Assembly (NCBI GenBank): GCA_033977065.1
Contig: JAXCHI010000002.1
Location: forward strand, 64,001-128,000
Direction: 5' to 3'
Length of the DNA stretch: 64,000 nucleotides
From: Candidatus Algichlamydia australiensis
GTDB lineage: Bacteria > Chlamydiota > Chlamydiia > Chlamydiales > JAJFMI01
Made by a program: the position numbers and the translations under genes. Shown piece after piece: positions 1 to 64,000 of this stretch. The notes beneath the pieces are model-generated. The model ran no database searches, was not told the origin of the DNA, and was given only the letters and a program-made list of their open reading frames with translations. The first letter of the stretch is position 1; each line of letters opens with the position of its first letter.

Positions 1-169
1 GATCTTTACTCTTCATTTTACGCAGAGTAAAGTGATGGATGTACCCTCCGCTATCCATGGGAATATACTTACAGAGGTCGTTTTCTTTATTACCTCCAAC
101 TTTTTTAATTGCTTTTGCAATTACATCTTCTAATTCGGCGAGCGTTTTCGCTTTTTGATTTTGGCTCAT
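1..169 (-). CDS. Conserved chlamydial protein, CT066/DdbA-like DNA-binding protein (5' part; runs off the window)
   Basis: Manual translation MSQNQKAKTLAELEDVIAKAIKKVGGNKENDLCKYIPMDSGGYIHHFTLRKMKSKD resembles chlamydial CT066 (KVGG.KENDLC.Y.P...GGY.HHFTL.KMK, from memory). It lies next to the ytg operon as in Chlamydia. Confidence 0.75.
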   Translation of the reverse strand, partial: MSQNQKAKTLAELEDVIAKAIKKVGGNKENDLCKYIPMDSGGYIHHFTLRKMKSKD

Positions 170-442
170 CTGTACCTTCCTTATAAAAAATAGTTTTGCG
201 AACCGTGCGGTTGTTAATAATAACTTGTTTTGCCTATATCGCGAATTAAAGTCAAAAAAATTCCATTTTTTGCTATTAAGTTGCTAGTTTATTCGTTCTT
301 ATTTTAGAAATATCGATGTAATAATAATTCTTGTACAGAGTGGCCCTGTTCGTTTTATGATAAATCAAGTAAATAGATTGTCACAATAGTAAAATAGAAT
401 AAAATTTCTGAAGAACTTACAAAAAAGTCTTTTTATGAGATA

Positions 443-1465
443 ATGGTTCTCTGTATGCAAACCCAAATAAAAAACATAATTGCGGTTGCGGCTTGTAAAG
501 GTGGGGTGGGAAAGTCGATGCTGACGGTCAATCTTGCCTTGGCTTGTCGCGAACTTGGTCTCAAAGTGGGTATAGTTGATGCCGACCTTCACGGCCCTTC
601 CATTCCTCGAATGATAACGGAAGAGAGCCCCCCGAAAAAGCAGGGAGAATTTATCGTTCCTGCCAAGGGTTTTGGGATCTCTTATATCTCTTTAAGCCAC
701 CTGCATCAGGGGGCTGCTTTGATGCGTGCGCCCATTGCGCGAAACTGGCTAGAAATATTTTCAAAGAGTGTTCTTTGGGGAGATCTTGATCTGCTGCTTA
801 TTGATTTCCCTCCCGGTACAGGAGATATCCCTCTTACTTTAGCTCAAGAGATGAAACTAACAGGCGCCCTTCTCATTACAACGCCGCAGTTAATTGCTGT
901 TCAAGATGTTTCAAAATGCGCGCAAATGTTTCGTGCAATGAATACTCCTTTGCTTGGGGTTGTAGAAAATATGAGTTACTTAGCGGATGCGCCTTCTCAA
1001 AAACCTTTTGGTGAAGGGGGAGGAGAGCAGCTTGCAAGCGCGTATAAGATCGATCTGCTAGCGAAAATACCTCTGGATTCGAAGATTGCCCAAAGCGCAG
1101 ATCGAGGAATCTCCCTCTTTTCACAGGGAGCAGGGCAAAACTTTTTTGCATTAGCCGAGCTCTTTTTGCAAAAAGTAGAGGGGAGTAGCCCGCTTGTTTT
1201 AAAGGAGTATGCGCAAAATGAGAAAGGCGTCTTTGTGCATTTTTCCGATGGGAAAAGTGGGGTGATTGCGTTAAAGAAATTGCAAAAGAGCTGTCCCTGT
1301 GTTCGCTGTCGAGAAGCACGGGTTACTGCCTCACCTCTTCGAGTGGATGCAAGTGTGCGTTTACGCGAATTACAGCCTGTTGGCTCCTACGCTTTTCGCT
1401 GCTATTTTACTTCAGGATGCTCTCAAGGTATCTATCCTCACCGTTTACTCCGGGAGCTAATATGA
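443..1465 (+). CDS. mrp: Mrp/ApbC/NBP35 Fe-S cluster carrier ATPase with C-terminal DUF971-like domain
   Basis: KGGVGKS deviant Walker A, DADLHGPS, WGDLDLLLIDFPPGTGD and GVVENMS motifs; C-terminal CPCVRC...PVGSYA...GIYP. The start could be 455. Confidence 0.9.
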   Translation: MVLCMQTQIKNIIAVAACKGGVGKSMLTVNLALACRELGLKVGIVDADLHGPSIPRMITEESPPKKQGEFIVPAKGFGISYISLSHLHQGAALMRAPIARNWLEIFSKSVLWGDLDLLLIDFPPGTGDIPLTLAQEMKLTGALLITTPQLIAVQDVSKCAQMFRAMNTPLLGVVENMSYLADAPSQKPFGEGGGEQLASAYKIDLLAKIPLDSKIAQSADRGISLFSQGAGQNFFALAELFLQKVEGSSPLVLKEYAQNEKGVFVHFSDGKSGVIALKKLQKSCPCVRCREARVTASPLRVDASVRLRELQPVGSYAFRCYFTSGCSQGIYPHRLLRELI

Positions 1466-2391
1466 AAAGAGTTTTTTCTATTTTTTTCTTGCTTCTCTTC
1501 GCTTGTTCCTCTCCAAATCAGATGCAGTGGGATGAAGGAAGTGGAAAAATCAAGGTGCTCTGCACTACTGCAATGATCGGGGACTTGGTACAGCAAGTGG
1601 GAGGTGATCGGGTTGAAACTCTTGTTTTAATTCAGGGAGAAATTGATCCGCATAGTTATGAGCTTGTAAAAGGGGATGGTGAAAAACTGCAAAGAGCTGA
1701 CCTTATTTTTTATAACGGGCTGGGTTTGGAGCATGGTGCCTCGCTTGCTTCACTGCTTCAAGAAAGCGCTCACGCATACAATTTAGGAGCGACGCTACCT
1801 CAAGAAAAGCTTTTGCGTGTAGAGGGGGCTGTCGATCCGCACATCTGGATGGATGTTGCGCTCTTTTCTCTTCTTATCGATCCCATTGCCGAAACTCTAG
1901 CAGAGGAAAATAGGGAGTATAGCCAGGAATTCTCTACCCGCGCTAAAGAAGTTAAGAAAAAACTCACAGCTTTGGATCAAAATCTTTGCGCTATGATTCA
2001 TACGATTCCTGAAGAGCAGCGCTACCTTGTGACAAGTCACGACGCATTTAACTATTTTGCAAGGCGCTATCTTGCAACTGAAAAAGAGCAACTTGAAGGA
2101 GGGTGGCAGAAACGTTTTGCTGCACCTGAAGGTTTAGCTCCTGATGGGCAGCTCTCCTCACGGCATATCGAGGAGATTGTAGAGCACTTAAAAAAAGTTC
2201 GTGTGCGTACGCTTTTCCCCGAGTCCAATGTTTCCCGCGACTCAATTCAAAAAATTGTCAGTGTTTGCAAAAGTGCAGGCCTTGATGTAAAAATTGCTTC
2301 CCAAGTACTTTACGGCGACTCGATGGGTGAAGGAAGCTATGAAAAGATGATGGAGCATAATGCACAAGCCATTGAGCAAATTTCCCATTGA
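1462..2391 (+). CDS. ytgA: Metal (Fe/Mn/Zn) ABC transporter substrate-binding lipoprotein
   Basis: Lipobox LFAC, DPHSYE, YNGLGLE, DPHIWMD and SHDAFNYF. ATGA overlap with mrp. Confidence 0.92.
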   Translation: MKRVFSIFFLLLFACSSPNQMQWDEGSGKIKVLCTTAMIGDLVQQVGGDRVETLVLIQGEIDPHSYELVKGDGEKLQRADLIFYNGLGLEHGASLASLLQESAHAYNLGATLPQEKLLRVEGAVDPHIWMDVALFSLLIDPIAETLAEENREYSQEFSTRAKEVKKKLTALDQNLCAMIHTIPEEQRYLVTSHDAFNYFARRYLATEKEQLEGGWQKRFAAPEGLAPDGQLSSRHIEEIVEHLKKVRVRTLFPESNVSRDSIQKIVSVCKSAGLDVKIASQVLYGDSMGEGSYEKMMEHNAQAIEQISH

Positions 2392-3121
2392 TGTAGAGGG
2401 ACTCTCAGTAAGTTTTGATGGACGCCCCATCTTATGGGAGCTCGATTTCTCTATTGAAGCGGGGAGTATTACAGCTATTGTGGGTCCCAACGGAGCTGGG
2501 AAGAGTACGCTATTACGCGCGCTACTCGGCCTTGTCCGGATTGATAAAGGAAAAATTGCAATACAGAAAAATGTGGCTTTTGTTCCGCAGCGCTGCGAAA
2601 TTGATTGGGACTTTCCTATTACTGCATTTGATGTCGTTTTGATGGGGCGCTATGGCAAGTTGGGACCACTACGCTGGCCTCGCAGAGCTGACAAGGAAGC
2701 GGCACTTAGCATGATGCGTCGCCTTGGGATTGAAAACTTAGCTTCCCGCCAAATTCGCAAGCTCTCAGGGGGACAGCAGCAGCGTCTTTTCATTGCACGG
2801 GCGCTTTTGCAGAGTAGCGATCTGATCATCTTAGATGAGCCTTTTGCAGGAATTGATATGGCAACAGAAAAGAGTTTGATTGCGCTTTTTAATGAATTAA
2901 AAAGTGAAGGCAAGACTCTGCTTCTTGTTCATCACGATCTCTCTACAGCCAAGGAGTATTTTGACCAAATTCTTCTCCTCAACCGGCGTATCATTGCTAA
3001 AGGCCCTCCTAATCAGGTATTGACAGCAGAAAATCTGCAGCGCTGTTACCAAATTCACGGCTCTCTGCTTGAAGAGGTTGCAAAACTCTCTAAAGAGACG
3101 GCACGAGGCCTTTCCAAATGA
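2360..3121 (+). CDS. ytgB: Metal ABC transporter ATP-binding protein
   Basis: GPNGAGKST, LSGGQQQR and ILDEPFAGID motifs. Confidence 0.93.
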   Translation: MHKPLSKFPIDVEGLSVSFDGRPILWELDFSIEAGSITAIVGPNGAGKSTLLRALLGLVRIDKGKIAIQKNVAFVPQRCEIDWDFPITAFDVVLMGRYGKLGPLRWPRRADKEAALSMMRRLGIENLASRQIRKLSGGQQQRLFIARALLQSSDLIILDEPFAGIDMATEKSLIALFNELKSEGKTLLLVHHDLSTAKEYFDQILLLNRRIIAKGPPNQVLTAENLQRCYQIHGSLLEEVAKLSKETARGLSK

Positions 3122-4380
3122 TTTTTTTCGATCCCATCACTCGCGGACCACTTATTGGTTCGATGTTGATGACGCTATCTAGTGCGTTGATTGGAGTCTT
3201 TTTGCTCATTCGCAAACGCTCGCTTGTGGGCGAAGCTCTTTCGCACGCAGCCTATCCCGGTGTTGTGATTGCTGCCTTTTTCTTTTCAACAAATGACCTA
3301 GGAAAAACGTTTTTGATTTTAGGTGGTGCGCTTCTTTTTACGCTTCTTGCTATGAGCTTTATGGATATGTTAAAGCGCTTTCGCTTTCATGAAGATGCAG
3401 TGTTAACTCTCACCCTCTCCACGTTTTTGGGTGTCGGAATTCTTATTGCTTCTCGCCTGCAATTTATCAACCCTCTTGCCTATTCACAGATTGGGCAATT
3501 TCTTTATGGTCAAGTCGCAACGATGCGCGACTTCCATATTTTGCTCTACGGAGCTCTCACAGCTCTTGTCGCTCTCTTTGTAACTCTTTTTTACCACCCT
3601 TTGCGGCTGCTTCACTTTAACCCTTCTTATGCTCAAGTTTTGGGTGTTAAGCAGAAATTTTTAGAGAGAGTGCTGAAATTGCTAACGGCTCTCTCTATTG
3701 TAATTGGAATACGGACTGTTGGCGTCGTGCTGATGTCAGGGATGCTCATTGCTCCTGCCATTGCGGCTAGAAGTCTTTCGCATCGACTCTCAAAGATGCT
3801 TTTCATTGCCGCTGGAGTTGGTCTTACTAGTGGATTTTTAGGGAATTACCTCTCCACAAAAGTGGTTGCAGTCTATCTCCCCATCGGCCCTATGATTCTG
3901 CTTGTGGCCGCGGCAATTGCTCTGCTTGCGCTTTTCTTTTCACCTGAGAGAGGTTTATTCGTGCGTGCAATTCGTATTTTTCTTTTTCATAAGCGCCGAA
4001 CAGAAGAAAATATTTTAAAGTTTATTTGGAAAAGTGAAGGGGAGGTAACGCTTTCAAAATTGCGTGAGTTTCTGCCCTTACCGCGGATTCTATTGATTTT
4101 GGAACTGCGCGCGCTGATCTACCAAGGTTTTTTAGAAAAGAGAGACCAATATCGCTTTACGGCTGATGGAAAAAAGAGAGCTGCCCGCATTGTGCGATTG
4201 CACAGACTTTGGGAGCTCTACCTCTTCCATCAGCATCGTGTAAGCCCTGAAAAAGTGCATACAAGTGCCAATGAGATGGAGCATATCATTACACCTGAGG
4301 TAGAAAAACGACTGGATGATCTTCTTGGATCACCTGAAAAGGATCCGCACAATAAACCGATTCCAAAGGGGGAGGGCTAG
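3118..4380 (+). CDS. ytgC: Metal ABC permease fused to a DtxR-family iron-dependent repressor (YtgC-YtgR)
   Basis: Permease N-terminus (GEALSHAAYPG) plus C-terminal RIVRLHRLWELYL...ANEMEHII...DPHNKPIP DtxR signature, the known chlamydial fusion. Confidence 0.9.
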   Translation: MIFFDPITRGPLIGSMLMTLSSALIGVFLLIRKRSLVGEALSHAAYPGVVIAAFFFSTNDLGKTFLILGGALLFTLLAMSFMDMLKRFRFHEDAVLTLTLSTFLGVGILIASRLQFINPLAYSQIGQFLYGQVATMRDFHILLYGALTALVALFVTLFYHPLRLLHFNPSYAQVLGVKQKFLERVLKLLTALSIVIGIRTVGVVLMSGMLIAPAIAARSLSHRLSKMLFIAAGVGLTSGFLGNYLSTKVVAVYLPIGPMILLVAAAIALLALFFSPERGLFVRAIRIFLFHKRRTEENILKFIWKSEGEVTLSKLREFLPLPRILLILELRALIYQGFLEKRDQYRFTADGKKRAARIVRLHRLWELYLFHQHRVSPEKVHTSANEMEHIITPEVEKRLDDLLGSPEKDPHNKPIPKGEG

Positions 4381-5292
4381 TTGTACCAGCACTGCAATTT
4401 TTTTACTTTTATCACGCTCTTTTTTCAGCGCTTCTGGCTTTTCTGTTTAGGTCGTCTGCCGCTCTCTGAACTGGCTAGTGATGAAATACAAATTGGAATT
4501 TTGGCTCTTCTTGGCATTACTGCTTCTCTACTTGGAACTTTTTTGATTTTGCGACGCATGACAATGCTGGCAAACTCTCTCTCGCACACGATCCTGCTTG
4601 GGGTAGTGATTGCCTACTTGCTCTTTGGATTTACTATGGACTTGAAAGTGATGGGGGCAGCTGCTCTGATTAGCGCCCTCTTAACAGCTCTTTTTACGGA
4701 AGGGCTTACCAAACTCTTTCGTTTACATGAGGATGCGAGCATCGGTCTTGTGTTTTCTACTCTCTTTGCACTTGGGATTGTTTTGATCACCACCATGACC
4801 CGCAACGCCCACATCAGCAGCGAGATTATCATGGGAAATCTTGACGCAGTTAAACTTTCTGATTTAAAGTTAACAGCAATGATCTTTGCAATGAACACGG
4901 GTGCGCTCCTTCTCTGTTTTCGCGGCTATGCGATCAGCTCCTTTGATGGTGTCTTTGCTAAGCAGATTGGTCTCTCACCGAGGCTCTTCCATTATCTGTT
5001 GATGGTACAAACGGCCCTGACTTCGATTGCAGCCTTTCGTGCGGTGGGAGTGGTGCTTGTTCTTGCGCTATTTGTGGGGCCGCCACTCATCGCCAGACTA
5101 TTTGCCAAACGTTTGAAGTCGATGTTACTACTGAGTTCCCTGCTCTCTCTTATTTTTGCTATTTTCTCAGTTGCACTTTCACGCCACTTTTTGCGCTCGC
5201 ATGCAATCGCTCTTTCCACAGCAGGACTTACCGCAACTCTAATCTTAGTCGGGTTTGTTATCTCTTTGGTTCCTAAGTGGAGACAGGCATGA
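4381..5292 (+). CDS. ytgD: Metal ABC transporter permease
   Basis: ANSLSHTILLG and EDASIGLVFSTLFALG motifs; hydrophobic; TTG start directly after ytgC. Confidence 0.88.
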   Translation: MYQHCNFFTFITLFFQRFWLFCLGRLPLSELASDEIQIGILALLGITASLLGTFLILRRMTMLANSLSHTILLGVVIAYLLFGFTMDLKVMGAAALISALLTALFTEGLTKLFRLHEDASIGLVFSTLFALGIVLITTMTRNAHISSEIIMGNLDAVKLSDLKLTAMIFAMNTGALLLCFRGYAISSFDGVFAKQIGLSPRLFHYLLMVQTALTSIAAFRAVGVVLVLALFVGPPLIARLFAKRLKSMLLLSSLLSLIFAIFSVALSRHFLRSHAIALSTAGLTATLILVGFVISLVPKWRQA

Positions 5293-6350
5293 GAAAAATT
5301 GCTATTTTGGGTTCTACGGGGTCGATTGGTTGCCGCACGCTTGATGTAATCGATCACTTAGGAGGATTTGAGGTGCAAGCGCTCACGTGTCACTCCAATT
5401 ATCAGCTGTTAGCAGAACAGGCGGCAAAATATAAGCCGAAATTGCAGACGCAAGACTTAATTGAAATTGTAACCTCTGATCAAGTCGATGAAGTGGTGAT
5501 TGCCATTATGGGCGCAGCTGCGATCGCGCCTACACTTGCAGCAATTCGTGCGCGAAAGCGCGTGATGATTGCTACAAAAGAAGTTCTTGTTATGGCAGGG
5601 GATCTTGTAATGCGTGAGGCTAAGGAGCATGGCGTAGAGCTAATCCCAATTGATAGCGAGCACAGTTCGCTTTTTTCTATGTTGCGAGATCTTCCCGCTA
5701 ATGAGATTGAAAAATTGATTCTCACTGCCTCTGGCGGCCCTTTTTTTAAGCATTCACAAGAGGATTTGGCAAATATCACAATTGCTGATGCGCTCAACCA
5801 CCCGCGCTGGAAGATGGGATCTAAAATTACCATTGATAGCTCAACAATGATGAATAAAGGGCTAGAGATAATTGAGGCGCATCACCTCTTTTCGATCCCA
5901 AAAGAGAAGATTGAGGTTGTTATCCATCCGCAGAGCTATATTCACGCTATCGTGCAACTCACAGATGGAACGATGCTTGCCCATATTGGTCCTACCGATA
6001 TGGCTCTCCCTATTCAATACGCATTGACCCACCCTAAACGGCAAAAGAGCTTTCTCTCTCCACTTAATCTTGCAGAGGTAGGAAAATTTGAGTTTTATTC
6101 CCCCGATATGCGAAAATTTCCCTGTCTTGCCCTAGCAATAGAGGCGCTCAAAAAGGGGGGTAGTCTGCCTTGCTTTATGAATGCAGCCAATGAGAAGCTT
6201 GTAAGCCGATTTTTAAAAGGCGAAATTAGTTGGCAGGAGATTGGAGTGCGTTTGAAAAACTTAATGTCACAAAATTCTTTAATCATAGATCCTGATTTAG
6301 ATCAGCTGATCAAAACAGACCGCAAAGCAAGAGAGCTCGCAGCGTTATGA
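5289..6350 (+). CDS. dxr: 1-deoxy-D-xylulose-5-phosphate reductoisomerase
   Basis: ILGSTGSIG, PIDSEHS, LTASGGPF, HPRWKMGSKITIDSSTMMNKGLE and NAANE motifs. Confidence 0.96.
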   Translation: MRKIAILGSTGSIGCRTLDVIDHLGGFEVQALTCHSNYQLLAEQAAKYKPKLQTQDLIEIVTSDQVDEVVIAIMGAAAIAPTLAAIRARKRVMIATKEVLVMAGDLVMREAKEHGVELIPIDSEHSSLFSMLRDLPANEIEKLILTASGGPFFKHSQEDLANITIADALNHPRWKMGSKITIDSSTMMNKGLEIIEAHHLFSIPKEKIEVVIHPQSYIHAIVQLTDGTMLAHIGPTDMALPIQYALTHPKRQKSFLSPLNLAEVGKFEFYSPDMRKFPCLALAIEALKKGGSLPCFMNAANEKLVSRFLKGEISWQEIGVRLKNLMSQNSLIIDPDLDQLIKTDRKARELAAL

Positions 6351-8089
6351 CCATTATTACCATCTTACTCGCCGCACTTGGCCTTACTTTTTTAATCTTT
6401 ATCCACGAACTTGGTCACTACATTGTGGCAAAGCGCGAGGGAATGAAGGTAGAAGTATTTAGTATCGGGTTTGGGCCCGCGTTTTATCACTTTGAACGCA
6501 AAGGCGTGCGCTGGCAATTTTGCTACATCTTGATTGGGGGATACGTCAAAGTTAGCGGTATGGAGAGAGAGGGCAAGAAAGAGCCCTATGAAATCAAAGA
6601 TGGATTTTATAGCAAATCTCCCTGGGCTCGTATCAAGATGGCGGCGATGGGGCCAATTGTCAATATTGTTTTTGCACTTCTTGCCTTCACTTTTATCTGG
6701 GCAGCAGGTGGACGTTCCAAATCTTTTTCAGAGTTCACGCATCTACTTGGCTGGGTAAAGAGAGAGAGCCCTGCAGATCAAGCGGGTGTGCGAGCAGGCG
6801 ATCGCATTATCTCTTTAAATGATAAACCCTACATTGGCAGGCAAGATCTTCTCTATGCTTCCGTGATAGAGGAGCCTGATGTCACTGTAAAGGCCGATCA
6901 TATCGACTATTTTCAGGGAGCTACAGAAACTCCTTACACCACAACTTTTGCAAAAGGTGAAGAGGAGCTAAGTGTTGCCTTTATGATGGGCGCAGCTGAC
7001 CTCATTCGTTTTGAAGAGGCCAAAACGCCATCTCTTATGGGAAGTGGGATTGAAAAAGGAGATCGTATTCTCTGGATTGACAATCAGCTCGTCTTTTCTG
7101 TTGCGGAGCTTTTAAAAAATATTTCAGAAAACAAAGCACTTTTGACCATTGAAAGGCGGGGCAGCTACCTTTTAAAACGCGTTCCACGCATGCCTCTTCG
7201 CGAAGTGAAGCTTTCTAGAGGTCAACAGGGAGAGCTTGATGATTGGCAACACTCTTTAGGATTGCGCGCTGCTGTTGGTGATCTGCGATTTATTCCTTAC
7301 GCCTTGTCGAGCAGTGGCGTGGTGGAGAGCAACCTCACATTTTTAGATGATGATTTTCAAGAGGTACAAGATGAGAGCTTGCAGCCAAATGATCGCATCA
7401 TTGCAGTTGATGGAGAGATGGTCTCTTCAGGGGCCCAAATTTTAAAGCGGTTGCAGAAACGTTACGTACAGCTCATTGTTCAGCATGGACAGAGCGATGA
7501 TCCAATTCCTGTTACAAAAGCAGATGATTACTTTATTAACAGCGTAAACTGGGGGGCCATTCCTCAGATTGTCTCCACAATTGGGTTGCCATATCCGAAA
7601 AAAGAGGTAGGAGATATTGCACTTTTAAAGCCGATCGAGCTAACGACGGTTGAAGAGAGCACACGACCTGTAATGGGAGCGCTCTTTGCTGAGCAGAGAG
7701 TTCTCTATAATCCAACCCCAATTAAAATGTTTAGTGACGTATGTTCTGATACCTACCGTACGTTGGGGGCTCTTGTAACAGGCTATCTTAAACCCAAATA
7801 TCTCTCGGGACCTGTCGGGATAGTGCGTGTCATTCAGCATAGTATTCACGTCGGTTGGAAGGAGGCACTCTATTTCTTAGGTTTTATTAGCCTTAACTTG
7901 GGAATATTCAATTTGCTCCCTATCCCTGTTCTTGATGGAGGGCACATCGTTTTTTCTATCATCGAATCGATACGTAAAAAACCGATGAAAGCCAAGACTA
8001 TGGAGAGGCTCATTATTCCTTTTATTGTGCTAGTGCTTCTCTTTTTCATCTTTGTAACTTACCAAGATATTACTAGGATCTTCCAATGA
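6347..8089 (+). CDS. rseP: RseP/M50 site-2 zinc metalloprotease with PDZ domains
   Basis: IHELGH, FSIGFGP and FNLLPIPVLDGGH motifs. Confidence 0.94.
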   Translation: MTIITILLAALGLTFLIFIHELGHYIVAKREGMKVEVFSIGFGPAFYHFERKGVRWQFCYILIGGYVKVSGMEREGKKEPYEIKDGFYSKSPWARIKMAAMGPIVNIVFALLAFTFIWAAGGRSKSFSEFTHLLGWVKRESPADQAGVRAGDRIISLNDKPYIGRQDLLYASVIEEPDVTVKADHIDYFQGATETPYTTTFAKGEEELSVAFMMGAADLIRFEEAKTPSLMGSGIEKGDRILWIDNQLVFSVAELLKNISENKALLTIERRGSYLLKRVPRMPLREVKLSRGQQGELDDWQHSLGLRAAVGDLRFIPYALSSSGVVESNLTFLDDDFQEVQDESLQPNDRIIAVDGEMVSSGAQILKRLQKRYVQLIVQHGQSDDPIPVTKADDYFINSVNWGAIPQIVSTIGLPYPKKEVGDIALLKPIELTTVEESTRPVMGALFAEQRVLYNPTPIKMFSDVCSDTYRTLGALVTGYLKPKYLSGPVGIVRVIQHSIHVGWKEALYFLGFISLNLGIFNLLPIPVLDGGHIVFSIIESIRKKPMKAKTMERLIIPFIVLVLLFFIFVTYQDITRIFQ

Positions 8090-10800
8090 AAAAATTGCTG
8101 CTGCTCCTCTTTCCTCTCATCCTGTCAGCAAGTTTACAGATAGACCGAGAAATTATTGCCGGGCAGCTTGAGAATGGGTTGACCTACTACATCAAAAGAA
8201 ACGAGCTTCCCCAAGAACGCGCCTACCTAAAGCTCTACGTTGATGTCGGCTATTTTGACGGAACAGAGGATGAAGTTGGTATAGCGCATCTGCTTGAGCA
8301 CCTCGCTTTGATTCAGACAGAGGACTACGCAGACTATGAAATTGTGAAATTTTTAAATTCTATTGGAGCCCCGCTTGGACCCGATTCGAATGCGCATACA
8401 AGTTTCTATGAAACGCAGTATAAACTTGATATTCCTCTCAAGAAGAAGGGGATTCTTGTTGAGGCGATCTCCCTGCTTAGCGGTATTGCTGGGAGAGCAA
8501 AATTTACAGAAGCTGTTTTAGAAAAAGAGAAAGAGGTTGTTCAAGTCGAACTCGGCCAAAGAAACTCGCATGAGTGGCGCTCCTTTGTGAAATTTCTGCG
8601 CTGGCAGAGCGATGATCAGCTCTGCTATGATGAATCGTCAAGATGTGTTGCTGCAGCAACAGTCGACTCTGTTCGCGATTTTTACAAGCGCTACTACAGG
8701 CCCGACAGAATGGCACTTTTTATTGTGGGGTCGGTGGAACCAGAGGAAGTAGAAGAGATTGTAAAAGAAAAATTTTCATCTCTTGAAAACAGCAAACTTC
8801 AGATTGAAAAACGAGAACCGATCGAGATAGATTCGGGTAAAAGCGAGACCTCTTATGTACATAAAGATGTTGGGAAAAATCGTTTTTCAATTGGAGGATG
8901 GGTTCCTAGTAGCCAAATGCAAGCAGAGGAAGATGTCAAACAAGATCTTTGTCTAGATCTTTTTTTAAGCCTCCTAAATGAGCGCTTCTCTCATCTAATT
9001 GCAGAAGAGGGAGCACCAATATTAAATGCGGGAGCCGATTTTGAGTTGCTGCCTCGCCAAAAAAAACACATCTTTTCTCTCGACTTTACTCCTTTTGAAA
9101 AAAGAGAAGAGGAGGCGTTTACCCAACTTGTTCCCACTTTACAAGCAGCCCTCCAGGGAGAGTTTGGTAAAGAGTCTTTTTTACGACACTGCGCTACAAA
9201 AAAAGATTATGTTGAGAGCGTTTATAAAAACCTTCACAGAAGAAAAAATCGGAGAATTGCTGACCATCTCAGTAGTTCTTTTGCGAAAGGCGAAGCGCCG
9301 ATTGACTCTGCTAGCTTCCTTCAACTAAAAAGAGAGATTTTAGAGGGACTCTCCTATGAGGAATTTCAAAAAACGATAAGAGAAGAGTTTTCCAACTTTT
9401 CTCCATGGATCTCATACTTTGGAGCAACTGAAATAGATCTTAATCCTTTAAGTGCCGTTTTGACTAAACCTTGGTCAGGTGAGAGTCTTGCAGAAATTAA
9501 ACAGAAAGAACTTTATGTCTCTCCACAAGCTGAAGGTGAGATAGCTGTTCAAAGTCTTTATTTAAGTAATGGTATGGAAGTTATCTTAAGAAAAACAGAC
9601 TTTGAAAAAGATCAGCTGCATCTTTTGGGATACGCAAAAGGGGGACAACTATCGCTGCCATCTGAATACTACAATGCATCAAAAATTGCTTTGGATTATC
9701 AAGTCGAAGCGGGGTTTGGAGGGTTGAAAAAACTTGAGTTTCGAAACTTTCTTGATCAGAAAAAAGTAGGCTGCGAGCTCTCTTTAGATAAAAATTTACG
9801 TACTTTCCAGGCAGTCTCTTTTTGCGGTCAGCATGAGGCTCTTTTTCAACTTGTGCACGCACTCTTTACAAACCACAATTCAAGCAAAAGTGCTTTTGAA
9901 AACAGGGTAGCTGCGTGGCGTGAAGTTCAAGAGCATGAGCGTAATAAACCCAACCTAATCGTGACCCAGGCGCTCCATGAGCAACTTTTTAACAAGCATC
10001 CACTCTTTGAAGAGATTGATCTGGGGCGAGTCACAAAAGAGGATTGTGAAAAAGTTTTTACACATGCATTTAGCAACCCATCAGAGTTCACCCTTATCAT
10101 TACGGGGGATTTTGATATGGAACAAATGAAGAGACATGTCAGAAACTATCTTGCAACGATCCCACTAAGAAAGCTCTTTTTCTCCTTTTCTCAAGTAGAA
10201 GAGTTATCGCACTCTTCAGCAGTAGAGAAAAAAACGCTATACGTTGGGGAAGAGGAGACCGCAACGACCTTTTTTCATATTCCTCTACCTGCTTTTACAA
10301 AGGAAGAGAGGATCCCTCCCCATTTCTTTCAGCGATTGATCTCAGACGGGCTGTTTGAAATACTGCGCCACCAATTGGGCGTGAGCTACACCCCTGTCGC
10401 AAGAATCGTAGAACCGCTTTATCCCTCGCGTAGTTGCCGCCGGCTCCTTCTTATTGTGACCACAACGCCTGAGCTTGCTAGCCAACACCTTCCTTTGATA
10501 GAAGAAGTTTTTGAGCATATGCGAGCAACACCCCCTACAGAAGAGATAGTTGAGGGGGTAAAGGAGGAGATCCGCCATAGTATAAAACGATCCCTTGAGA
10601 CATCCAATGGCTGGATTAATAGCCTTCTTCAAACGCACTTTGAAAATCGCAGTTACCAAGAAATTGGTGACATGACCTATCTAGATGAAGTGACAGCAGA
10701 GAGGGTTCATCAAGCAATTACAAAAATTTTAGACTATCAAGATGCAGCTTCACTTACATGGATGCCGGCATCCTATCAAGGTGAAGAGGAGGCAATTTAA
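8086..10800 (+). CDS. M16 family (PqqL-like) zinc protease with signal peptide
   Basis: GQLENGLTYYI, inverted zinc motif AHLLEH, NAHTSFYETQY and YYRPDRMALFIVG; second half LSNGMEV. Confidence 0.88.
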   Translation: MKKLLLLLFPLILSASLQIDREIIAGQLENGLTYYIKRNELPQERAYLKLYVDVGYFDGTEDEVGIAHLLEHLALIQTEDYADYEIVKFLNSIGAPLGPDSNAHTSFYETQYKLDIPLKKKGILVEAISLLSGIAGRAKFTEAVLEKEKEVVQVELGQRNSHEWRSFVKFLRWQSDDQLCYDESSRCVAAATVDSVRDFYKRYYRPDRMALFIVGSVEPEEVEEIVKEKFSSLENSKLQIEKREPIEIDSGKSETSYVHKDVGKNRFSIGGWVPSSQMQAEEDVKQDLCLDLFLSLLNERFSHLIAEEGAPILNAGADFELLPRQKKHIFSLDFTPFEKREEEAFTQLVPTLQAALQGEFGKESFLRHCATKKDYVESVYKNLHRRKNRRIADHLSSSFAKGEAPIDSASFLQLKREILEGLSYEEFQKTIREEFSNFSPWISYFGATEIDLNPLSAVLTKPWSGESLAEIKQKELYVSPQAEGEIAVQSLYLSNGMEVILRKTDFEKDQLHLLGYAKGGQLSLPSEYYNASKIALDYQVEAGFGGLKKLEFRNFLDQKKVGCELSLDKNLRTFQAVSFCGQHEALFQLVHALFTNHNSSKSAFENRVAAWREVQEHERNKPNLIVTQALHEQLFNKHPLFEEIDLGRVTKEDCEKVFTHAFSNPSEFTLIITGDFDMEQMKRHVRNYLATIPLRKLFFSFSQVEELSHSSAVEKKTLYVGEEETATTFFHIPLPAFTKEERIPPHFFQRLISDGLFEILRHQLGVSYTPVARIVEPLYPSRSCRRLLLIVTTTPELASQHLPLIEEVFEHMRATPPTEEIVEGVKEEIRHSIKRSLETSNGWINSLLQTHFENRSYQEIGDMTYLDEVTAERVHQAITKILDYQDAASLTWMPASYQGEEEAI

Positions 10801-11354
10801 TGGCTGAGCGACCTTTATGTTACTACGGCAATCCTGTGCTAAGAGAGAGGTGTAAACCGGTTGAAGAGTTTAATGAAGAAATCCGCCAAGTAATCGACGA
10901 TTTACTTGATACAATTGCCCATCTTGATACACAGCCTCGTGTGAATGCTGTTGGTTTGGCAGCACCCCAAATCGGTTACACATGGCGAATCTTCCTCACA
11001 CATGTCCCGGTAGAAGATAAGAGTGGGAAATGGCATCGAGGTGAGGTAAAAGTCTATGTAAATCCTAAAATTCTTTCTTACTCAGAAGAGGAGAAATCGT
11101 GGGATGAGGGCTGTTTTTCCATTCCAAGACTCTACGCAGAAGTGTTTCGTCCACAAGAAATAAAAATTGAAGCGATGGATCGAGATGGTAACATTTTCCA
11201 AGAGACCCTAACAGAATTTGCCGCATGCAACTTTTGTCATGAGCACGACCATATTAACGGAGTTCTCTTCATCGACCGCATCTCCAACTCAGACAAAAAA
11301 CGTCTCAAACCCCTTCTTAAAAAACTTAAGAAGAAGTACTCGTCAAATCCTTAA
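10800..11354 (+). CDS. def: Peptide deformylase
   Basis: GLAAPQIG, EGCFSIP and HEHDHING motifs. Confidence 0.96.
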   Translation: MAERPLCYYGNPVLRERCKPVEEFNEEIRQVIDDLLDTIAHLDTQPRVNAVGLAAPQIGYTWRIFLTHVPVEDKSGKWHRGEVKVYVNPKILSYSEEEKSWDEGCFSIPRLYAEVFRPQEIKIEAMDRDGNIFQETLTEFAACNFCHEHDHINGVLFIDRISNSDKKRLKPLLKKLKKKYSSNP

Positions 11355-11901
11355 TTTTCTTCTCCGTAATAGAATCTAATTCTTTTTCTCTATTTGGATT
11401 TGTTGCTAAATAGCAATAAGAGAGGAAGCCTGTGATGAAGAGAGCTATGACGGCTGAGACTTTGATGAGGTTAGATGAGAAATGGGAAGAATTCTCAAAA
11501 ATAATTTTGCTTCCTACAAGGTGAATGAGTCCTTGAGTAAGCAATCCTGTATGATTTTTTCTTCTACAATCAATTTTTTGATTTATAAGCGGAGTGAGTT
11601 GTTTGCAAATTTTGCAGGTGCTCTCTTCTTTGCTAGGATAGTGCTTAGGATAGAAAAATTTAGAAGCAACTAAGGCAACAACTCCAAAACTGGCGCCTGT
11701 TATTTGTGTAGTTTGTAAGATCTTTTTTGTTTTGATTCCTGAATAAGAAGTGCATAAAAAAAGTTGCAGTCCTATGGCGCTAATACCAGCTAACGTAGTA
11801 AGAGCTGTAAACCCAGTATTCCATAATTCGTTATCTTGAGAATACTCACTAATAAGGCTATTTTCTGCCGCACCTTGATGTTCGCAACATTTCGTAGTCA
11901 T
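11326..11901 (-). CDS. Hypothetical 4-TM membrane protein (paralog 2 of a tandem pair)
   Basis: 191-aa AT-rich ORF with two hydrophobic hairpins and a CKICKQLTPL motif; TAATG coupling to the upstream paralog. Confidence 0.7.
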   Translation of the reverse strand: MTTKCCEHQGAAENSLISEYSQDNELWNTGFTALTTLAGISAIGLQLFLCTSYSGIKTKKILQTTQITGASFGVVALVASKFFYPKHYPSKEESTCKICKQLTPLINQKIDCRRKNHTGLLTQGLIHLVGSKIIFENSSHFSSNLIKVSAVIALFITGFLSYCYLATNPNREKELDSITEKKIKDLTSTSS

Positions 11902-12470
11902 TATAAGAATTTTTCATTTACAATCTTTTGGATCGCCTTATCAAGAGGAGGTTCATCGTCGTTGTTTTGGGACATAGCTGCAATAGCAATACTAGAAATG
12001 AATGTAAGCACAGGAATTAGGTTGAATTTATCTTTGAAAAAATAGGGTGATAGTGCCATGCCCGCATAAAAAACTGAGCAGAACGTAAGTGCGTCAAAGG
12101 AAAGTTCACGCGATTTTGTGATTTCGTTATTTTTTAGCGGAACAAGCTTTTTGCAAATCTCGCAAGGTACATCGTCTTTGGAAAGAAGTTTTGGTCGTGG
12201 GATTTGACGAGCGATAAGTGCTAAACCAAACGTTACACTACCTGCGAGTAAAGTATACTTATGTGCTGTTTGTGTTTTACTTCCAGCATAGGAAGTTATT
12301 TGCGGAAGTGTACCCAGAATAAAAGCTGTAATCGAAGTCATTAGAGCGAGCATACTAGTTGCATTCCACATAAACTCAGGATAGTCACTTTTATGAATTT
12401 CTATTTCTAGCTGAGAAAAAAGTTCATTGCTATCTGTAAAATTATTGTGTTTGCATGAAACTGATGCCAT
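11901..12470 (-). CDS. Hypothetical 4-TM membrane protein (paralog 1 of a tandem pair)
   Basis: 189-aa ORF with the same layout and a CEICKKLVPL motif. Confidence 0.7.
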   Translation of the reverse strand: MASVSCKHNNFTDSNELFSQLEIEIHKSDYPEFMWNATSMLALMTSITAFILGTLPQITSYAGSKTQTAHKYTLLAGSVTFGLALIARQIPRPKLLSKDDVPCEICKKLVPLKNNEITKSRELSFDALTFCSVFYAGMALSPYFFKDKFNLIPVLTFISSIAIAAMSQNNDDEPPLDKAIQKIVNEKFL

Positions 12471-12521
12471 AGATCGTGCCCTTAATAATTTTCATTTGGC
12501 TGAATTATAAATGAAATCTTA

Positions 12522-12554
12522 ATAAAAGAAAAGCCCCGCGAATAGCGAGGCTTT
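12522..12554 (-). terminator. Rho-independent terminator of hrcA-grpE-dnaK
   Basis: Minus strand reads AAAGCCTCGC-TATTC-GCGGGGCTTTT followed by CTTTTAT, just after the dnaK stop. Confidence 0.8.
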
Positions 12555-12576
12555 AGAAGAAGGGTTAAATTAAAAT

Positions 12577-14493
12577 TTAACTTTTGTCTTCCTCGTCAAG
12601 GACTTCAACTTCTGCATCCTCAATATCGGGTTTTTCTTGTGCAGCGCCTGCTTGTGGGCCGGGTTGAGGACCGGGTTGTGGTCCAGGCTGGCCGCCTGCT
12701 TGCTGCATCGCTTCCCCAATTTTTTGAATCGCAGTATTGAGCGCTTCGATCTCCGTACGGATGATGGCAACATCTCCACCCTCTTTTGCCTTTTTCAGGG
12801 CATCAATGCGGGTTTGGATTTCGCCCTGCACGTTTTCAGGAAGTTTATCCTTGTAATCCGTAAGCGCTTTTTCTGATCGGAAGATCAGGGCATCTGCTTC
12901 GTTGAGGGTGTCTACGCTCTCTTTGCGTTTTTTGTCCTCTTCCGCGTTCTCCTCTGCTTCTTTGATCTTCGCATTAATCTCATCTTCTGTGAGTCCTGAC
13001 TTGGCTTGGATTTTAATTTTCTGTTCTTTACCAGAGCCGAGATCTTTTGCGGAGACGTTTAGGATCCCGTCAGAGTCGACGTCAAAGGCGACTTCAATCT
13101 GAGGCGTACCGCGTGGAGCGGGAGGGATCTCAGTGAGGTCAAAGCGGCCGATCTCTTTGTTATCTTTGGCCATGGAGCGCTCTCCTTGGAGAACGACGAT
13201 GGTCACAGCAGGCTGGTTATCAGCTGCTGTTGAGAAGATCTGCTTTTTCTGTGTTGGGATAGTGGTGTTGCGCTCGACAAGCGGGGTCATCACACCACCC
13301 ATTGTTTCAATTCCGAGAGTTAGCGGAATCACATCAAGAAGAAGAACGTCTTTTACATCCCCTGCAAGAACTCCACCTTGAATTGCAGCACCAAGAGCTA
13401 CAACCTCATCAGGGTTTACTCCTTTGTGAGGTTCACGACCGAAAGCTTCTTGTACTTTTTGCTGTACAAGTGGCATGCGGCTCATTCCACCAACAAGAAT
13501 CACTTCTTGTATTTGGTCTTTAGATAGGCCAGCATCTTTTAGCGCTTGTAAACATGGTGTAATTGTGCGTTCAACAAGATTTGCTGTTAAGCTTTCAAAT
13601 TTTGCTCTTGAAAGGGTCAGTGCCAAGTGTTTTGGTCCACTTGCATCCATAGTAATAAAGGGTTGGTTGATCTCTGTAGAGTTTGTTCCTGAGAGTTCAA
13701 TTTTCGCCTTTTCAGCAGCATCTTTAAGGCGCTGCAGAGCCATTTTATCTTGAGCGAGGTCGATACCTGTTTCTGATTTGAATTCGCTAAGCATCCACTC
13801 GATCACAGCATTATCAAAGTCGTCTCCACCAAGGTGTGTATCACCGTTTGTGGCAAGTACTTCAAAAACACCTTCGCCAACTTCTAAGATAGAGATATCA
13901 AATGTTCCTCCACCAAGATCGTATACAGCGATTTTTTTATCGCCGCCCTTCTTATCAAGGCCGTAAGCAAGCGCAGCTGCTGTCGGTTCAGGGATAATGC
14001 GTTTGACATCAAGACCTGCAATGCGGCCGGCGTCTTTTGTTGATTGGCGTTGTGAGTCGTTAAAGTAGGCGGGCACAGTAATCACAGCTTCTGTTACCTC
14101 TTCACCGAGATAGCTCTCCGCAGTCTCTTTCATCTTTGTAAGAACTTGCGCAGCAACTTCTTCAGGGGATAGAGTTTTGCCATCCACTTCAAAAGCGGCC
14201 TTACCGCCAGTGCCTTCCACAACTTTGTAAGGAACTTTTTCACTTTTCACTTCTGAAAAGTTACAGCCAATAAAGCGTTTTGTTGAATAGAGTGTCTTGT
14301 CTGGGTTTGTAACAGCTTGACGTTTTGCAGGAACACCTACTAGACGCTCATCGCCTTTGTAACCAACGATCGAAGGGGTTGTGCGTGTACCTTCAGCATT
14401 GGCAATCACTTTTGCCTCAGAGCCCTCCATAATTGCTACGCAGGAGTTGGTGGTTCCAAGATCAATTCCGATGATTCTTTTTTTCTTACTCAT
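12577..14493 (-). CDS. dnaK: Chaperone DnaK (Hsp70)
   Basis: [23 protein letters not shown] and [13 protein letters not shown] motifs; C-terminal QPGP repeats. Alternative start at 14508. Confidence 0.98.
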
Positions 14494-15040
14494 CTTCTTT
14501 TTCTCCAATTTTAATTTTTGTAACTTTTACTTTCGCGGGGCGTAAGATACGCTCTTTACTTTTGTAGCCGCGAATGAACTCTTCTACGATCATGTTCTCT
14601 TCACCCTCTTCAATCTCTTCAATCTCCACAGCTTCGTGCAGTGTGGGGTCAAAGCGCTCTCCAACGGAGTTAAAGGGAACAATCCCGTTATTTGCTAGGC
14701 CTTCCTGGAGCTGGGAGAGAATCATCTCAAATCCCATCGACCAGTTGCGGACTTCTTCACTCATCTGCTCTTTAAAGCCGAGAGCCTTTTCAAAATTATC
14801 GAGAGGAAGAAGAAGATCGCCTAAAATATTGTCGATCGCGTATTGCATGGAGTCGACTTTCTCTTTCTGCATCCGCTTCTTCGCATTCTCTGTCTCAGCT
14901 AAAGCACCTAAATATTTGTTTTGGTATTCTTTGATCTGCGCTTCAAGATCCTCCATCGTCGGCTCTTTCAGCTCTTCAACTGTCGGTTCTTCAATTTTTT
15001 CTTCTTCTGGTACTTCTTTGTCACTCATCGTTTGGCTCAT
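14486..15040 (-). CDS. grpE: Nucleotide exchange factor GrpE
   Basis: [18 protein letters not shown] and [16 protein letters not shown] motifs; operon position. Confidence 0.95.
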
Positions 15041-16151
15041 CTATTTCAGTTAATTTGGTTTCTGGGAGCAGCGGACTCTCCTTAAAAGGAAGATCAAGAC
15101 GCGGCTCGCGGTACGTAATTTGGTATTTATTCATGCTTTTCATCAGAGATTGTCCCATCTCCTTTGCAATCTCTTTTAAGAGCGCAAACACTTTGCTGTA
15201 CTCCATGCGCGCGGGACCAAGTAAGCAAATCACGCCCAAGGAGCGCTGCCCAATAGAGTAGGGGATTGTGATAACGGAGCAGTGCTCAGTAGCAAGGTCT
15301 TTCTTGAGCTCATCACCAATCCAGTAGCATAGCGAATGGTCTTCTACAGCCCGATGTAAGAAGCGATTTAAGAGGTGGGGATTTTCAAAAAGTGAGAGTG
15401 AGCCAGCTAGAGCAGTCGCTTCTAATAACTCGGGATGGTAGAGCATTTTAGAAAAACCGCACTTGTAAATTTCGGAATGTGTGAAGTTAGCGTAGTTGAC
15501 AATGTGGCGCAGAATGAGCTCGCTGTACAATTTTTCCGCTAGCTCCTCTTCGCCCTCTTCAAGATCCGGTTTTGGTAGATTTTTGATGCGGTGGGTAAAA
15601 TAGGTTTCAAGTCGTCTTAAAGAGAAGCTATTGATCTTTCCGGGAGTGTGGAGAACTTCGGTGCGAATCAAGCCAAATGTGGTAATTAGGACCGCTAAGA
15701 GGCGGTTTTCGCCCACAGAGACAAGTTTTACCTCGCCAATTGCGTCTTGATCAAATCGTGGCCCAGTGACAAGAGTCGCACACCCTGTCATCTCCGTGAT
15801 TGTTTCAGCTGCCTTCTGTAAATAGTGGGCTACCTCTTTGGTCTCTTGGCCAAGCTGGCTCTTAATAAGGAGGCGCTCCTCCTTCTTCAAATGGCTGCTG
15901 TTTTCTACCTCTTTGGCATAGAGTTTAAGGGCTTTGGATGTGGGAATACGGCCACCAGAGGTGTGAAGCTGCTTGAGTAGCTCCGCTTGCTCTAATTTAG
16001 AGTAGTAGTTGCGAATCGTAGCGGAACTCATATTTTTCAAACCGCTCTCTTTAAGTGTGTTAGAGCCAACTGGTTCCCCAGTTTTAAGGTAGAGTTCAAT
16101 CAGACTCATAAGCACCGCGTGCTCTTTTTGCTCAGATTTTCTACTTTTCAT
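15021..16151 (-). CDS. hrcA: Heat-inducible transcription repressor HrcA
   Basis: YLKTGEPVGS, SSATIRN, HTSGGRIPT and LGPARMEY motifs. Confidence 0.95.
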   Translation of the reverse strand: MKSRKSEQKEHAVLMSLIELYLKTGEPVGSNTLKESGLKNMSSATIRNYYSKLEQAELLKQLHTSGGRIPTSKALKLYAKEVENSSHLKKEERLLIKSQLGQETKEVAHYLQKAAETITEMTGCATLVTGPRFDQDAIGEVKLVSVGENRLLAVLITTFGLIRTEVLHTPGKINSFSLRRLETYFTHRIKNLPKPDLEEGEEELAEKLYSELILRHIVNYANFTHSEIYKCGFSKMLYHPELLEATALAGSLSLFENPHLLNRFLHRAVEDHSLCYWIGDELKKDLATEHCSVITIPYSIGQRSLGVICLLGPARMEYSKVFALLKEIAKEMGQSLMKSMNKYQITYREPRLDLPFKESPLLPETKLTEIDEPNDE

Positions 16152-16178
16152 TTAGCAATCACAACCCTCTTCTGCTAG
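16152..16178. promoter_or_regulatory. Degenerate CIRCE operator abutting the hrcA start codon
   Basis: TTAGCAATC-N9-TTCTGCTAG compared with consensus TTAGCACTC-N9-GAGTGCTAA. Confidence 0.65.
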
Positions 16179-16179
16179 A

Positions 16180-16208
16180 ATTTTATCACAGCTTGTTTCC
16201 TTTGGCAA
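16180..16208 (-). promoter_or_regulatory. Sigma66/sigma70-type promoter of hrcA-grpE-dnaK
   Basis: TTGCCA (16208-16203), 17 bp spacer, TAAAAT (16185-16180). Confidence 0.7.
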
Positions 16209-16214
16209 GGTTTT

Positions 16215-16241
16215 TTAGCACTCAAAGATTTAGATCGCCAA
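16215..16241. promoter_or_regulatory. CIRCE operator (HrcA site)
   Basis: TTAGCACTC-AAAGATTTA-GATCGCCAA: perfect left arm, N9 spacer, 6/9 right arm. Confidence 0.8.
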
Positions 16242-16348
16242 AAACGCAACTTAAACTCTTGTTTATCAATAAATTAATTAAAAATGCTTTTTAAATCCTC
16301 AAATTTGCTACATTGCTTAATTGTGCAAAAAAATTGAGGAGAGAAAAA

Positions 16349-16963
16349 ATGAGCATGATTAAAAAAACAGTTTTTAGCTTGATGCTTTTGTCTAGTATGA
16401 GGGTTTTTCCAACGGATGTAGAAAAAGTCTCTAAGATCAGTGACTCTTTAACGCTACTTTTGGGAAAAGAGGAAATTAACGAGGCAATTGAGAAGTTTGC
16501 AGCGGAGTTTAATCAAGATCAAACCCCACTCACAGTGATCTGTATCTTAAAGGGTGGTTTTGTATTTACAGCGGATGTGGTGCGGGCATTTACAATGCCA
16601 ACAAACGTACAATTTATTCGCTGCTCAAGCTATGGCACACGCGGAACAACCCCTGGCGCTTTAACGATTAACGGGCTTGAGAAACTGTCACTTGAGGGAG
16701 CAAATGTTCTTCTTATTGATGAAATTTTGGATTCAGGGCAGACTTTGCATGATGTCTATCACAAAATTTTAGAAATGAACCCAGCAAAATTGCAAACACT
16801 TGTTTTGCTTACAAAGAAGGTAGAGAATCAAAAATTTTCTGCTGACTATTCACTCTTTGATGTGGAAGACAACTTTGTTGTGGGCTATGGCATTGATTAC
16901 AAAGAGTGGTTCCGCAACCTGCCTGACATCTACATCAGTCGTGATCCAAAGCTGCTTGATTAG
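16349..16963 (+). CDS. hpt: Hypoxanthine phosphoribosyltransferase with N-terminal signal-like extension
   Basis: ICILKGGFVFTAD, SSYG, PRPP loop VLLIDEILDSGQTL and FVVGYGIDYKEWFRNLPDI; SD GAGGAG before 16349. Confidence 0.9.
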   Translation: MSMIKKTVFSLMLLSSMRVFPTDVEKVSKISDSLTLLLGKEEINEAIEKFAAEFNQDQTPLTVICILKGGFVFTADVVRAFTMPTNVQFIRCSSYGTRGTTPGALTINGLEKLSLEGANVLLIDEILDSGQTLHDVYHKILEMNPAKLQTLVLLTKKVENQKFSADYSLFDVEDNFVVGYGIDYKEWFRNLPDIYISRDPKLLD

Positions 16964-17123
16964 ATAGCGTCGTCAAAAGGCTATAATCAGATTATTTTTC
17001 ATGTTTGCAGCTTATTTTTGTGCGGAAATTGAAGCTGAATTTGTAAATTCCGCTTCATTTGAGCACAAAAATGGAGCCCAAACATGAAAAATAAGATGGT
17101 TGTATGCTTTTGACGACGCTATC
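16963..17123 (+). mobile_element. Palindromic miniature element, family A, copy 1 (161 bp, TA-flanked)
   Basis: Ends GATAGCGTCGTCAAAAG...CTTTTGACGACGCTATC with TA on both sides; near-identical copies at 31703 and 47272. Confidence 0.9.
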
Positions 17124-20100
17124 TAGTCCAATTTTTTGACTTTGTGACCCGAAAGTTTTGGCTCCATAATAAGCGGGTCGACGGTGAGAAGTGGTAGGAC
17201 GTCGACGATCGAAGGCGACCAGGAGAGGCCTTTGCGGTAGACCGCTTTTGCTGCAATGTAGGCAGCGATCATTGCTTTTTTGTGCACATCAGGGATCTCT
17301 TTGAGAATGCGGTCAGGGAAATCTTTACGCAGGAAAGGTGGGCAGGAGTGGAAGAGGCATTGGATGAGGGGATCCTCTGGGTTTTCAGGTAGATGAACGC
17401 TCTCTAAGTAGTCTAAAATTTGGTAGGTGTAGGCGTTGATGCGTTCAGAGACTTCTTCTGAGAGATCTGTAAAGTATTTACCTGTCTCAGCATTTGCGCG
17501 GATGAGAAGCTGCGCTTCGCTGCGCGCTTTGTCTGCAATGAGAGTGAGGATTTCCGGCATAAAGCTCTCTTTCAGTTTTAGAAATTCTTCATCGGAAAGG
17601 GTCAGGCCGAGCAGGACTTCAAATGAGGAGCAGATCACGCCTCCTTTGTTTGCAGAGCTATCTTTGACAATCATCACACCTTTGTCTTCAAGTTTGCGGC
17701 GCGCTTCTTGTGTGATATAGAGGTTAGCGCCTTCAACGATCGCTCGTGAGGTGGGATTGCCCGATTCATCGAGAAAGTCGGTCCAATTTTGATTATTTAG
17801 TGTGCGGGGGCGGCCACCAGCAGGAATGAAGATATCCGCTTTGACTTGGTGCACATTGTGCCGCAAAAGGTGATTCATATCGTTACCAGAGAGCCAGTCT
17901 TCTTCCAGTTTTTTCCCTTTCATGCGATAGCAGAGCGTCTGCTGGGTATAGGCAGTCTGTTCGCGTTTTGTGAAGGCGTCAAGAAGAAATCCGCCGTCGT
18001 GAAGGAGCTTAGCAGGGTAGTGGCGAATCGATTTTCCTTCGTGAAAGAGCTTACTCATCTCATCTAAGTTGAGTCCTTCTGGGTCAAAGATGGTGCCGGA
18101 GACATCGATGAGAGCGACAAGCTTTGCGGTTTTCGGAAAATCTCTATAGAGATTCAAAATCTGATTTCCTGCAACGTCTCCATCGGGCCCGCCAGAAATT
18201 TTTACAGTGAAAGAGTCTTTTGTTGGATCGATATCGAGATGTTTGAGGGTCTCAATCATGTAGACGTTTACCCCGAGCGAGGTGACTCCAAACTCTTTGT
18301 GGTTGATTCCCACATCGGGTTTTGAGGAGATGAAGGCTTTTCCTGGCTTGTATTCAGCTGATACAGCATAGTCAGCGATCCACTCAATCATCTCATTGTG
18401 CATATTTTCATCAGGACCAAGATAGATGTATTCGGGACGCTTGTAGTAGTCGACAATATGCTTCGCTTTGAGAAGACCGTTCTCTTCGCAGTTGACTAAG
18501 GTTACAAAGCTGTGCACGTAGGAGCGCTGCGACTGGTAAAGATATTGAATCTTTTGTTCCTCTTCATACGTGGCAACTTTTTTTTCGATCTCTTCGCTTG
18601 GGACGCCTCCAAATCGAAGCTCTTTTTCGTAAATTTTTCCTTCTGCCTGTAAAACATCATAGGGCTCTAAGAAAATGACCCCTTTAGAGCCCCCTTCAGG
18701 AATATCTTTGTTTTTTTTCTGCTGTGTATAGGCGAGGTTGTAACACTCAGAAAAGACAGTATTTCTTTCTGCTTCCATCTGTTCCATTTTGCGTGGAAAG
18801 ACGGTGCGCAGCCCTCCGCGAGAGAGGTCTTTGAATCGAATATGGAAGCCGATAAAATGCATGCCTTTAAAGAAAAAAATGGCAAAAGGAAGTTCAGGAA
18901 ATCGTTCTTGGCGGTCGTAGGGGAGCGCATCAAGATAGTGAGGGTCAAGACGGAAAGAGAGGCTGCTCTTATTATTTCGGTAAAAGTTGTTTTTTAACGT
19001 GTACTCTATGAAGGTATGGCCAAGAGTTAAAATATTCTTTCGGCGAGTGTCATTGATCTCATTTCCTGTATCAAGATCTTCAACAAGTTGCAAAAACTCT
19101 TTGGATTTTTTCTTATACTCCTCCGGACTGTTTTTATCCGGATGAAACTTGAGTTTAAAGAGTTCGGCGAGCATTGCAGTTAACTCAGGGTGACGACAGA
19201 GTCCCTCTTCTATATTTTCCCGGTCGTAGAGATTGGGATCGGCATAGGTGAGTGCTTGGTGAATAAAATCGAGCATTGCGCGAATTAAATTGGCATAGTT
19301 TCCCGATGCAAGCTTGGTATCAACTAGGACATTTTCAATCGTATCTTGTGTGTCGAAATACTTGAGCGTAACAAGTTCACGTAAAAAGACATTGAGATCA
19401 GTCGCTTCCCAGGCGGCTTTGCCATCAATACCATCAAAACCAATTGACATGATTAGAATATTTTTTTTGCTCCACGGGTCGATGTAGGTCGCATTAACGC
19501 GTTTCATCACAAGATTGTGGCGATAGACCATCTTCGCAAGACGGTACAAAAATCTATGTTTGGGCGCGTTGCGCCACGCAAGAACAATCTGAAGAGAGGG
19601 AGCGCCGGTCTCCTTCCAATCTTCGTTTTTCTTTATCTCATACTGGCAGTGATCGCGCGATTTAGCGCGCAGAAACATCTCGAGGGCGGTGATGAGACGA
19701 TCTTCGTTCATCGAGCGTACAAAGCGCGCATTCATATTTTCTAGCAAATGCTCAAAGAGGTCGCGCTGCATCTCTGGATTTTTTTTCTGAATCTTGCCAA
19801 AGAGCTCATCACAGCTTTCTTTTGATAAAATCTCATGGACTTGTTCACCACTCTCTTGATACTCAGTGAAGTAGATCACGCCAACGCGTAACTTTTGTGT
19901 GATTCCCTCAAATGGTGGAGGCACATCAGAAATAAAAGCTTGATAATTCTTTATGCCATACATGTTGTAGTGGCGCAGAATCTTGATATCTGCATCTGGG
20001 GCATCAAGGCACATGACAATCGCGCAATGCTGTAGGCGAAACTGAGAAAAGTGGTCTTGCAGGGGGAAGCCCATCATGTTGTGGGCGACCATCATGGCGT

Positions 20101-20248
20101 GTAGAGGCTCGATTTCCTCAAAAAAAGCGGGAGGCATGTGCTTTTCCAGCCAGTGGAAGTAGTCTTCGAAGAGCTCGCTCTCCTTCTTGACCGCTCCTTC
20201 GACCTCTTGTTCGGTTAGTTTTTTATGCTTTCTTTTCTTCCAAATCAT
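17123..20248 (-). CDS. Large NAD-specific glutamate dehydrogenase (GDH2/GdhB type)
   Basis: GFHIRFKDLSRGGLR, LAYTQQKKNKDIPEGGSKG, LGPDENM, GGPDGDVAGN, IVEGANLY and KDSSANKGGVICSSFE motifs. Confidence 0.92.
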   Translation of the reverse strand: MIWKKRKHKKLTEQEVEGAVKKESELFEDYFHWLEKHMPPAFFEEIEPLHAMMVAHNMMGFPLQDHFSQFRLQHCAIVMCLDAPDADIKILRHYNMYGIKNYQAFISDVPPPFEGITQKLRVGVIYFTEYQESGEQVHEILSKESCDELFGKIQKKNPEMQRDLFEHLLENMNARFVRSMNEDRLITALEMFLRAKSRDHCQYEIKKNEDWKETGAPSLQIVLAWRNAPKHRFLYRLAKMVYRHNLVMKRVNATYIDPWSKKNILIMSIGFDGIDGKAAWEATDLNVFLRELVTLKYFDTQDTIENVLVDTKLASGNYANLIRAMLDFIHQALTYADPNLYDRENIEEGLCRHPELTAMLAELFKLKFHPDKNSPEEYKKKSKEFLQLVEDLDTGNEINDTRRKNILTLGHTFIEYTLKNNFYRNNKSSLSFRLDPHYLDALPYDRQERFPELPFAIFFFKGMHFIGFHIRFKDLSRGGLRTVFPRKMEQMEAERNTVFSECYNLAYTQQKKNKDIPEGGSKGVIFLEPYDVLQAEGKIYEKELRFGGVPSEEIEKKVATYEEEQKIQYLYQSQRSYVHSFVTLVNCEENGLLKAKHIVDYYKRPEYIYLGPDENMHNEMIEWIADYAVSAEYKPGKAFISSKPDVGINHKEFGVTSLGVNVYMIETLKHLDIDPTKDSFTVKISGGPDGDVAGNQILNLYRDFPKTAKLVALIDVSGTIFDPEGLNLDEMSKLFHEGKSIRHYPAKLLHDGGFLLDAFTKREQTAYTQQTLCYRMKGKKLEEDWLSGNDMNHLLRHNVHQVKADIFIPAGGRPRTLNNQNWTDFLDESGNPTSRAIVEGANLYITQEARRKLEDKGVMIVKDSSANKGGVICSSFEVLLGLTLSDEEFLKLKESFMPEILTLIADKARSEAQLLIRANAETGKYFTDLSEEVSERINAYTYQILDYLESVHLPENPEDPLIQCLFHSCPPFLRKDFPDRILKEIPDVHKKAMIAAYIAAKAVYRKGLSWSPSIVDVLPLLTVDPLIMEPKLSGHKVKKLD

Positions 20249-20340
20249 AATTAAATCTAATTAGACGTGTCTCTAACTATTATAATATTATTAAACGTGA
20301 TTAGATATGATCGGAATAATTTTCCTAGTGATTAGTTTAG

Positions 20341-20457
20341 TTCGTCTCGATCTCGCTTTGCCAAATCGCTCTTCAGCCGTCGTGCCGTATTACCTATGCT
20401 GTCACACCGGCTGAATTGCGATTTTGCTTTGCGACATGAACCCGTGACGACGCTATC
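20341..20457. repeat. Degenerate palindromic element (core D) ending in a family-A terminus
   Basis: Hairpin ATCGC-TC-TTCAGCCG...CGGCTGAA-TT-GCGAT; right end TGACGACGCTATC-TA identical to family A; left part TTCGTCTCGATCTCGCTT matches 45565. Confidence 0.65.
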
Positions 20458-20508
20458 TAGCTTTTTTATGAAAAAGGTTTTAAACTTCTGTTTTTTAGGA
20501 GAAAGTTT

Positions 20509-21312
20509 ATGTTCGAGAGAGTTGTTGTTTTTTCTGTTTTTGCGTTCAGTGCTCTGTTTTCTAATAGAACTGCTACAGTTGAGGAGGTATTTGAAAGTGA
20601 TCCTTTCATTGGGTCGTATGAGGAGGCGGAAGCGGCAAGAGAATGGGAGAACCGCGCTTTTTTAGCAACCTATCCACGTTCTGGCAATCACTGGATGCGC
20701 TATCTCGTTGAAGAAGCAACAGGAATTGCAACGAGTTCAGTTTATTGTGATCCTGACCCGCAGCATATGGAAAAAGTATTTCCTTGGGGAGGGTACTGTC
20801 TCGATCATGGTTATGAGGGAAATCCAAGATATCCGATGGAAGGCGAAATGGTTTTTTTAAAAACGCATTTTCCGGTCTCTCATATCTCTTTTTTTGATGC
20901 TCTTCCTTATAAAAAAACGGTTCGCATTACTCGCCACCCAGTAGATAGTTTTTACTCTCTTTATCTTTGGATTCAGGATTTTAACAAAGAGTCGGCGGAG
21001 TTTATGATACCGAGGGAAGCGTTAGAAAAATATGTAGGTCAGTGGCGACGTTTTCAGGAGTATTGGGATGAAGCAGAAAACGTGCTGACTATTCGGTATG
21101 AAGATCTTCTTGAAAATCCCAAAGCGAATTTAGAAAATATTCTTAACTATCTTGGCTACCAAGTGAGTAAAGAAGATATTCAACGAGCAGTAAAGAAATA
21201 TCCTCCAACTGGAAAACCACTTAAACATCTTGTGCATTTTACTGAAGATGATCTAGAATTCATCTACGAAAACTTAGATGACTTGATGGAAAAGCATCAA
21301 TACAAAAATTGA
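20509..21312 (+). CDS. Sulfotransferase-domain protein with predicted signal peptide
   Basis: 5'-PSB motif ATYPRSGNHWMR, LKTH, 3'-PB motif RHPVDSFYS and IRYEDL. Confidence 0.85.
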   Translation: MFERVVVFSVFAFSALFSNRTATVEEVFESDPFIGSYEEAEAAREWENRAFLATYPRSGNHWMRYLVEEATGIATSSVYCDPDPQHMEKVFPWGGYCLDHGYEGNPRYPMEGEMVFLKTHFPVSHISFFDALPYKKTVRITRHPVDSFYSLYLWIQDFNKESAEFMIPREALEKYVGQWRRFQEYWDEAENVLTIRYEDLLENPKANLENILNYLGYQVSKEDIQRAVKKYPPTGKPLKHLVHFTEDDLEFIYENLDDLMEKHQYKN

Positions 21313-21638
21313 TCCCAGAAACAAGGTTCAACGAAAAGAGAATGGAGGGAGGTTTCTTCGAGAAAAAATGCTAGACGATTCTCTTTCTCGTAAATAGCAG
21401 TTGTGCCAAGTAGGGTTTTACAGGAAGGGCAGAGTAGTGTTTTGGGGTAGTCTTTTTTTTTCTGAAGATTCATGAAGCTTTTAGGCGCATGAATTCGATC
21501 AAAGTAACAGCGTAGAAGAGGGCCTGGTCCATCTTTTTGGTAGAGAAGAACAATCTCATTGCAACGTGTGCATGAGAGGGCAAGCATGGCAGGTTCACCT
21601 CGTTTTTTTGTAAATTCGTTAATTATAAATTTCATCAA
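21297..21638 (-). CDS. Conserved hypothetical zinc-ribbon protein
   Basis: CTRC...YQKDGPGPLLRCYFDRI...CPSC; coupled to the zntA stop. Confidence 0.7.
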   Translation of the reverse strand: MMKFIINEFTKKRGEPAMLALSCTRCNEIVLLYQKDGPGPLLRCYFDRIHAPKSFMNLQKKKDYPKTLLCPSCKTLLGTTAIYEKENRLAFFLEETSLHSLFVEPCFWDQFLY

Positions 21639-23548
21639 CTCCTTTTGAGTAGACGGAGGCTGTTGAGGCCGACGATGATGGTACCGCCTTCATGAAGGAG
21701 CACGGCCATCCAGAGGGGAACAAGGCCGAGTAGAGCGGGTGTTGTGGCAAGGGCAATAACGCCAAGAGCGAGGACGAGATTTTGGCGGACGATGCTCATG
21801 GTTTTTTTTGCTTTTTTGGTGAGCCAGGAGAGGGAAGAGAGGTCATCGTTTAAGATGACGATGTCAGAGGCTTCGATGGCAGTGTCTGAACCGATAGTAC
21901 CAAGTGAGATGCCGACGTGGGCACGAGCAAGGGCTGGCGCGTCGTTAATGCCATCGCCGACCATTGCAAGCGGTGATTGATCGGAGATTTCTGCGATAAG
22001 ACGCAGTTTATCATCGGGGCGCAGGTTCGCTTTGTAGTTTTGGATGCCGGTGAGGTGGGCGATATTTTTCGCGCTCTCTTCATGATCGCCGGTAAACATG
22101 TAGAGCTCATATTTAGAGAGATTTTGGAGGGCTGTTGCGGTCGATTCGCGCAGCTCATCTTCAAAGTGGAAGGTGTAGATTTGGTTGCCAAGAAGGAGAA
22201 GGGTGACCATTTTTCCCTGGCTTTCAAACTCTGGGCTCTTGCCAAGGAGCGATTCGATAAAAGCAGCGTGACCGATCGCAACGCGCTTGCCCTCAACTTC
22301 TCCCATAAGACCGTAGCCCGCTTTTGATTCAAATTGGGTCAATTTGGGAAGGGCGAGGTTTTCCTCTTTGGCTTTTGTGATGATGGCGTCGGCGATTGGG
22401 TGGTGCGCGTGGCTCTCGAGTGCGGCGGCAATGCTAAGTGCGTCTGGGGAGTGAGGAGTAATTTGAATCAGTTTGAGTTTTCCGGTGGTAAGTGTGCCGG
22501 TTTTATCAAAAGCGATACGCTTGCATTCGGAGAGGGCATCAAGTGTGACGCCGCCTTTGAGAAGGATACCGCGGCGCGCGCAGGCACTCATGCTAGCCAG
22601 ATAAGCGGTGGGGGTTGCGATGATGAGGGCGCAGGGTGAGGCGGCGATGAGGAAAGCGAGGGCGCGATAGAGGGCGCCTTCAGGGCCTAAGAAGGCAAGG
22701 CCAAAGAGAGGAAGGATAAAAGCAAAAAAGGCGGAGATACCAATGATCGAGGTGGCGTAGACGCGGCCAAAGCGATCGAAGAAGCGCTGCAGGCGCGGTT
22801 TGCTCTCTTGCGCCTCTTCCATGAGTTTTACGATGCGTGAGAGCGTAGATTCGCTTGAACTTTTTGCTACTTCAACAGTGAGGCTCCCATCTAAATTTTT
22901 ACTTCCCGCTTGCACCATATCTTCGCTTTTTTTTGGGATGGGAAGGCTCTCTCCTGTGAGGTGGACGAGATTAAGGAAGGAGGAACCAGAGAGGACTTTG
23001 CCGTCAAGGGGGACTGTTTCGCCTGCTTTGATCAGGATTTTTTCGCCAGGTGAGATTTCACGAACGGCTTTTTCAAAATGGGTGCCATCATCAGAGATGA
23101 CGGTGGCAAAGTGGGGGGTGAGTTCATTAAGTTTGTGCAGGGCTCCTTTTGCTTTTGCGGAGACAGCGTGTTCCATAGAGTGTGAAAGGGAAAAGAGAAC
23201 AAGAAGCAGAGCGCCTTCCATTTGCGAGCCAATAAAAAAGGAGAGAAGGGCAGCTAGGGTCATCAGAACGTCAATATTAATTTCAAGCGAGCGTAAATCT
23301 TTGATTGTGTGAATGAGAGCTGGAGTACCAGCTAAAAAGTAGACGATACAGAGGCTAATTGCTGAGAGGTCTCTTTGGAAGAAGGAGAGGATAAAAGAGA
23401 GGGCTAAAAAAAAGGCAGATGCTAAAGAGCTTTTTAAATCGAGATTTTTAGCGACCTTGCGCGAGCGCGGTTTTAAAAAAGGACTAATGCTTTCTGCTTT
23501 TCCTGAGGCGAAGTACTCATCAAAGAGAAAGGGGGAAGTTTTGCTCAT
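21635..23548 (-). CDS. zntA: Heavy-metal P1B-type ATPase
   Basis: LTGES, SPCAL, DKTGTLT, HHP and MVGDGINDAPAL motifs. Confidence 0.92.
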   Translation of the reverse strand: MSKTSPFLFDEYFASGKAESISPFLKPRSRKVAKNLDLKSSLASAFFLALSFILSFFQRDLSAISLCIVYFLAGTPALIHTIKDLRSLEINIDVLMTLAALLSFFIGSQMEGALLLVLFSLSHSMEHAVSAKAKGALHKLNELTPHFATVISDDGTHFEKAVREISPGEKILIKAGETVPLDGKVLSGSSFLNLVHLTGESLPIPKKSEDMVQAGSKNLDGSLTVEVAKSSSESTLSRIVKLMEEAQESKPRLQRFFDRFGRVYATSIIGISAFFAFILPLFGLAFLGPEGALYRALAFLIAASPCALIIATPTAYLASMSACARRGILLKGGVTLDALSECKRIAFDKTGTLTTGKLKLIQITPHSPDALSIAAALESHAHHPIADAIITKAKEENLALPKLTQFESKAGYGLMGEVEGKRVAIGHAAFIESLLGKSPEFESQGKMVTLLLLGNQIYTFHFEDELRESTATALQNLSKYELYMFTGDHEESAKNIAHLTGIQNYKANLRPDDKLRLIAEISDQSPLAMVGDGINDAPALARAHVGISLGTIGSDTAIEASDIVILNDDLSSLSWLTKKAKKTMSIVRQNLVLALGVIALATTPALLGLVPLWMAVLLHEGGTIIVGLNSLRLLKRS

Positions 23549-24279
23549 GCTCCTCCTGCAAATAGGTGGGTGACAAAGTAAGCAACGCCATATGTGAGAG
23601 CAATTAAACTTAGATTCCAGACGGTTGAGGGAATCACTTCGTTTTTACGGCGGCGTGCCATGAGCGCTGAGCTTGCTGCAACAATCAAAAAAGAGGCGAT
23701 GGGAAGTCCATAGGGGAGAAAGAGCGCACCAAGGGCGATACCGCCTGCAAGTAAGATTCCCAGCCCAGCACCAAGCGCTTGTATCAATGGATGATCAAAC
23801 GATTCAAAAGTAAGGCCGAGCTCTTCTTCGAGCATAATCGCAAGAAGACGGTTGTCATCTGCCATCAAAACGTCGATCACTTTTTTTAACAGATCTCCTT
23901 TTAATCCTTTGGCAGCGTACATCTCAGTGAGCTCTTCACGCTCCTGTTCGCGGTGGTGCTCAATTTCAAAGCGCTCCTCCTCAATCAAGCGGTGCAGGCG
24001 GTCAAGGCGTGAGTAAGCGAGTAGCCCGCTTCGGCCTATTTTCCACACAAGGAGTGCAAGGATAAAAAGAGGAAAAAAATAGGGAGGAATTCCTCCGAGC
24101 TGCGGGAGTATAGCAGAAAATAGTAGGAGGTAGACTGCGGTCTCTTTTGCGCTATCACAAAAAGCAACAAAGCTGCCTGGCGCTTCTGTACCGTGAATTT
24201 CAGCAGAGGCGTGAGCGCCTTTAAGGCGGGCTGCTTTTAAATGCTCTGCTGCACTTTTCCCTTCAAAGTGGTTACACAT
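23545..24279 (-). CDS. VIT1/CCC1 family Fe/Mn transporter
   Basis: EEERFEIEHHREQEREELTEMYAAKG...MLEEELG; chlamydial synteny serS-VIT1-zntA. Start taken at MCNHF. Confidence 0.82.
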   Translation of the reverse strand: MCNHFEGKSAAEHLKAARLKGAHASAEIHGTEAPGSFVAFCDSAKETAVYLLLFSAILPQLGGIPPYFFPLFILALLVWKIGRSGLLAYSRLDRLHRLIEEERFEIEHHREQEREELTEMYAAKGLKGDLLKKVIDVLMADDNRLLAIMLEEELGLTFESFDHPLIQALGAGLGILLAGGIALGALFLPYGLPIASFLIVAASSALMARRRKNEVIPSTVWNLSLIALTYGVAYFVTHLFAGGA

Positions 24280-25546
24280 GAATTTCTGAGATGCCTCCAA
24301 GGTAGGGTTGCAGAGCTTTTGGTATGGCAATGGAACCATCTTCACGCTGGTTATTTTCAAGTAGAGCTACAAACAATCGCGCAGTCGCAACTCCTGAGCC
24401 GTTGAGCGTGTGCACAAGTTGCGGTTTTTCTCCTTTTTCACGGAAACGCGTTTTAGAGCGTCGCGCTTGGAAATCACGGCAGTTAGAAACAGAGGAGACT
24501 TCGTAGTAGCGATCTTGACCGGGGAGGAAGACTTCGACATCGACCGTACGTGAGGCAGGAAAGGACATGTCACCTGTGACGAGCAGCATGCTGCGATAAT
24601 GGAGCTCTAACCCTTCTAAAATTTCTTCCGCGCTGCGTACCATCTTTTCAAACATCGCATCGCTCTCTTCTGGTTTTGTAAAGCAGTACATCTCTACTTT
24701 ATTGAATTGGTGGACGCGGATTAAGCCGCGCTCGGTGCTGCCAGCAGCACCTGCTTCGCGACGAAAACAGGGAGTATAGGTAGTGTAACGTTTAGGGAGT
24801 TCTTCTGCATCTAAAATTTCATCGAGGTGAAGGCCGTTGAGGGGGACCTCACCAGTAGGGATAAGCATTAAGGGGTAGTCTGGATCTTCTAGCTTAAAAA
24901 GCTGCTCTTCGAATTTGGGAAGTTGTCCGGCGCCCATCATTGCATCGCGTTTGACAAGGTAGGGAGTGAGGATAAATTCAAATCCATTTTTAATATGTGT
25001 CTCAATCATGTAATTGAGCAGTGCAAGCTCAAGACGCGCTCCGAGGTCGCGATAGACGGGCCAGCCGCTGCCACTGATTTTGGCACCTCTTTTGAAATCG
25101 AGTAGATGATGCTTTTCAGCGAGTTCCAGATGATTTTTTGGCATAAAGGAAAAATTTTTCTTTTCGCCGTGAGTCTTGATACAGACGTTATCAGCCGGAT
25201 CTAAAGAAATTTTTACATCAGGATCGGGCAAATTAGGCAAACGAGCGAGAGAGTCTTGCAGCTGCTCTTCAACACTTCGCATCTCGTGCTCAAGTTTTTG
25301 AATTTCATCTCCAAGACCACCTACTTCCTTCATAATCGCGCTCGTATCTTCTCCAGCGCGCTTTTTTTCGCCAATCATCTTGGAGGTTTTTTTTAGCTGT
25401 GAGCGCATCTCTTCGACTTGCAAAAGAAGATTGCGGTGCTGCTCATCTAGCTTTAAGATAGGAGTTAAAGAAATTTCTTTTTCTTTCGTTCTCAGTCGCT
25501 TTTCGATCTCTTCAGGGTGTTCACGAATTTCTTTAATGTTGAGCAT
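24272..25546 (-). CDS. serS: Seryl-tRNA synthetase
   Basis: LIPTGEVPL, CFRREAGAAG...RGLIRVHQFNKVEM, EVSSVSNCRDFQARR and HTLNGSG motifs. Confidence 0.97.
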   Translation of the reverse strand: MLNIKEIREHPEEIEKRLRTKEKEISLTPILKLDEQHRNLLLQVEEMRSQLKKTSKMIGEKKRAGEDTSAIMKEVGGLGDEIQKLEHEMRSVEEQLQDSLARLPNLPDPDVKISLDPADNVCIKTHGEKKNFSFMPKNHLELAEKHHLLDFKRGAKISGSGWPVYRDLGARLELALLNYMIETHIKNGFEFILTPYLVKRDAMMGAGQLPKFEEQLFKLEDPDYPLMLIPTGEVPLNGLHLDEILDAEELPKRYTTYTPCFRREAGAAGSTERGLIRVHQFNKVEMYCFTKPEESDAMFEKMVRSAEEILEGLELHYRSMLLVTGDMSFPASRTVDVEVFLPGQDRYYEVSSVSNCRDFQARRSKTRFREKGEKPQLVHTLNGSGVATARLFVALLENNQREDGSIAIPKALQPYLGGISEIHV

Positions 25547-25668
25547 ATTTGCCAGCCTTTTCGTCTAATCATAGTACAGGAAGAGGAAAATTGGGAGTCA
25601 AAAATTTTTTACCTTGTAAAAAGGGGAAAAATATGGTATAAGTAGAGTACTTAACTGACAAAATTTTC

Positions 25669-26763
25669 ATGAATAAAGCAAAATCTTTACCTCAGGCAAA
25701 ATCTCCTTTAATTCTTCGATTTCATCGATTTATGGATGCATTTTCAAAATCCGATGATGAGCGCGATTTCTATCTCGATCGACTAGAGGGTTTTTTGCTC
25801 TATATCGACCTCGACAAATCGGAAGAGGAGCTTGCTGCTTGCGATAAAGAGCTAAAAGAGCAGGGCGATCGCTTTGTTATGCTTCCTAAGATGACGTTTT
25901 TCGAAACAAAAAAGTTTATGGAAGGATTTGTTCAGGAAAAAGTGTACGATATCGATGTTAAGGAAAAGCTTCTCGATATTATTTCCGGGAAAGAGGCGCG
26001 AGAAAATTTTCTAGAATTTATTTACGATCATGTCACGGAGATCGAACGTTGGCAGCAGTACTATCATGAACGCTCACGCATTCGCATTATTGAGTGGTTG
26101 CGTACCATCGACTTTCAATTTGTTTTTGAAGAGGATTTAGAGCTACCTAAATTAGTTGTACGCCAACTTAAAGAGCAGCTTTTCCAAGGGAAAGTCTCTA
26201 AAGAGCTAGATTCAGCCCGCCAAACCATTGAGACAAAATCAAAAGTCTACTACTCCAACGAAGCTCTCAATCCAAGACCCAAGAGAGGTCGCCCTCCAAA
26301 ACAGCAGCAGAAAGTTGAACTTGAACCGCAACTCTCAGAAGATCTCTACATGCAGGTCCCATCAACAATGCGACCTTTCCTCTTTATGCCAGACTTTAGC
26401 AGTTCAACAGTGACTTTCTCAGCGAAATTTGATACTGAAGCGCAGTTTCTTGCCTCACTTAAAGGAACGACAACAAAAGTTGATACGCGTCTTGAGGCCC
26501 TCTCTCAACGTTTGGAATCTCTACGCCACCTCTCTGCAAAAATTAAAGGAGTACCAGAACTTGGAGGAGAAGAAGATAAAATCATCCAAGCTATTGCTCC
26601 TGAAGGAGGAGGAGATGCTCTTTCTGGCATTGCCAAAGGATTATTTCCTAAAAAGCGTAGCGCACCACCAAAAGAAGCAAAAGAGATTGGTGAATACCTT
26701 GCTAAAAAACGCCAAGCAAAAATTAAAAAGGTCTCCCAGATTACGAAGAAAAAGAAACAATGA
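25669..26763 (+). CDS. UPF0158 family chlamydial protein
   Basis: FMDAFSKSDDERDFYLDRLEGF and YYSNEALNPRPKRGRPPKQ resemble the conserved chlamydial UPF0158 protein (from memory). Confidence 0.78.
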   Translation: MNKAKSLPQAKSPLILRFHRFMDAFSKSDDERDFYLDRLEGFLLYIDLDKSEEELAACDKELKEQGDRFVMLPKMTFFETKKFMEGFVQEKVYDIDVKEKLLDIISGKEARENFLEFIYDHVTEIERWQQYYHERSRIRIIEWLRTIDFQFVFEEDLELPKLVVRQLKEQLFQGKVSKELDSARQTIETKSKVYYSNEALNPRPKRGRPPKQQQKVELEPQLSEDLYMQVPSTMRPFLFMPDFSSSTVTFSAKFDTEAQFLASLKGTTTKVDTRLEALSQRLESLRHLSAKIKGVPELGGEEDKIIQAIAPEGGGDALSGIAKGLFPKKRSAPPKEAKEIGEYLAKKRQAKIKKVSQITKKKKQ

Positions 26764-28766
26764 GCGCCACATTAACCCAACCTACTCTTGATATTGTTGC
26801 TGCTTACCGCCGTTCCCTGCTGTGCCGTCTGGTTGATGATAAAATGTCAAAGATGGTGCGCCAGAATAAGGGTGGAACGTTCCATCTCTGCATCAATGGT
26901 CATGAGTTGATTGGAGTTTTTGGCGGAATGACTCTGGTTCCTGGGAAAGATTGGGGACTGCCTTACTATCGCGATCGCGGCTTTGCTCTCGGACTTGGTG
27001 TTGACACAACAGAGCTCTTTGCCGCTTTTTTGGCGCGCGATGTCAAAAACCACTCTGGTGGCAAACAGATGCCAGAGCACTATTCAGACGTAGATCTGCG
27101 TATTCCCTGCCAGTCAAGTGTGGTTGGCTCACAGTTTTTGCAAGCAACAGGTGTAGCGCTAAGTGCTAAGCTTTCTGGCAAAGATGAGATTGTCTATGTC
27201 TCTGCTGGTGATGGCGCCACTTCTCAGGGTGACTTCCACGAAGCACTCAATTTTGCAGCTCTTCATAAACTTGGTGTGCTTTTTGTTATTCAAGATAATG
27301 ATTGGGCGATCTCGGTTCCTCGCAGTGAACAGATGTGCAATCCCTCCATTGCTGAGCGCGCAAAGAATTACACGGGGCTTGCCACTTTTGAAATTGATGG
27401 TACAGATCCGCAAGAACTTTTAGATGCCTACTCTCAAGCAGCAACAAGAGCACGTGCAGGAGAGGGACCAGCTCTTATTGTAGCAAAAGTGCCGCGCATT
27501 GGTGCGCATAGCATTAGCGACGATCCCAAAAAATACAAATCGATCGAACACGTCGAAGAAGATGAGAAGCGTGATCCACTACCGCGCTTTGAAAAGTGGC
27601 TTATTGAAAATGGTCACTTGACCCAGGAGCAAATTACTGCCCTTCATGCTGAGGTCAAAGAGGAAGTTGAAACCGCTGCCAAAGAAGCGGAAGAGTTTCC
27701 AAAACCTGATAGCGAAAATCACGAAGTCTTTGCTCCACACGGGCTTATTGAGAAGAGAAGCTGCCCCATTTCAAAAACAGATATTGTAATTGTCGATGCG
27801 ATTAACCACGCTCTTCATGAAGAGCTAGAATCAGATAGAAGAGTTGTCGCATTTGGACAAGATGTAGCCCATGGAAAGGGAGGCGTCTTTGGTGTAACGG
27901 CGAAACTAACCGAAACTTTTGGTACTAAACGCTGTTTTAATACACCACTTGCTGAATCCACTATCTCAGGAATCGCCATGGGTCTCTCTATGGCAGGTTA
28001 CCGCCCTGTTGCAGAAATGCAATTTTCTGATTACATGTGGACAGGTATTAACCAAATTTTTAACGAGATCTCCTCTCTCTACTACCGCTCTAACGGACTT
28101 TGGAATTGTCCGCTTGTCATCCGTATGCCGTGTGGCGGTTATATTCAAGGGGGACCTTACCACTCGCAGTCAGTTGAAGCCTTTCTTGCTCACTGCCCAG
28201 GGCTCAAAATTGCGATTCCAAGTAATGCGGCTGATGCGAAACGTTTGATGAAAGCAGCGATCCGCGATCCAAATCCCGTGATCTTCCTTGAGCATAAAGC
28301 TCTCTATCGCCAACGTCTCTATTCAGCAAAGCCAGAACCAGCAAAAGAGGATCTTCTTCCCCTTGGCAAAGCCCACATTGTGCATGAAGGCGAAGATCTA
28401 ACACTCATTACTTACGGCATGCTTGTGCCAATGGCTTTTGAGATCGCTAACCAGCTAGCTAAAGAGGGTATTTCGCTTGAAGTGATTGACCTGCGCACCA
28501 TCGTGCCACTCGATCGCGAAACGATCTTAACCTCGGTTAAGAAAACAGGAAAAGTGCTCATTGCGCATGAAGCTGTCAAACATGGCGGTTTTGGAGCAGA
28601 AATTGCAGCGCAAATCTCTGAAGAGCTCTTTCCTTATCTCGATGCACCCATCAAACGTATTGGCGCACGCAACTGTCCTGTGCCCTACAACAAAGAGATG
28701 GAAGCTTCCGTTCTTCCCCAAAAATCTGATATAGAGAAAGCAGTTAAAGAGTTGGCGAGTTACTAA
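26760..28766 (+). CDS. 2-oxoacid (2-oxoisovalerate/pyruvate) dehydrogenase E1, fused alpha/beta
   Basis: TPP motif GDGATSQGDFHEALNFA...DNDWAIS; beta-half FNTPLAES, GGPYHSQS and EVIDLRTIVPLD. Confidence 0.93.
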   Translation: MSATLTQPTLDIVAAYRRSLLCRLVDDKMSKMVRQNKGGTFHLCINGHELIGVFGGMTLVPGKDWGLPYYRDRGFALGLGVDTTELFAAFLARDVKNHSGGKQMPEHYSDVDLRIPCQSSVVGSQFLQATGVALSAKLSGKDEIVYVSAGDGATSQGDFHEALNFAALHKLGVLFVIQDNDWAISVPRSEQMCNPSIAERAKNYTGLATFEIDGTDPQELLDAYSQAATRARAGEGPALIVAKVPRIGAHSISDDPKKYKSIEHVEEDEKRDPLPRFEKWLIENGHLTQEQITALHAEVKEEVETAAKEAEEFPKPDSENHEVFAPHGLIEKRSCPISKTDIVIVDAINHALHEELESDRRVVAFGQDVAHGKGGVFGVTAKLTETFGTKRCFNTPLAESTISGIAMGLSMAGYRPVAEMQFSDYMWTGINQIFNEISSLYYRSNGLWNCPLVIRMPCGGYIQGGPYHSQSVEAFLAHCPGLKIAIPSNAADAKRLMKAAIRDPNPVIFLEHKALYRQRLYSAKPEPAKEDLLPLGKAHIVHEGEDLTLITYGMLVPMAFEIANQLAKEGISLEVIDLRTIVPLDRETILTSVKKTGKVLIAHEAVKHGGFGAEIAAQISEELFPYLDAPIKRIGARNCPVPYNKEMEASVLPQKSDIEKAVKELASY

Positions 28767-28839
28767 AAAAGTATTTATGCAGGCAAGGGGGCACTGCCCC
28801 TCTCTGACCGAGCGAGGCAATGCAAGATATTTCTAACGA

Positions 28840-29328
28840 CTAAAGAACGTCTAAAGCGGTATCGATAACTGATTTTGCTGACTTATACGCATACCAAGTC
28901 AATTTCTTGTATGAGGCTACATCATCTGATTGAACCTCTGCAAACGCTTCATTTATCGCTTCCTTAAACTTGTCTTTGTCATTGATTCTATTTAGTGAAG
29001 TAAAGCAATCCTGAATCTCACTAAAAACTGTCTCTTTTACTTGATCAACTGTTTTCTTAGGAAGCGAGTCATATAAAGAACTAAAAATCTCATTAACACC
29101 TTTTTTAGCAAGAGAGAGAACTTCCGTTCTTTTCTTTGCCTTACGAATCTTTAGGCAATACTTGACCTCTATTGCTTTGTAAGTGGTGTGTTTGTATAAA
29201 ACGTAGGGCTTGTATTGGGCAGGGATTGAAAAAGTAGCCGCATCCAGAGTGTTTGGTGAAGCAATGGACAAAATCGTAAACGCCGAAATTGAAAGTAGAG
29301 CTCTCGCTGTTTTGTTAGCAAACAACAT
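28840..29328 (-). CDS. Hypothetical secreted protein
   Basis: 162-aa ORF with an N-terminal signal-like segment and SD GGAGG upstream. Confidence 0.65.
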   Translation of the reverse strand: MLFANKTARALLSISAFTILSIASPNTLDAATFSIPAQYKPYVLYKHTTYKAIEVKYCLKIRKAKKRTEVLSLAKKGVNEIFSSLYDSLPKKTVDQVKETVFSEIQDCFTSLNRINDKDKFKEAINEAFAEVQSDDVASYKKLTWYAYKSAKSVIDTALDVL

Positions 29329-29440
29329 AATTTAACCTCCGTTTTGTTTTTTGTTTTAATTTACGTTTGAAAATGTACCTGAAAGTTTTTAATACGTCAA
29401 ATTTATGAAATAGAAGTCTTTCTCTGTTAATTAGGACATT

Positions 29441-29545
29441 TTGGTGCACGTAACTGTCCTGTGCCCTATACCAAAGAGATGAAAGCTTCTGTTTTTCCCA
29501 AAAAACCTGATATATAGAGCAGGTAAGGTACTTGCTTGTTATTAA
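29441..29545 (+). pseudogene. Degenerate duplicate of the 3' end of the E1 alpha/beta gene
   Basis: TTGGTGCACGTAACTGTCCTGTGCCCTATACCAAAGAGATG... aligns to 28660-28766. Confidence 0.85.
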
Positions 29546-29556
29546 GGAGATTCTTT

Positions 29557-30456
29557 ATGCTCGCTTTTGCCATGATGCATAAGTATTTAGATCCCAAGAA
29601 CGACATTGCGTTTAAGAAGATCTTTGGTGAAGAAAAGAATAAAGAGATTCCCATCGATTTTTTAAACTCTGCACTCAGCCTTGAAGGGAAGGATCGCATC
29701 ATCGATCTTGAATTTCTAAATCCTGTTCAGCCACCAGAAATCGCAGCAAAGAAAGAGAGCATAGTTGATGTATTGGTTCGTGATGATAATGGCTTTCGCT
29801 ATATTATTGAAATGCAAGTCGCAAAGATTCCCGGCTTTGAAAAGCGAGCGCAGTACTATGCTGCAAAGACGTATTGCACCCACTTCAATTCAGGAGGCGA
29901 ATACAAAGAACTTAAGAAAGTTGTGTTTCTTGCTATCACAGACTATGTGCTTTTTCCTGAAAAAGATGACTACAAGTCGATGCATCTCACAATTGATACA
30001 AAAACAGGAGAAAATGATCTACAAGATTTCTCTTTTACGTTTGTAGAGTTGCCTAAATTTACAAAGAAAGAGCATGAGTTAAAAACCGTTGAAGAGAAGT
30101 GGTACTATTTTTTAAAGACCGCGCCGGAATTTAATGATGTTTCAGAGGTTTTAGTCGCGCATTCAGAAATTGCACAGGCATACAAAATTTTGGATCGCTT
30201 CAACTGGACTGATCAAGAGCTTATGATTTACGACCGCGTCATCATGGCAAATATTGATGCCAAGGCAAAATTACGTGGAGCACGTGAAGAAGGACTAGCA
30301 GAAGGTATAGAAAAAGGCGAAAAGAAAAAAGCAATGGAAATTGCAAAAAGTCTTCTTAAGGAAGGTCTCGCAATTTCTATGGTGATCAAATCTACAGGAT
30401 TGCAAAAGGAAGAAGTAGAAAAATTAGCCTCTGCATTTGCGACGGCGGGCGATTGA
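29557..30456 (+). CDS. Rpn family recombination-promoting nuclease / PD-(D/E)XK putative transposase
   Basis: LDPKNDIAFKKIFG, SIVDVLV...IIEMQV, RAQYYAAK, FTFVELPKF and C-terminal EEG..EG.EKG...IAKSLL. Start uncertain (29557 or 29572). Confidence 0.92.
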   Translation: MLAFAMMHKYLDPKNDIAFKKIFGEEKNKEIPIDFLNSALSLEGKDRIIDLEFLNPVQPPEIAAKKESIVDVLVRDDNGFRYIIEMQVAKIPGFEKRAQYYAAKTYCTHFNSGGEYKELKKVVFLAITDYVLFPEKDDYKSMHLTIDTKTGENDLQDFSFTFVELPKFTKKEHELKTVEEKWYYFLKTAPEFNDVSEVLVAHSEIAQAYKILDRFNWTDQELMIYDRVIMANIDAKAKLRGAREEGLAEGIEKGEKKKAMEIAKSLLKEGLAISMVIKSTGLQKEEVEKLASAFATAGD

Positions 30457-30765
30457 ACGCTTGATCACGCGCGCTCTGCGCTTTTGAACTGTAGGTGCAA
30501 TGGCACCTAAATCGGCAATCTGCAAGATTTTTGTGCGCACAGCTGCAATCCGTTTTTCAAGTGTTGTGGTAGGACGCTCTTTAGCAATAAGCGCATCCAT
30601 ATGATCAAGATGTGAAAGGAGACCCACCTGCATTTTGTGTAGTGCATGATACTCTTCTGTAAACAGAGCATTTCCTTCAATGCTTTTAAGTGCCGCCTCA
30701 TTTTTTGAAATGCGCTCTGCCGTACTCTCTAGGTCTTCGACCATCTCTGCTACAGATGTTAACAT
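30424..30765 (-). CDS. Hypothetical helical protein
   Basis: 3' part of the 192-aa ORF that does not overlap the opposite-strand hydrolase (MLTSVAEMVEDLE...). Confidence 0.55.
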   Translation of the reverse strand: MLTSVAEMVEDLESTAERISKNEAALKSIEGNALFTEEYHALHKMQVGLLSHLDHMDALIAKERPTTTLEKRIAAVRTKILQIADLGAIAPTVQKRRARVIKRSIARRRKCRG

Positions 30766-30835
30766 TTTTACAACTCCACTTGACCCACCTTTTATTGATA
30801 ACACAATAAAAAGGCAACATGATAAAAAGGATGAG

Positions 30836-31594
30836 ATGGCGCGATTTTGTCCACTTGCTTCAGGCTCAAAAGGTAATCTTCTTTTTTTTGAAAGTGATGA
30901 TGCAAAAATATTAATAGACTGTGGTCTGAGCGGGAGGCAAACCGTCAAACTGCTTGCCGAAATTGGTGTCGATTTAAGCGAGATAGATGCGATTCTAATC
31001 ACGCATGAGCATATCGATCATATTCGAGGGATTGAACGCATTTGCAAAGAGTGGAATACTCCTCTTTTTGCCAACTCAGAGACCGCACGCGCGATTTGCT
31101 CAAATCTCTCATTTCGCCCCGCTTTTCAAATTTTTTCAACAGGCGAAACCTTCCACTTTAAAGACCTTGCGATCCACCCCTTTACGATTCATCACGACAC
31201 CTTAGACCCTGTTGCCTTTACAATTCAAATGAGGGATCAGAAAATTGGCATCTGTGCCGATCTTGGCTTTGCCACTACACTTGTTCGCGCGCAATTGCAA
31301 AATTGCAATCTGCTCTATATCGAATCGAATCACGATCCCGACATGGTACACGCCTCGCCACGCCCAATGAACTATAAGCAGCGTGTCTTAGGAAGACAGG
31401 GCCACCTCTCTAATCAGTCCTGCCAAGAGCTTTTAGCAGAAGTGCGTCACCCTAATCTCAAGCGTGTCTATCTCGCGCATCTATCGGAAGAGTGCAATCA
31501 TCCAGAAAAAGCGCTGCAAAGTGCATGCGCATCATACGATGGCGACTTGCTAATCGCCCACCAACGTCAAATCTCTGATCAATACGTTTTTTAG
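30836..31594 (+). CDS. MBL-fold metallo-hydrolase (YycJ/WalJ-like)
   Basis: LASGSKGN, IDCGLS, THEHIDHIRG, IESNHD, GHLSN and LAHLSEECN motifs. Confidence 0.9.
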   Translation: MARFCPLASGSKGNLLFFESDDAKILIDCGLSGRQTVKLLAEIGVDLSEIDAILITHEHIDHIRGIERICKEWNTPLFANSETARAICSNLSFRPAFQIFSTGETFHFKDLAIHPFTIHHDTLDPVAFTIQMRDQKIGICADLGFATTLVRAQLQNCNLLYIESNHDPDMVHASPRPMNYKQRVLGRQGHLSNQSCQELLAEVRHPNLKRVYLAHLSEECNHPEKALQSACASYDGDLLIAHQRQISDQYVF

Positions 31595-31602
31595 ATTAAA
31601 GT

Positions 31603-31652
31603 AACTCAAGTTGCTACCCCCTTCCCCCTCTGGAGAGTGCCTTTTCGCGATC
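31603..31652 (+). repeat. Truncated left arm of a family-C palindromic element
   Basis: AACTCAAGTTGCTACCCCTTCCCCCTCTGGAGAG...TTTTCGCGATC matches the element at 43788. Confidence 0.8.
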
Positions 31653-31679
31653 TACTTAAATATTAGGGTGATGAACTTT

Positions 31680-32200
31680 GTACTCTGTAGCAGAAAATTT
31701 TAGATAGTGTCGTCAAAAGCATACAACCATCTTATTTTTCATGTTTGGGCTCCATTTTTGTGCTCAAATGAAGCGGAATTTACAAATTCAGCTTCAATTT
31801 CCGCACAAAAATAAGCTGCAAACATGAAAAATAATCTGATTATAGCCTTTTGACGACACTATCTAGTATTATTTTTACATAAAAGCCTCGAGATTAAAGA
31901 AATTGTCTGATTATGCAAGGTTTTCTACAAAACAAAAAAACAGCCGCGCGAGCGACGTGAAAGGAGCCTCTCCTGAAACGAAGTGGAGGGAGGGGAATGA
32001 ACGCGCGGTGCGCTCGATGGCTTCAGATTGGCTTTGAAAAATTGCGGTGCAGGAGGAAGAAGTAGTGCTTTGCACGGTTTTCCGACGAAACGCAATTTGG
32101 CATGCCAAGATGAAGCTCAAAGGGCAGCGGGGATTTGCCCGACTGTCTCTATTGGCTGTTTTTTTTAAATTAAACACTAAGATTTTCTGTTACAGAGCAC
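31680..32200 (+). mobile_element. Family B long element (about 358 bp net) interrupted by a nested family-A element
   Basis: Ends GTACTCTGTAGCAGAAAATTT...ATTTTCTGTTACAGAGCAC; internal about 260 bp nearly identical to 46430-46690. Confidence 0.88.
31703..31863 (-). mobile_element. Family A element, copy 2 (inverted, nested in family B)
   Basis: Reverse complement of 16963-17123; TA duplicated at 31701-02 and 31864-65. Confidence 0.92.
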
Positions 32201-32206
32201 TAACTT

Positions 32207-33523
32207 TTAGAAGGGGAGCATGAGGCCATCGAAGGCCATGCGGACCTGTACGTCTAAGTGGCACTCATCTAAGATATCGCGCAGAAGTTGAATTTTTACT
32301 TGTAGGTCGCGATCCGAGTGCTGCGGATCGTGATGGGTGATGATCCAATTTTTGCAACCTGTAGCAGCGATAAGAGCTACAGCGTTGGAGATGGAAGAGT
32401 GTCCCCAACCGACGCGGCGGCGGTACTCTTCTGGAAAGTATTGCGCTTCATGAACGATGATATCACAATCGCGCAAGAAGGTGATAAGACGCTTGTGCGG
32501 CTCAAGCATTGGATGATTTTTACCAATATCTTTGGGGTGACCATGAAAACCCATGAGGACTTCGTTATCAGTGACATAGCCAATGGTGTGATGCGGGGAT
32601 TTGATCTTAAAGCAGAGGGTGTCACCAGGATGATAGGCGTAGTGCGTTTCTAGGGTAAGTTGCCCAATTTGAATCTGTTGGTTATCACGAATTTCTTTAA
32701 ATGTAAGGTCGGCCATCACATCATCAAGACGAACAGGAAAGAAGGCGTGAGCGAGCATTTCTGTAAAAATCGCTTTTGGACTGCGATCAAATCCTACAGG
32801 TGCATGCACATTGATTTTTGTCGTATTGCGGTAGATCGGCTGAAAGAAGGGAAAGCCAGTGATGTGATCCCAGTGCGTGTGCCCAATAAAAAGATTGAGC
32901 TCTCCGTTAAGTTGAATCTCTTCACCAAGAGGGCGGATACCGGTGCCTGCATCAATGATGAAGAGATCATCATTATAGCGCACCTCGAGACAACAAGTAT
33001 TGCCGCCGTAGCGGATGTATTTGGGGCCAGAGACGGGATTGGAGCCGCGTGTGCCCCAAAATTTTAAGTAGGTGGTACTGACTGTAGGAGTCGGGTGGTA
33101 GATCGCCTCCTCTTTGGTAATCTCAGGACCGACGTAGCTGCTGCTCTTTAAAGTTCCCTGGAAAAAAGCTTCTACTCTTCCAAAAAAATCTTCCGCAGAG
33201 AAAGGCTTTTGCAGATAGTCATCAGCGCCTCGCTCAAGAGCTGCGCGATGGTTTTGAATCATTGTCTGTGCCGAAGTAACAAAAACACCAAGCATTTTAT
33301 TGCGACCACCAAGCCGATCTAGTATTTCAATGGCGTGCATCTCTGGAAGCATGAGTTCAACAAGCAGAAGGTCGGGCTTAAATCTCTCTAAACGATCCAG
33401 GCATTCCGGACCACTTCGTGCCGTCTCAATTTCGTAATTTGCCGCCTTAGGATCGCGCAAGATCAGCTCAAGTGTCTTGGTGCAGGGGTCCGCGATGAGG
33501 ATATGGCGCTTTTTATTTTCCAC
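32207..33523 (-). CDS. Receiver domain fused to an MBL-fold hydrolase (possible cyclic-nucleotide phosphodiesterase)
   Basis: N-terminal REC fold (PDLLLVELMLPEM...GADDYLQKPFS), then FWGTRGS, YGGNTCC, IIDAGTG, HTHWDH, WGHSS and THHDP. Confidence 0.85.
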   Translation of the reverse strand: MENKKRHILIADPCTKTLELILRDPKAANYEIETARSGPECLDRLERFKPDLLLVELMLPEMHAIEILDRLGGRNKMLGVFVTSAQTMIQNHRAALERGADDYLQKPFSAEDFFGRVEAFFQGTLKSSSYVGPEITKEEAIYHPTPTVSTTYLKFWGTRGSNPVSGPKYIRYGGNTCCLEVRYNDDLFIIDAGTGIRPLGEEIQLNGELNLFIGHTHWDHITGFPFFQPIYRNTTKINVHAPVGFDRSPKAIFTEMLAHAFFPVRLDDVMADLTFKEIRDNQQIQIGQLTLETHYAYHPGDTLCFKIKSPHHTIGYVTDNEVLMGFHGHPKDIGKNHPMLEPHKRLITFLRDCDIIVHEAQYFPEEYRRRVGWGHSSISNAVALIAATGCKNWIITHHDPQHSDRDLQVKIQLLRDILDECHLDVQVRMAFDGLMLPF

Positions 33524-33558
33524 ACCCTCAAATTAAATATTTGTCATTGAGAAGTCAA

Positions 33559-35445
33559 TTAGCTTTTATCAGCTTTATAGTCTACAAGCTTTCCATGTTT
33601 ATAAAGGTAGGTCTCTACTATCTCTTTAAGATAGCATATAGGATAAGAGCTGGTGCTTTTCTGTAGGCCAAGAAAAAGTGTGGTTGTCACTTTTACTTCA
33701 AAGCTATTAGAATCTTCCTTTTCAACAACATCCATTTGAAATTTAGGAGCAACATTAAAATAATAGCCTTTGCTACTCATATCTTTATTACCCTCTTCTG
33801 TAGATAAGGTATCAAGTCCCATTACCATGGCACTTCCTATAATATTTTCATTACAGCCTCTATATCCATGCTGATTTAGAATTGTTTCTAGAAATTCAGT
33901 TTTCTTTTTAGAAAAGAGTTGAGAAATTGTATCGTGCTCGATAAATAGTTTGCTACCGAAGCGGCCTAAATTTAGAAAATTTTTCTCTCTTAAGGCAATA
34001 AAGCAAGGATTTCGCATGTTATCAACAGCAAAACTTTGCACGATTTCGGGATCAGTTCTTTTAGCTTTGTAGCGATCTTCTATATTCTTATTTTTTGTTT
34101 CTATTGATACTTTTTTCGTCTTATCTTGGTTCGCAGTAGATATTTGTTTATTTATTGCGTGATCTAATTTTTTACAAAATGTTTCCCCTTTTTCAGCAAG
34201 AGTTTCTCTTTCCTTCCAATCAAAGGGAAGAGACTCGGGAATGCTTCTAGAAATAATCTCCTTCCTGTTTTTTGAAATCTGGAAGTTTTTTTGAAACACA
34301 AAAGCCTTCTGTATTTCTGCTTGTCGGTATTCATCATGAATTGCATCAATCTGCTTTTGTGTAACTCTAGCTCCTGCAGAGACAAGTTGTGCTGCGATTG
34401 TATAACAATTTTTGCTTAGTGCTAGCTCTAATGGGGAGAGTTGCACGGCAGTCTCGTGGGCAGAGTCATCTGCTAAAAGTTCATCAGGCTCTCTCTCTTC
34501 TGGAGTTTCTGTTTTTTCAGGTTGATAGGCGCCGTGTTGTAGGAGAAGATAGACGATATTGATATCGCCGGTTGCTATGGCAAAGTGAAGAGGTGTCCAA
34601 CCGAAAGGGGGCAATTTTTTATAAAGGTCAGCACGTTGGTAGATCGCTTCACGAACTTTTATAAAATTGCTTGTGAAAATCCCTTCGCGCAATTTGGCGT
34701 CGGGGTTTTCACCAATTGCTCTTGGGGAGATAGTAGGAAAATCTTTCATCGAAAGAGGTTGCTCAAGTTCAGGGCTTACTGCAGTTAGGGTCTCATAGAT
34801 ATCAGCAAGAGGAAAAGTTTGTCCTGTGATTCGCTCATAAACCGAAGCGGCAAGAAGTTTTTTATCAGCACTCCAACTGGCATTTATAATTTTTGTTAAG
34901 TTTGTATCTTTATTTTCTTTAAATCCGCTGATGAGCTTCTGGTAATTTTTCATCAAAGGGTGCGTGTATTCGCTTTCATGCTGTTTAAAAAAGAGTAGAT
35001 GATCAAGTAGCTCGAAGTAGGAAAAGGTATCTTTTGTCCTTTGAAATTTTTCTATGACTCGGTTAGTTGCTTTAACTCTTCTTGGGCCTTCAGGACTCTT
35101 TTTTTCAACTGCCTCTTTGGGAGTCTCTTCTTGCTTGTTAAATATGCTGCGAAAATGGGGATGAGTCTCCAGGACTTTTTGGGCTTTTTCTATTGTTTTT
35201 GTATCAGCAGGCTCTTCACTCACATGGGTTTCTGCAAATTGCTCCGCTTTTTTGATAAGGAACTCTTTCTTTTTTGCGAACTGCGCTTTGCTCAAGCTTG
35301 TTCGCGCTTTTTCATAAATAGCTTGTGTGGTCTTCTCATATTGAAGAAATTCTCCTGAATCAGTAATTTCACCGGAGAGAAAAGGGATCGCATCAGGTGT
35401 GAGTTGTGCTACTAATTGAGCAAAGGTATTCTTATCAATAACCAT
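33559..35445 (-). CDS. Ankyrin-repeat-containing hypothetical protein (candidate effector)
   Basis: GWTPLHFAIATGDINIVYLLLQHGA and SPLELALSKNCYTIAAQLVSAGA; AT-rich. Confidence 0.78.
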   Translation of the reverse strand: MVIDKNTFAQLVAQLTPDAIPFLSGEITDSGEFLQYEKTTQAIYEKARTSLSKAQFAKKKEFLIKKAEQFAETHVSEEPADTKTIEKAQKVLETHPHFRSIFNKQEETPKEAVEKKSPEGPRRVKATNRVIEKFQRTKDTFSYFELLDHLLFFKQHESEYTHPLMKNYQKLISGFKENKDTNLTKIINASWSADKKLLAASVYERITGQTFPLADIYETLTAVSPELEQPLSMKDFPTISPRAIGENPDAKLREGIFTSNFIKVREAIYQRADLYKKLPPFGWTPLHFAIATGDINIVYLLLQHGAYQPEKTETPEEREPDELLADDSAHETAVQLSPLELALSKNCYTIAAQLVSAGARVTQKQIDAIHDEYRQAEIQKAFVFQKNFQISKNRKEIISRSIPESLPFDWKERETLAEKGETFCKKLDHAINKQISTANQDKTKKVSIETKNKNIEDRYKAKRTDPEIVQSFAVDNMRNPCFIALREKNFLNLGRFGSKLFIEHDTISQLFSKKKTEFLETILNQHGYRGCNENIIGSAMVMGLDTLSTEEGNKDMSSKGYYFNVAPKFQMDVVEKEDSNSFEVKVTTTLFLGLQKSTSSYPICYLKEIVETYLYKHGKLVDYKADKS

Positions 35446-35500
35446 ATAATTAATTTTAGCATAAAATTAATTATAATTTAAATTTGATAAATAACTGTTA

Positions 35501-37798
35501 TTAAAGGAGTTCGGTAGAATCTACTAAGACTTTTCGAGGTCTTGAGCCCTCTTGGGGACCAATAATGCCACGACTCTCTAGCTCATCCATAAGAGAGGCG
35601 GCTCTTGCATAGCCAATTTTAAGCTTACGCTGGAGGAAGGTGGTCGAGGCAGTTTTGCTCTGCAGAACGATGGTTAGAGCAGAATCAAAGAGTTCGTCAC
35701 GAGGCTCTTCGGACTCTCCTCCCATGCTGGAGAGATCCTCACGGCTCATATTATCAAAGGATTTAATGAGATAGTTAGGACCTGCTTGGTCTGCGATGTA
35801 GGAGATCACGCGATTGATATCTTCATCGCGGATGTAGGCGCCCTGAGCGCGGATCAGTTGGGATGTACCGGGAGGAAGAAAGAGGGCATCTCCATTTCCA
35901 AGTAGGCTCTCTGCTCCGTTCTCATCCAAAATAATTTGGCTATTCACGCGGCTGGCTACTTTAAATGCGATGCGCGTAGGGAAGTTTGCTTTGATGATTC
36001 CTGTGATCACTTCACGAGAGGGGCGCTGGGTGGCAAGAATCAGGTGGATACCCACAGCGCGGGCCATCTGGGCAATGCGAGCAATGGGGGTCTCTAAGTC
36101 AGAACTTGATGTCATCATCAGGTCTGCAAATTCATCGATAATGCAGACGATCATCGCCATTTTCTTGGGGACTTCAAAGGTAAGAGACTCTTCTAATTCG
36201 CGATTGGGTTTGCGATTGTTAAATGCGGTGATATTGCGTAGTCCCAACTGTTTTAAAATTTCGTAGCGATGCTGCATCTCTTTGACAAGCCAGCTCAAAG
36301 AAGCGTAAGCTCCGTGTGCTTCTGTGATGACAGGGGCAATCATATGAGGAAGCTTGGAGTAGGGAGTGAGCTCGACTTTTTTAGGATCAATTAAAATCAA
36401 TTTGATTTCATCGGGGCGTGCATTCATGAGAATGGACATGATGAGCGTATTGATACAAACTGATTTTCCAGATCCTGTCGCACCAGCAATAATCGCATGG
36501 GGCCATTTTGCCAACTCACAGGTAACATCTTCTCCACTAACAGTTTTTCCAAGAAGGATGGGAATATGAAACTTGCGTGAATTTTTCTTATAGGTGGCGA
36601 GCATCTCTTTGAATCCGACTTCTTGTGGATGCAGAGAGGGAATTTCAACCCCAACAGCTGCTTTTCCAGGAATCGGGGCAATAATGCGAATGGAGGGAGC
36701 CTCCATATTCAGCGCTAAATCATTCTCTAAAGCCTTGATTTTTTGAACCTTTACGCCAACAGCGGGATGAACCTCAAAAGAGGTAATTGTTGGACCACAG
36801 TTGACCTCTCCCACCTTTGCTTCGATCCCAAAGCTCTCTAAAGTCTCTTCTAAAACTTGTGCTTGGCGTTGTAGATCTTTTTTTAGGGTAGGCTGGTCGA
36901 TTTTTTTTGCGTTGGTTAGCAGGGTAAGGGGCGGGAGTCTGTAGGAGTTGTATTCACCCTTATACCGTTTTTTTTCAACGGTCGGTTTCTCCATTTTGGG
37001 CTTCGGTTTGGTCGATTCAATGAGCTCAGGAAGAGGATCTTTTGTAACGAATTCCTCTTGAACTGGGGGCTCCTCTTGTACTTGTGGAAGAGTTTTAGGG
37101 GGTTCAAATTGGGGTTTGAATTTTTTTGAAGAGGGCTCGCGCTTCGGTCGCTTCACTCTATCTGGCTCTAAATCGGGAAGACGGAAAGATTGAGCGAGTT
37201 TGCGGAAAAAATAGAAGGAAGCGAGTGCGGCGCGTTTAGCAATATCTCCAATATCGCGCAGTTGTAGATTGAACAGCAGAAGTGTGGAGAGGGCAGCGCT
37301 CATTGAGAAGAGGAAGAAGATGCCAATATTACTTAGAATCGCCTGCAAATTATAGCGAGGAAGGTCGGTGTAAAGATAGTAGAAGGGAATGCCACCGAGG
37401 TAGTAACGTGTCTGCTTGTGAAAAAGGTTTAGTGTAAACTCTCTTGTCACAACGCGATCGCGGAAAAAAGAGTATTCCAGCCCCTGTGTTTCAGCAAAGA
37501 GGTTGGCAAGCAGGCAGATCGAAAGAAGAATAAGAGAGCTGTAAAGAATTTTAAAAAGAGGTCTTTCGATTTTTTGACGCAAAAGAATTTTGACTCCCCA
37601 ATAGAAGCCGAAGCTAAGGATAAGATAGGAGCCGATGCCAAAGAGAAATGTTTGCAGGTAGCCGAGGTAGTAGCCAAAAAGGCCTAGCCAGTTCACTTCG
37701 GGGTGCTGGTAGAAAAAACTCATTTGCGAGAGCAGAAGAGTTGTAAATCCTCCTAAGACGAGGAGGCCCTTAATTTCTGGGTTTTTTGGCTTACTCAT
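35501..37798 (-). CDS. ftsK: DNA translocase FtsK
   Basis: N-terminal TMs, IAGATGSGKS, IIDEFADLM, HLILATQRPS and gamma domain LQRKLKIGYARAA. Confidence 0.96.
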   Translation of the reverse strand: MSKPKNPEIKGLLVLGGFTTLLLSQMSFFYQHPEVNWLGLFGYYLGYLQTFLFGIGSYLILSFGFYWGVKILLRQKIERPLFKILYSSLILLSICLLANLFAETQGLEYSFFRDRVVTREFTLNLFHKQTRYYLGGIPFYYLYTDLPRYNLQAILSNIGIFFLFSMSAALSTLLLFNLQLRDIGDIAKRAALASFYFFRKLAQSFRLPDLEPDRVKRPKREPSSKKFKPQFEPPKTLPQVQEEPPVQEEFVTKDPLPELIESTKPKPKMEKPTVEKKRYKGEYNSYRLPPLTLLTNAKKIDQPTLKKDLQRQAQVLEETLESFGIEAKVGEVNCGPTITSFEVHPAVGVKVQKIKALENDLALNMEAPSIRIIAPIPGKAAVGVEIPSLHPQEVGFKEMLATYKKNSRKFHIPILLGKTVSGEDVTCELAKWPHAIIAGATGSGKSVCINTLIMSILMNARPDEIKLILIDPKKVELTPYSKLPHMIAPVITEAHGAYASLSWLVKEMQHRYEILKQLGLRNITAFNNRKPNRELEESLTFEVPKKMAMIVCIIDEFADLMMTSSSDLETPIARIAQMARAVGIHLILATQRPSREVITGIIKANFPTRIAFKVASRVNSQIILDENGAESLLGNGDALFLPPGTSQLIRAQGAYIRDEDINRVISYIADQAGPNYLIKSFDNMSREDLSSMGGESEEPRDELFDSALTIVLQSKTASTTFLQRKLKIGYARAASLMDELESRGIIGPQEGSRPRKVLVDSTELL

Positions 37799-37838
37799 AG
37801 CCTTACAGATAGCAGAATAGACATTTCAAAAAAAGGTG

Positions 37839-37913
37839 GGCGACCGACGGGACTTGAACCCGCGACCCCTGGAATCACAATCCAGTGCTCTAACCAGCTG
37901 AGCTACGGTCGCC
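37839..37913 (-). tRNA. tRNA-His (GTG), G-1 encoded, CCA not encoded
   Basis: GGCGACCGTAGCTCAGCTGGTTAGAGCACTGGATTGTGATTCCAGGGGTCGCGGGTTCAAGTCCCGTCGGTCGCC folds as a cloverleaf. Confidence 0.95.
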
Positions 37914-39306
37914 AGAGGCCCCATTTTCGCCTAAAACTCCCTATAAAGTCAACTCTTACTAGTGTGAAGAGAGTGAGAAGGAGAATAACGACTTCAAGAG
38001 TCAAAAAAGGAGTATGAAGAGTAAAGTCTAATTTCTTTGGGGGATGCTGGGTAAAGACAAGAAGGTTTTTAGCTACGAATTCGACAAGAGGAAAGAGAAA
38101 GGGGCAGAGAAATGAAGAGAGCAGAAGGAAGAGAAGTAGAGCTACACCAAGAGGAAAAAAGAAATTATAAAAAAGACTTAATAGGGGAAATTTTCCAAAA
38201 ACCAGAAGGGTCAAGGGAAGTGTTATGAGAGTTGCTGAAAGAGTGAGGGTGATAGCAAGGCGGAAAAAAGTAACAAGGAGGTAGCCATGTTTATCGGCTA
38301 GACTTAGTGCAAGGGCCTCCTCTTTGGTACGGATATGGAGTACATGTCCTACGAGTTTGCAGAGCGGTTCATACAGAGCTAAGATCCCATAAGTTGCAAG
38401 GTAGCTAAGCTGAAAACCCAAATTTGTTAGGGCAAGAGGATGGAGCAAAAGAGCGATAATAGCGGCAAGGGCAAGAGCGTTTAGTGGTGGCATTTTTAAA
38501 TCAAAAAATTGCCCGATCATAGGAAGCAAAATTGTAATTCCTGCACGCATTACAGAAGCGGTCGGCCCCATGTAGAGGTAAAATAGGCAGAGGAGCATTA
38601 GTAGAAAAGAGCCAGCTATTTTTTTGGGTAGTAATCGTATAAATATTTTTCCGATGAAAAGCGCGAGCAGAGAGAAATGAAAACCAGAAATCGCAAGAAG
38701 ATGCATAAGTCCCAAGCGCCCAAAGTCGTAAGCAAGAGATTTTTCCATTAGCTCACCTGTTGCAAGTGCTGCTACTAATTGAAATGCTTGCTTGTCGCGA
38801 ATTTTTTTTCTTAAATAAGCACGGACCCATTTTTTTGCTAAAAAGCGCTTTTCAGCCATTCGAAAAGTTCCTGGTACAGCCCTCCATTTTTTCACTTTGA
38901 AATTTGATTGAAAGCGATCCCGAATCTTTTGCTCTCCTTCCACTATGTAGTCCTGATTCATCAAAATTTTCCTCCCGTTATAAGGGAGATAAATTGAGCA
39001 AGGAAAAGACCCTTCTTCTGTAGTGAGAGATCCTGCAGCAAGAGCGTACATGCCAAAAGGGGAACGACCCGCTTTCATAAGCTTTGGGCGAAAGTAGCCA
39101 GTTTTTGCTTCTACAGTTGGAGGGAGATGAAAAACAGCAAAAAAGTAACTTGCCACTGAAACAATTAGAAGTAGAAGCGCACGCGGCCGCTCTTGCCAAA
39201 AGAGGAGGATAAAAGCGGGAAGCAAGATCCAAGGCCGCTCTAAAAAAGCGGTTCCCATTCCTAAAACAAGTGCAAAAGCGTAAGGGAGTGCGGGTGCCAC
39301 GCACAA
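37903..39306 (-). CDS. comEC: ComEC/Rec2 family competence membrane protein (no C-terminal MBL domain)
   Basis: GLMHLLAISGFHF, SVMRAG and GFQLSYLATYGI motifs. Start uncertain. Confidence 0.85.
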   Translation of the reverse strand: MCVAPALPYAFALVLGMGTAFLERPWILLPAFILLFWQERPRALLLLIVSVASYFFAVFHLPPTVEAKTGYFRPKLMKAGRSPFGMYALAAGSLTTEEGSFPCSIYLPYNGRKILMNQDYIVEGEQKIRDRFQSNFKVKKWRAVPGTFRMAEKRFLAKKWVRAYLRKKIRDKQAFQLVAALATGELMEKSLAYDFGRLGLMHLLAISGFHFSLLALFIGKIFIRLLPKKIAGSFLLMLLCLFYLYMGPTASVMRAGITILLPMIGQFFDLKMPPLNALALAAIIALLLHPLALTNLGFQLSYLATYGILALYEPLCKLVGHVLHIRTKEEALALSLADKHGYLLVTFFRLAITLTLSATLITLPLTLLVFGKFPLLSLFYNFFFPLGVALLLFLLLSSFLCPFLFPLVEFVAKNLLVFTQHPPKKLDFTLHTPFLTLEVVILLLTLFTLVRVDFIGSFRRKWGLWRP

Positions 39307-39340
39307 TGATAAATCTATTTTTGTTTTTAATTCAAAGTCG

Positions 39341-39660
39341 TTATCTACCGCGATGTTTTTTCTTTTCCAACTCTTCGCGCATATAATCTTGAGATAACGT
39401 AGAAGCTTTGCTTATTTCTTTGAGTTTTTCACTTCACGGTGCACTTCTTTTTGAACTTTTTTGGAATTCATTCCTTTGATCTGAAGAGTGAATTTCTTTG
39501 GTGCCTCAAAATTCAATTCTTGATAGTGTTTGAGCACAAATTCATAAATTTCTGGATCAGTGGGCTCAGCTCCAAAAATATGTCTTGCAACAGCGTAACC
39601 CTCTTTATCTGTGCGCTCAAAGGTTCCTACCCAAAAAGATTTCTCATAAGATAGCATTTT
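39341..39660 (-). pseudogene. Frameshifted YjdF/DUF2992 family remnant
   Basis: FWVGTFER...ARHIFGAEPTDPEIYEF...SKKVQKEVHREV; continues in another frame as KLKEISKASTLSQDYMREELEKKK after an A-run. The N-terminus is eroded. Confidence 0.7.
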
Positions 39661-39699
39661 TGCTATTTCGTGAGAAATAATTGTATAAGTTGTTGGCAA

Positions 39700-40986
39700 T
39701 TAGTTGGTTATTTTTGTGCCTCGACCTTTTGGAAGGTCTTCTTCAATGGAACGGTTGATGAGGCGTGCGCCGCGGATACCTGTAAGATAGTGAAAGAACC
39801 ATTCGAGCATTACGCTAAAGCGATTGCGGAAGCCGATAAGATAGCCAACATGAAGACCGGCCCAAAAGATCCAGGCAAATATACCTTTAAATTTGATTTT
39901 GCCAAGGAATCCAACAGCTTTGAACTTTCCAATTGTGGCCATGCTTCCCTTGTCAAAGTAGCGAAAAGGCTTGCGCTTCTCTTTTGAGATTTTTTTCTTG
40001 ATGATTTTGGCTACATAGCGACCTTGTTGGATGGCCGCAGGTGCGATACCGGGAAGAGGATTCCCCTTTTTATCCTTAGCAAAGGCGGCGTCTCCGATAA
40101 CAAATACTTCTGGGTAGTCGGGAATAGAGAGATCAGATTCAACAATAACGCGACCTTGGCGATCTAACTCAGTATCAAGTTTACGGAGAAGCGGAGAAGC
40201 TTGGTTTCCAGCTGCCCAAATAATATTTTTCGCTTCGATTGTTTGATTACCAAACTTGACTCCCTCCGGTGTAATTTCAGAGACAATGGTTCCCGTGAGA
40301 ACACTTACACCTAATTTTTCAAGATCTTGGCGCGCTTTATCTGAAAGAGTTTCAGGATAGGGGGGAAGAACACGGGGAGCTCCTTCTATAAGGAAAATTT
40401 TTGATTTTTCCGGTTTAATTCTCCGGAAATTTTTAAACATAGTTTTATGGGCAATTTCAGCAATCGCTCCTGCCATTTCTACGCCTGTAGGTCCCGCACC
40501 GATAATCACAAAATTGAGGTATTTTGCAGCTTCTTGCAGACTGTCAGAACGCTCTGCTTTTTCAAACGAGAGAAGTACTTTTTCTCGAATTTGAAGCGCA
40601 TCTTTAACAGTTTTGAGACCAGGTGCTACATCTTCCCACTCATCGTGGCCGAAATAGGAGTGACGCGCCCCAACAGCAAGCACGAGATAGTCATAGCCAA
40701 CAAGATCTCCATTTCCAAGTGTAACCAGACGTTTTTCTTTGTCGATATCAACGACATCGCCCATAATTACAGTCGTATTCGTTTGACCACGGAGGATTTC
40801 TCGCAGTGGTATGGCAACATCAGCAGGGGAGAGAGCAGCACTTGCTACTTGATACAGAAGAGGTTGAAAGAGGTGATGGTTGGTTTTATCAACAAGATAA
40901 ATGTCTAAAGGCGCCCGCTTTAGCTTTTTTGCTACTTGCAAGCCGCCAAAACCGCCTCCAACTATAACCACTTTTGTATATACCAT
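39700..40986 (-). CDS. ndh: Type II NADH dehydrogenase (FAD-dependent)
   Basis: VIVGGGFGG, HHLFQPLLYQVA, IGAGPTGVEMAG, IWAAG, VFVIGD and DKGSMATIG motifs. Confidence 0.93.
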   Translation of the reverse strand: MVYTKVVIVGGGFGGLQVAKKLKRAPLDIYLVDKTNHHLFQPLLYQVASAALSPADVAIPLREILRGQTNTTVIMGDVVDIDKEKRLVTLGNGDLVGYDYLVLAVGARHSYFGHDEWEDVAPGLKTVKDALQIREKVLLSFEKAERSDSLQEAAKYLNFVIIGAGPTGVEMAGAIAEIAHKTMFKNFRRIKPEKSKIFLIEGAPRVLPPYPETLSDKARQDLEKLGVSVLTGTIVSEITPEGVKFGNQTIEAKNIIWAAGNQASPLLRKLDTELDRQGRVIVESDLSIPDYPEVFVIGDAAFAKDKKGNPLPGIAPAAIQQGRYVAKIIKKKISKEKRKPFRYFDKGSMATIGKFKAVGFLGKIKFKGIFAWIFWAGLHVGYLIGFRNRFSVMLEWFFHYLTGIRGARLINRSIEEDLPKGRGTKITN

Positions 40987-41045
40987 ATTACTATTAATAT
41001 ATAATTCTTCGAAAAAAAAGTAAATCAGGATAAAGTAGGTTAATT

Positions 41046-41966
41046 GTGAAGCTTAGTGAATTTATACAAGAATTTGGACAGGAAATTGGACTCATGGGAC
41101 AGGTGAGTTGCGAAGCTCCTCTCACTTCTCCTGACGTACACCGACCTGGACTTGCGATTACGGGCTATCTAAAGGGATTCTCACCCAAGCGTATACTTGT
41201 TATTGGAAAAAATGAGATTGAGTATTTAAAGGGGGTTTCAGATTCGAGAGAGAGACTCAAGAGTTTTCTTACAAGCGAAATTCCTGCGATTATTGTCGCT
41301 CGACGTCTTCGTCCTCCTGAAGAGCTTGCGCAAATTTGTGCAGAACTTAAAATCCCACTTTTGCGCTCCTCTCTAACCACAACTGTTTTAGTGCGCAAAT
41401 TGACTCTAGCTCTTTCAGAAGCATTTGCTCCAAAGAAAAGTTGTCACGGAACACTAGTTCAGATCCATGGACTTGGGGTGTTGATTCAAGGGGAGTCTTC
41501 AGTGGGTAAGAGCGAAACGGCGCTGGGCCTGATTGAGCGCGGGCACCGCTTGATTTCTGATGATATCGTCCAAATTCGAAAAAAAGAGGAAGCTTATCTG
41601 GAAGGGGTTGCTCCAGAATTAACGAAACACTTGTTGGAAATAAGAGGAATTGGCATCATTAATGTGGCTCATCTGTTTGGAGCTGTGTGTGTAAACGAAA
41701 GCGCACGAATTGATCTCATTGTTAGGCTAGAGATTTGGAATGAGAAGCATTTTTATGATCGTGTTGGATTGGAAGAACATTATGAAAACTTGCTCGGTGT
41801 TAAAGTCCCGCTTCATGTGGTCCCCGTTAAACCGGGGCGAGATATGGTTCTTCTTCTTGAAACGATTGCTCTCAACTATCGCCTTAAAAAAATGGGATAC
41901 CATTCGGCTAAAGAATTTAATGCAAAGTTATTAGATGCCATCGCAAGAAGGAGTAAAACAGACTAG
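41046..41966 (+). CDS. hprK: HPr kinase/phosphorylase
   Basis: HRPGLAITG, GESSVGKSETAL, LISDD, LLEIRGIGIINV and PVKPGR motifs. Confidence 0.95.
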   Translation: MKLSEFIQEFGQEIGLMGQVSCEAPLTSPDVHRPGLAITGYLKGFSPKRILVIGKNEIEYLKGVSDSRERLKSFLTSEIPAIIVARRLRPPEELAQICAELKIPLLRSSLTTTVLVRKLTLALSEAFAPKKSCHGTLVQIHGLGVLIQGESSVGKSETALGLIERGHRLISDDIVQIRKKEEAYLEGVAPELTKHLLEIRGIGIINVAHLFGAVCVNESARIDLIVRLEIWNEKHFYDRVGLEEHYENLLGVKVPLHVVPVKPGRDMVLLLETIALNYRLKKMGYHSAKEFNAKLLDAIARRSKTD

Positions 41967-43473
41967 TCAAGAGATTATTCTCAAGGGCGTTTCTATCAGC
42001 CCAGGTATTGCTTGGGGTACTTTGCACCGCCTCCTTCCCCTTGCCCCTGAGCCTGGTACTACGATTACTGGTGCACAAGTAGAGACGGAGATCGCCCGCT
42101 TTCGAAAAGCAGTTGCCTCCTCTCGTAGAGATTTAAAAAATCTCCAAGGAAATATGCGAGAAAAAGAAGAGATCTTCACTATTCTTGATACGCATATCAA
42201 AATGCTTGATGATCCTAAAATTACAAGAAAAGTAGAGGAGCGCATTCGTGGATCGCTTCTTGGGAAAGAGACGGTTTTTCGCCAAGTAGTTGGGGAGATT
42301 GAAAAGCGTTTTTCAGCTATGTCAAGCAGCATTTTTCGTGAACGCTTTCTTGATGTGAAAGATCTCTCCCGTCGTATTTTAGGCCACTTGAGAGAAAAAC
42401 GGATAAACTTCACCAAAACTCCTAAGAAAAATAAGATTATTTGGTCAGAAGAGTTAATGCCCTCGGACATTGTTGAAGAAGAAATTCTAGGGTATGTCAG
42501 CCATCTTGGAGGTAGAACCTCTCATGCGGCTCTACTTGCAAGAGCTCGTGGTGTTCCCTTTATTTCGGGGATAGAACTGGAAAAAGAGCATGATGGAAAA
42601 GAAATTTTTCTTGATGGTGAGGAAGGAGTTGTTGTGATCAATCCAACTGAAGAGAGAAAGCAGAGTAAAAAGGGAAGAAAAAAAACCGACTATTTTCCAC
42701 CTAATGAAGAGATTAAAATTTTTGCCAATATCGATAGCCTAGAAAACCTACATCTTCTTGCAAAAGCACCAATTCATGGTATTGGACTTGTGCGAACAGA
42801 ATTTCTTTTTCCTCCCAGTGAACTTTTTTCTGTGAGTGTACAGGAGCAAGCTGATGTGTATGAGAAGATCATTGAAGCAGCAAATGGTATGCCAGTAAAC
42901 TTTCGCATATTTGATGTAGGAGCAGATAAGAGAAATGGGATTTTCGAACCCAATCCAGCACTTGGTATGCGCGGTATTCGCTATCATCTGCATTTTTCTC
43001 AATTTTTCCGTCGCCAACTTTCAGCACTCTTTTCTGCTGCAAAAGAAGAGCTGCGAATCATGTTGCCCATGATTGCTGATTTAGAAGAACTGCGCCTTGC
43101 AAAAAAGATTATTTTTGAAGTGCAAAAAGAACTGCAATACAAAGGCTTGCTCCAAATTGGGGTTATGATCGAACTACCCTCAAGTGCCATTTTAGCAGAT
43201 TTAATTGCCCAAGAGTGTGACTTTCTCTCTATTGGAAGCAACGATCTTACTCAGTACACACTTGCATGCGATCGTTTGAGCCCCTATGTTGCCTACTCAC
43301 CAATTCACGAATCTCTGCTACGCTTGTTCAAAATGATAATAGAAAAGGCAGGAGATGTTCCTGTTTGTTTATGCGGCGAAATTGCATCTGATCTTGAGCA
43401 TCGCAAAACGCTTATTGAAGTAGGAATTAAAAGCTTTTCTTGTTCTATAGCCCGAATGGAAGGCCTGGAATAG
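41935..43473 (+). CDS. ptsI: PTS enzyme I (compact)
   Basis: GGRTSHAALLAR (phospho-His), GIGLVRTEF, EPNPALGMRGIR, SIGSNDLTQY and CGEIAS motifs. Confidence 0.92.
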   Translation: MPSQEGVKQTSQEIILKGVSISPGIAWGTLHRLLPLAPEPGTTITGAQVETEIARFRKAVASSRRDLKNLQGNMREKEEIFTILDTHIKMLDDPKITRKVEERIRGSLLGKETVFRQVVGEIEKRFSAMSSSIFRERFLDVKDLSRRILGHLREKRINFTKTPKKNKIIWSEELMPSDIVEEEILGYVSHLGGRTSHAALLARARGVPFISGIELEKEHDGKEIFLDGEEGVVVINPTEERKQSKKGRKKTDYFPPNEEIKIFANIDSLENLHLLAKAPIHGIGLVRTEFLFPPSELFSVSVQEQADVYEKIIEAANGMPVNFRIFDVGADKRNGIFEPNPALGMRGIRYHLHFSQFFRRQLSALFSAAKEELRIMLPMIADLEELRLAKKIIFEVQKELQYKGLLQIGVMIELPSSAILADLIAQECDFLSIGSNDLTQYTLACDRLSPYVAYSPIHESLLRLFKMIIEKAGDVPVCLCGEIASDLEHRKTLIEVGIKSFSCSIARMEGLE

Positions 43474-43738
43474 AGAGTGAAGAGCCCTCCTCTTCAATTT
43501 TTTTGTATGCATCTTTAAAAGCACCAAAAATAAGGTCTTCTAATCCTTCAGCGTCTTCGAGGCATTCAGGGGAGATTTGAATCTTTTTCAGCTCTTTTTC
43601 ACCGTTAAGAGTGATCTGAACGAGATTGCCGCCTGCAGTCCCAACAACTTCTTTTTTCTTTAATTCATCAGATAGCTGGCGCATTTGATCTTCCATCATG
43701 CGCGCCTGCTTTTTCATTTTTGAAAATCCACTTCCCAT
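43445..43738 (-). CDS. ybaB: YbaB/EbfC nucleoid-associated protein
   Basis: MGSGFSKMKKQARMM...GTAGGNLVQITLNG...EGLEDLI; downstream of dnaX. Confidence 0.92.
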   Translation of the reverse strand: MGSGFSKMKKQARMMEDQMRQLSDELKKKEVVGTAGGNLVQITLNGEKELKKIQISPECLEDAEGLEDLIFGAFKDAYKKIEEEGSSLSIPGLPFGL

Positions 43739-43787
43739 AGAGCCATTCTACCACAGCTTTGATTAAAATAATAATCTTTATTTTTTA

Positions 43788-43948
43788 AACTCAAGTTACT
43801 ACCCCCTTCCCCCTCTGGAGAGACCCTTTTTGCGATCTGTTTAGTTTAAAATTTCAGAAATGTTTAACAAACATTCCTTCAATTTGAAATTAAACATCTC
43901 ATCAAAAATCCCTCTCTCCATAGGAGAAACTGGGTAGCAACTTGAGTT
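43788..43948. repeat. Palindromic miniature element, family C (about 161 bp)
   Basis: Ends AACTCAAGTTACTACCC...GGGTAGCAACTTGAGTT; imperfect hairpin throughout; partial copy at 31603. Confidence 0.85.
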
Positions 43949-43955
43949 TTTTAAA

Positions 43956-45494
43956 TCATTTGTTTACAGATCCATTGAGCTCGACACCCGCAAAGCGCAA
44001 AAGCGTATCGTAATTCGCAGCCTCTTTTTGAGGTGTTTCTACTTTTGGAGCAGTAGGGATTTCGGCTACAGGTTTAGGAGTTTCAATTTTTACGGTAGGG
44101 GAGGCTGCAGCTTTTGGGGCAGGCGAAGCTTCAACTTTTTGTGTAGAAGCAGTTTCAACTATAGGCTTTGGAGGGTCAGCCTTAGGAGCAGCGGTGGGTT
44201 CAGCTATAGGTTTAGGAGTTTCAGTTTTTGTAGTAGGGGGAGCTTCAACTATAGGCTTTGGAGGTTCAATCTTAGGAGCAGCAGGGGTTTCGGTTACAGG
44301 TTTAAGGGGTTCTATTTTTGGGCTAGGGGGGGCTGCAACTTTTGGGGTAGAAATAGTTTCAACTATAGGCTTTGGAGTTGCGACACCTGATGCGGGTTGA
44401 GAGAGCTCTTTTTCCAATTTTTCTAGTCTTTCTACCAACAACTCTGGGTGCAGGCGTTTTTGCATGCGCAAAAGCTTTAAAAGGATCACTTCTAGGTGAA
44501 TAAAAGAGATTGTTTGAGAAGAGAGAGCATTGACCAATAGATCGAGACCTTGGATCAAAAAATCCTTGCTTAGAGCGACTTGTTTGCCTGTCAATGAGGC
44601 GCGTAAATGCAAGCGCAGATGTTCGGAGAGACCAACAAGAAAGGCTTTTGGTTCTTTTCCTTCCTCTTTTAGCTTTTCAACTAAGGTAAAGGCAAAGTTT
44701 AAGTTGTGCTCTTTTGCAGCGGCGTCAAACGAAATGAAGTCTTCATCTGTTGGAAGACCAAGTACTTCCTCGATATTTTGTTTTGTTAGTTGCGTGTCTG
44801 TAAAGAGGAGCATCTTTTCAAGTAGTGATTCTGCATCGCGTACACTACCTTGAGCAAGCTTTGCTAAAGACTCCAATGCATCTTTTTCTGCTGGCACGCC
44901 ATATGCATCACAAATCCCACTTAATTTTTTTCCGATCTCCTCTCCACTTAGGCTTTTAAGAGGGAAGCGCTGGCAGCGACTTAGAATTGTAGTGGGAACT
45001 TTTTGGGGCTCAGTTGTGGCAAAGAAGAATTTTACTGTTGCAGGAGGCTCCTCTAATGTTTTCAAAAGCGCATTGAAAGCCTCTTTTGTTAGCATATGAA
45101 CTTCGTCAATAATATAAATCTTGAATTTACCTTGAGAGGGGGCATACGCAGCACTCTCCGTAATTTGGCGCACATCATCAATCCCGCGATTTGAAGCACC
45201 ATCAATCTCAATTACATCAAGCGAACTGCCCGACATGATCTCTTTACACGAGGCGCACTCATTGCACGGCTCTCCATCAACGCCTCTATTTTGACAATTC
45301 AAGGCTTTGGCAAAAATTCGAGCTAATGTCGTCTTTCCTGTACCGCGAATTCCTGAAAAGAGGTAGGCATACCCGACACGGCCTTTTATTAAAGAGTTTT
45401 TAAGAACTTCAACAACGCTGTTCTGACCCAGTACTTCTGAAAAAGTTTTGGGTCGATATTTTCTTGTGATGGGGATGTAGTGTTCCATATCCAC
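43956..45494 (-). CDS. dnaX: DNA polymerase III subunit gamma/tau
   Basis: RKYRPKTF, GIRGTGKTT, CNECASC, IIDEVHMLT and SRCQRF motifs; Pro/Thr-rich repeat linker. Confidence 0.96.
   Translation of the reverse strand: MDMEHYIPITRKYRPKTFSEVLGQNSVVEVLKNSLIKGRVGYAYLFSGIRGTGKTTLARIFAKALNCQNRGVDGEPCNECASCKEIMSGSSLDVIEIDGASNRGIDDVRQITESAAYAPSQGKFKIYIIDEVHMLTKEAFNALLKTLEEPPATVKFFFATTEPQKVPTTILSRCQRFPLKSLSGEEIGKKLSGICDAYGVPAEKDALESLAKLAQGSVRDAESLLEKMLLFTDTQLTKQNIEEVLGLPTDEDFISFDAAAKEHNLNFAFTLVEKLKEEGKEPKAFLVGLSEHLRLHLRASLTGKQVALSKDFLIQGLDLLVNALSSQTISFIHLEVILLKLLRMQKRLHPELLVERLEKLEKELSQPASGVATPKPIVETISTPKVAAPPSPKIEPLKPVTETPAAPKIEPPKPIVEAPPTTKTETPKPIAEPTAAPKADPPKPIVETASTQKVEASPAPKAAASPTVKIETPKPVAEIPTAPKVETPQKEAANYDTLLRFAGVELNGSVNK
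44028..44385 (-). repeat. Degenerate coding tandem repeat (about 15 aa units) in the DnaX linker
   Basis: PKPIVE.../PKIEPPKPIVE/PKADPPKPIVE/KIETPKPVAE; DNA TTCAACTATAGGCTTTGGAG recurs at about 44154, 44244 and 44358. Confidence 0.8.
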
Positions 45495-45564
45495 TCAATA
45501 TACCCCACTTTCGAATAAAAAAATCAGTATGAAAATAAGTCGGGGGTCAGCCCCCCGCGCCCCC

Positions 45565-45660
45565 TTCGTCTCCATCTCGCTTCATAGAATCGCGTCCTCG
45601 GCTTAGGGGTGTACGCAGTACTACCCCGTGCGCCTGCGGTACGATTCTATTTTGCGATAA
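45565..45660. repeat. Palindromic element, core D type
   Basis: TTCGTCTCCATCTCGCTT (as at 20341), then hairpin TCGC..ATAGAATCG...GGGGT-GTAC-GCA-GTAC-TACCCC...CGATTCTAT..GCGA. Confidence 0.65.
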
Positions 45661-45663
45661 TAT

Positions 45664-45830
45664 GCCAGCCGAGATATTGCTCTCTTCCCCTTTTGGAAAA
45701 ATTCTTTTTGCGATCTGTGCAATTCCGATTTTCAGAAATGTTTTTTTAAACATTCCTTTCAAATTGCAATCACACATCTCATCAAAAATTATTTCCTCCA
45801 AAAGAGGAAGAGAGCAATATCTTGGCTGGC
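45664..45830. repeat. Palindromic element (167 bp) with a family-C-like core and different termini (type E)
   Basis: Ends GCCAGCCGAGATATTGCTCTCTTCC...GGAAGAGAGCAATATCTTGGCTGGC; core TTTTTGCGATCTGT...TTCAGAAATGTTT...AAACATTCC...ACATCTCATCAAAAAT shared with 43788. Confidence 0.82.
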
Positions 45831-46120
45831 CCCGTGGTTCCACTTCGCGCCCAAGCAGCTTTTTTCGAAAAAACAAAAAAATTAGTCGCACATGTTGACG
45901 CGAGAAGGGGCCTGCGAAGTGAAAGCGCAATTATTCACTGTTTTCTCCAATGGTAAACGCGAAACAACAACCTATAATTGTTATGTGATATACCTGATTG
46001 CGCCTACCGGTAATTCCAACAAACGTTTTTCTTTCTGGACCTAGAGGATAAACGTTTATTTTTTCGCTCGTTTTCCCTTGGGATGTCCATGTTGTTTTAA
46101 CAGTAACAGAAATCGACCTA

Positions 46121-46283
46121 GTACTCTGTAACAGAAATTTTTAGCATTATTTTTACGTCAAAGCCTCGGGATTGAACTATCGAAAATCACCTCGTATTTG
46201 ATTAATACTAGGTGACTTGCGATAGCCCAATCGCGAGAGCTTTCACGTTAAAAAGAATAGCAAAAATTTTTGTTACAGAGTAC
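46121..46283 (+). mobile_element. Family B short element (163 bp), copy 1
   Basis: TIR GTACTCTGTAACAG.../...TGTTACAGAGTAC, TA-flanked, full-length imperfect hairpin. Confidence 0.92.
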
Positions 46284-46285
46284 TA

Positions 46286-46690
46286 GTACTCTGTAACAGA
46301 AAATTTTAGTATTATTTTTAACGTGAAAGCCTTCGCATAAAAATGGATCCCAAACGTGAAAAGTAAAGCGATTGTATGTGATTGAAAAAGCTGTCTAGAC
46401 CTTGCAAAGTTTTCTGCAAAACAAAAAAAAACAGCCGCGCAAGCGACGTGAAAGGGGCCCCTCCCGAAACAAAGTGGAGGGTGGGGAATGAACGCGCGAT
46501 GCGCTCGATGGCTTCAGATTGGCTTTGAAAAATTGCGGTGCAGGAGGAAGAAGTAGTGCTTTGCACGGTTTTCCGACGAAACGCAATTTGGCATGCCAAG
46601 GTGAAGCTCAAAGGGCAGCGGGGATTTGCCCGACTGTCTCTATTGGCTGTTTTTTTAAATTAAACACTAAGATTTTCTGTTACAGAGTAC
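46286..46690 (+). mobile_element. Family B long element (405 bp) with GC-rich structured cargo
   Basis: Same TIRs, TA-flanked; second copy at 31680-32200. Confidence 0.92.
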
Positions 46691-46692
46691 TA

Positions 46693-46855
46693 GTACTCTG
46701 TAACAGAAAATTTTAGCATTATTTTTACGTCAAAGCCTCGGGATTGAACTATCGAAAATCACCTCGTATTTGGTTAATACTAGGTGACTTGCGATAGCCC
46801 AATCGCGAGAGCTTTCACGCTAAAAAGAATAGCAAAATTTTCTGTTACAGAGTAC
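46693..46855 (+). mobile_element. Family B short element (163 bp), copy 2
   Basis: About 5 differences from 46121-46283; TA-flanked. Confidence 0.92.
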
Positions 46856-47271
46856 TAGTAGGATGCTGATTTACTACATAAACTCTAGATCCATAATTTC
46901 CACCAACATGTATGTGCTCTAAGCGCGCATAGCCTCCGCAATTATTGACTTGTCCATCGTCTGCAACCTTGATACTTTCGTCGTGAAGGTCTGTCCATGA
47001 ATCATCTTCTTCGTAGAATGGTAGCGGGTTCTCGGTTTCATTTATTCCGTAAGCAGGATTGAAAAGTCCAGCAGCACATGAGACCAACAAAACAAAAAAA
47101 GGCATTTTTTTTACGTTCATTTTAAACTCCTATCTATTGGGTGGCTTCTAAAAAACTCAAGTTCTAAAAAAAGTTCCTTTAAGCCCTGGAACAGGTTAAT
47201 GAATTCTTTTTGCCTTGGCAAGAAATTTTTAATCTATTGCTTTCCCTAGAATGTGCCCTTAAACTTATCTA

Positions 47272-47432
47272 GATAGTGTCGTCAAAAGGCTATAATCAGA
47301 TTATTTTTCATGTTTGCAGCTTATTTTTGTGCGGAAATTGAAGCTGAATTTGTAAATTCCGCTTCATTTGAGCACAAAAATGGAGCCCAAACATGAAAAA
47401 TAAGATGGTTGTATGCTTTTGACGACGCTATC
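47272..47432 (+). mobile_element. Family A element, copy 3 (161 bp)
   Basis: Matches 16963-17123 except at one TIR base; TA at 47270-71 and 47433-34. Confidence 0.92.
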
Positions 47433-47565
47433 TAGACATCGTCTAAAAATTCACCCAAAGAAAATTAGCCCCGTCCCAGTATAGCAGCTACTTTTATTTT
47501 TTTTTAAATGAATTCTTAAAAGGAGGTTTGCGGGGAAATAGTGGGGGGAGTAGAATGTAAACTGT

Positions 47566-49668
47566 ATGGCAGACGAAGCCAAAGAGAGGAAATCTCTCAA
47601 ATTTTTTCGTTACCTCAAGGAACGTGACCGAGGAAAGCGCTTCGCGATTGGTTTTGCGCTTTTAATTACTCTTACTCTTTTCTTGCACTTTCGCGAAGTG
47701 CGCGTGGAAATGCTTGACCCTGGATCAATGGCGCAGCGCTATGTTGTCGCCCAGGTCGACTTTGATTATGCAGATAAACAGGCGACCAATATTTTGCGCC
47801 AGCAAGCAATGGCCGAAATTGGACCGATCTACAAGCTTTTTACAAAAGAGATCAACCAGAAACGTTTAGAGTTTGAAGAGTCTATTGGTGAGGGCAAAAT
47901 TTCTACAAAAGGGGCAAGTGCTCAAGACCTTTTTAATGCAAGCGATGAGGTCGATAATGCACTTACTCTCCTTCTCTTCACGACACCGGCTACAAAGAAA
48001 AAAATGGAAGAGGTGGGCATCGATGTCTCTAGAGTAGAAAATCTACCTTCGATACAAAGCAATGAGACAGTTAGCCTTCCTCCAGTTGTTTGGCAGCAGG
48101 TACGTATCAAGGGAAAGAATCTTAATCCCAGAGCGCTCGATATTGTTATCCAATACTACAGTCAATTTGGGTGGTCACTAAAAGAGGATGTCGCAGAAGA
48201 GCAGAGTGTTCGTGATTTGATTGCTTCTCAGGTTCCAGAAAAACGCCTGCGAGTCAAAGCGGGTAGTTCAATTGTCGAGCAGGGCGAAAGGGTGACTTCG
48301 CGCCATGTTAATATGATGCAGGGAATGAAGGAAGCTCTATCTGAAAAGCAGAGTCTCCTCCACCCCATGACGATTTTAGGAAGCTTTGTCTTTGCGCTAA
48401 TCATTGTTGTTCTAGGTGCCTTTTATTTTGAAATTTATAAAAGAAAGTTCTTTGAATCGACAAGACAGATGGGGCTCTATTGCACAATTGTCATCGTCAC
48501 TTTGATTTTGGCAAAAGTCACAGAGTATACACTGCTGCATAGTAGCAATCATCTGATTGACTTGGCGCGCTACCCCCTCTTCACACCATTTCTTGCTATT
48601 TTGCTCTGTATTTTGCTCGACCAAGAGATTGCTCTTTTTTCCGCTCTTTTCTACTCAGCAATCATTGCAATCTCTCTCTCTTTCGACAGCAATCGCGTGC
48701 TTATTTTAAATTTTATTGCGGCAATTGTCGCAATTTTAGCTACGCGTAATTTGCGCCGTCGTAAAGAGGTTTTTGTAGTATGTGCAAAAGTATGGCTTGC
48801 TACTCTGCCTATCTTAATTGGGTTTAATCTTGTTTTTAATGCCGTTTGGAGTCTTTCCACATTAACAGACTTAATTTCCACTCTTGTCTTTCTTGTTGCA
48901 ACAGCCATCATTGTTGCTGGAATTCTTCCCATTTTTGAATCTATTTTTCATACAACAACAGACATCACGTTGATGGAATATACAGATCCCAATAATGAAC
49001 TCCTCAGAAGGTTGAGCATTGAAGCCCCAGGGACTTATCAGCACTGCCTTGTTGTTGGATCGTTAGCAGAGGCGGCCGCGCAAGCAATCGGTGCCAATGG
49101 TCTTTTCTGTCGCGTTGCTACTCTCTATCACGATATTGGAAAACTCAATAATCCCCACTACTTTACGGAAAATCAGATGGGTGGTTTTAACATCCATCAA
49201 CTGCTAACCCCACTTGAATCGACTCAAGTTATTATTTCTCATGTGCCTGATGGAGCAGCTTTAGGACGTAAACATGGTCTTCCAGAAAGCTTTATTGATG
49301 TGATTGAGCAGCATCATGGAACAACGCTTGTCTACTACTTTTATTGCAAACAGATCGAGCAGATGGGGGGGGATGCAGATAGTGTTAATGAGTCACAATT
49401 CCGTTATCCAGGACCCAAACCGGGTTCAAAAGAGACTGCAATCATCATGATTGCAGATACAGTTGAGGCAGCTTCCCGCTCACTTGAAGATGTGAACGAA
49501 GAGAAACTCATGGAGATGGTTAACCGTCTCATTTCAGACAAGGCCGAAGAGGGGCAATTTGATGAGTGTGACCTCACCTTCCAAGAGCTGGGAAAAATCA
49601 AAAAGGCTCTTGTCAAAACGCTCTCTCTCGCCTTCCACACCAGGATTGTTTACCCTAAACGGAAGTAG
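47566..49668 (+). CDS. 7TM-HD family membrane phosphohydrolase (PgpH-like)
   Basis: Extracellular domain plus about 7 TMs, then EAPGTYQHCL, LYHDIGK, QHHGT, FRYPGPKP and IADTVEAASRSL. Confidence 0.9.
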   Translation: MADEAKERKSLKFFRYLKERDRGKRFAIGFALLITLTLFLHFREVRVEMLDPGSMAQRYVVAQVDFDYADKQATNILRQQAMAEIGPIYKLFTKEINQKRLEFEESIGEGKISTKGASAQDLFNASDEVDNALTLLLFTTPATKKKMEEVGIDVSRVENLPSIQSNETVSLPPVVWQQVRIKGKNLNPRALDIVIQYYSQFGWSLKEDVAEEQSVRDLIASQVPEKRLRVKAGSSIVEQGERVTSRHVNMMQGMKEALSEKQSLLHPMTILGSFVFALIIVVLGAFYFEIYKRKFFESTRQMGLYCTIVIVTLILAKVTEYTLLHSSNHLIDLARYPLFTPFLAILLCILLDQEIALFSALFYSAIIAISLSFDSNRVLILNFIAAIVAILATRNLRRRKEVFVVCAKVWLATLPILIGFNLVFNAVWSLSTLTDLISTLVFLVATAIIVAGILPIFESIFHTTTDITLMEYTDPNNELLRRLSIEAPGTYQHCLVVGSLAEAAAQAIGANGLFCRVATLYHDIGKLNNPHYFTENQMGGFNIHQLLTPLESTQVIISHVPDGAALGRKHGLPESFIDVIEQHHGTTLVYYFYCKQIEQMGGDADSVNESQFRYPGPKPGSKETAIIMIADTVEAASRSLEDVNEEKLMEMVNRLISDKAEEGQFDECDLTFQELGKIKKALVKTLSLAFHTRIVYPKRK

Positions 49669-50455
49669 TAGGATAGCGCTTTCTTATCACTCTCTGTAAG
49701 AACTTTTCTACAAGTGCTGACGGAAACAGATAGTGTGCTAGAAAGAGCCCAAGACGGTAGTGCCAATTAAAAACGTAAAGAGCTTTCTCTTTTTCTATCT
49801 GTTTTAACAAGAGTCTTGCAGCTTTAGAAGAAGAAATAGCCCCACGGGCAGGGCGCTGTGGGTAGTTTTTTGCTGCTTTTACACGAAATGCGGTTTCAAT
49901 CTGGCCTGGGCAAGCGCAGAGAATACGGATACCAGAATTTTTTAGCTCCTGATCAAGACCTCTAGAAAAGTTTGTCACAAACGCTTTTGAAGCGCTGTAA
50001 ACGCAAAAAGTGGGATAGCTAAAGAATGATGCTGCAGATGAGATATTTAGGATAATTCCGCGTTTACCCGCTCTCTTCAACATTTTGGCACCAGCAAGTG
50101 TAATCTCTAAAAGAGCGTTGGCGTTGATATCCACAATTTCAATTTGCTCTTCGATTGTGTGCATAAGTGCTGGTCCATAGAGTCCCTTTCCCGCATTGTT
50201 GATAATAAGCTCCGGTTTATGCTCATTTATCAGAGTAGCAATCTCTTTGCGCGTTTCATCTTTTAAAAGGTTTCCTATATGTGTTGTTACGGCTGTTTTC
50301 TTTTGTAAGACCTGTTTGAGCTCAAGAAGGGATTCTTTTGATTTTGCCGTTAAGATAAGCTCTACTCCTCTTGATGCAAGCTGTTCTGCAACGCGAATAC
50401 CAAGATCGGAGGTCGCTCCTGTAATGAGAGCTTTTTTTATTTCATTAAGTTGCAT
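49655..50455 (-). CDS. Short-chain dehydrogenase/reductase
   Basis: [25 protein letters not shown] and CPG motifs. Confidence 0.9.
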
Positions 50456-52065
50456 AGAAGCTGACCTCGTTTCTCAAGTTCTTGCTCTAGAGAGTTGATT
50501 TCATCTCCATGAAGAGAGAGATAGACTTTGATTTTAGGCTCTGTTCCTGAAGGTCTTAAGATAATGCGACTTTTATCTTCTAAGTAGAAAAGAAGCACAT
50601 TGGATTTAGGAAGTGGAGTCTCACCCAAATAATCAATACTTTTCACAACTTTTTTTCCAAAAAATTCTTTTGGTAATTCTCTTCGTATCTTTTCGACAGT
50701 TCCACTTTTTAATGGGAAAGAAAATACTTTTTCACGATAGACTCCAAACTGCTTGTAAATCGCAAGTAAAGCATCATAGAGTGTTTTCCCTTCGCGCTTT
50801 AATTTAAGAGCGATTTCACTCACAAGACAAGCCATCACAGTTGCATCTTTATCGCGACAGTGTGTGCCGATAAGATAGCCCATCGACTCTTCAGCTCCAA
50901 ATAGAAAAGTATGAGAGCCATCTTCCCACTCTCGAATTTTTTCGCCAATGTATTTAAATCCTGTTAGAACTTCAAAAGAGGCTACACCAAAAGATTTTGC
51001 TAATTCGCTAAAAAGTTTTGTTGTCACGATTGTTGTGACGCATGCGCCATTTTTAGGAGGAGGTCTTGAAGAGAGGATGTGGTGCAGGCAGATCACAGCC
51101 AATTCATTCCCATTTAATCGAATGACCTTATCATGATGCAAAATAGCTACACCGATGCGGTCTGCATCGGGATCATTTGCAATAAGAAGGTCAAGGCCAA
51201 GCTTTTTTAATTGTGTTGTCCCAAGTTTAAGCCCCTCTTCTGATTCTGGATTAGGGGATTGTGTCGTGGGAAAATTTCCATCAGGAACACACTGCTCTTT
51301 GACAAGTGTAACATTTGTAAATCCCCAATTTTCTAATGCCTTTGGTGTGAGCGTAATCCCAGATCCATGCAAAGATGTGTAAAGAATATTTAACTCACTC
51401 CCATATTTTTGGTTTTCTTTAGGATAAAATGCTAGGGGAGAAATCGCCTGGTAATACTTTTCATACAGATCCTCAGGTGAAGAGAGAATTTTCCCTTCTC
51501 CTTCAAGCTGAACTTGGGAAATATCTACTATCTCTTTTACGGCTTCCACAATAGCAGTATCGTGCGGAGCTACCACTTGTGCACCATCTTGCCAATAGAC
51601 TTTATAACCGTTGTACGGAGGTGGATTGTGCGAGGCAGTGATCATCACAGCAGTATGACACTGAAGTTCTCTACAAGCAAAAGAGGTGAAGGGTGTAGAA
51701 CAGAGCTTATCTGGTAAGAAGACTTCAAAGCCATTTGCGGCTAGAACTTTCGCAGCTTCTCTTGCAAATTCTTTGGAGTGGTGTCGGCTGTCATACCCTA
51801 CAAAGGCTCGTAAAGACGCATTTGGGAAAGCTTTTTGTGCTGCTTTCGCCAAGCCTTGTGTGGCCATTTGAATGGTATAGCGATTCATGCGTGCAGTACC
51901 AACGCCCATGACTTCTCGCATTCCCCCCGTGCCAAATTTCAGAGTTGAGCCAAAGGCTTTTTCTAATTCTTCCGGGTCTTCTTTTTGGCGTCTACGAATC
52001 TCATCCTTTGTCTCATCATCGTAGGGACCCTCAAGCCACTTTTTGATTTCACTACTTGCATCCAT
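50437..52065 (-). CDS. Phosphoglucomutase/phosphomannomutase
   Basis: [32 protein letters not shown] and [10 protein letters not shown] motifs. Confidence 0.94.
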
Positions 52066-52111
52066 TCTCCAAAACGTAACAATTTTTCTCTAACCGTGCA
52101 AGCTGCTTAGT

Positions 52112-53068
52112 TCAAAAGGCGCCCTGCTTTTTTGTTTCATTAATGTAAGAGCCAAGTACCACTTTGATTCCGCCAAAAATAATGAGTGCTGACCCAATTA
52201 AAGTAGAGAGAGGGGCGATCTCTCTTGTCATAATCCAACTCAGTACCTCGGTAAAGAAAATCAGTGAATACCCAGCTACGCCGATTACATAGGGCTCTGT
52301 GTAAAAAGCTGATTGGATAAAACAGTAGAGCGCATAGGCAAATGCAATGCCTAAGAAAATAGAAATGACAATCTCTCTTGGATGGGGAAATTGAATCGTA
52401 TCAATAAAATAAAAAATCGATAAAAGGGTTAAGGAGAAGAGACATCCAATTACTCCATGGTAAAAACCGATTCGAGATGTATGGTCTGTTTTGACAATGG
52501 AGTAAGTAATTAAAATAATTACTGCAAGAGAGGCTCCTGAAGTGAGTCCAAAAGCAAAACCTGGAAGATCATTCCAGCCATGATAGTTATTTGTATAGAT
52601 GATACCGACTCCAAAAATAGAGACCGCGATTCCAACCCAGGAGAGTTTGCTAAGCTTGTGCTTGGCAATTAAAAGAAGCAGAACAGCCCAGAGGGGATCA
52701 ATGCTATAGAGAACGCTATGATCGAGAACCTCCGACCAATTTTTTGCAAAGGTGTAGGCATAAAAACTCCCTACTCCTAAAACCCCTCGCAAAATAATCA
52801 ATTTTTTGTTGTTACAGGTAAAAAACTGCAAGCCGTATGGGATACTAAAGAAAAAAAAGACAATGAGGATACCTAGGTGAAAAAAGAAGAAGTTGACAAC
52901 GCCCGGAGATTCATAGAGGGTAACCTGTTCGCTAAGTAGAATCGTGATAAAGGCAACAATGAACCAGCCCATTGTGGCAAGAACAAGTCCGAGATGTCTC
53001 TGCCCTGAATAAGTTGGCGGCATCAGGTGATGACGCCTGATAGCGTGAAAAATCTTTTGAGAATTCAA
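52112..53068 (-). CDS. DMT/EamA family transporter
   Basis: About 10 TM segments in two repeats. Start uncertain. Confidence 0.78.
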   Translation of the reverse strand: MNSQKIFHAIRRHHLMPPTYSGQRHLGLVLATMGWFIVAFITILLSEQVTLYESPGVVNFFFFHLGILIVFFFFSIPYGLQFFTCNNKKLIILRGVLGVGSFYAYTFAKNWSEVLDHSVLYSIDPLWAVLLLLIAKHKLSKLSWVGIAVSIFGVGIIYTNNYHGWNDLPGFAFGLTSGASLAVIILITYSIVKTDHTSRIGFYHGVIGCLFSLTLLSIFYFIDTIQFPHPREIVISIFLGIAFAYALYCFIQSAFYTEPYVIGVAGYSLIFFTEVLSWIMTREIAPLSTLIGSALIIFGGIKVVLGSYINETKKQGAF

Positions 53069-53129
53069 TTTTCAATTCGGTTGTAAAAAATGAACCTTAA
53101 CACAGTCTTGAATTTTTGCTAATAAATTT

Positions 53130-53513
53130 TCAATTAATCGTAAAAATTTCCCCATCGGGGTGGTCAATCCCTTCGCAATAAGAGCGAGCACTCTCCCAAT
53201 CTTTTTTAGAGCGCAAGAGAGAGGGCCAGAAAGGAAAAGTGCGGCACTGCTTAGGTCTTGCAGCGTAAACGGTGCATCGATTCTCTTTTAAAAAGACACA
53301 GTCAAAAGTTGTAGAATCTTCTAGTAACGAGATGCGCTTACCAACTTGTCTTGTATAACGGCGCAGAAAAGCGCTGCGTGAAATTTTTAAATAGGAGATA
53401 AGAGCTTCAATATCTTTTTCCTCGAGCCAGACATAGCCAGGGCTTCCTGTGCAGCAACCTCCACACTCTGTGCATTTGAAGCGCAGTCCACCTGAATACC
53501 AAGGTTTACTCAT
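53130..53513 (-). CDS. YkgJ family CxxCxxCC protein
   Basis: CTECGGCC, CVFL, CTVYAARPKQCRTFPFW and CEGI motifs. Confidence 0.88.
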   Translation of the reverse strand: MSKPWYSGGLRFKCTECGGCCTGSPGYVWLEEKDIEALISYLKISRSAFLRRYTRQVGKRISLLEDSTTFDCVFLKENRCTVYAARPKQCRTFPFWPSLLRSKKDWESARSYCEGIDHPDGEIFTIN

Positions 53514-54385
53514 AAAGAGAACTTCTCCTCTTGAACACAATTCCAATTTGTTCCGTGGCGGCAAGTAGATTCGAAGACCTCTATTTTTGCACTCTTTTCA
53601 TCCAGCTCAAGGAGGTTCCAAGAACCGTGTGTAGCGTGAGAAGTGCTTCCACTATCTAAGACGATAGGGAGCTGATCGCCGCGTAGATCGGCAATAACAC
53701 GCCTATGAGTATGCCCGTGGAGATAAAAAAGAATATTGGGTGTTTCGCGTAGCAATCCTTCTAAGCGCTTTCCACCTATCAAGCGGCGCTTATAAGAGTC
53801 ATTACAGAAGAAGGGAAAGTGATTCAACATAAGAATCTTTGCATCATTAGGAATTTTTTTGAGAATTCCGCGCAAATTTGCCTCAATTGATTCAGAAAAA
53901 TCTCCTGTTGCATCGATAAAAGGGGTGTACATAGTGGTATCAAGCGTTACTACCCAGTAATAACTTGTAAGGGGAAAAGCGCTAACGCGATCCATTTTGA
54001 TTGCATTTTCTGGAACGGGTTGAGGAATTTCTTCATAAAAAGCGCGGCGCTTTACGGCACCTTTTGTATAGTGGTCGTGATTACCTGGAATCATCACAAC
54101 ACGGAAATTTTTCTTTCTAAACTCATCAATGAGTTTACGGGCAAGATGGTACTCGCTCTTTTGCGATGTAGTGGTAAAGTCGCCGGTAATAAAAATGTCT
54201 GTAATTTTCTTTTTTTCAAAGAAGTCAGGGAGAGAAAAGGGCTTGTCGTTGAGATAGATACGTCCTCGTTTCAAGAGAAGGTTCGCATTTCCCAAAAGGC
54301 GTTTTGAAAAAATCTGCAGGGGATTTAAGCAAATTTTTGAAAAGTGCAAATCAGAGATATGTGCAATGCGAATCGGGCCCTTCAT
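53510..54385 (-). CDS. Calcineurin-like metallophosphoesterase
   Basis: HISDLH, TGD, PGNHD and LHGHTH motifs. Confidence 0.9.
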   Translation of the reverse strand: MKGPIRIAHISDLHFSKICLNPLQIFSKRLLGNANLLLKRGRIYLNDKPFSLPDFFEKKKITDIFITGDFTTTSQKSEYHLARKLIDEFRKKNFRVVMIPGNHDHYTKGAVKRRAFYEEIPQPVPENAIKMDRVSAFPLTSYYWVVTLDTTMYTPFIDATGDFSESIEANLRGILKKIPNDAKILMLNHFPFFCNDSYKRRLIGGKRLEGLLRETPNILFYLHGHTHRRVIADLRGDQLPIVLDSGSTSHATHGSWNLLELDEKSAKIEVFESTCRHGTNWNCVQEEKFSL

Positions 54386-54611
54386 AGAAGAGCCATTCTA
54401 TCACATTACTTCTTTTTGAGAGCTATGTAATAATTGAACTGTAACAAACGAATCATAGAGCAATTTTGTTGTTAATTGTGATATGGGATTCGATCAAGTT
54501 TCTAGTTCTTTTGATTCAAAGTAATTATAGACTTTCTGTGAGTTAGCTTTCGCATAAAAGCAAACTATAAGCCTGCAAAATAATTTCTTCATAGCGATTT
54601 AACGATACTAT

Positions 54612-54914
54612 CTAGCATTTTGTTTGAGTATTGGGCGACCGGGGAGGGAGTTGGCTCATCTGGAGAACATATTCGTCTACCCTTTTTAAAAGATTCTCTC
54701 TGAATTCTACTGCCTCATCTAAGAGTTTTATATTATTATTAGCCGTTTCTTTGGATTCAGAAAATTCTTCAATGGCTTCTAGGGCTTTTTTGAACCTATT
54801 AAATATTTCTTCTGATCTGTTTAGTACTTCTTCTTTAGTAATGTTTCTCACAAAAATTTTTTCTTGCATCTGAGAAAAGAACTCACTTAGTGTCACGGAC
54901 GTAGTTGTATGCAT
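54612..54914 (-). CDS. Hypothetical small helical protein
   Basis: 100-aa AT-rich ORF starting 1 bp after the stop of the DUF4135-like gene. Confidence 0.6.
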   Translation of the reverse strand: MHTTTSVTLSEFFSQMQEKIFVRNITKEEVLNRSEEIFNRFKKALEAIEEFSESKETANNNIKLLDEAVEFRENLLKRVDEYVLQMSQLPPRSPNTQTKC

Positions 54915-54915
54915 T

Positions 54916-56076
54916 TTATCCCCTTTTCATTTTTATCGCTCCGCTGTGAGAGCATCTTATCCAATTTTCTTCTAAATGTAAATGAAAAACTGGTATTTCA
55001 ATTACTTGTGGGGGATTTGTGAGTTCTTTTGATCTTTGTAATTCAAAATTTATTTTTTCTGTAGCATTCTCTTCCTCAAATAAATTATTAATTTTATCTC
55101 GAATCATTTCGATCGAAGGATTATCTTTTTCATCTAATTCTAAAATTTTATTTTTAATTAAAAAATTTGAAAACAATAGAATGTGATAATCATAAACATT
55201 ATCTGGTGTATTTAATCGAAAGTTGCCAACTTTAGTAATTGGATTAAACATTTTCCACGCTCTCCATTCATCTTCATCAAGTAAAATTAGATTTTGATAT
55301 TTATCCGTTCCACAAAAAATTAGTCTTGTTGGTATAGATTTTAACTCTTTAATGAACTTATTGGCCAGAGAATCAACAATATCTTTTTTTTGTTTTTCAA
55401 TTTTTTTTTCTACTCCTTCCATTAAAGAATTCAAATTTTTAGAGGATTTTGTGCAAAAAATTTCTGCGTCGATAAAATAAAGATACCCTTTCTCATCAAT
55501 TAGAAAATTATCTTGATGCGTGTCTTCAAATCCAAATCTTGCCAAGGTATAAATCAAATTAATATTTTCTTTTTTTGCGTTTTCTTCACTCAGAAGCTCA
55601 ACTAATTGCACTTCTAAATTCTCCCCTCTTTGGCAAAGATGCTCTCCCACAATAAAACCGTCGTAACCATATTGTTCACAGTTTAGTATTGGTCTGGGTT
55701 CTTTTTTGTTTAAATCTTTCAGAAAATTTTCTAAATGTATTTCAGGTGCTAAACTTCGTGGTTTGTAGACGACTTTGGAGAAATTGCCATTACTATCATA
55801 GAAAGTAATATAAAGTGCTACCTTGCCGCCGTAGTGGCGTTCTTTGCCAGCAATTGAGATTTCAAGGTTTTCTATAGATCCGAGATCTTTTTTTATAAAA
55901 AACGTATCTACAATTTTTTCGTAATCATTTTTGAGGTTTTCTTGAACTTCTTGGAAAAATGCTTCGGATAGAGTTTCAGGATTTAGGGCATTCTCAATTG
56001 CTGTGAAAAAATCAGTTTTTCTGTTTTCGAGAATAAGGTATTCATTAAGTCTATTTGGCCTGATTGGTGATGTCAT
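54916..56076 (-). CDS. Stand-alone DUF4135 (LanM dehydratase/kinase-like) domain protein
   Basis: ERHYGGK, KVVYKPRSL, YGYDGFI, DTHQDNFL and FIDAEIF parallel LanM N-domain motifs (DxHxxG, VYKPRS, YGW, DLHxEN, IDLE); no LanC-like cyclase. Confidence 0.72.
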   Translation of the reverse strand: MTSPIRPNRLNEYLILENRKTDFFTAIENALNPETLSEAFFQEVQENLKNDYEKIVDTFFIKKDLGSIENLEISIAGKERHYGGKVALYITFYDSNGNFSKVVYKPRSLAPEIHLENFLKDLNKKEPRPILNCEQYGYDGFIVGEHLCQRGENLEVQLVELLSEENAKKENINLIYTLARFGFEDTHQDNFLIDEKGYLYFIDAEIFCTKSSKNLNSLMEGVEKKIEKQKKDIVDSLANKFIKELKSIPTRLIFCGTDKYQNLILLDEDEWRAWKMFNPITKVGNFRLNTPDNVYDYHILLFSNFLIKNKILELDEKDNPSIEMIRDKINNLFEEENATEKINFELQRSKELTNPPQVIEIPVFHLHLEENWIRCSHSGAIKMKRG

Positions 56077-56230
56077 TAATTAAATATTTTATTTTATTTT
56101 TAAAATAAAATATTTAATCTGTCAACAAGTGTAAGACCTATAAGCTATTCTTTAAATAACTAAAGCTGTTCCCCTAAAAATATGTAAAAAAACGCAGTAA
56201 TGAGTACCGCCAATTTTATTATAACTCTTT

Positions 56231-56614
56231 TTAACGTTTTTTCATGACTTTGTTTACAAGACGTTTACCGTGATCGATGGTTTGTTTTCGCACGACCTCC
56301 ATCCAACGGGTTCCCTCAAAGTGGATGTGTTCTGGCTCTGTTTCGTATTCGACTTCATTGCTATTTTGTCTCTTTGAGCGCTTCTTTTTAAATAGCTTTG
56401 CCTTTTTACGGCGCATGCCTTTTTTCATGGAGTCAATCTCTTGGGAGAGATGTTTTTCAAGAGCTGCTTTTTTTGGATCGAGGCTAGGTTTTTGGTAGTG
56501 TTTCTCAATATTTTCCAAGTTATGTGGTTCAGAGTCAGGAGTGTAGGGGGGCTTCATGTTCTGACGAACAAGTTTATTACGTTTATGATTATATTTATGT
56601 GGAGAATTTTTCAT
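56231..56614 (-). CDS. Hypothetical basic protein
   Basis: 127-aa Lys/Arg-rich ORF with SD AGGTG. Confidence 0.6.
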   Translation of the reverse strand: MKNSPHKYNHKRNKLVRQNMKPPYTPDSEPHNLENIEKHYQKPSLDPKKAALEKHLSQEIDSMKKGMRRKKAKLFKKKRSKRQNSNEVEYETEPEHIHFEGTRWMEVVRKQTIDHGKRLVNKVMKKR

Positions 56615-56644
56615 AATAACACCTATTTCTATTCTATTATTTAA

Positions 56645-57499
56645 TTAATTAGTAAATAATTTCAAGAAGTTAGTTAAAACTTTCTGAACAGAAATAAGTT
56701 TTTTCCACTGCTCTTCTCGATAGCGCTTGGGGTAGAGTTTTGAGGGAAGTACTACATGATTTGTGTAAAAGCTTGGGCGCCAAAGAGAAATGTGCTGATG
56801 ACGATTGGAGAGAGTGAGAGTAGGAATTCTAAGTGCAGAGGCTAAATGTCCTAAACCTGAGTCATTTCCAATAAAACTCCCTGATTCATAGAGAAATGCC
56901 GCTGTTTCGGAAAGGTTCGCTAAGTGAGGAGTCTCATAGCCCCAATTCTCCCACTCCTCTTGCGACATCACAAACTGCGGATCAAATCCGCGCTTTTTGA
57001 GTTCCTCGGCAAGTTTTAGAAATTTTTCTTTAGGCCAGTTGCGAAAATTTTCACGGCTCGTGGGGTGAATCGCTACTCGCGTAGTATATTTTTTATGTAC
57101 GAGATTTGACGGAGGAATAAGGCCGCTTTTGCATGGCATGGAAAGGGTCTTGGATAGACTCGTGGCAATAGGAGCATTCGTTCCGAGGTAAAAATCCTGC
57201 GAGCGAATTGCGGGGTGTTTTTTCTCTTCGTGGTTGTGATAGAGAATATGGACATGTTCAAGACTTCGGAATTTTTCTGCGCGTGGGGCGTTTTCATTTT
57301 GGTAAAAAATGCATTCGTAGTCTGTTTGGATTGCATTTCCAGGTTTAAGAATAAATTCAGGTAACCAGGGAGAAAGGGAGGGGAGAATGTTGTGATAAAT
57401 CGTTGTCTGAAAACCCTGTTTTTTTAGATAGTTTGCAGCGATCAACATGATAATGCCATCGCCTAAACCTTTACAGGGAATGAGCGCAGCACGTTTCAT
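56645..57499 (-). CDS. Glycosyltransferase family 9 (heptosyltransferase-like)
   Basis: GLGDGII, IHPTS...NWP and FIGNDSGLGHLASAL motifs. Confidence 0.88.
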   Translation of the reverse strand: MKRAALIPCKGLGDGIIMLIAANYLKKQGFQTTIYHNILPSLSPWLPEFILKPGNAIQTDYECIFYQNENAPRAEKFRSLEHVHILYHNHEEKKHPAIRSQDFYLGTNAPIATSLSKTLSMPCKSGLIPPSNLVHKKYTTRVAIHPTSRENFRNWPKEKFLKLAEELKKRGFDPQFVMSQEEWENWGYETPHLANLSETAAFLYESGSFIGNDSGLGHLASALRIPTLTLSNRHQHISLWRPSFYTNHVVLPSKLYPKRYREEQWKKLISVQKVLTNFLKLFTN

Positions 57500-58388
57500 A
57501 AAACTTAAGGAATTTTTTTGTTACAACTCTCACGGGCAAGAACGCTTGCCAGCAGTTTTCGCGCATGCGAAAACCCATGCCCTTGAAATTGGGTAGAGGA
57601 AAGGGGAGTGTGGCGATTTCATTAATGGTGAAATCGGGCCGCCAGAGCAGAACTCTTTTTTTATTCCCTGAAATCGTAAAGGTAGGGATACCAAGATTGG
57701 ATGCGAGGTGACCAATGCCAGAATCATTGCCGATAAGAGCGCCTGATTCGTAGATGTGGGCGGCCGTCTCATGTAGGTTTGCAAAATAGGGGAGAGAAAT
57801 TCCTTCTTCTTCGACAAATTCCCAATAAGGGCGCTCATCTGGACTTGTGGCAAAGCTGATTGTAAATCCTTTTTTTTGTAGACGCCTTGCGAGTTCTACA
57901 AACTGTTTTGGTAACCAGTTGCGTTTTATATCTGCTGAGGTGGGGTGAATCACAATCTGTTTTTTGTTTTTGCGAAAGGTTCCTTGAGGCAGCGCAATCC
58001 CGTTTTCTCGGCCCACTTTTTTCTGTAAAATATGGCTTAAAGCATTTTGTAGGTTTGTTGCAACAGGGGTTTTAGAATCGAAAAGATAATCTTGGGGCTG
58101 CATCGCTTTGCATGGTGTGGGAAAAAGAAAGCGGAGTGCCGGATATTTTCTTCTATTGCGTAAAAGTTCCCAAGCGCGTTTTGAGTTGTCATTCAAAACA
58201 AGAATCAGGTCAGCATCAAGACTCTCTTCTGGGAAGCAAATTTTTCTATTGGGGAAAAGGGGAATGAGCAGATCCGCTTTTTCATGGTAGAGCGTGGTCT
58301 CATATCTCGCTTGTTGCAATTGATGATGGGCAATCATCATCAATAATCCATCGCCGATTCCGTTTGGGGAGAGAAGAAGCGCTTTCAC
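57471..58388 (-). CDS. Glycosyltransferase family 9 (heptosyltransferase-like), paralog
   Basis: GIGDGLL, IHPTSADIKRNW and IGNDSGIGHLASNLG motifs. Confidence 0.88.
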   Translation of the reverse strand: MKALLLSPNGIGDGLLMMIAHHQLQQARYETTLYHEKADLLIPLFPNRKICFPEESLDADLILVLNDNSKRAWELLRNRRKYPALRFLFPTPCKAMQPQDYLFDSKTPVATNLQNALSHILQKKVGRENGIALPQGTFRKNKKQIVIHPTSADIKRNWLPKQFVELARRLQKKGFTISFATSPDERPYWEFVEEEGISLPYFANLHETAAHIYESGALIGNDSGIGHLASNLGIPTFTISGNKKRVLLWRPDFTINEIATLPFPLPNFKGMGFRMRENCWQAFLPVRVVTKKFLKFYETCCAHSL

Positions 58389-59947
58389 AACTCCTCTTCT
58401 TCTGCCTCTCCAATCAACGCTTCAGAGCGCCAAATAACACTTGCTGCTGAGGCGCTACTTTTTAGAGATTCCATCACAACTTTTGCAGGATCTAAAACTC
58501 CGGCATGAATCAAATCTTCCATCTGACCATTTTTGGCGTTGAACCCAAAGGCCCCTTCATGCGATTTAGCTTCGTGAAGAAGAGGAGCTGCCTCATATCC
58601 TGAGTTCTCTACAATTTGGCGGAAGGGGGCTTCACACGCTTTTGCTAAAATCGTAGCACCTATCTGCTCATCAGCAGAAAGACCCAATTCACCTATGCTA
58701 TCTGCGGCGCGCAGAAGTGCAATCCCTCCACCCACAACAATGCCTTCTTCGATAGCTGCACGAGTAGCGTTTAAACTATCTTGAAAACGCTGTTTAATCG
58801 CTTTCATTTCAGGTTCTGTTGGTGCTCCTACCTCAATTACAACAACTCCACCCAAAAGTTTTGCCTTGCGTTTCTCTAATTTCTCTTTTTCAAAAGAAAC
58901 TTCGGTACTTTGCAGTGCGTGATCAATCTCTGCTGCTCTATCGACAGGATTGCCCGCTCCGCCTAAAATTAGGGTGCGATCTTTTGTGATTTCAATGCGG
59001 CTTGCTGATCCTAAAACATCGACGTCTGCTGTTTTAAGTTGCATGCCCTTCTCTTCAGAAACAGAAGTAGCCCCAGTAAGAGCAGCTAGGTCTTCAAGCT
59101 GCGCTTTGCGCTCCTCTCCAAATCCTGGTGCCTTGATTGCGGCAATACGAAGAGAGCCTCGCAGACGATTGATGACAAGAGTAGAAAGAGCATCACCCTC
59201 AATATCCTCTGCAATAATCAGTAATGGCTGTCCCGATCCAGAAATCGCTTGCAAGATGGGTAAAATCTCTTGCACAGAAGAGATCTTTTTATCGGTGATT
59301 AAGATTTTGGGATTTTCTAAAACTGCTTTAAGATCTTCGGTGCAAAAGTGGCGAGAGAGGTAGCCGCGGTCAATCTCTAAGCCTTCAACAGTTTTGATTT
59401 CACTTGAAGTGCCGCGTCCCTCTTCAATAGTAATGACTCCCTCTTTGCCCGCTTTTTCAAAGGCTTTTGCAATCATCTCACCAATTTCTTGATTTCCCGA
59501 TGCTGAAACGGTGGCAATCGATGCAATCTGTTTTTCAATTTGAGTAGCGTTTGCGTGCACATTTTCTACAATGGCATCTAAAGCTTTTTCCATACCACGC
59601 AGCAAAAGAGTAGGACTGTGACCAGCAGCAATTTGTTTAACTCCTTCAGAGGCCAAACTATCTAGAAGAATAAGGCCTGTCGTGGTTCCATCACCGCAGC
59701 GATCTTTAATTTTTTGCGCAACTTCTTTTCCAAGGGAGATTCCCATATTGTAGTACTGATCGCGATCTTCGATCTCATCGACAATACTGCCGCCATCATC
59801 TGTAATTTTAGGGGCTCCCCATGAGACATCAAGTCCTACAGATCGACCTTTTGGCCCAAGAGTGGGAGCGACAACGTCGCGTAACTTTTTTACACCTTTT
59901 TTCAGTTTTTCTCTCGCTTCTTCTTCAAACAGAATTTCTTTGGCCAT
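58385..59947 (-). CDS. groEL: Divergent chaperonin GroEL paralog
   Basis: MAKEILF, TLGPKGR, GDGTTT, DRGYLS and KAPGFG motifs; no GGM tail and no adjacent groES. Confidence 0.92.
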   Translation of the reverse strand: MAKEILFEEEAREKLKKGVKKLRDVVAPTLGPKGRSVGLDVSWGAPKITDDGGSIVDEIEDRDQYYNMGISLGKEVAQKIKDRCGDGTTTGLILLDSLASEGVKQIAAGHSPTLLLRGMEKALDAIVENVHANATQIEKQIASIATVSASGNQEIGEMIAKAFEKAGKEGVITIEEGRGTSSEIKTVEGLEIDRGYLSRHFCTEDLKAVLENPKILITDKKISSVQEILPILQAISGSGQPLLIIAEDIEGDALSTLVINRLRGSLRIAAIKAPGFGEERKAQLEDLAALTGATSVSEEKGMQLKTADVDVLGSASRIEITKDRTLILGGAGNPVDRAAEIDHALQSTEVSFEKEKLEKRKAKLLGGVVVIEVGAPTEPEMKAIKQRFQDSLNATRAAIEEGIVVGGGIALLRAADSIGELGLSADEQIGATILAKACEAPFRQIVENSGYEAAPLLHEAKSHEGAFGFNAKNGQMEDLIHAGVLDPAKVVMESLKSSASAASVIWRSEALIGEAEEEEL

Positions 59948-60054
59948 TCAATCTCCTCCTGAATGAAGAAGATACTAAAATTGGAGGAAATAGGCAAATT
60001 TTTCCTATTTTCCTCATTTCTTTAGTAAAGTATATTAAAAATAGAGGGAGTTCT

Positions 60055-60663
60055 ATGCGTATTTTTGTTTTTTGTTTGTTTTTTTTAGTTTCTGTTTTTG
60101 CAACAGAGGTAAAAAACTTCGAATCATATAAAAGTGAATATATAACGATTAAAAAAGAGCTTTCCTCCCTTTGTGGTGAAGCAGAACTTTTGGAGAAGCG
60201 CTACAAAGAGTATGCGCAAGAATTTGCAAGTGAGTTAGAGGCCGCAGAGGTGAAATTCACACAAATCCAAGAAGAGATGGTTCGCCTTCGAAAGAGCCCT
60301 GCCCTCGGGTTTGAAGGTCGCAGAAATGAGAATCAGTACATCGAGAATAAAAAAGCAATTGTCACAGTAAGAAAACAACTTATCTATCTGCAAAACAAAG
60401 GAAAGAAAAAACTAGAATCTTACAAAACAGCCTTGCAGGAGACGCAAAAGCGCATGCAGTATCTTGAGAAGCGCCAAGCAGAAATTAAAACCCATCTTTA
60501 CGAGAGTGTTGACTTAGCGCAAAAAGAGATGATTGCTTCAAAAAAAGCACTGCTTTCAGCTCTTAAGTCACGAAAAACAGGACTCGAGACCTACCAAGAG
60601 GCGTATCAGAATGCGTTGCAAAATTATAGGTCAATAAAAGAAAAAATCGACTCTTATTTGTAA
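60055..60663 (+). CDS. Hypothetical secreted coiled-coil protein
   Basis: MRIFVFCLFFLVSVFA signal peptide, E/K/Q-rich helix, SD GAGGGAG. Confidence 0.7.
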   Translation: MRIFVFCLFFLVSVFATEVKNFESYKSEYITIKKELSSLCGEAELLEKRYKEYAQEFASELEAAEVKFTQIQEEMVRLRKSPALGFEGRRNENQYIENKKAIVTVRKQLIYLQNKGKKKLESYKTALQETQKRMQYLEKRQAEIKTHLYESVDLAQKEMIASKKALLSALKSRKTGLETYQEAYQNALQNYRSIKEKIDSYL

Positions 60664-60664
60664 C

Positions 60665-61459
60665 TTAAGTTTTATAGAGGTTTTTTTTGGAGATGCCTTT
60701 GAGTTCAGCAGCTACTTTTATTGCCTCTTTGCGCATGAGGGTAAATTCTTGCTCAAGTTTTTCCATTAGTTCTTCGGCAGAGAGGTCTTCAAAAGCTTTG
60801 GTCTGGCCTTCACCTTTGAGAATCAGAACCATTTCACCTTTGGGTTCTCTGTTTTGAAAATGTGCCACCAGATCTTTTGCCCTATCAAATAGAAATTCCT
60901 CAAACTTTTTTGTGAGCTCGCGGCAGACCGCAACCTCCATTTCAGGAGGGAGTGCTTCTAAGGCTTTTTTTAAGTGGTGAGGAGTTTCATAAAAAAGCGA
61001 AAGACCGGGGTAGCAGTAGGCTTTGGCAAAGAGCTTTTTCATTTCGCCTGTTTTTTTGGGGACAAACCCAAGAAACTGGAATGGAGTTGCCTCTAAGCCA
61101 GAGAGGGAGAGAGCAGTGGGAATGGCGCAAGGACCGGGAAGAGCAGTAATAGAAATGTTTTCTTGATGGCAGCGTGCAACTAGTCGCGTACCGGGATCCT
61201 GAATAAGTGGCGTTCCCGCATCACTAATTAAGGCAATTTGCTCGCCATTTTGCAGTTTTTGTACAATTTCTTCTTCGCGTTTGGCCTCAGAAAAACTATG
61301 AAAAGAGAGGGTCTTTGTTGCAATTTCATATTTTTTTAAAAGTGTTGAGGCGTGACGTGTATCTTCGCACAGAATGAGATCGCACTCTTTCAAAACACGG
61401 ATTGCGCGCAGAGTCATATCTTCTAAGTTGCCGATAGGTGTAGGGACAATGTAGAGCAT
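60665..61459 (-). CDS. rsmI: 16S rRNA C1402 2'-O-methyltransferase
   Basis: LYIVPTPIGNLEDMT, CEDTR, SDAGTPLIQDPG and RELTKKFEE motifs. Confidence 0.95.
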   Translation of the reverse strand: MLYIVPTPIGNLEDMTLRAIRVLKECDLILCEDTRHASTLLKKYEIATKTLSFHSFSEAKREEEIVQKLQNGEQIALISDAGTPLIQDPGTRLVARCHQENISITALPGPCAIPTALSLSGLEATPFQFLGFVPKKTGEMKKLFAKAYCYPGLSLFYETPHHLKKALEALPPEMEVAVCRELTKKFEEFLFDRAKDLVAHFQNREPKGEMVLILKGEGQTKAFEDLSAEELMEKLEQEFTLMRKEAIKVAAELKGISKKNLYKT

Positions 61460-61465
61460 AAGATA

Positions 61466-61536
61466 AGGTGGCACCCAGATTCGAACTGGGGATAGAGGCT
61501 TTGCAGGCCCCGGCCTTACCACTTGGCTATGCCACC
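61466..61536 (-). tRNA. tRNA-Cys (GCA), CCA not encoded
   Basis: GGTGGCATAGCCAAGTGGTAAGGCCGGGGCCTGCAAAGCCTCTATCCCCAGTTCGAATCTGGGTGCCACCT folds as a cloverleaf. Confidence 0.95.
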
Positions 61537-61784
61537 ACTACGGAAATACTGAACAACTCGGACTTTCCAATAAGGTCTTGAAAATTGGCCAAATTCAATT
61601 TTTCGAACTCGCTAACTCTTGTGGAGTTAGTTCCGCTCTGTAAAATTGATTTTGTCACAATTTTGAAGCCCTTCTTGAAAAGAGCACTTGCTTCAGTATC
61701 TCCTCATCAAGACATTATACATTTGGAAGAATTATCTCGCAAACAAGTGGAAAGGTTTCTCGCAATTCCAGTATGGTTGGAGAC

Positions 61785-62966
61785 ATGAGAGTTGCAATTG
61801 ATAGCCGGCAAGTTCGTCCTGGAATGACCTTTTTTGCCTTGAAGGGGGAGAAAGTGGATGGACACTCTTTTTTAGAAGAGGCGGCGAAAAGAGGTGCTGT
61901 AAAGGCAATAGTTGAAGAAGGATATCAAGGTCCGGACTTTGGAATGGAGCTTGCTTCTGTCTCTGATGTAGAAGAGGAGTTGCAGAGACAGGCAAAGGAG
62001 TTTCGCAAAAAAATTCAGGCAAAAGTAGTTGGGGTTACGGGATCAGTTGGTAAAACAACAGCTAAAGAATTTATTGCTACTCTTCTAGAATCTTCTTTTC
62101 GTGTGGATAAGAGTGTTGGGAGTTTCAACTCCCAATTGACACTCCCTCTTTCTATTTTAAATGCCGATCTTGACGCAGAGGTGCTAGTTCTCGAAATGGG
62201 GATGAGCAAACCAGGAGAGTTGGCAAAGCTTACGGAAATTGCACAGCCGGAAATTGCAGTTATAACAAAGATCGCTTACTCGCATAGCGAGAACTTTGCA
62301 GATCTAAATGGAATAGCGCAAGCAAAGGCAGAAATTTTGCAAAGTCCTCGCTTAAAAAAAACGTTTGTAGGAAAGCAGGCGAAGAGCTTTTCTCCATTTT
62401 CGTCCGGAGAGGTCCCAGAAGAGTCCAGCATTGTGCTGCCATTTGAAGCTTACCATTTGCAAGAAAATTTTATTCTTGCAAAAGCTGTTGCAGAGTATCT
62501 CGGAGTCCCTTTTTTAGAAATTTGCAAGCAGGCAAAAAAGCTCTCCCCTTTTTCTCATAGATTTGAGAGAATAACCTTAGGTGGCATCACTTTTATTGAC
62601 GATTCTTACAATGCAAATCCTGCATCTATGAAGGCAGCGTTGCAAAATTTACCTGAAGGTAAACGGAGGATTGCTGTACTGGGTGAGATGCGTGAATTGG
62701 GAAAATTTTCTCAAATATCACATGAACAGATAGGAAGCATTGCGGCAGAAGAGGTGGACCTCCTCTTTACTTTGGGTGAAGAGGCAAAGGTGCTCTTTGA
62801 CCGTTTTGCTCTTTCAAAAAAGATGGCCTGCCACTTTACAGATAAAGAGAAGCTACTGCAAGCTCTTCGCTCCGAGGTTTGTGCAGGTGATGTAGTGCTT
62901 CTAAAAGGCTCAAACTCTTTACAAATGTGGACGTTACTTGATCACTTCTCTTCTACAATGGTTTGA
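61785..62966 (+). CDS. murF: UDP-MurNAc-tripeptide:D-Ala-D-Ala ligase (compact)
   Basis: IDSRQV, GVTGSVGKTTAKE, VLEMGM, DDSYNANP, VLGEMRELG and LKGS motifs. The start could be 61773. Confidence 0.93.
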   Translation: MRVAIDSRQVRPGMTFFALKGEKVDGHSFLEEAAKRGAVKAIVEEGYQGPDFGMELASVSDVEEELQRQAKEFRKKIQAKVVGVTGSVGKTTAKEFIATLLESSFRVDKSVGSFNSQLTLPLSILNADLDAEVLVLEMGMSKPGELAKLTEIAQPEIAVITKIAYSHSENFADLNGIAQAKAEILQSPRLKKTFVGKQAKSFSPFSSGEVPEESSIVLPFEAYHLQENFILAKAVAEYLGVPFLEICKQAKKLSPFSHRFERITLGGITFIDDSYNANPASMKAALQNLPEGKRRIAVLGEMRELGKFSQISHEQIGSIAAEEVDLLFTLGEEAKVLFDRFALSKKMACHFTDKEKLLQALRSEVCAGDVVLLKGSNSLQMWTLLDHFSSTMV

Positions 62967-64000
62967 ACAAGCGGGATGGCATGTGCCGGCTGTTTTCTTT
63001 TATCTCTCCACGCGCATGATTCTTGCTGCGCTCTTTTCCCTCATGTTTACGATTTGTTTCGGTCCTTTTTTTATTCGCAAGCTTACAGAATTGAAAATGG
63101 GGCAGCCGATTCGCAAAACAGAAGCACCTCGCTTAGGAGAGTTGCATGCAAAAAAAGATAATACTCCAACGATGGGAGGGATTCTTATTGTTGCTTCCGG
63201 TCTATCATCTCTGCTTCTCTTTTCGCGGTTAACCACTCCTTACACTTGGATTCTTTTTATCTCAACAATCTGGCTCGGGGTCATTGGTGGGTATGATGAT
63301 TACTTGAAACTGAAGCATAAAAATCCCAAAGGACTTTCGGGAAGAAAAAAATTTTTGGGACAGCTCTTGCTCGCTATTGGGATTGGAGTCTATCTTTTTT
63401 GGCCCGCAAAAGAGTCCATTCCTTACTTCTTTCCTTTTTTCAAAAATCCTATTTTTATCCTCTCTGGAGTTGGTCTGATCGTCGCATTTTTGATTACGCT
63501 TTTTGTTATTGTAGGAGGCTCAAACAGCGTCAATTTAACAGACGGCTTAGATGGTTTAGCTTCAGGGCTTTTGGTTTTTGTCTTTCTTGTCTTTGCGCTT
63601 ATAGCTTTTTTAAGTAATAATCTTAAGATCGCAAATTACCTCAATCTTCTCTATATCGAAGGGAGCGGTGAGATTGCTGTTTACTTAAGTGCTCTTTTTG
63701 GGGCATCTCTCGGATTTTTGTGGTTTAACGGCCATCCTGCACAAGTTTTTATGGGAGATGTGGGATCGCTCACTTTGGGGGGAATCATGGGAGTTTCGGC
63801 TGTTTTACTCAGACGCGAATTTCTTCTCGCAATTGTAGGTGGGATTTTTGTTGCAGAGGCGCTTTCGGTCATTTTGCAGGTGGGGTTCTATAAATGGAAA
63901 AAGCGGCGCATTTTTCTTTGCGCGCCTCTGCACCACCATTTTGAGTACAAAGGCTGGCCCGAAACAAAAGTTGTCTTGCGTTTTTGGATCATTGGACTTA
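62938..64000 (+). CDS. mraY: Phospho-MurNAc-pentapeptide transferase (3' truncated by the window)
   Basis: Manual translation from TTG 62938 gives KKDNTPTMGG, GGYDDYLK, NSVNLTDGLDGLA, FMGDVGS and APLHHHFE. Confidence 0.95.
   Translation, partial: MITSLLQWFEQAGWHVPAVFFYLSTRMILAALFSLMFTICFGPFFIRKLTELKMGQPIRKTEAPRLGELHAKKDNTPTMGGILIVASGLSSLLLFSRLTTPYTWILFISTIWLGVIGGYDDYLKLKHKNPKGLSGRKKFLGQLLLAIGIGVYLFWPAKESIPYFFPFFKNPIFILSGVGLIVAFLITLFVIVGGSNSVNLTDGLDGLASGLLVFVFLVFALIAFLSNNLKIANYLNLLYIEGSGEIAVYLSALFGASLGFLWFNGHPAQVFMGDVGSLTLGGIMGVSAVLLRREFLLAIVGGIFVAEALSVILQVGFYKWKKRRIFLCAPLHHHFEYKGWPETKVVLRFWIIGL

Follow-up and report, generated by a model that had tools for sequence, protein, structure and literature searches.

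Mobile insertion cassettes are transposase-less elements that hold passenger DNA between their ends. Passages of PMC2229807 describe MITE transcripts as forming long stable stem-loops with an effect on neighbouring mRNAs, and the RNA hairpins of the Correia/NEMIS elements as influencing neighbouring transcripts. Confirmed sRNAs of Coxiella derive from MITE copies, according to the parts of PMC5896051 that deal with the QMITEs; folds of -85 to -128 kcal/mol are given there for these elements (about -128 kcal/mol for QMITE1), and QMITE2 occurs in full-size and small versions. For IS630, a 2-bp duplication and a CTAG target are listed in Table 1 of PMC2577343. Classical chlamydiae are almost without repeats and chlamydia-related genomes carry many, as the Waddlia genome paper states in passages that do not describe the repeat families (PMC2878342).

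Here, we describe two long MITEs with a GC-rich, structured interior in a 64,000-nt stretch of the Candidatus Algichlamydia australiensis genome (the window). The window carries ytgA-ytgB-ytgC fused to a DtxR-like domain-ytgD-dxr-rseP, hrcA-grpE-dnaK, HPr kinase and enzyme I genes, and GroEL variants. We take the gene order of ytgA-B-C(R)-D-dxr-rseP and of hrcA-grpE-dnaK to be chlamydial. Within ytgA-D, a metal ABC permease is fused to a DtxR/MntR-like repressor domain (3118-4380; residues 345-417), and such a fusion followed by dxr and rseP is presumably the arrangement known from Chlamydia. HIP1 is mildly enriched in the window (5 occurrences against 0.75 expected); a cyanobacterial origin, which this might suggest, was rejected in view of the annotated ytg and hrcA gene clusters, and the host is taken to be chlamydia-like. 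The stretch at 54000-57000 is of low GC (30-36% versus 43%) and may be acquired DNA; an ORF at 54916-56076 (minus strand) has a partial LanM-like match (E 7e-15) that is well below the family cut-off.

Two GC-rich segments within long B elements

A repeat search of the window revealed a direct repeat pair, 31929-32173 / 46420-46664 (245 nt, 95% identity). It contains a segment that we call the cargo. Copy A lies at 46424..46660 on the plus strand and is a GC-rich module predicted to form a three-way junction; copy B, with the same predicted fold, lies at 31932..32167, also on the plus strand. A global alignment of 46424-46657 with 31934-32166 gave 224 matches, 9 mismatches, and 1 gap column. 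Eight of the nine mismatches are true substitutions, and the ninth is an offset caused by the length of a T-run. Two near-identical copies about eight substitutions apart had been reported in a preliminary description of this DNA, and this count is confirmed, with differences in homopolymer length in addition (A-run of 9 versus 7 and T-run of 7 versus 8 in copies A and B). The GC content is 51.5% over 46424-46660 and 55.6% in the core (46433-46648), as compared with 33.3% in the left part of the long B element, 35.5% in its right flank, 35.3% in the short B element, and 42.8% in the window. The cargo had also been described as richer in GC than its flanks, which agrees with these values (core 55.6% against 33-35%); 0.49% of the 216-nt windows reach the GC content of the core.

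Both copies lie inside B-type elements, the ends of which read GTACTCTGTAACAG. The 22-nt TIR, GTACTCTGTAACAGAAAATTTT, has eight matches in the window at up to 3 mismatches (0 expected by chance), and these pair into four elements. The long B element with cargo copy A (46286..46690, plus strand) is 405 nt long, has TIR matches at 46286-46307 (plus) and 46669-46690 (minus), and is flanked by TA on both sides (46284-85 and 46691-92). The long B element with cargo copy B (31680..32200, plus strand) has TIR matches at 31680-31701 (plus) and 32179-32200 (minus), and contains a nested MITE of a different family, D1, that splits its left arm; its left flank is TT and its right flank TA, which is one mismatch to the TA rule. 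Later insertions set aside, the length of about 405 nt comes down to 365 nt. None of the six ORFs of the long B element has a Pfam match, so that the element contains no transposase gene.

The element with copy A adjoins, via shared TA dinucleotides, a 163-nt short B MITE on one side (46121..46283) and, on the other, another short B MITE that shares 97% identity with it (46693..46855). TA is found at four of four junctions of this B / long B / B array, with a single TA between elements and TA also on the outside, and the reconstructed target of the array is CC-TA-GT. Since the element has G as its first and C as its last letter, C-TA-G would be recreated at both ends each time it inserts, which would lead to the observed stacking. 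From the TIRs, the TA flanks, and the small size, we infer that the long B element is a MITE of the IS630/Tc1-mariner type. In the window, no autonomous IS630-family element with matching ends was found. Searches in distant mode gave no match among plasmids for the cargo or the short B element, and none among phages for the whole cargo-bearing long B element.

At least three MITE families occur in the window, with nesting and stacking at TA sites. The D1 MITE nested in the left arm of the long B element with copy B (31701..31866, 166 nt, TIR GATAGYGTCGTC) entered at a TA and shares 99% identity, in reverse complement, with 16961-17126 and 47270-47435. TA is present on both sides of all three D1 copies, whose ends read GATAGYGTCGTCAAAAG, and their 99% identity suggests recent activity. 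An extra 43-nt piece in the left arm of the element with copy A is 77% like a D1 end. The third family is palindromic, with ends CAAGTTACTACCC/GGGTAGCAACTTG and C/T-rich arms (about 43786-43948 and 45664-45830, on both sides of dnaX), and a partial copy (31609-31680) adjoins the long B element with copy B. Five MITEs of three families lie in the 2-kb intergenic region (45495-47565) that separates dnaX from a divergently oriented 7TM-HD receptor gene. Two ORFs, 45547-45930 and 46845-47120 (minus strand), are probably spurious, as neither has a family match and the first overlaps a MITE. Within dnaX itself (DNA polymerase III gamma/tau), tandem 45/90-nt repeats (44034-44377) would encode a repetitive linker.

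The preliminary description had viewed the cargo as a separate module that spreads between different B-type ends. This does not hold, because both cargos sit in the same long B framework: with D1 set aside, the two elements align as homologous from left TIR to right TIR. The left TIRs are identical at 21 of 22 positions and the left arms at 83% of aligned columns (55 matches, 11 mismatches, and 50 gap columns). The first 76 cargo columns contain seven substitutions, the remaining 157 columns one, and the right linker plus TIR one in 33. The left segments had been described as different, that of copy A (AACGTGAAAGC) resembling the inverted right arm of the short B element and that of copy B (AAAGCCTCG.GATT) its left arm. 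These resemblances are present, but the left arms also align with each other, and the main visible difference between them is the nested 166-nt D1 MITE in copy B. The near-identical block starts inside the cargo and runs through an unstructured linker into the right TIR; since it extends past the cargo in this way, the borders of the cargo are not those of a separate mobile unit. As judged from the alignment, the recently shared block is the right two thirds of the cargo plus the right end of B, not the cargo itself. A binomial estimate for seven of eight substitutions falling in 76 of 233 columns is about 0.002. Our explanation for this clustering is that the two long B elements recombined or underwent gene conversion, as the alignment suggests, while it could instead mark a variable functional domain.

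Copies of the cargo without B ends were not found in the window (BLAST at word size 7 returned the two copies only). A covariance model of the P3 hairpin of the predicted fold, run over the window with filters off, returned the two cargo copies at 130 bits. Its next matches outside the cargo scored at most 25.4 bits and are generic MITE hairpins; the minus strand of the cargo scored 27. No sub-hairpin of the cargo occurs alone in the window, and the 15-mer at the cargo 5' end has one further match there, with 2 mismatches and inside a coding region.

Predicted fold and substitution pattern of the cargo

Folded as RNA, the plus strand of copy A is predicted at -103.6 kcal/mol (z = -6.2; none of 200 shuffles was as good) and that of copy B at -102.8 kcal/mol (z -6.1). 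The predicted fold is a three-way junction, with 74 pairs in the consensus of the two copies (RNAalifold). It is closed by the cargo's own inverted repeat, A7CAGCC/GGCTGT7, as helix P1 (A6CAGCC/GGCUGU6), from which three plus-strand hairpins are predicted to branch: P2, irregular, with CCCCUCCC/GGGUGGGG (about 46437-46504); P3, 99 nt long, with the stems of the preliminary description (about 46510-46608); and P4, of 10 pairs (about 46613-46639). The branched stems and closing repeat of that description were largely recovered, as CCCTCC/GGAGGG, GCTTCA/TGAAGC, TTGGC/GCCAA, AAATTGCG/CGCAATTT, GGAA/TTCC, and GTGC-TTT-GCAC are all part of both the minimum-energy and the consensus fold. In the last stem listed, GGGCA/TGCCC gives way to GGGCAGCGGG/CCCG-A-CUGUCU in the predicted fold. 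The whole 405-nt element with copy A, taken as RNA, is predicted at -152.6 kcal/mol (z = -9.2), and the cargo fold is kept.

The apical loop of P2 (46467-46476) reads ACAAAGU, or ACGAAGU in copy B, and is complementary to CUUUG in the tip of P3 (46553-46563) and to UUUG in the loop of P4 (46623-46630). The A-to-G change retains this pairing via G-U. In the predicted structure, the complementarity could be a loop-loop contact or could be due to chance.

The minus strand of the cargo folds less well as RNA than the plus strand (-81.1 versus -103.6 kcal/mol, an advantage of 22 kcal/mol for the plus strand, whose fold contains 5-7 G-U pairs). With DNA parameters, the two strands are about equal (-53.9 versus -50.2 kcal/mol; z -4.65 and -5.9). 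Three of the eight substitutions fall in predicted pairs, and all three positions still pair via G-U (A-U to G-U once and C-G to U-G twice); one changes a U.U mismatch to U-A, and four are unpaired. We compared this pattern with a base-matched permutation, in which the same base changes were placed at random on each copy's own minimum-energy structure. On the plus strand, P was 0.042 from A to B (0 broken pairs) and 0.035 from B to A (1 broken pair), values that are partly circular in that the structure was predicted from the sequences compared; on the minus strand, P was 0.29-0.69. The pattern gives weak support to an RNA-level constraint on the plus strand, weak because two sequences are involved, double compensatory changes are lacking, and the structure comes from the same sequences. 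Together, the strand asymmetry of the predicted RNA fold and the placement of the substitutions favour a plus-strand RNA rather than ssDNA. Hence, of the structured RNA or ssDNA module proposed in the preliminary description, the unusual GC richness and the very stable branched predicted fold stand, with RNA favoured, and the separate spread does not.

Relatives, coding potential, and gene context

The cargo had not been recognised as a known RNA family, and a search of Rfam with the cargo alone was in line with this (0 matches at E<=10). With Rfam 15 at the gathering score, nothing was detected in the cargo. In a search with 701 nt, the cargo was touched by RsaD only (E 3.7), at its 3' edge and running into the second short B element; the remaining matches lay on the flanking MITE palindromes. 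No HEARO, 6S, group I/II intron, or ribozyme match was found in the cargo. An exact 18-mer scan of 185,579 species-representative genomes gave four loci in unrelated phyla, all of them chance matches of 18-20 nt. The literature searched on MITEs or IS630 in Chlamydiae or chlamydia-related genera yielded no description of these elements.

An open frame runs across the cargo on the minus strand (97 and 88 aa in the two copies), and its ends differ between the copies, as do those of the plus-strand frames. No Pfam family was matched by the six cargo ORFs (best E 0.04), and no word-sharing candidates were found for the 88-aa minus-strand frame or the 65-aa plus-strand frame in the search for protein relatives. 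Two matches returned by HMMER among 1.84 billion representative proteins (E 4e-6 and 4e-5) were rejected as spurious, since they are tandem-repeat proteins aligned in 5 and 10 stretches. As read from the two translations, the eight substitutions cause about four amino-acid changes and are silent in four cases. Judged from these frames, the cargo is unlikely to be protein-coding.

No sigma-70-like promoter was predicted ahead of the cargo in either copy, so that the cargo would most likely be transcribed by read-through only. A terminator-like hairpin is predicted on the minus strand (46434..46447 in copy A and 31943-31956 in copy B), with 5 pairs (4 of them G-C) and a loop of 4, followed by a run of 8 T in copy A and 7 in copy B. 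The predicted form of an intrinsic terminator, a G+C-rich hairpin directly followed by a U-tract, is thus present on that strand in both copies. On the plus strand, the U-tract is preceded by the long-range closing helix only, which encloses 200 nt and is not a normal terminator, and the terminator scan made no call there.

Copy B lies between convergent genes. A response-regulator/metallo-beta-lactamase-fold gene on the minus strand has its stop codon at 32207-32209, with the long B element of copy B 6 nt beyond it and the terminator-like hairpin about 270 nt past it. Copy A lies in the divergent 2-kb region full of MITEs, where termination would be without obvious use. Downstream of copy A is a short B MITE, and downstream of copy B the response-regulator gene, which is on the other strand and has its 3' end nearest. 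The preliminary description had suggested a search for copies next to a transposase, HUH, or RT gene; none is present among the 53 ORFs scanned in the window, of which the only transposase-like one encodes a PD-(D/E)XK family protein and lies 1.2 kb from the long B element with copy B. This gene (29536-30456) has upstream of it an 83-nt direct repeat (28655-28737 / 29436-29518, 86% identity). A retron msr-msd was rejected: a closing repeat is present, but there is no RT among the ORFs scanned.

Origin of the cargo and comparison with known systems

Our reading starts from the observed repeat, element anatomy, predicted fold, and absence of known relatives in the collections searched; the transposase family, an effect as terminator or stabiliser, and capture as the origin are what we infer from them. 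We propose that the cargo is a built-in internal region of the long B element, itself a longer sibling of the 163-nt B MITE. A transposase of the IS630/Tc1-mariner type, encoded elsewhere, would move the long B element in trans by cutting at the TIRs and inserting at TA, and the cargo would travel only within the element and would not be needed for movement. The GC content, the strand-biased fold, and the substitutions suggest that the cargo has its origin in an RNA-level structure or is maintained as one. When neighbouring genes are read into the cargo, the stable three-way junction with its A- and U-tracts may end or stabilise the transcript, and with copy B the response-regulator mRNA would end in about 270 nt of structured RNA.

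The chance that the cargo is such a passenger core of an IS630-type MITE, acting, if at all, in cis on transcripts, appears to us to be about even. The cargo is probably a mobile RNA hairpin or terminator module. Against this reading, the better-folding strand (plus) is opposite to the canonical terminator strand (minus), and at the location of copy A a terminator has no clear use. Also against it stand the absence from the window of a transposase with matching ends and the TT at the left flank of copy B. The reading also explains the GC content of the core (55.6%, versus 24-35% in the interiors of the other MITEs in the window) only by assuming capture or selection.

Much of the same evidence could fit a structured sRNA gene that belongs to a new family, was taken up by a B-type MITE, and yields a discrete plus-strand RNA of about 230 nt acting in trans. 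A GC content of 55.6% against 42.8% in the window is typical of structural RNAs, and the z of -6.2, the 22 kcal/mol advantage of the plus strand, the substitutions compatible with plus-strand pairing (P about 0.04), and the U-tract at the end of the closing helix all agree with it, as do the MITE-derived sRNAs documented in the QMITE passages of PMC5896051. We nevertheless hold it to be unlikely, if well short of negligible, because neither copy has a sigma-70-like promoter upstream, neither Rfam nor any other collection searched contains a relative, the borders of the conserved block differ from those of the cargo, and there are only two copies. It is improbable, in our estimate, that the cargo represents a new ncRNA family in the fuller sense, that is, a three-way junction some 230 nt long, variable in P2 and near-invariant in P3-P4, that was captured by a TA-targeting MITE and has spread as a mobile RNA gene. 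The interior could also be functionless, being the decayed remnant of a parent IS or of a captured gene, or a set of nested small palindromes, with the fold as a by-product. Nesting and tandem insertion of MITEs are indeed frequent here (D1 in long B; B / long B / B), and the minus strand of the cargo is open over 88-97 codons. However, the six cargo ORFs match no Pfam family and have no protein relatives beyond the two tandem-repeat matches, the ORF ends differ between the copies, and the split into about four amino-acid changes and four silent ones likewise speaks against this reading. Moreover, no sub-hairpin is found alone in the window, and strand-asymmetric G-U pairing is not expected of DNA palindromes; we rate a functionless interior as rather unlikely.

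A guide-type RNA (omega RNA, bridge RNA, or seekRNA), in which the more variable 5' domain P2 specifies the target, is suggested by the size of the cargo, its multi-stem architecture, its place inside a mobile element, and the crowding of 7 of the 8 substitutions into one domain (76 of 233 columns). This seems very improbable, as no TnpB, IscB, IS110, or RT gene is present among the 53 ORFs scanned, neither HEARO nor any other Rfam family matches, and matches between the cargo and its flanks reach 7-9 nt at most, which does not exceed the median of 9 expected by chance. No TA-duplicating TIR element is known to use guides. Equally remote, in our judgement, is an ssDNA structure that serves transposition or replication (HUH, rolling-circle), or else a gene for a small basic peptide. 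Folding with DNA parameters is significant for either strand (z -4.65 and -5.9), which would suit ssDNA, but the element has classic TIRs and TA flanks rather than HUH-type ends, and no HUH gene occurs among the 53 ORFs scanned in the window. For a peptide, there is a 35-aa frame with an SD-like AGGAGG 8 nt before a GTG at about 46556. Its C-terminus differs between the copies owing to the T-run length (frames of 41 versus 58 aa), the peptide's own frames have no Pfam match, and the overlapping 65-aa frame, in another reading frame, has no homologue.

Should the cargo stop or stabilise transcripts, as the preferred passenger-core reading allows, it would provide a mobile regulatory cassette, ready for use, in an obligate intracellular host with few genetic tools. 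Should it instead prove to be expressed as an RNA, a MITE would here have mobilised an RNA gene. On present evidence, the long B element is an ordinary long-form TA-targeting MITE with an unusually GC-rich branched core of no known RNA family.

Its likeness to RUP of Streptococcus pneumoniae, which is mobilised by IS630, includes TIRs, TA ends, the lack of a transposase gene, a position between genes, insertion beside or within other mobile elements, and transcripts with predicted long stable stem-loops, as far as RUP is covered in passages of PMC2229807. RUP differs in being a simple hairpin of 107 bp (same passages), as compared with about 405 nt and a GC-rich three-way-junction core in the long B element, and in that no IS with matching ends was identified for the long B element in the window. 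The Correia/NEMIS elements of Neisseria, in the account given by parts of PMC2229807, resemble the B elements in that short and long forms share their ends, have TA ends, and differ by an internal piece. Their forms measure 107 versus 155 bp, and the internal piece of 50 bp is not a branched GC-rich structure (PMC2229807, in part), whereas the extra piece of the B elements measures about 235 nt and takes the place of most of one arm.

QMITE1 of Coxiella burnetii, which like the host here is an obligate intracellular bacterium, is comparable to the long B element in its length of 300-400 bp and its very stable predicted RNA folds (passages of PMC5896051). No sequence similarity between the two is claimed. 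The QMITEs are present at about 50 per genome and their expression has been demonstrated, according to the same passages, whereas two copies of the cargo are known. The Tn3-derived TIMEs, mosaic non-autonomous transposons treated in PMC4133298, are likewise transposase-less, with ends that enclose passenger DNA. The passengers of such elements are usually genes, whereas that of the long B element is a non-coding structured segment carried between TA-duplicating ends.
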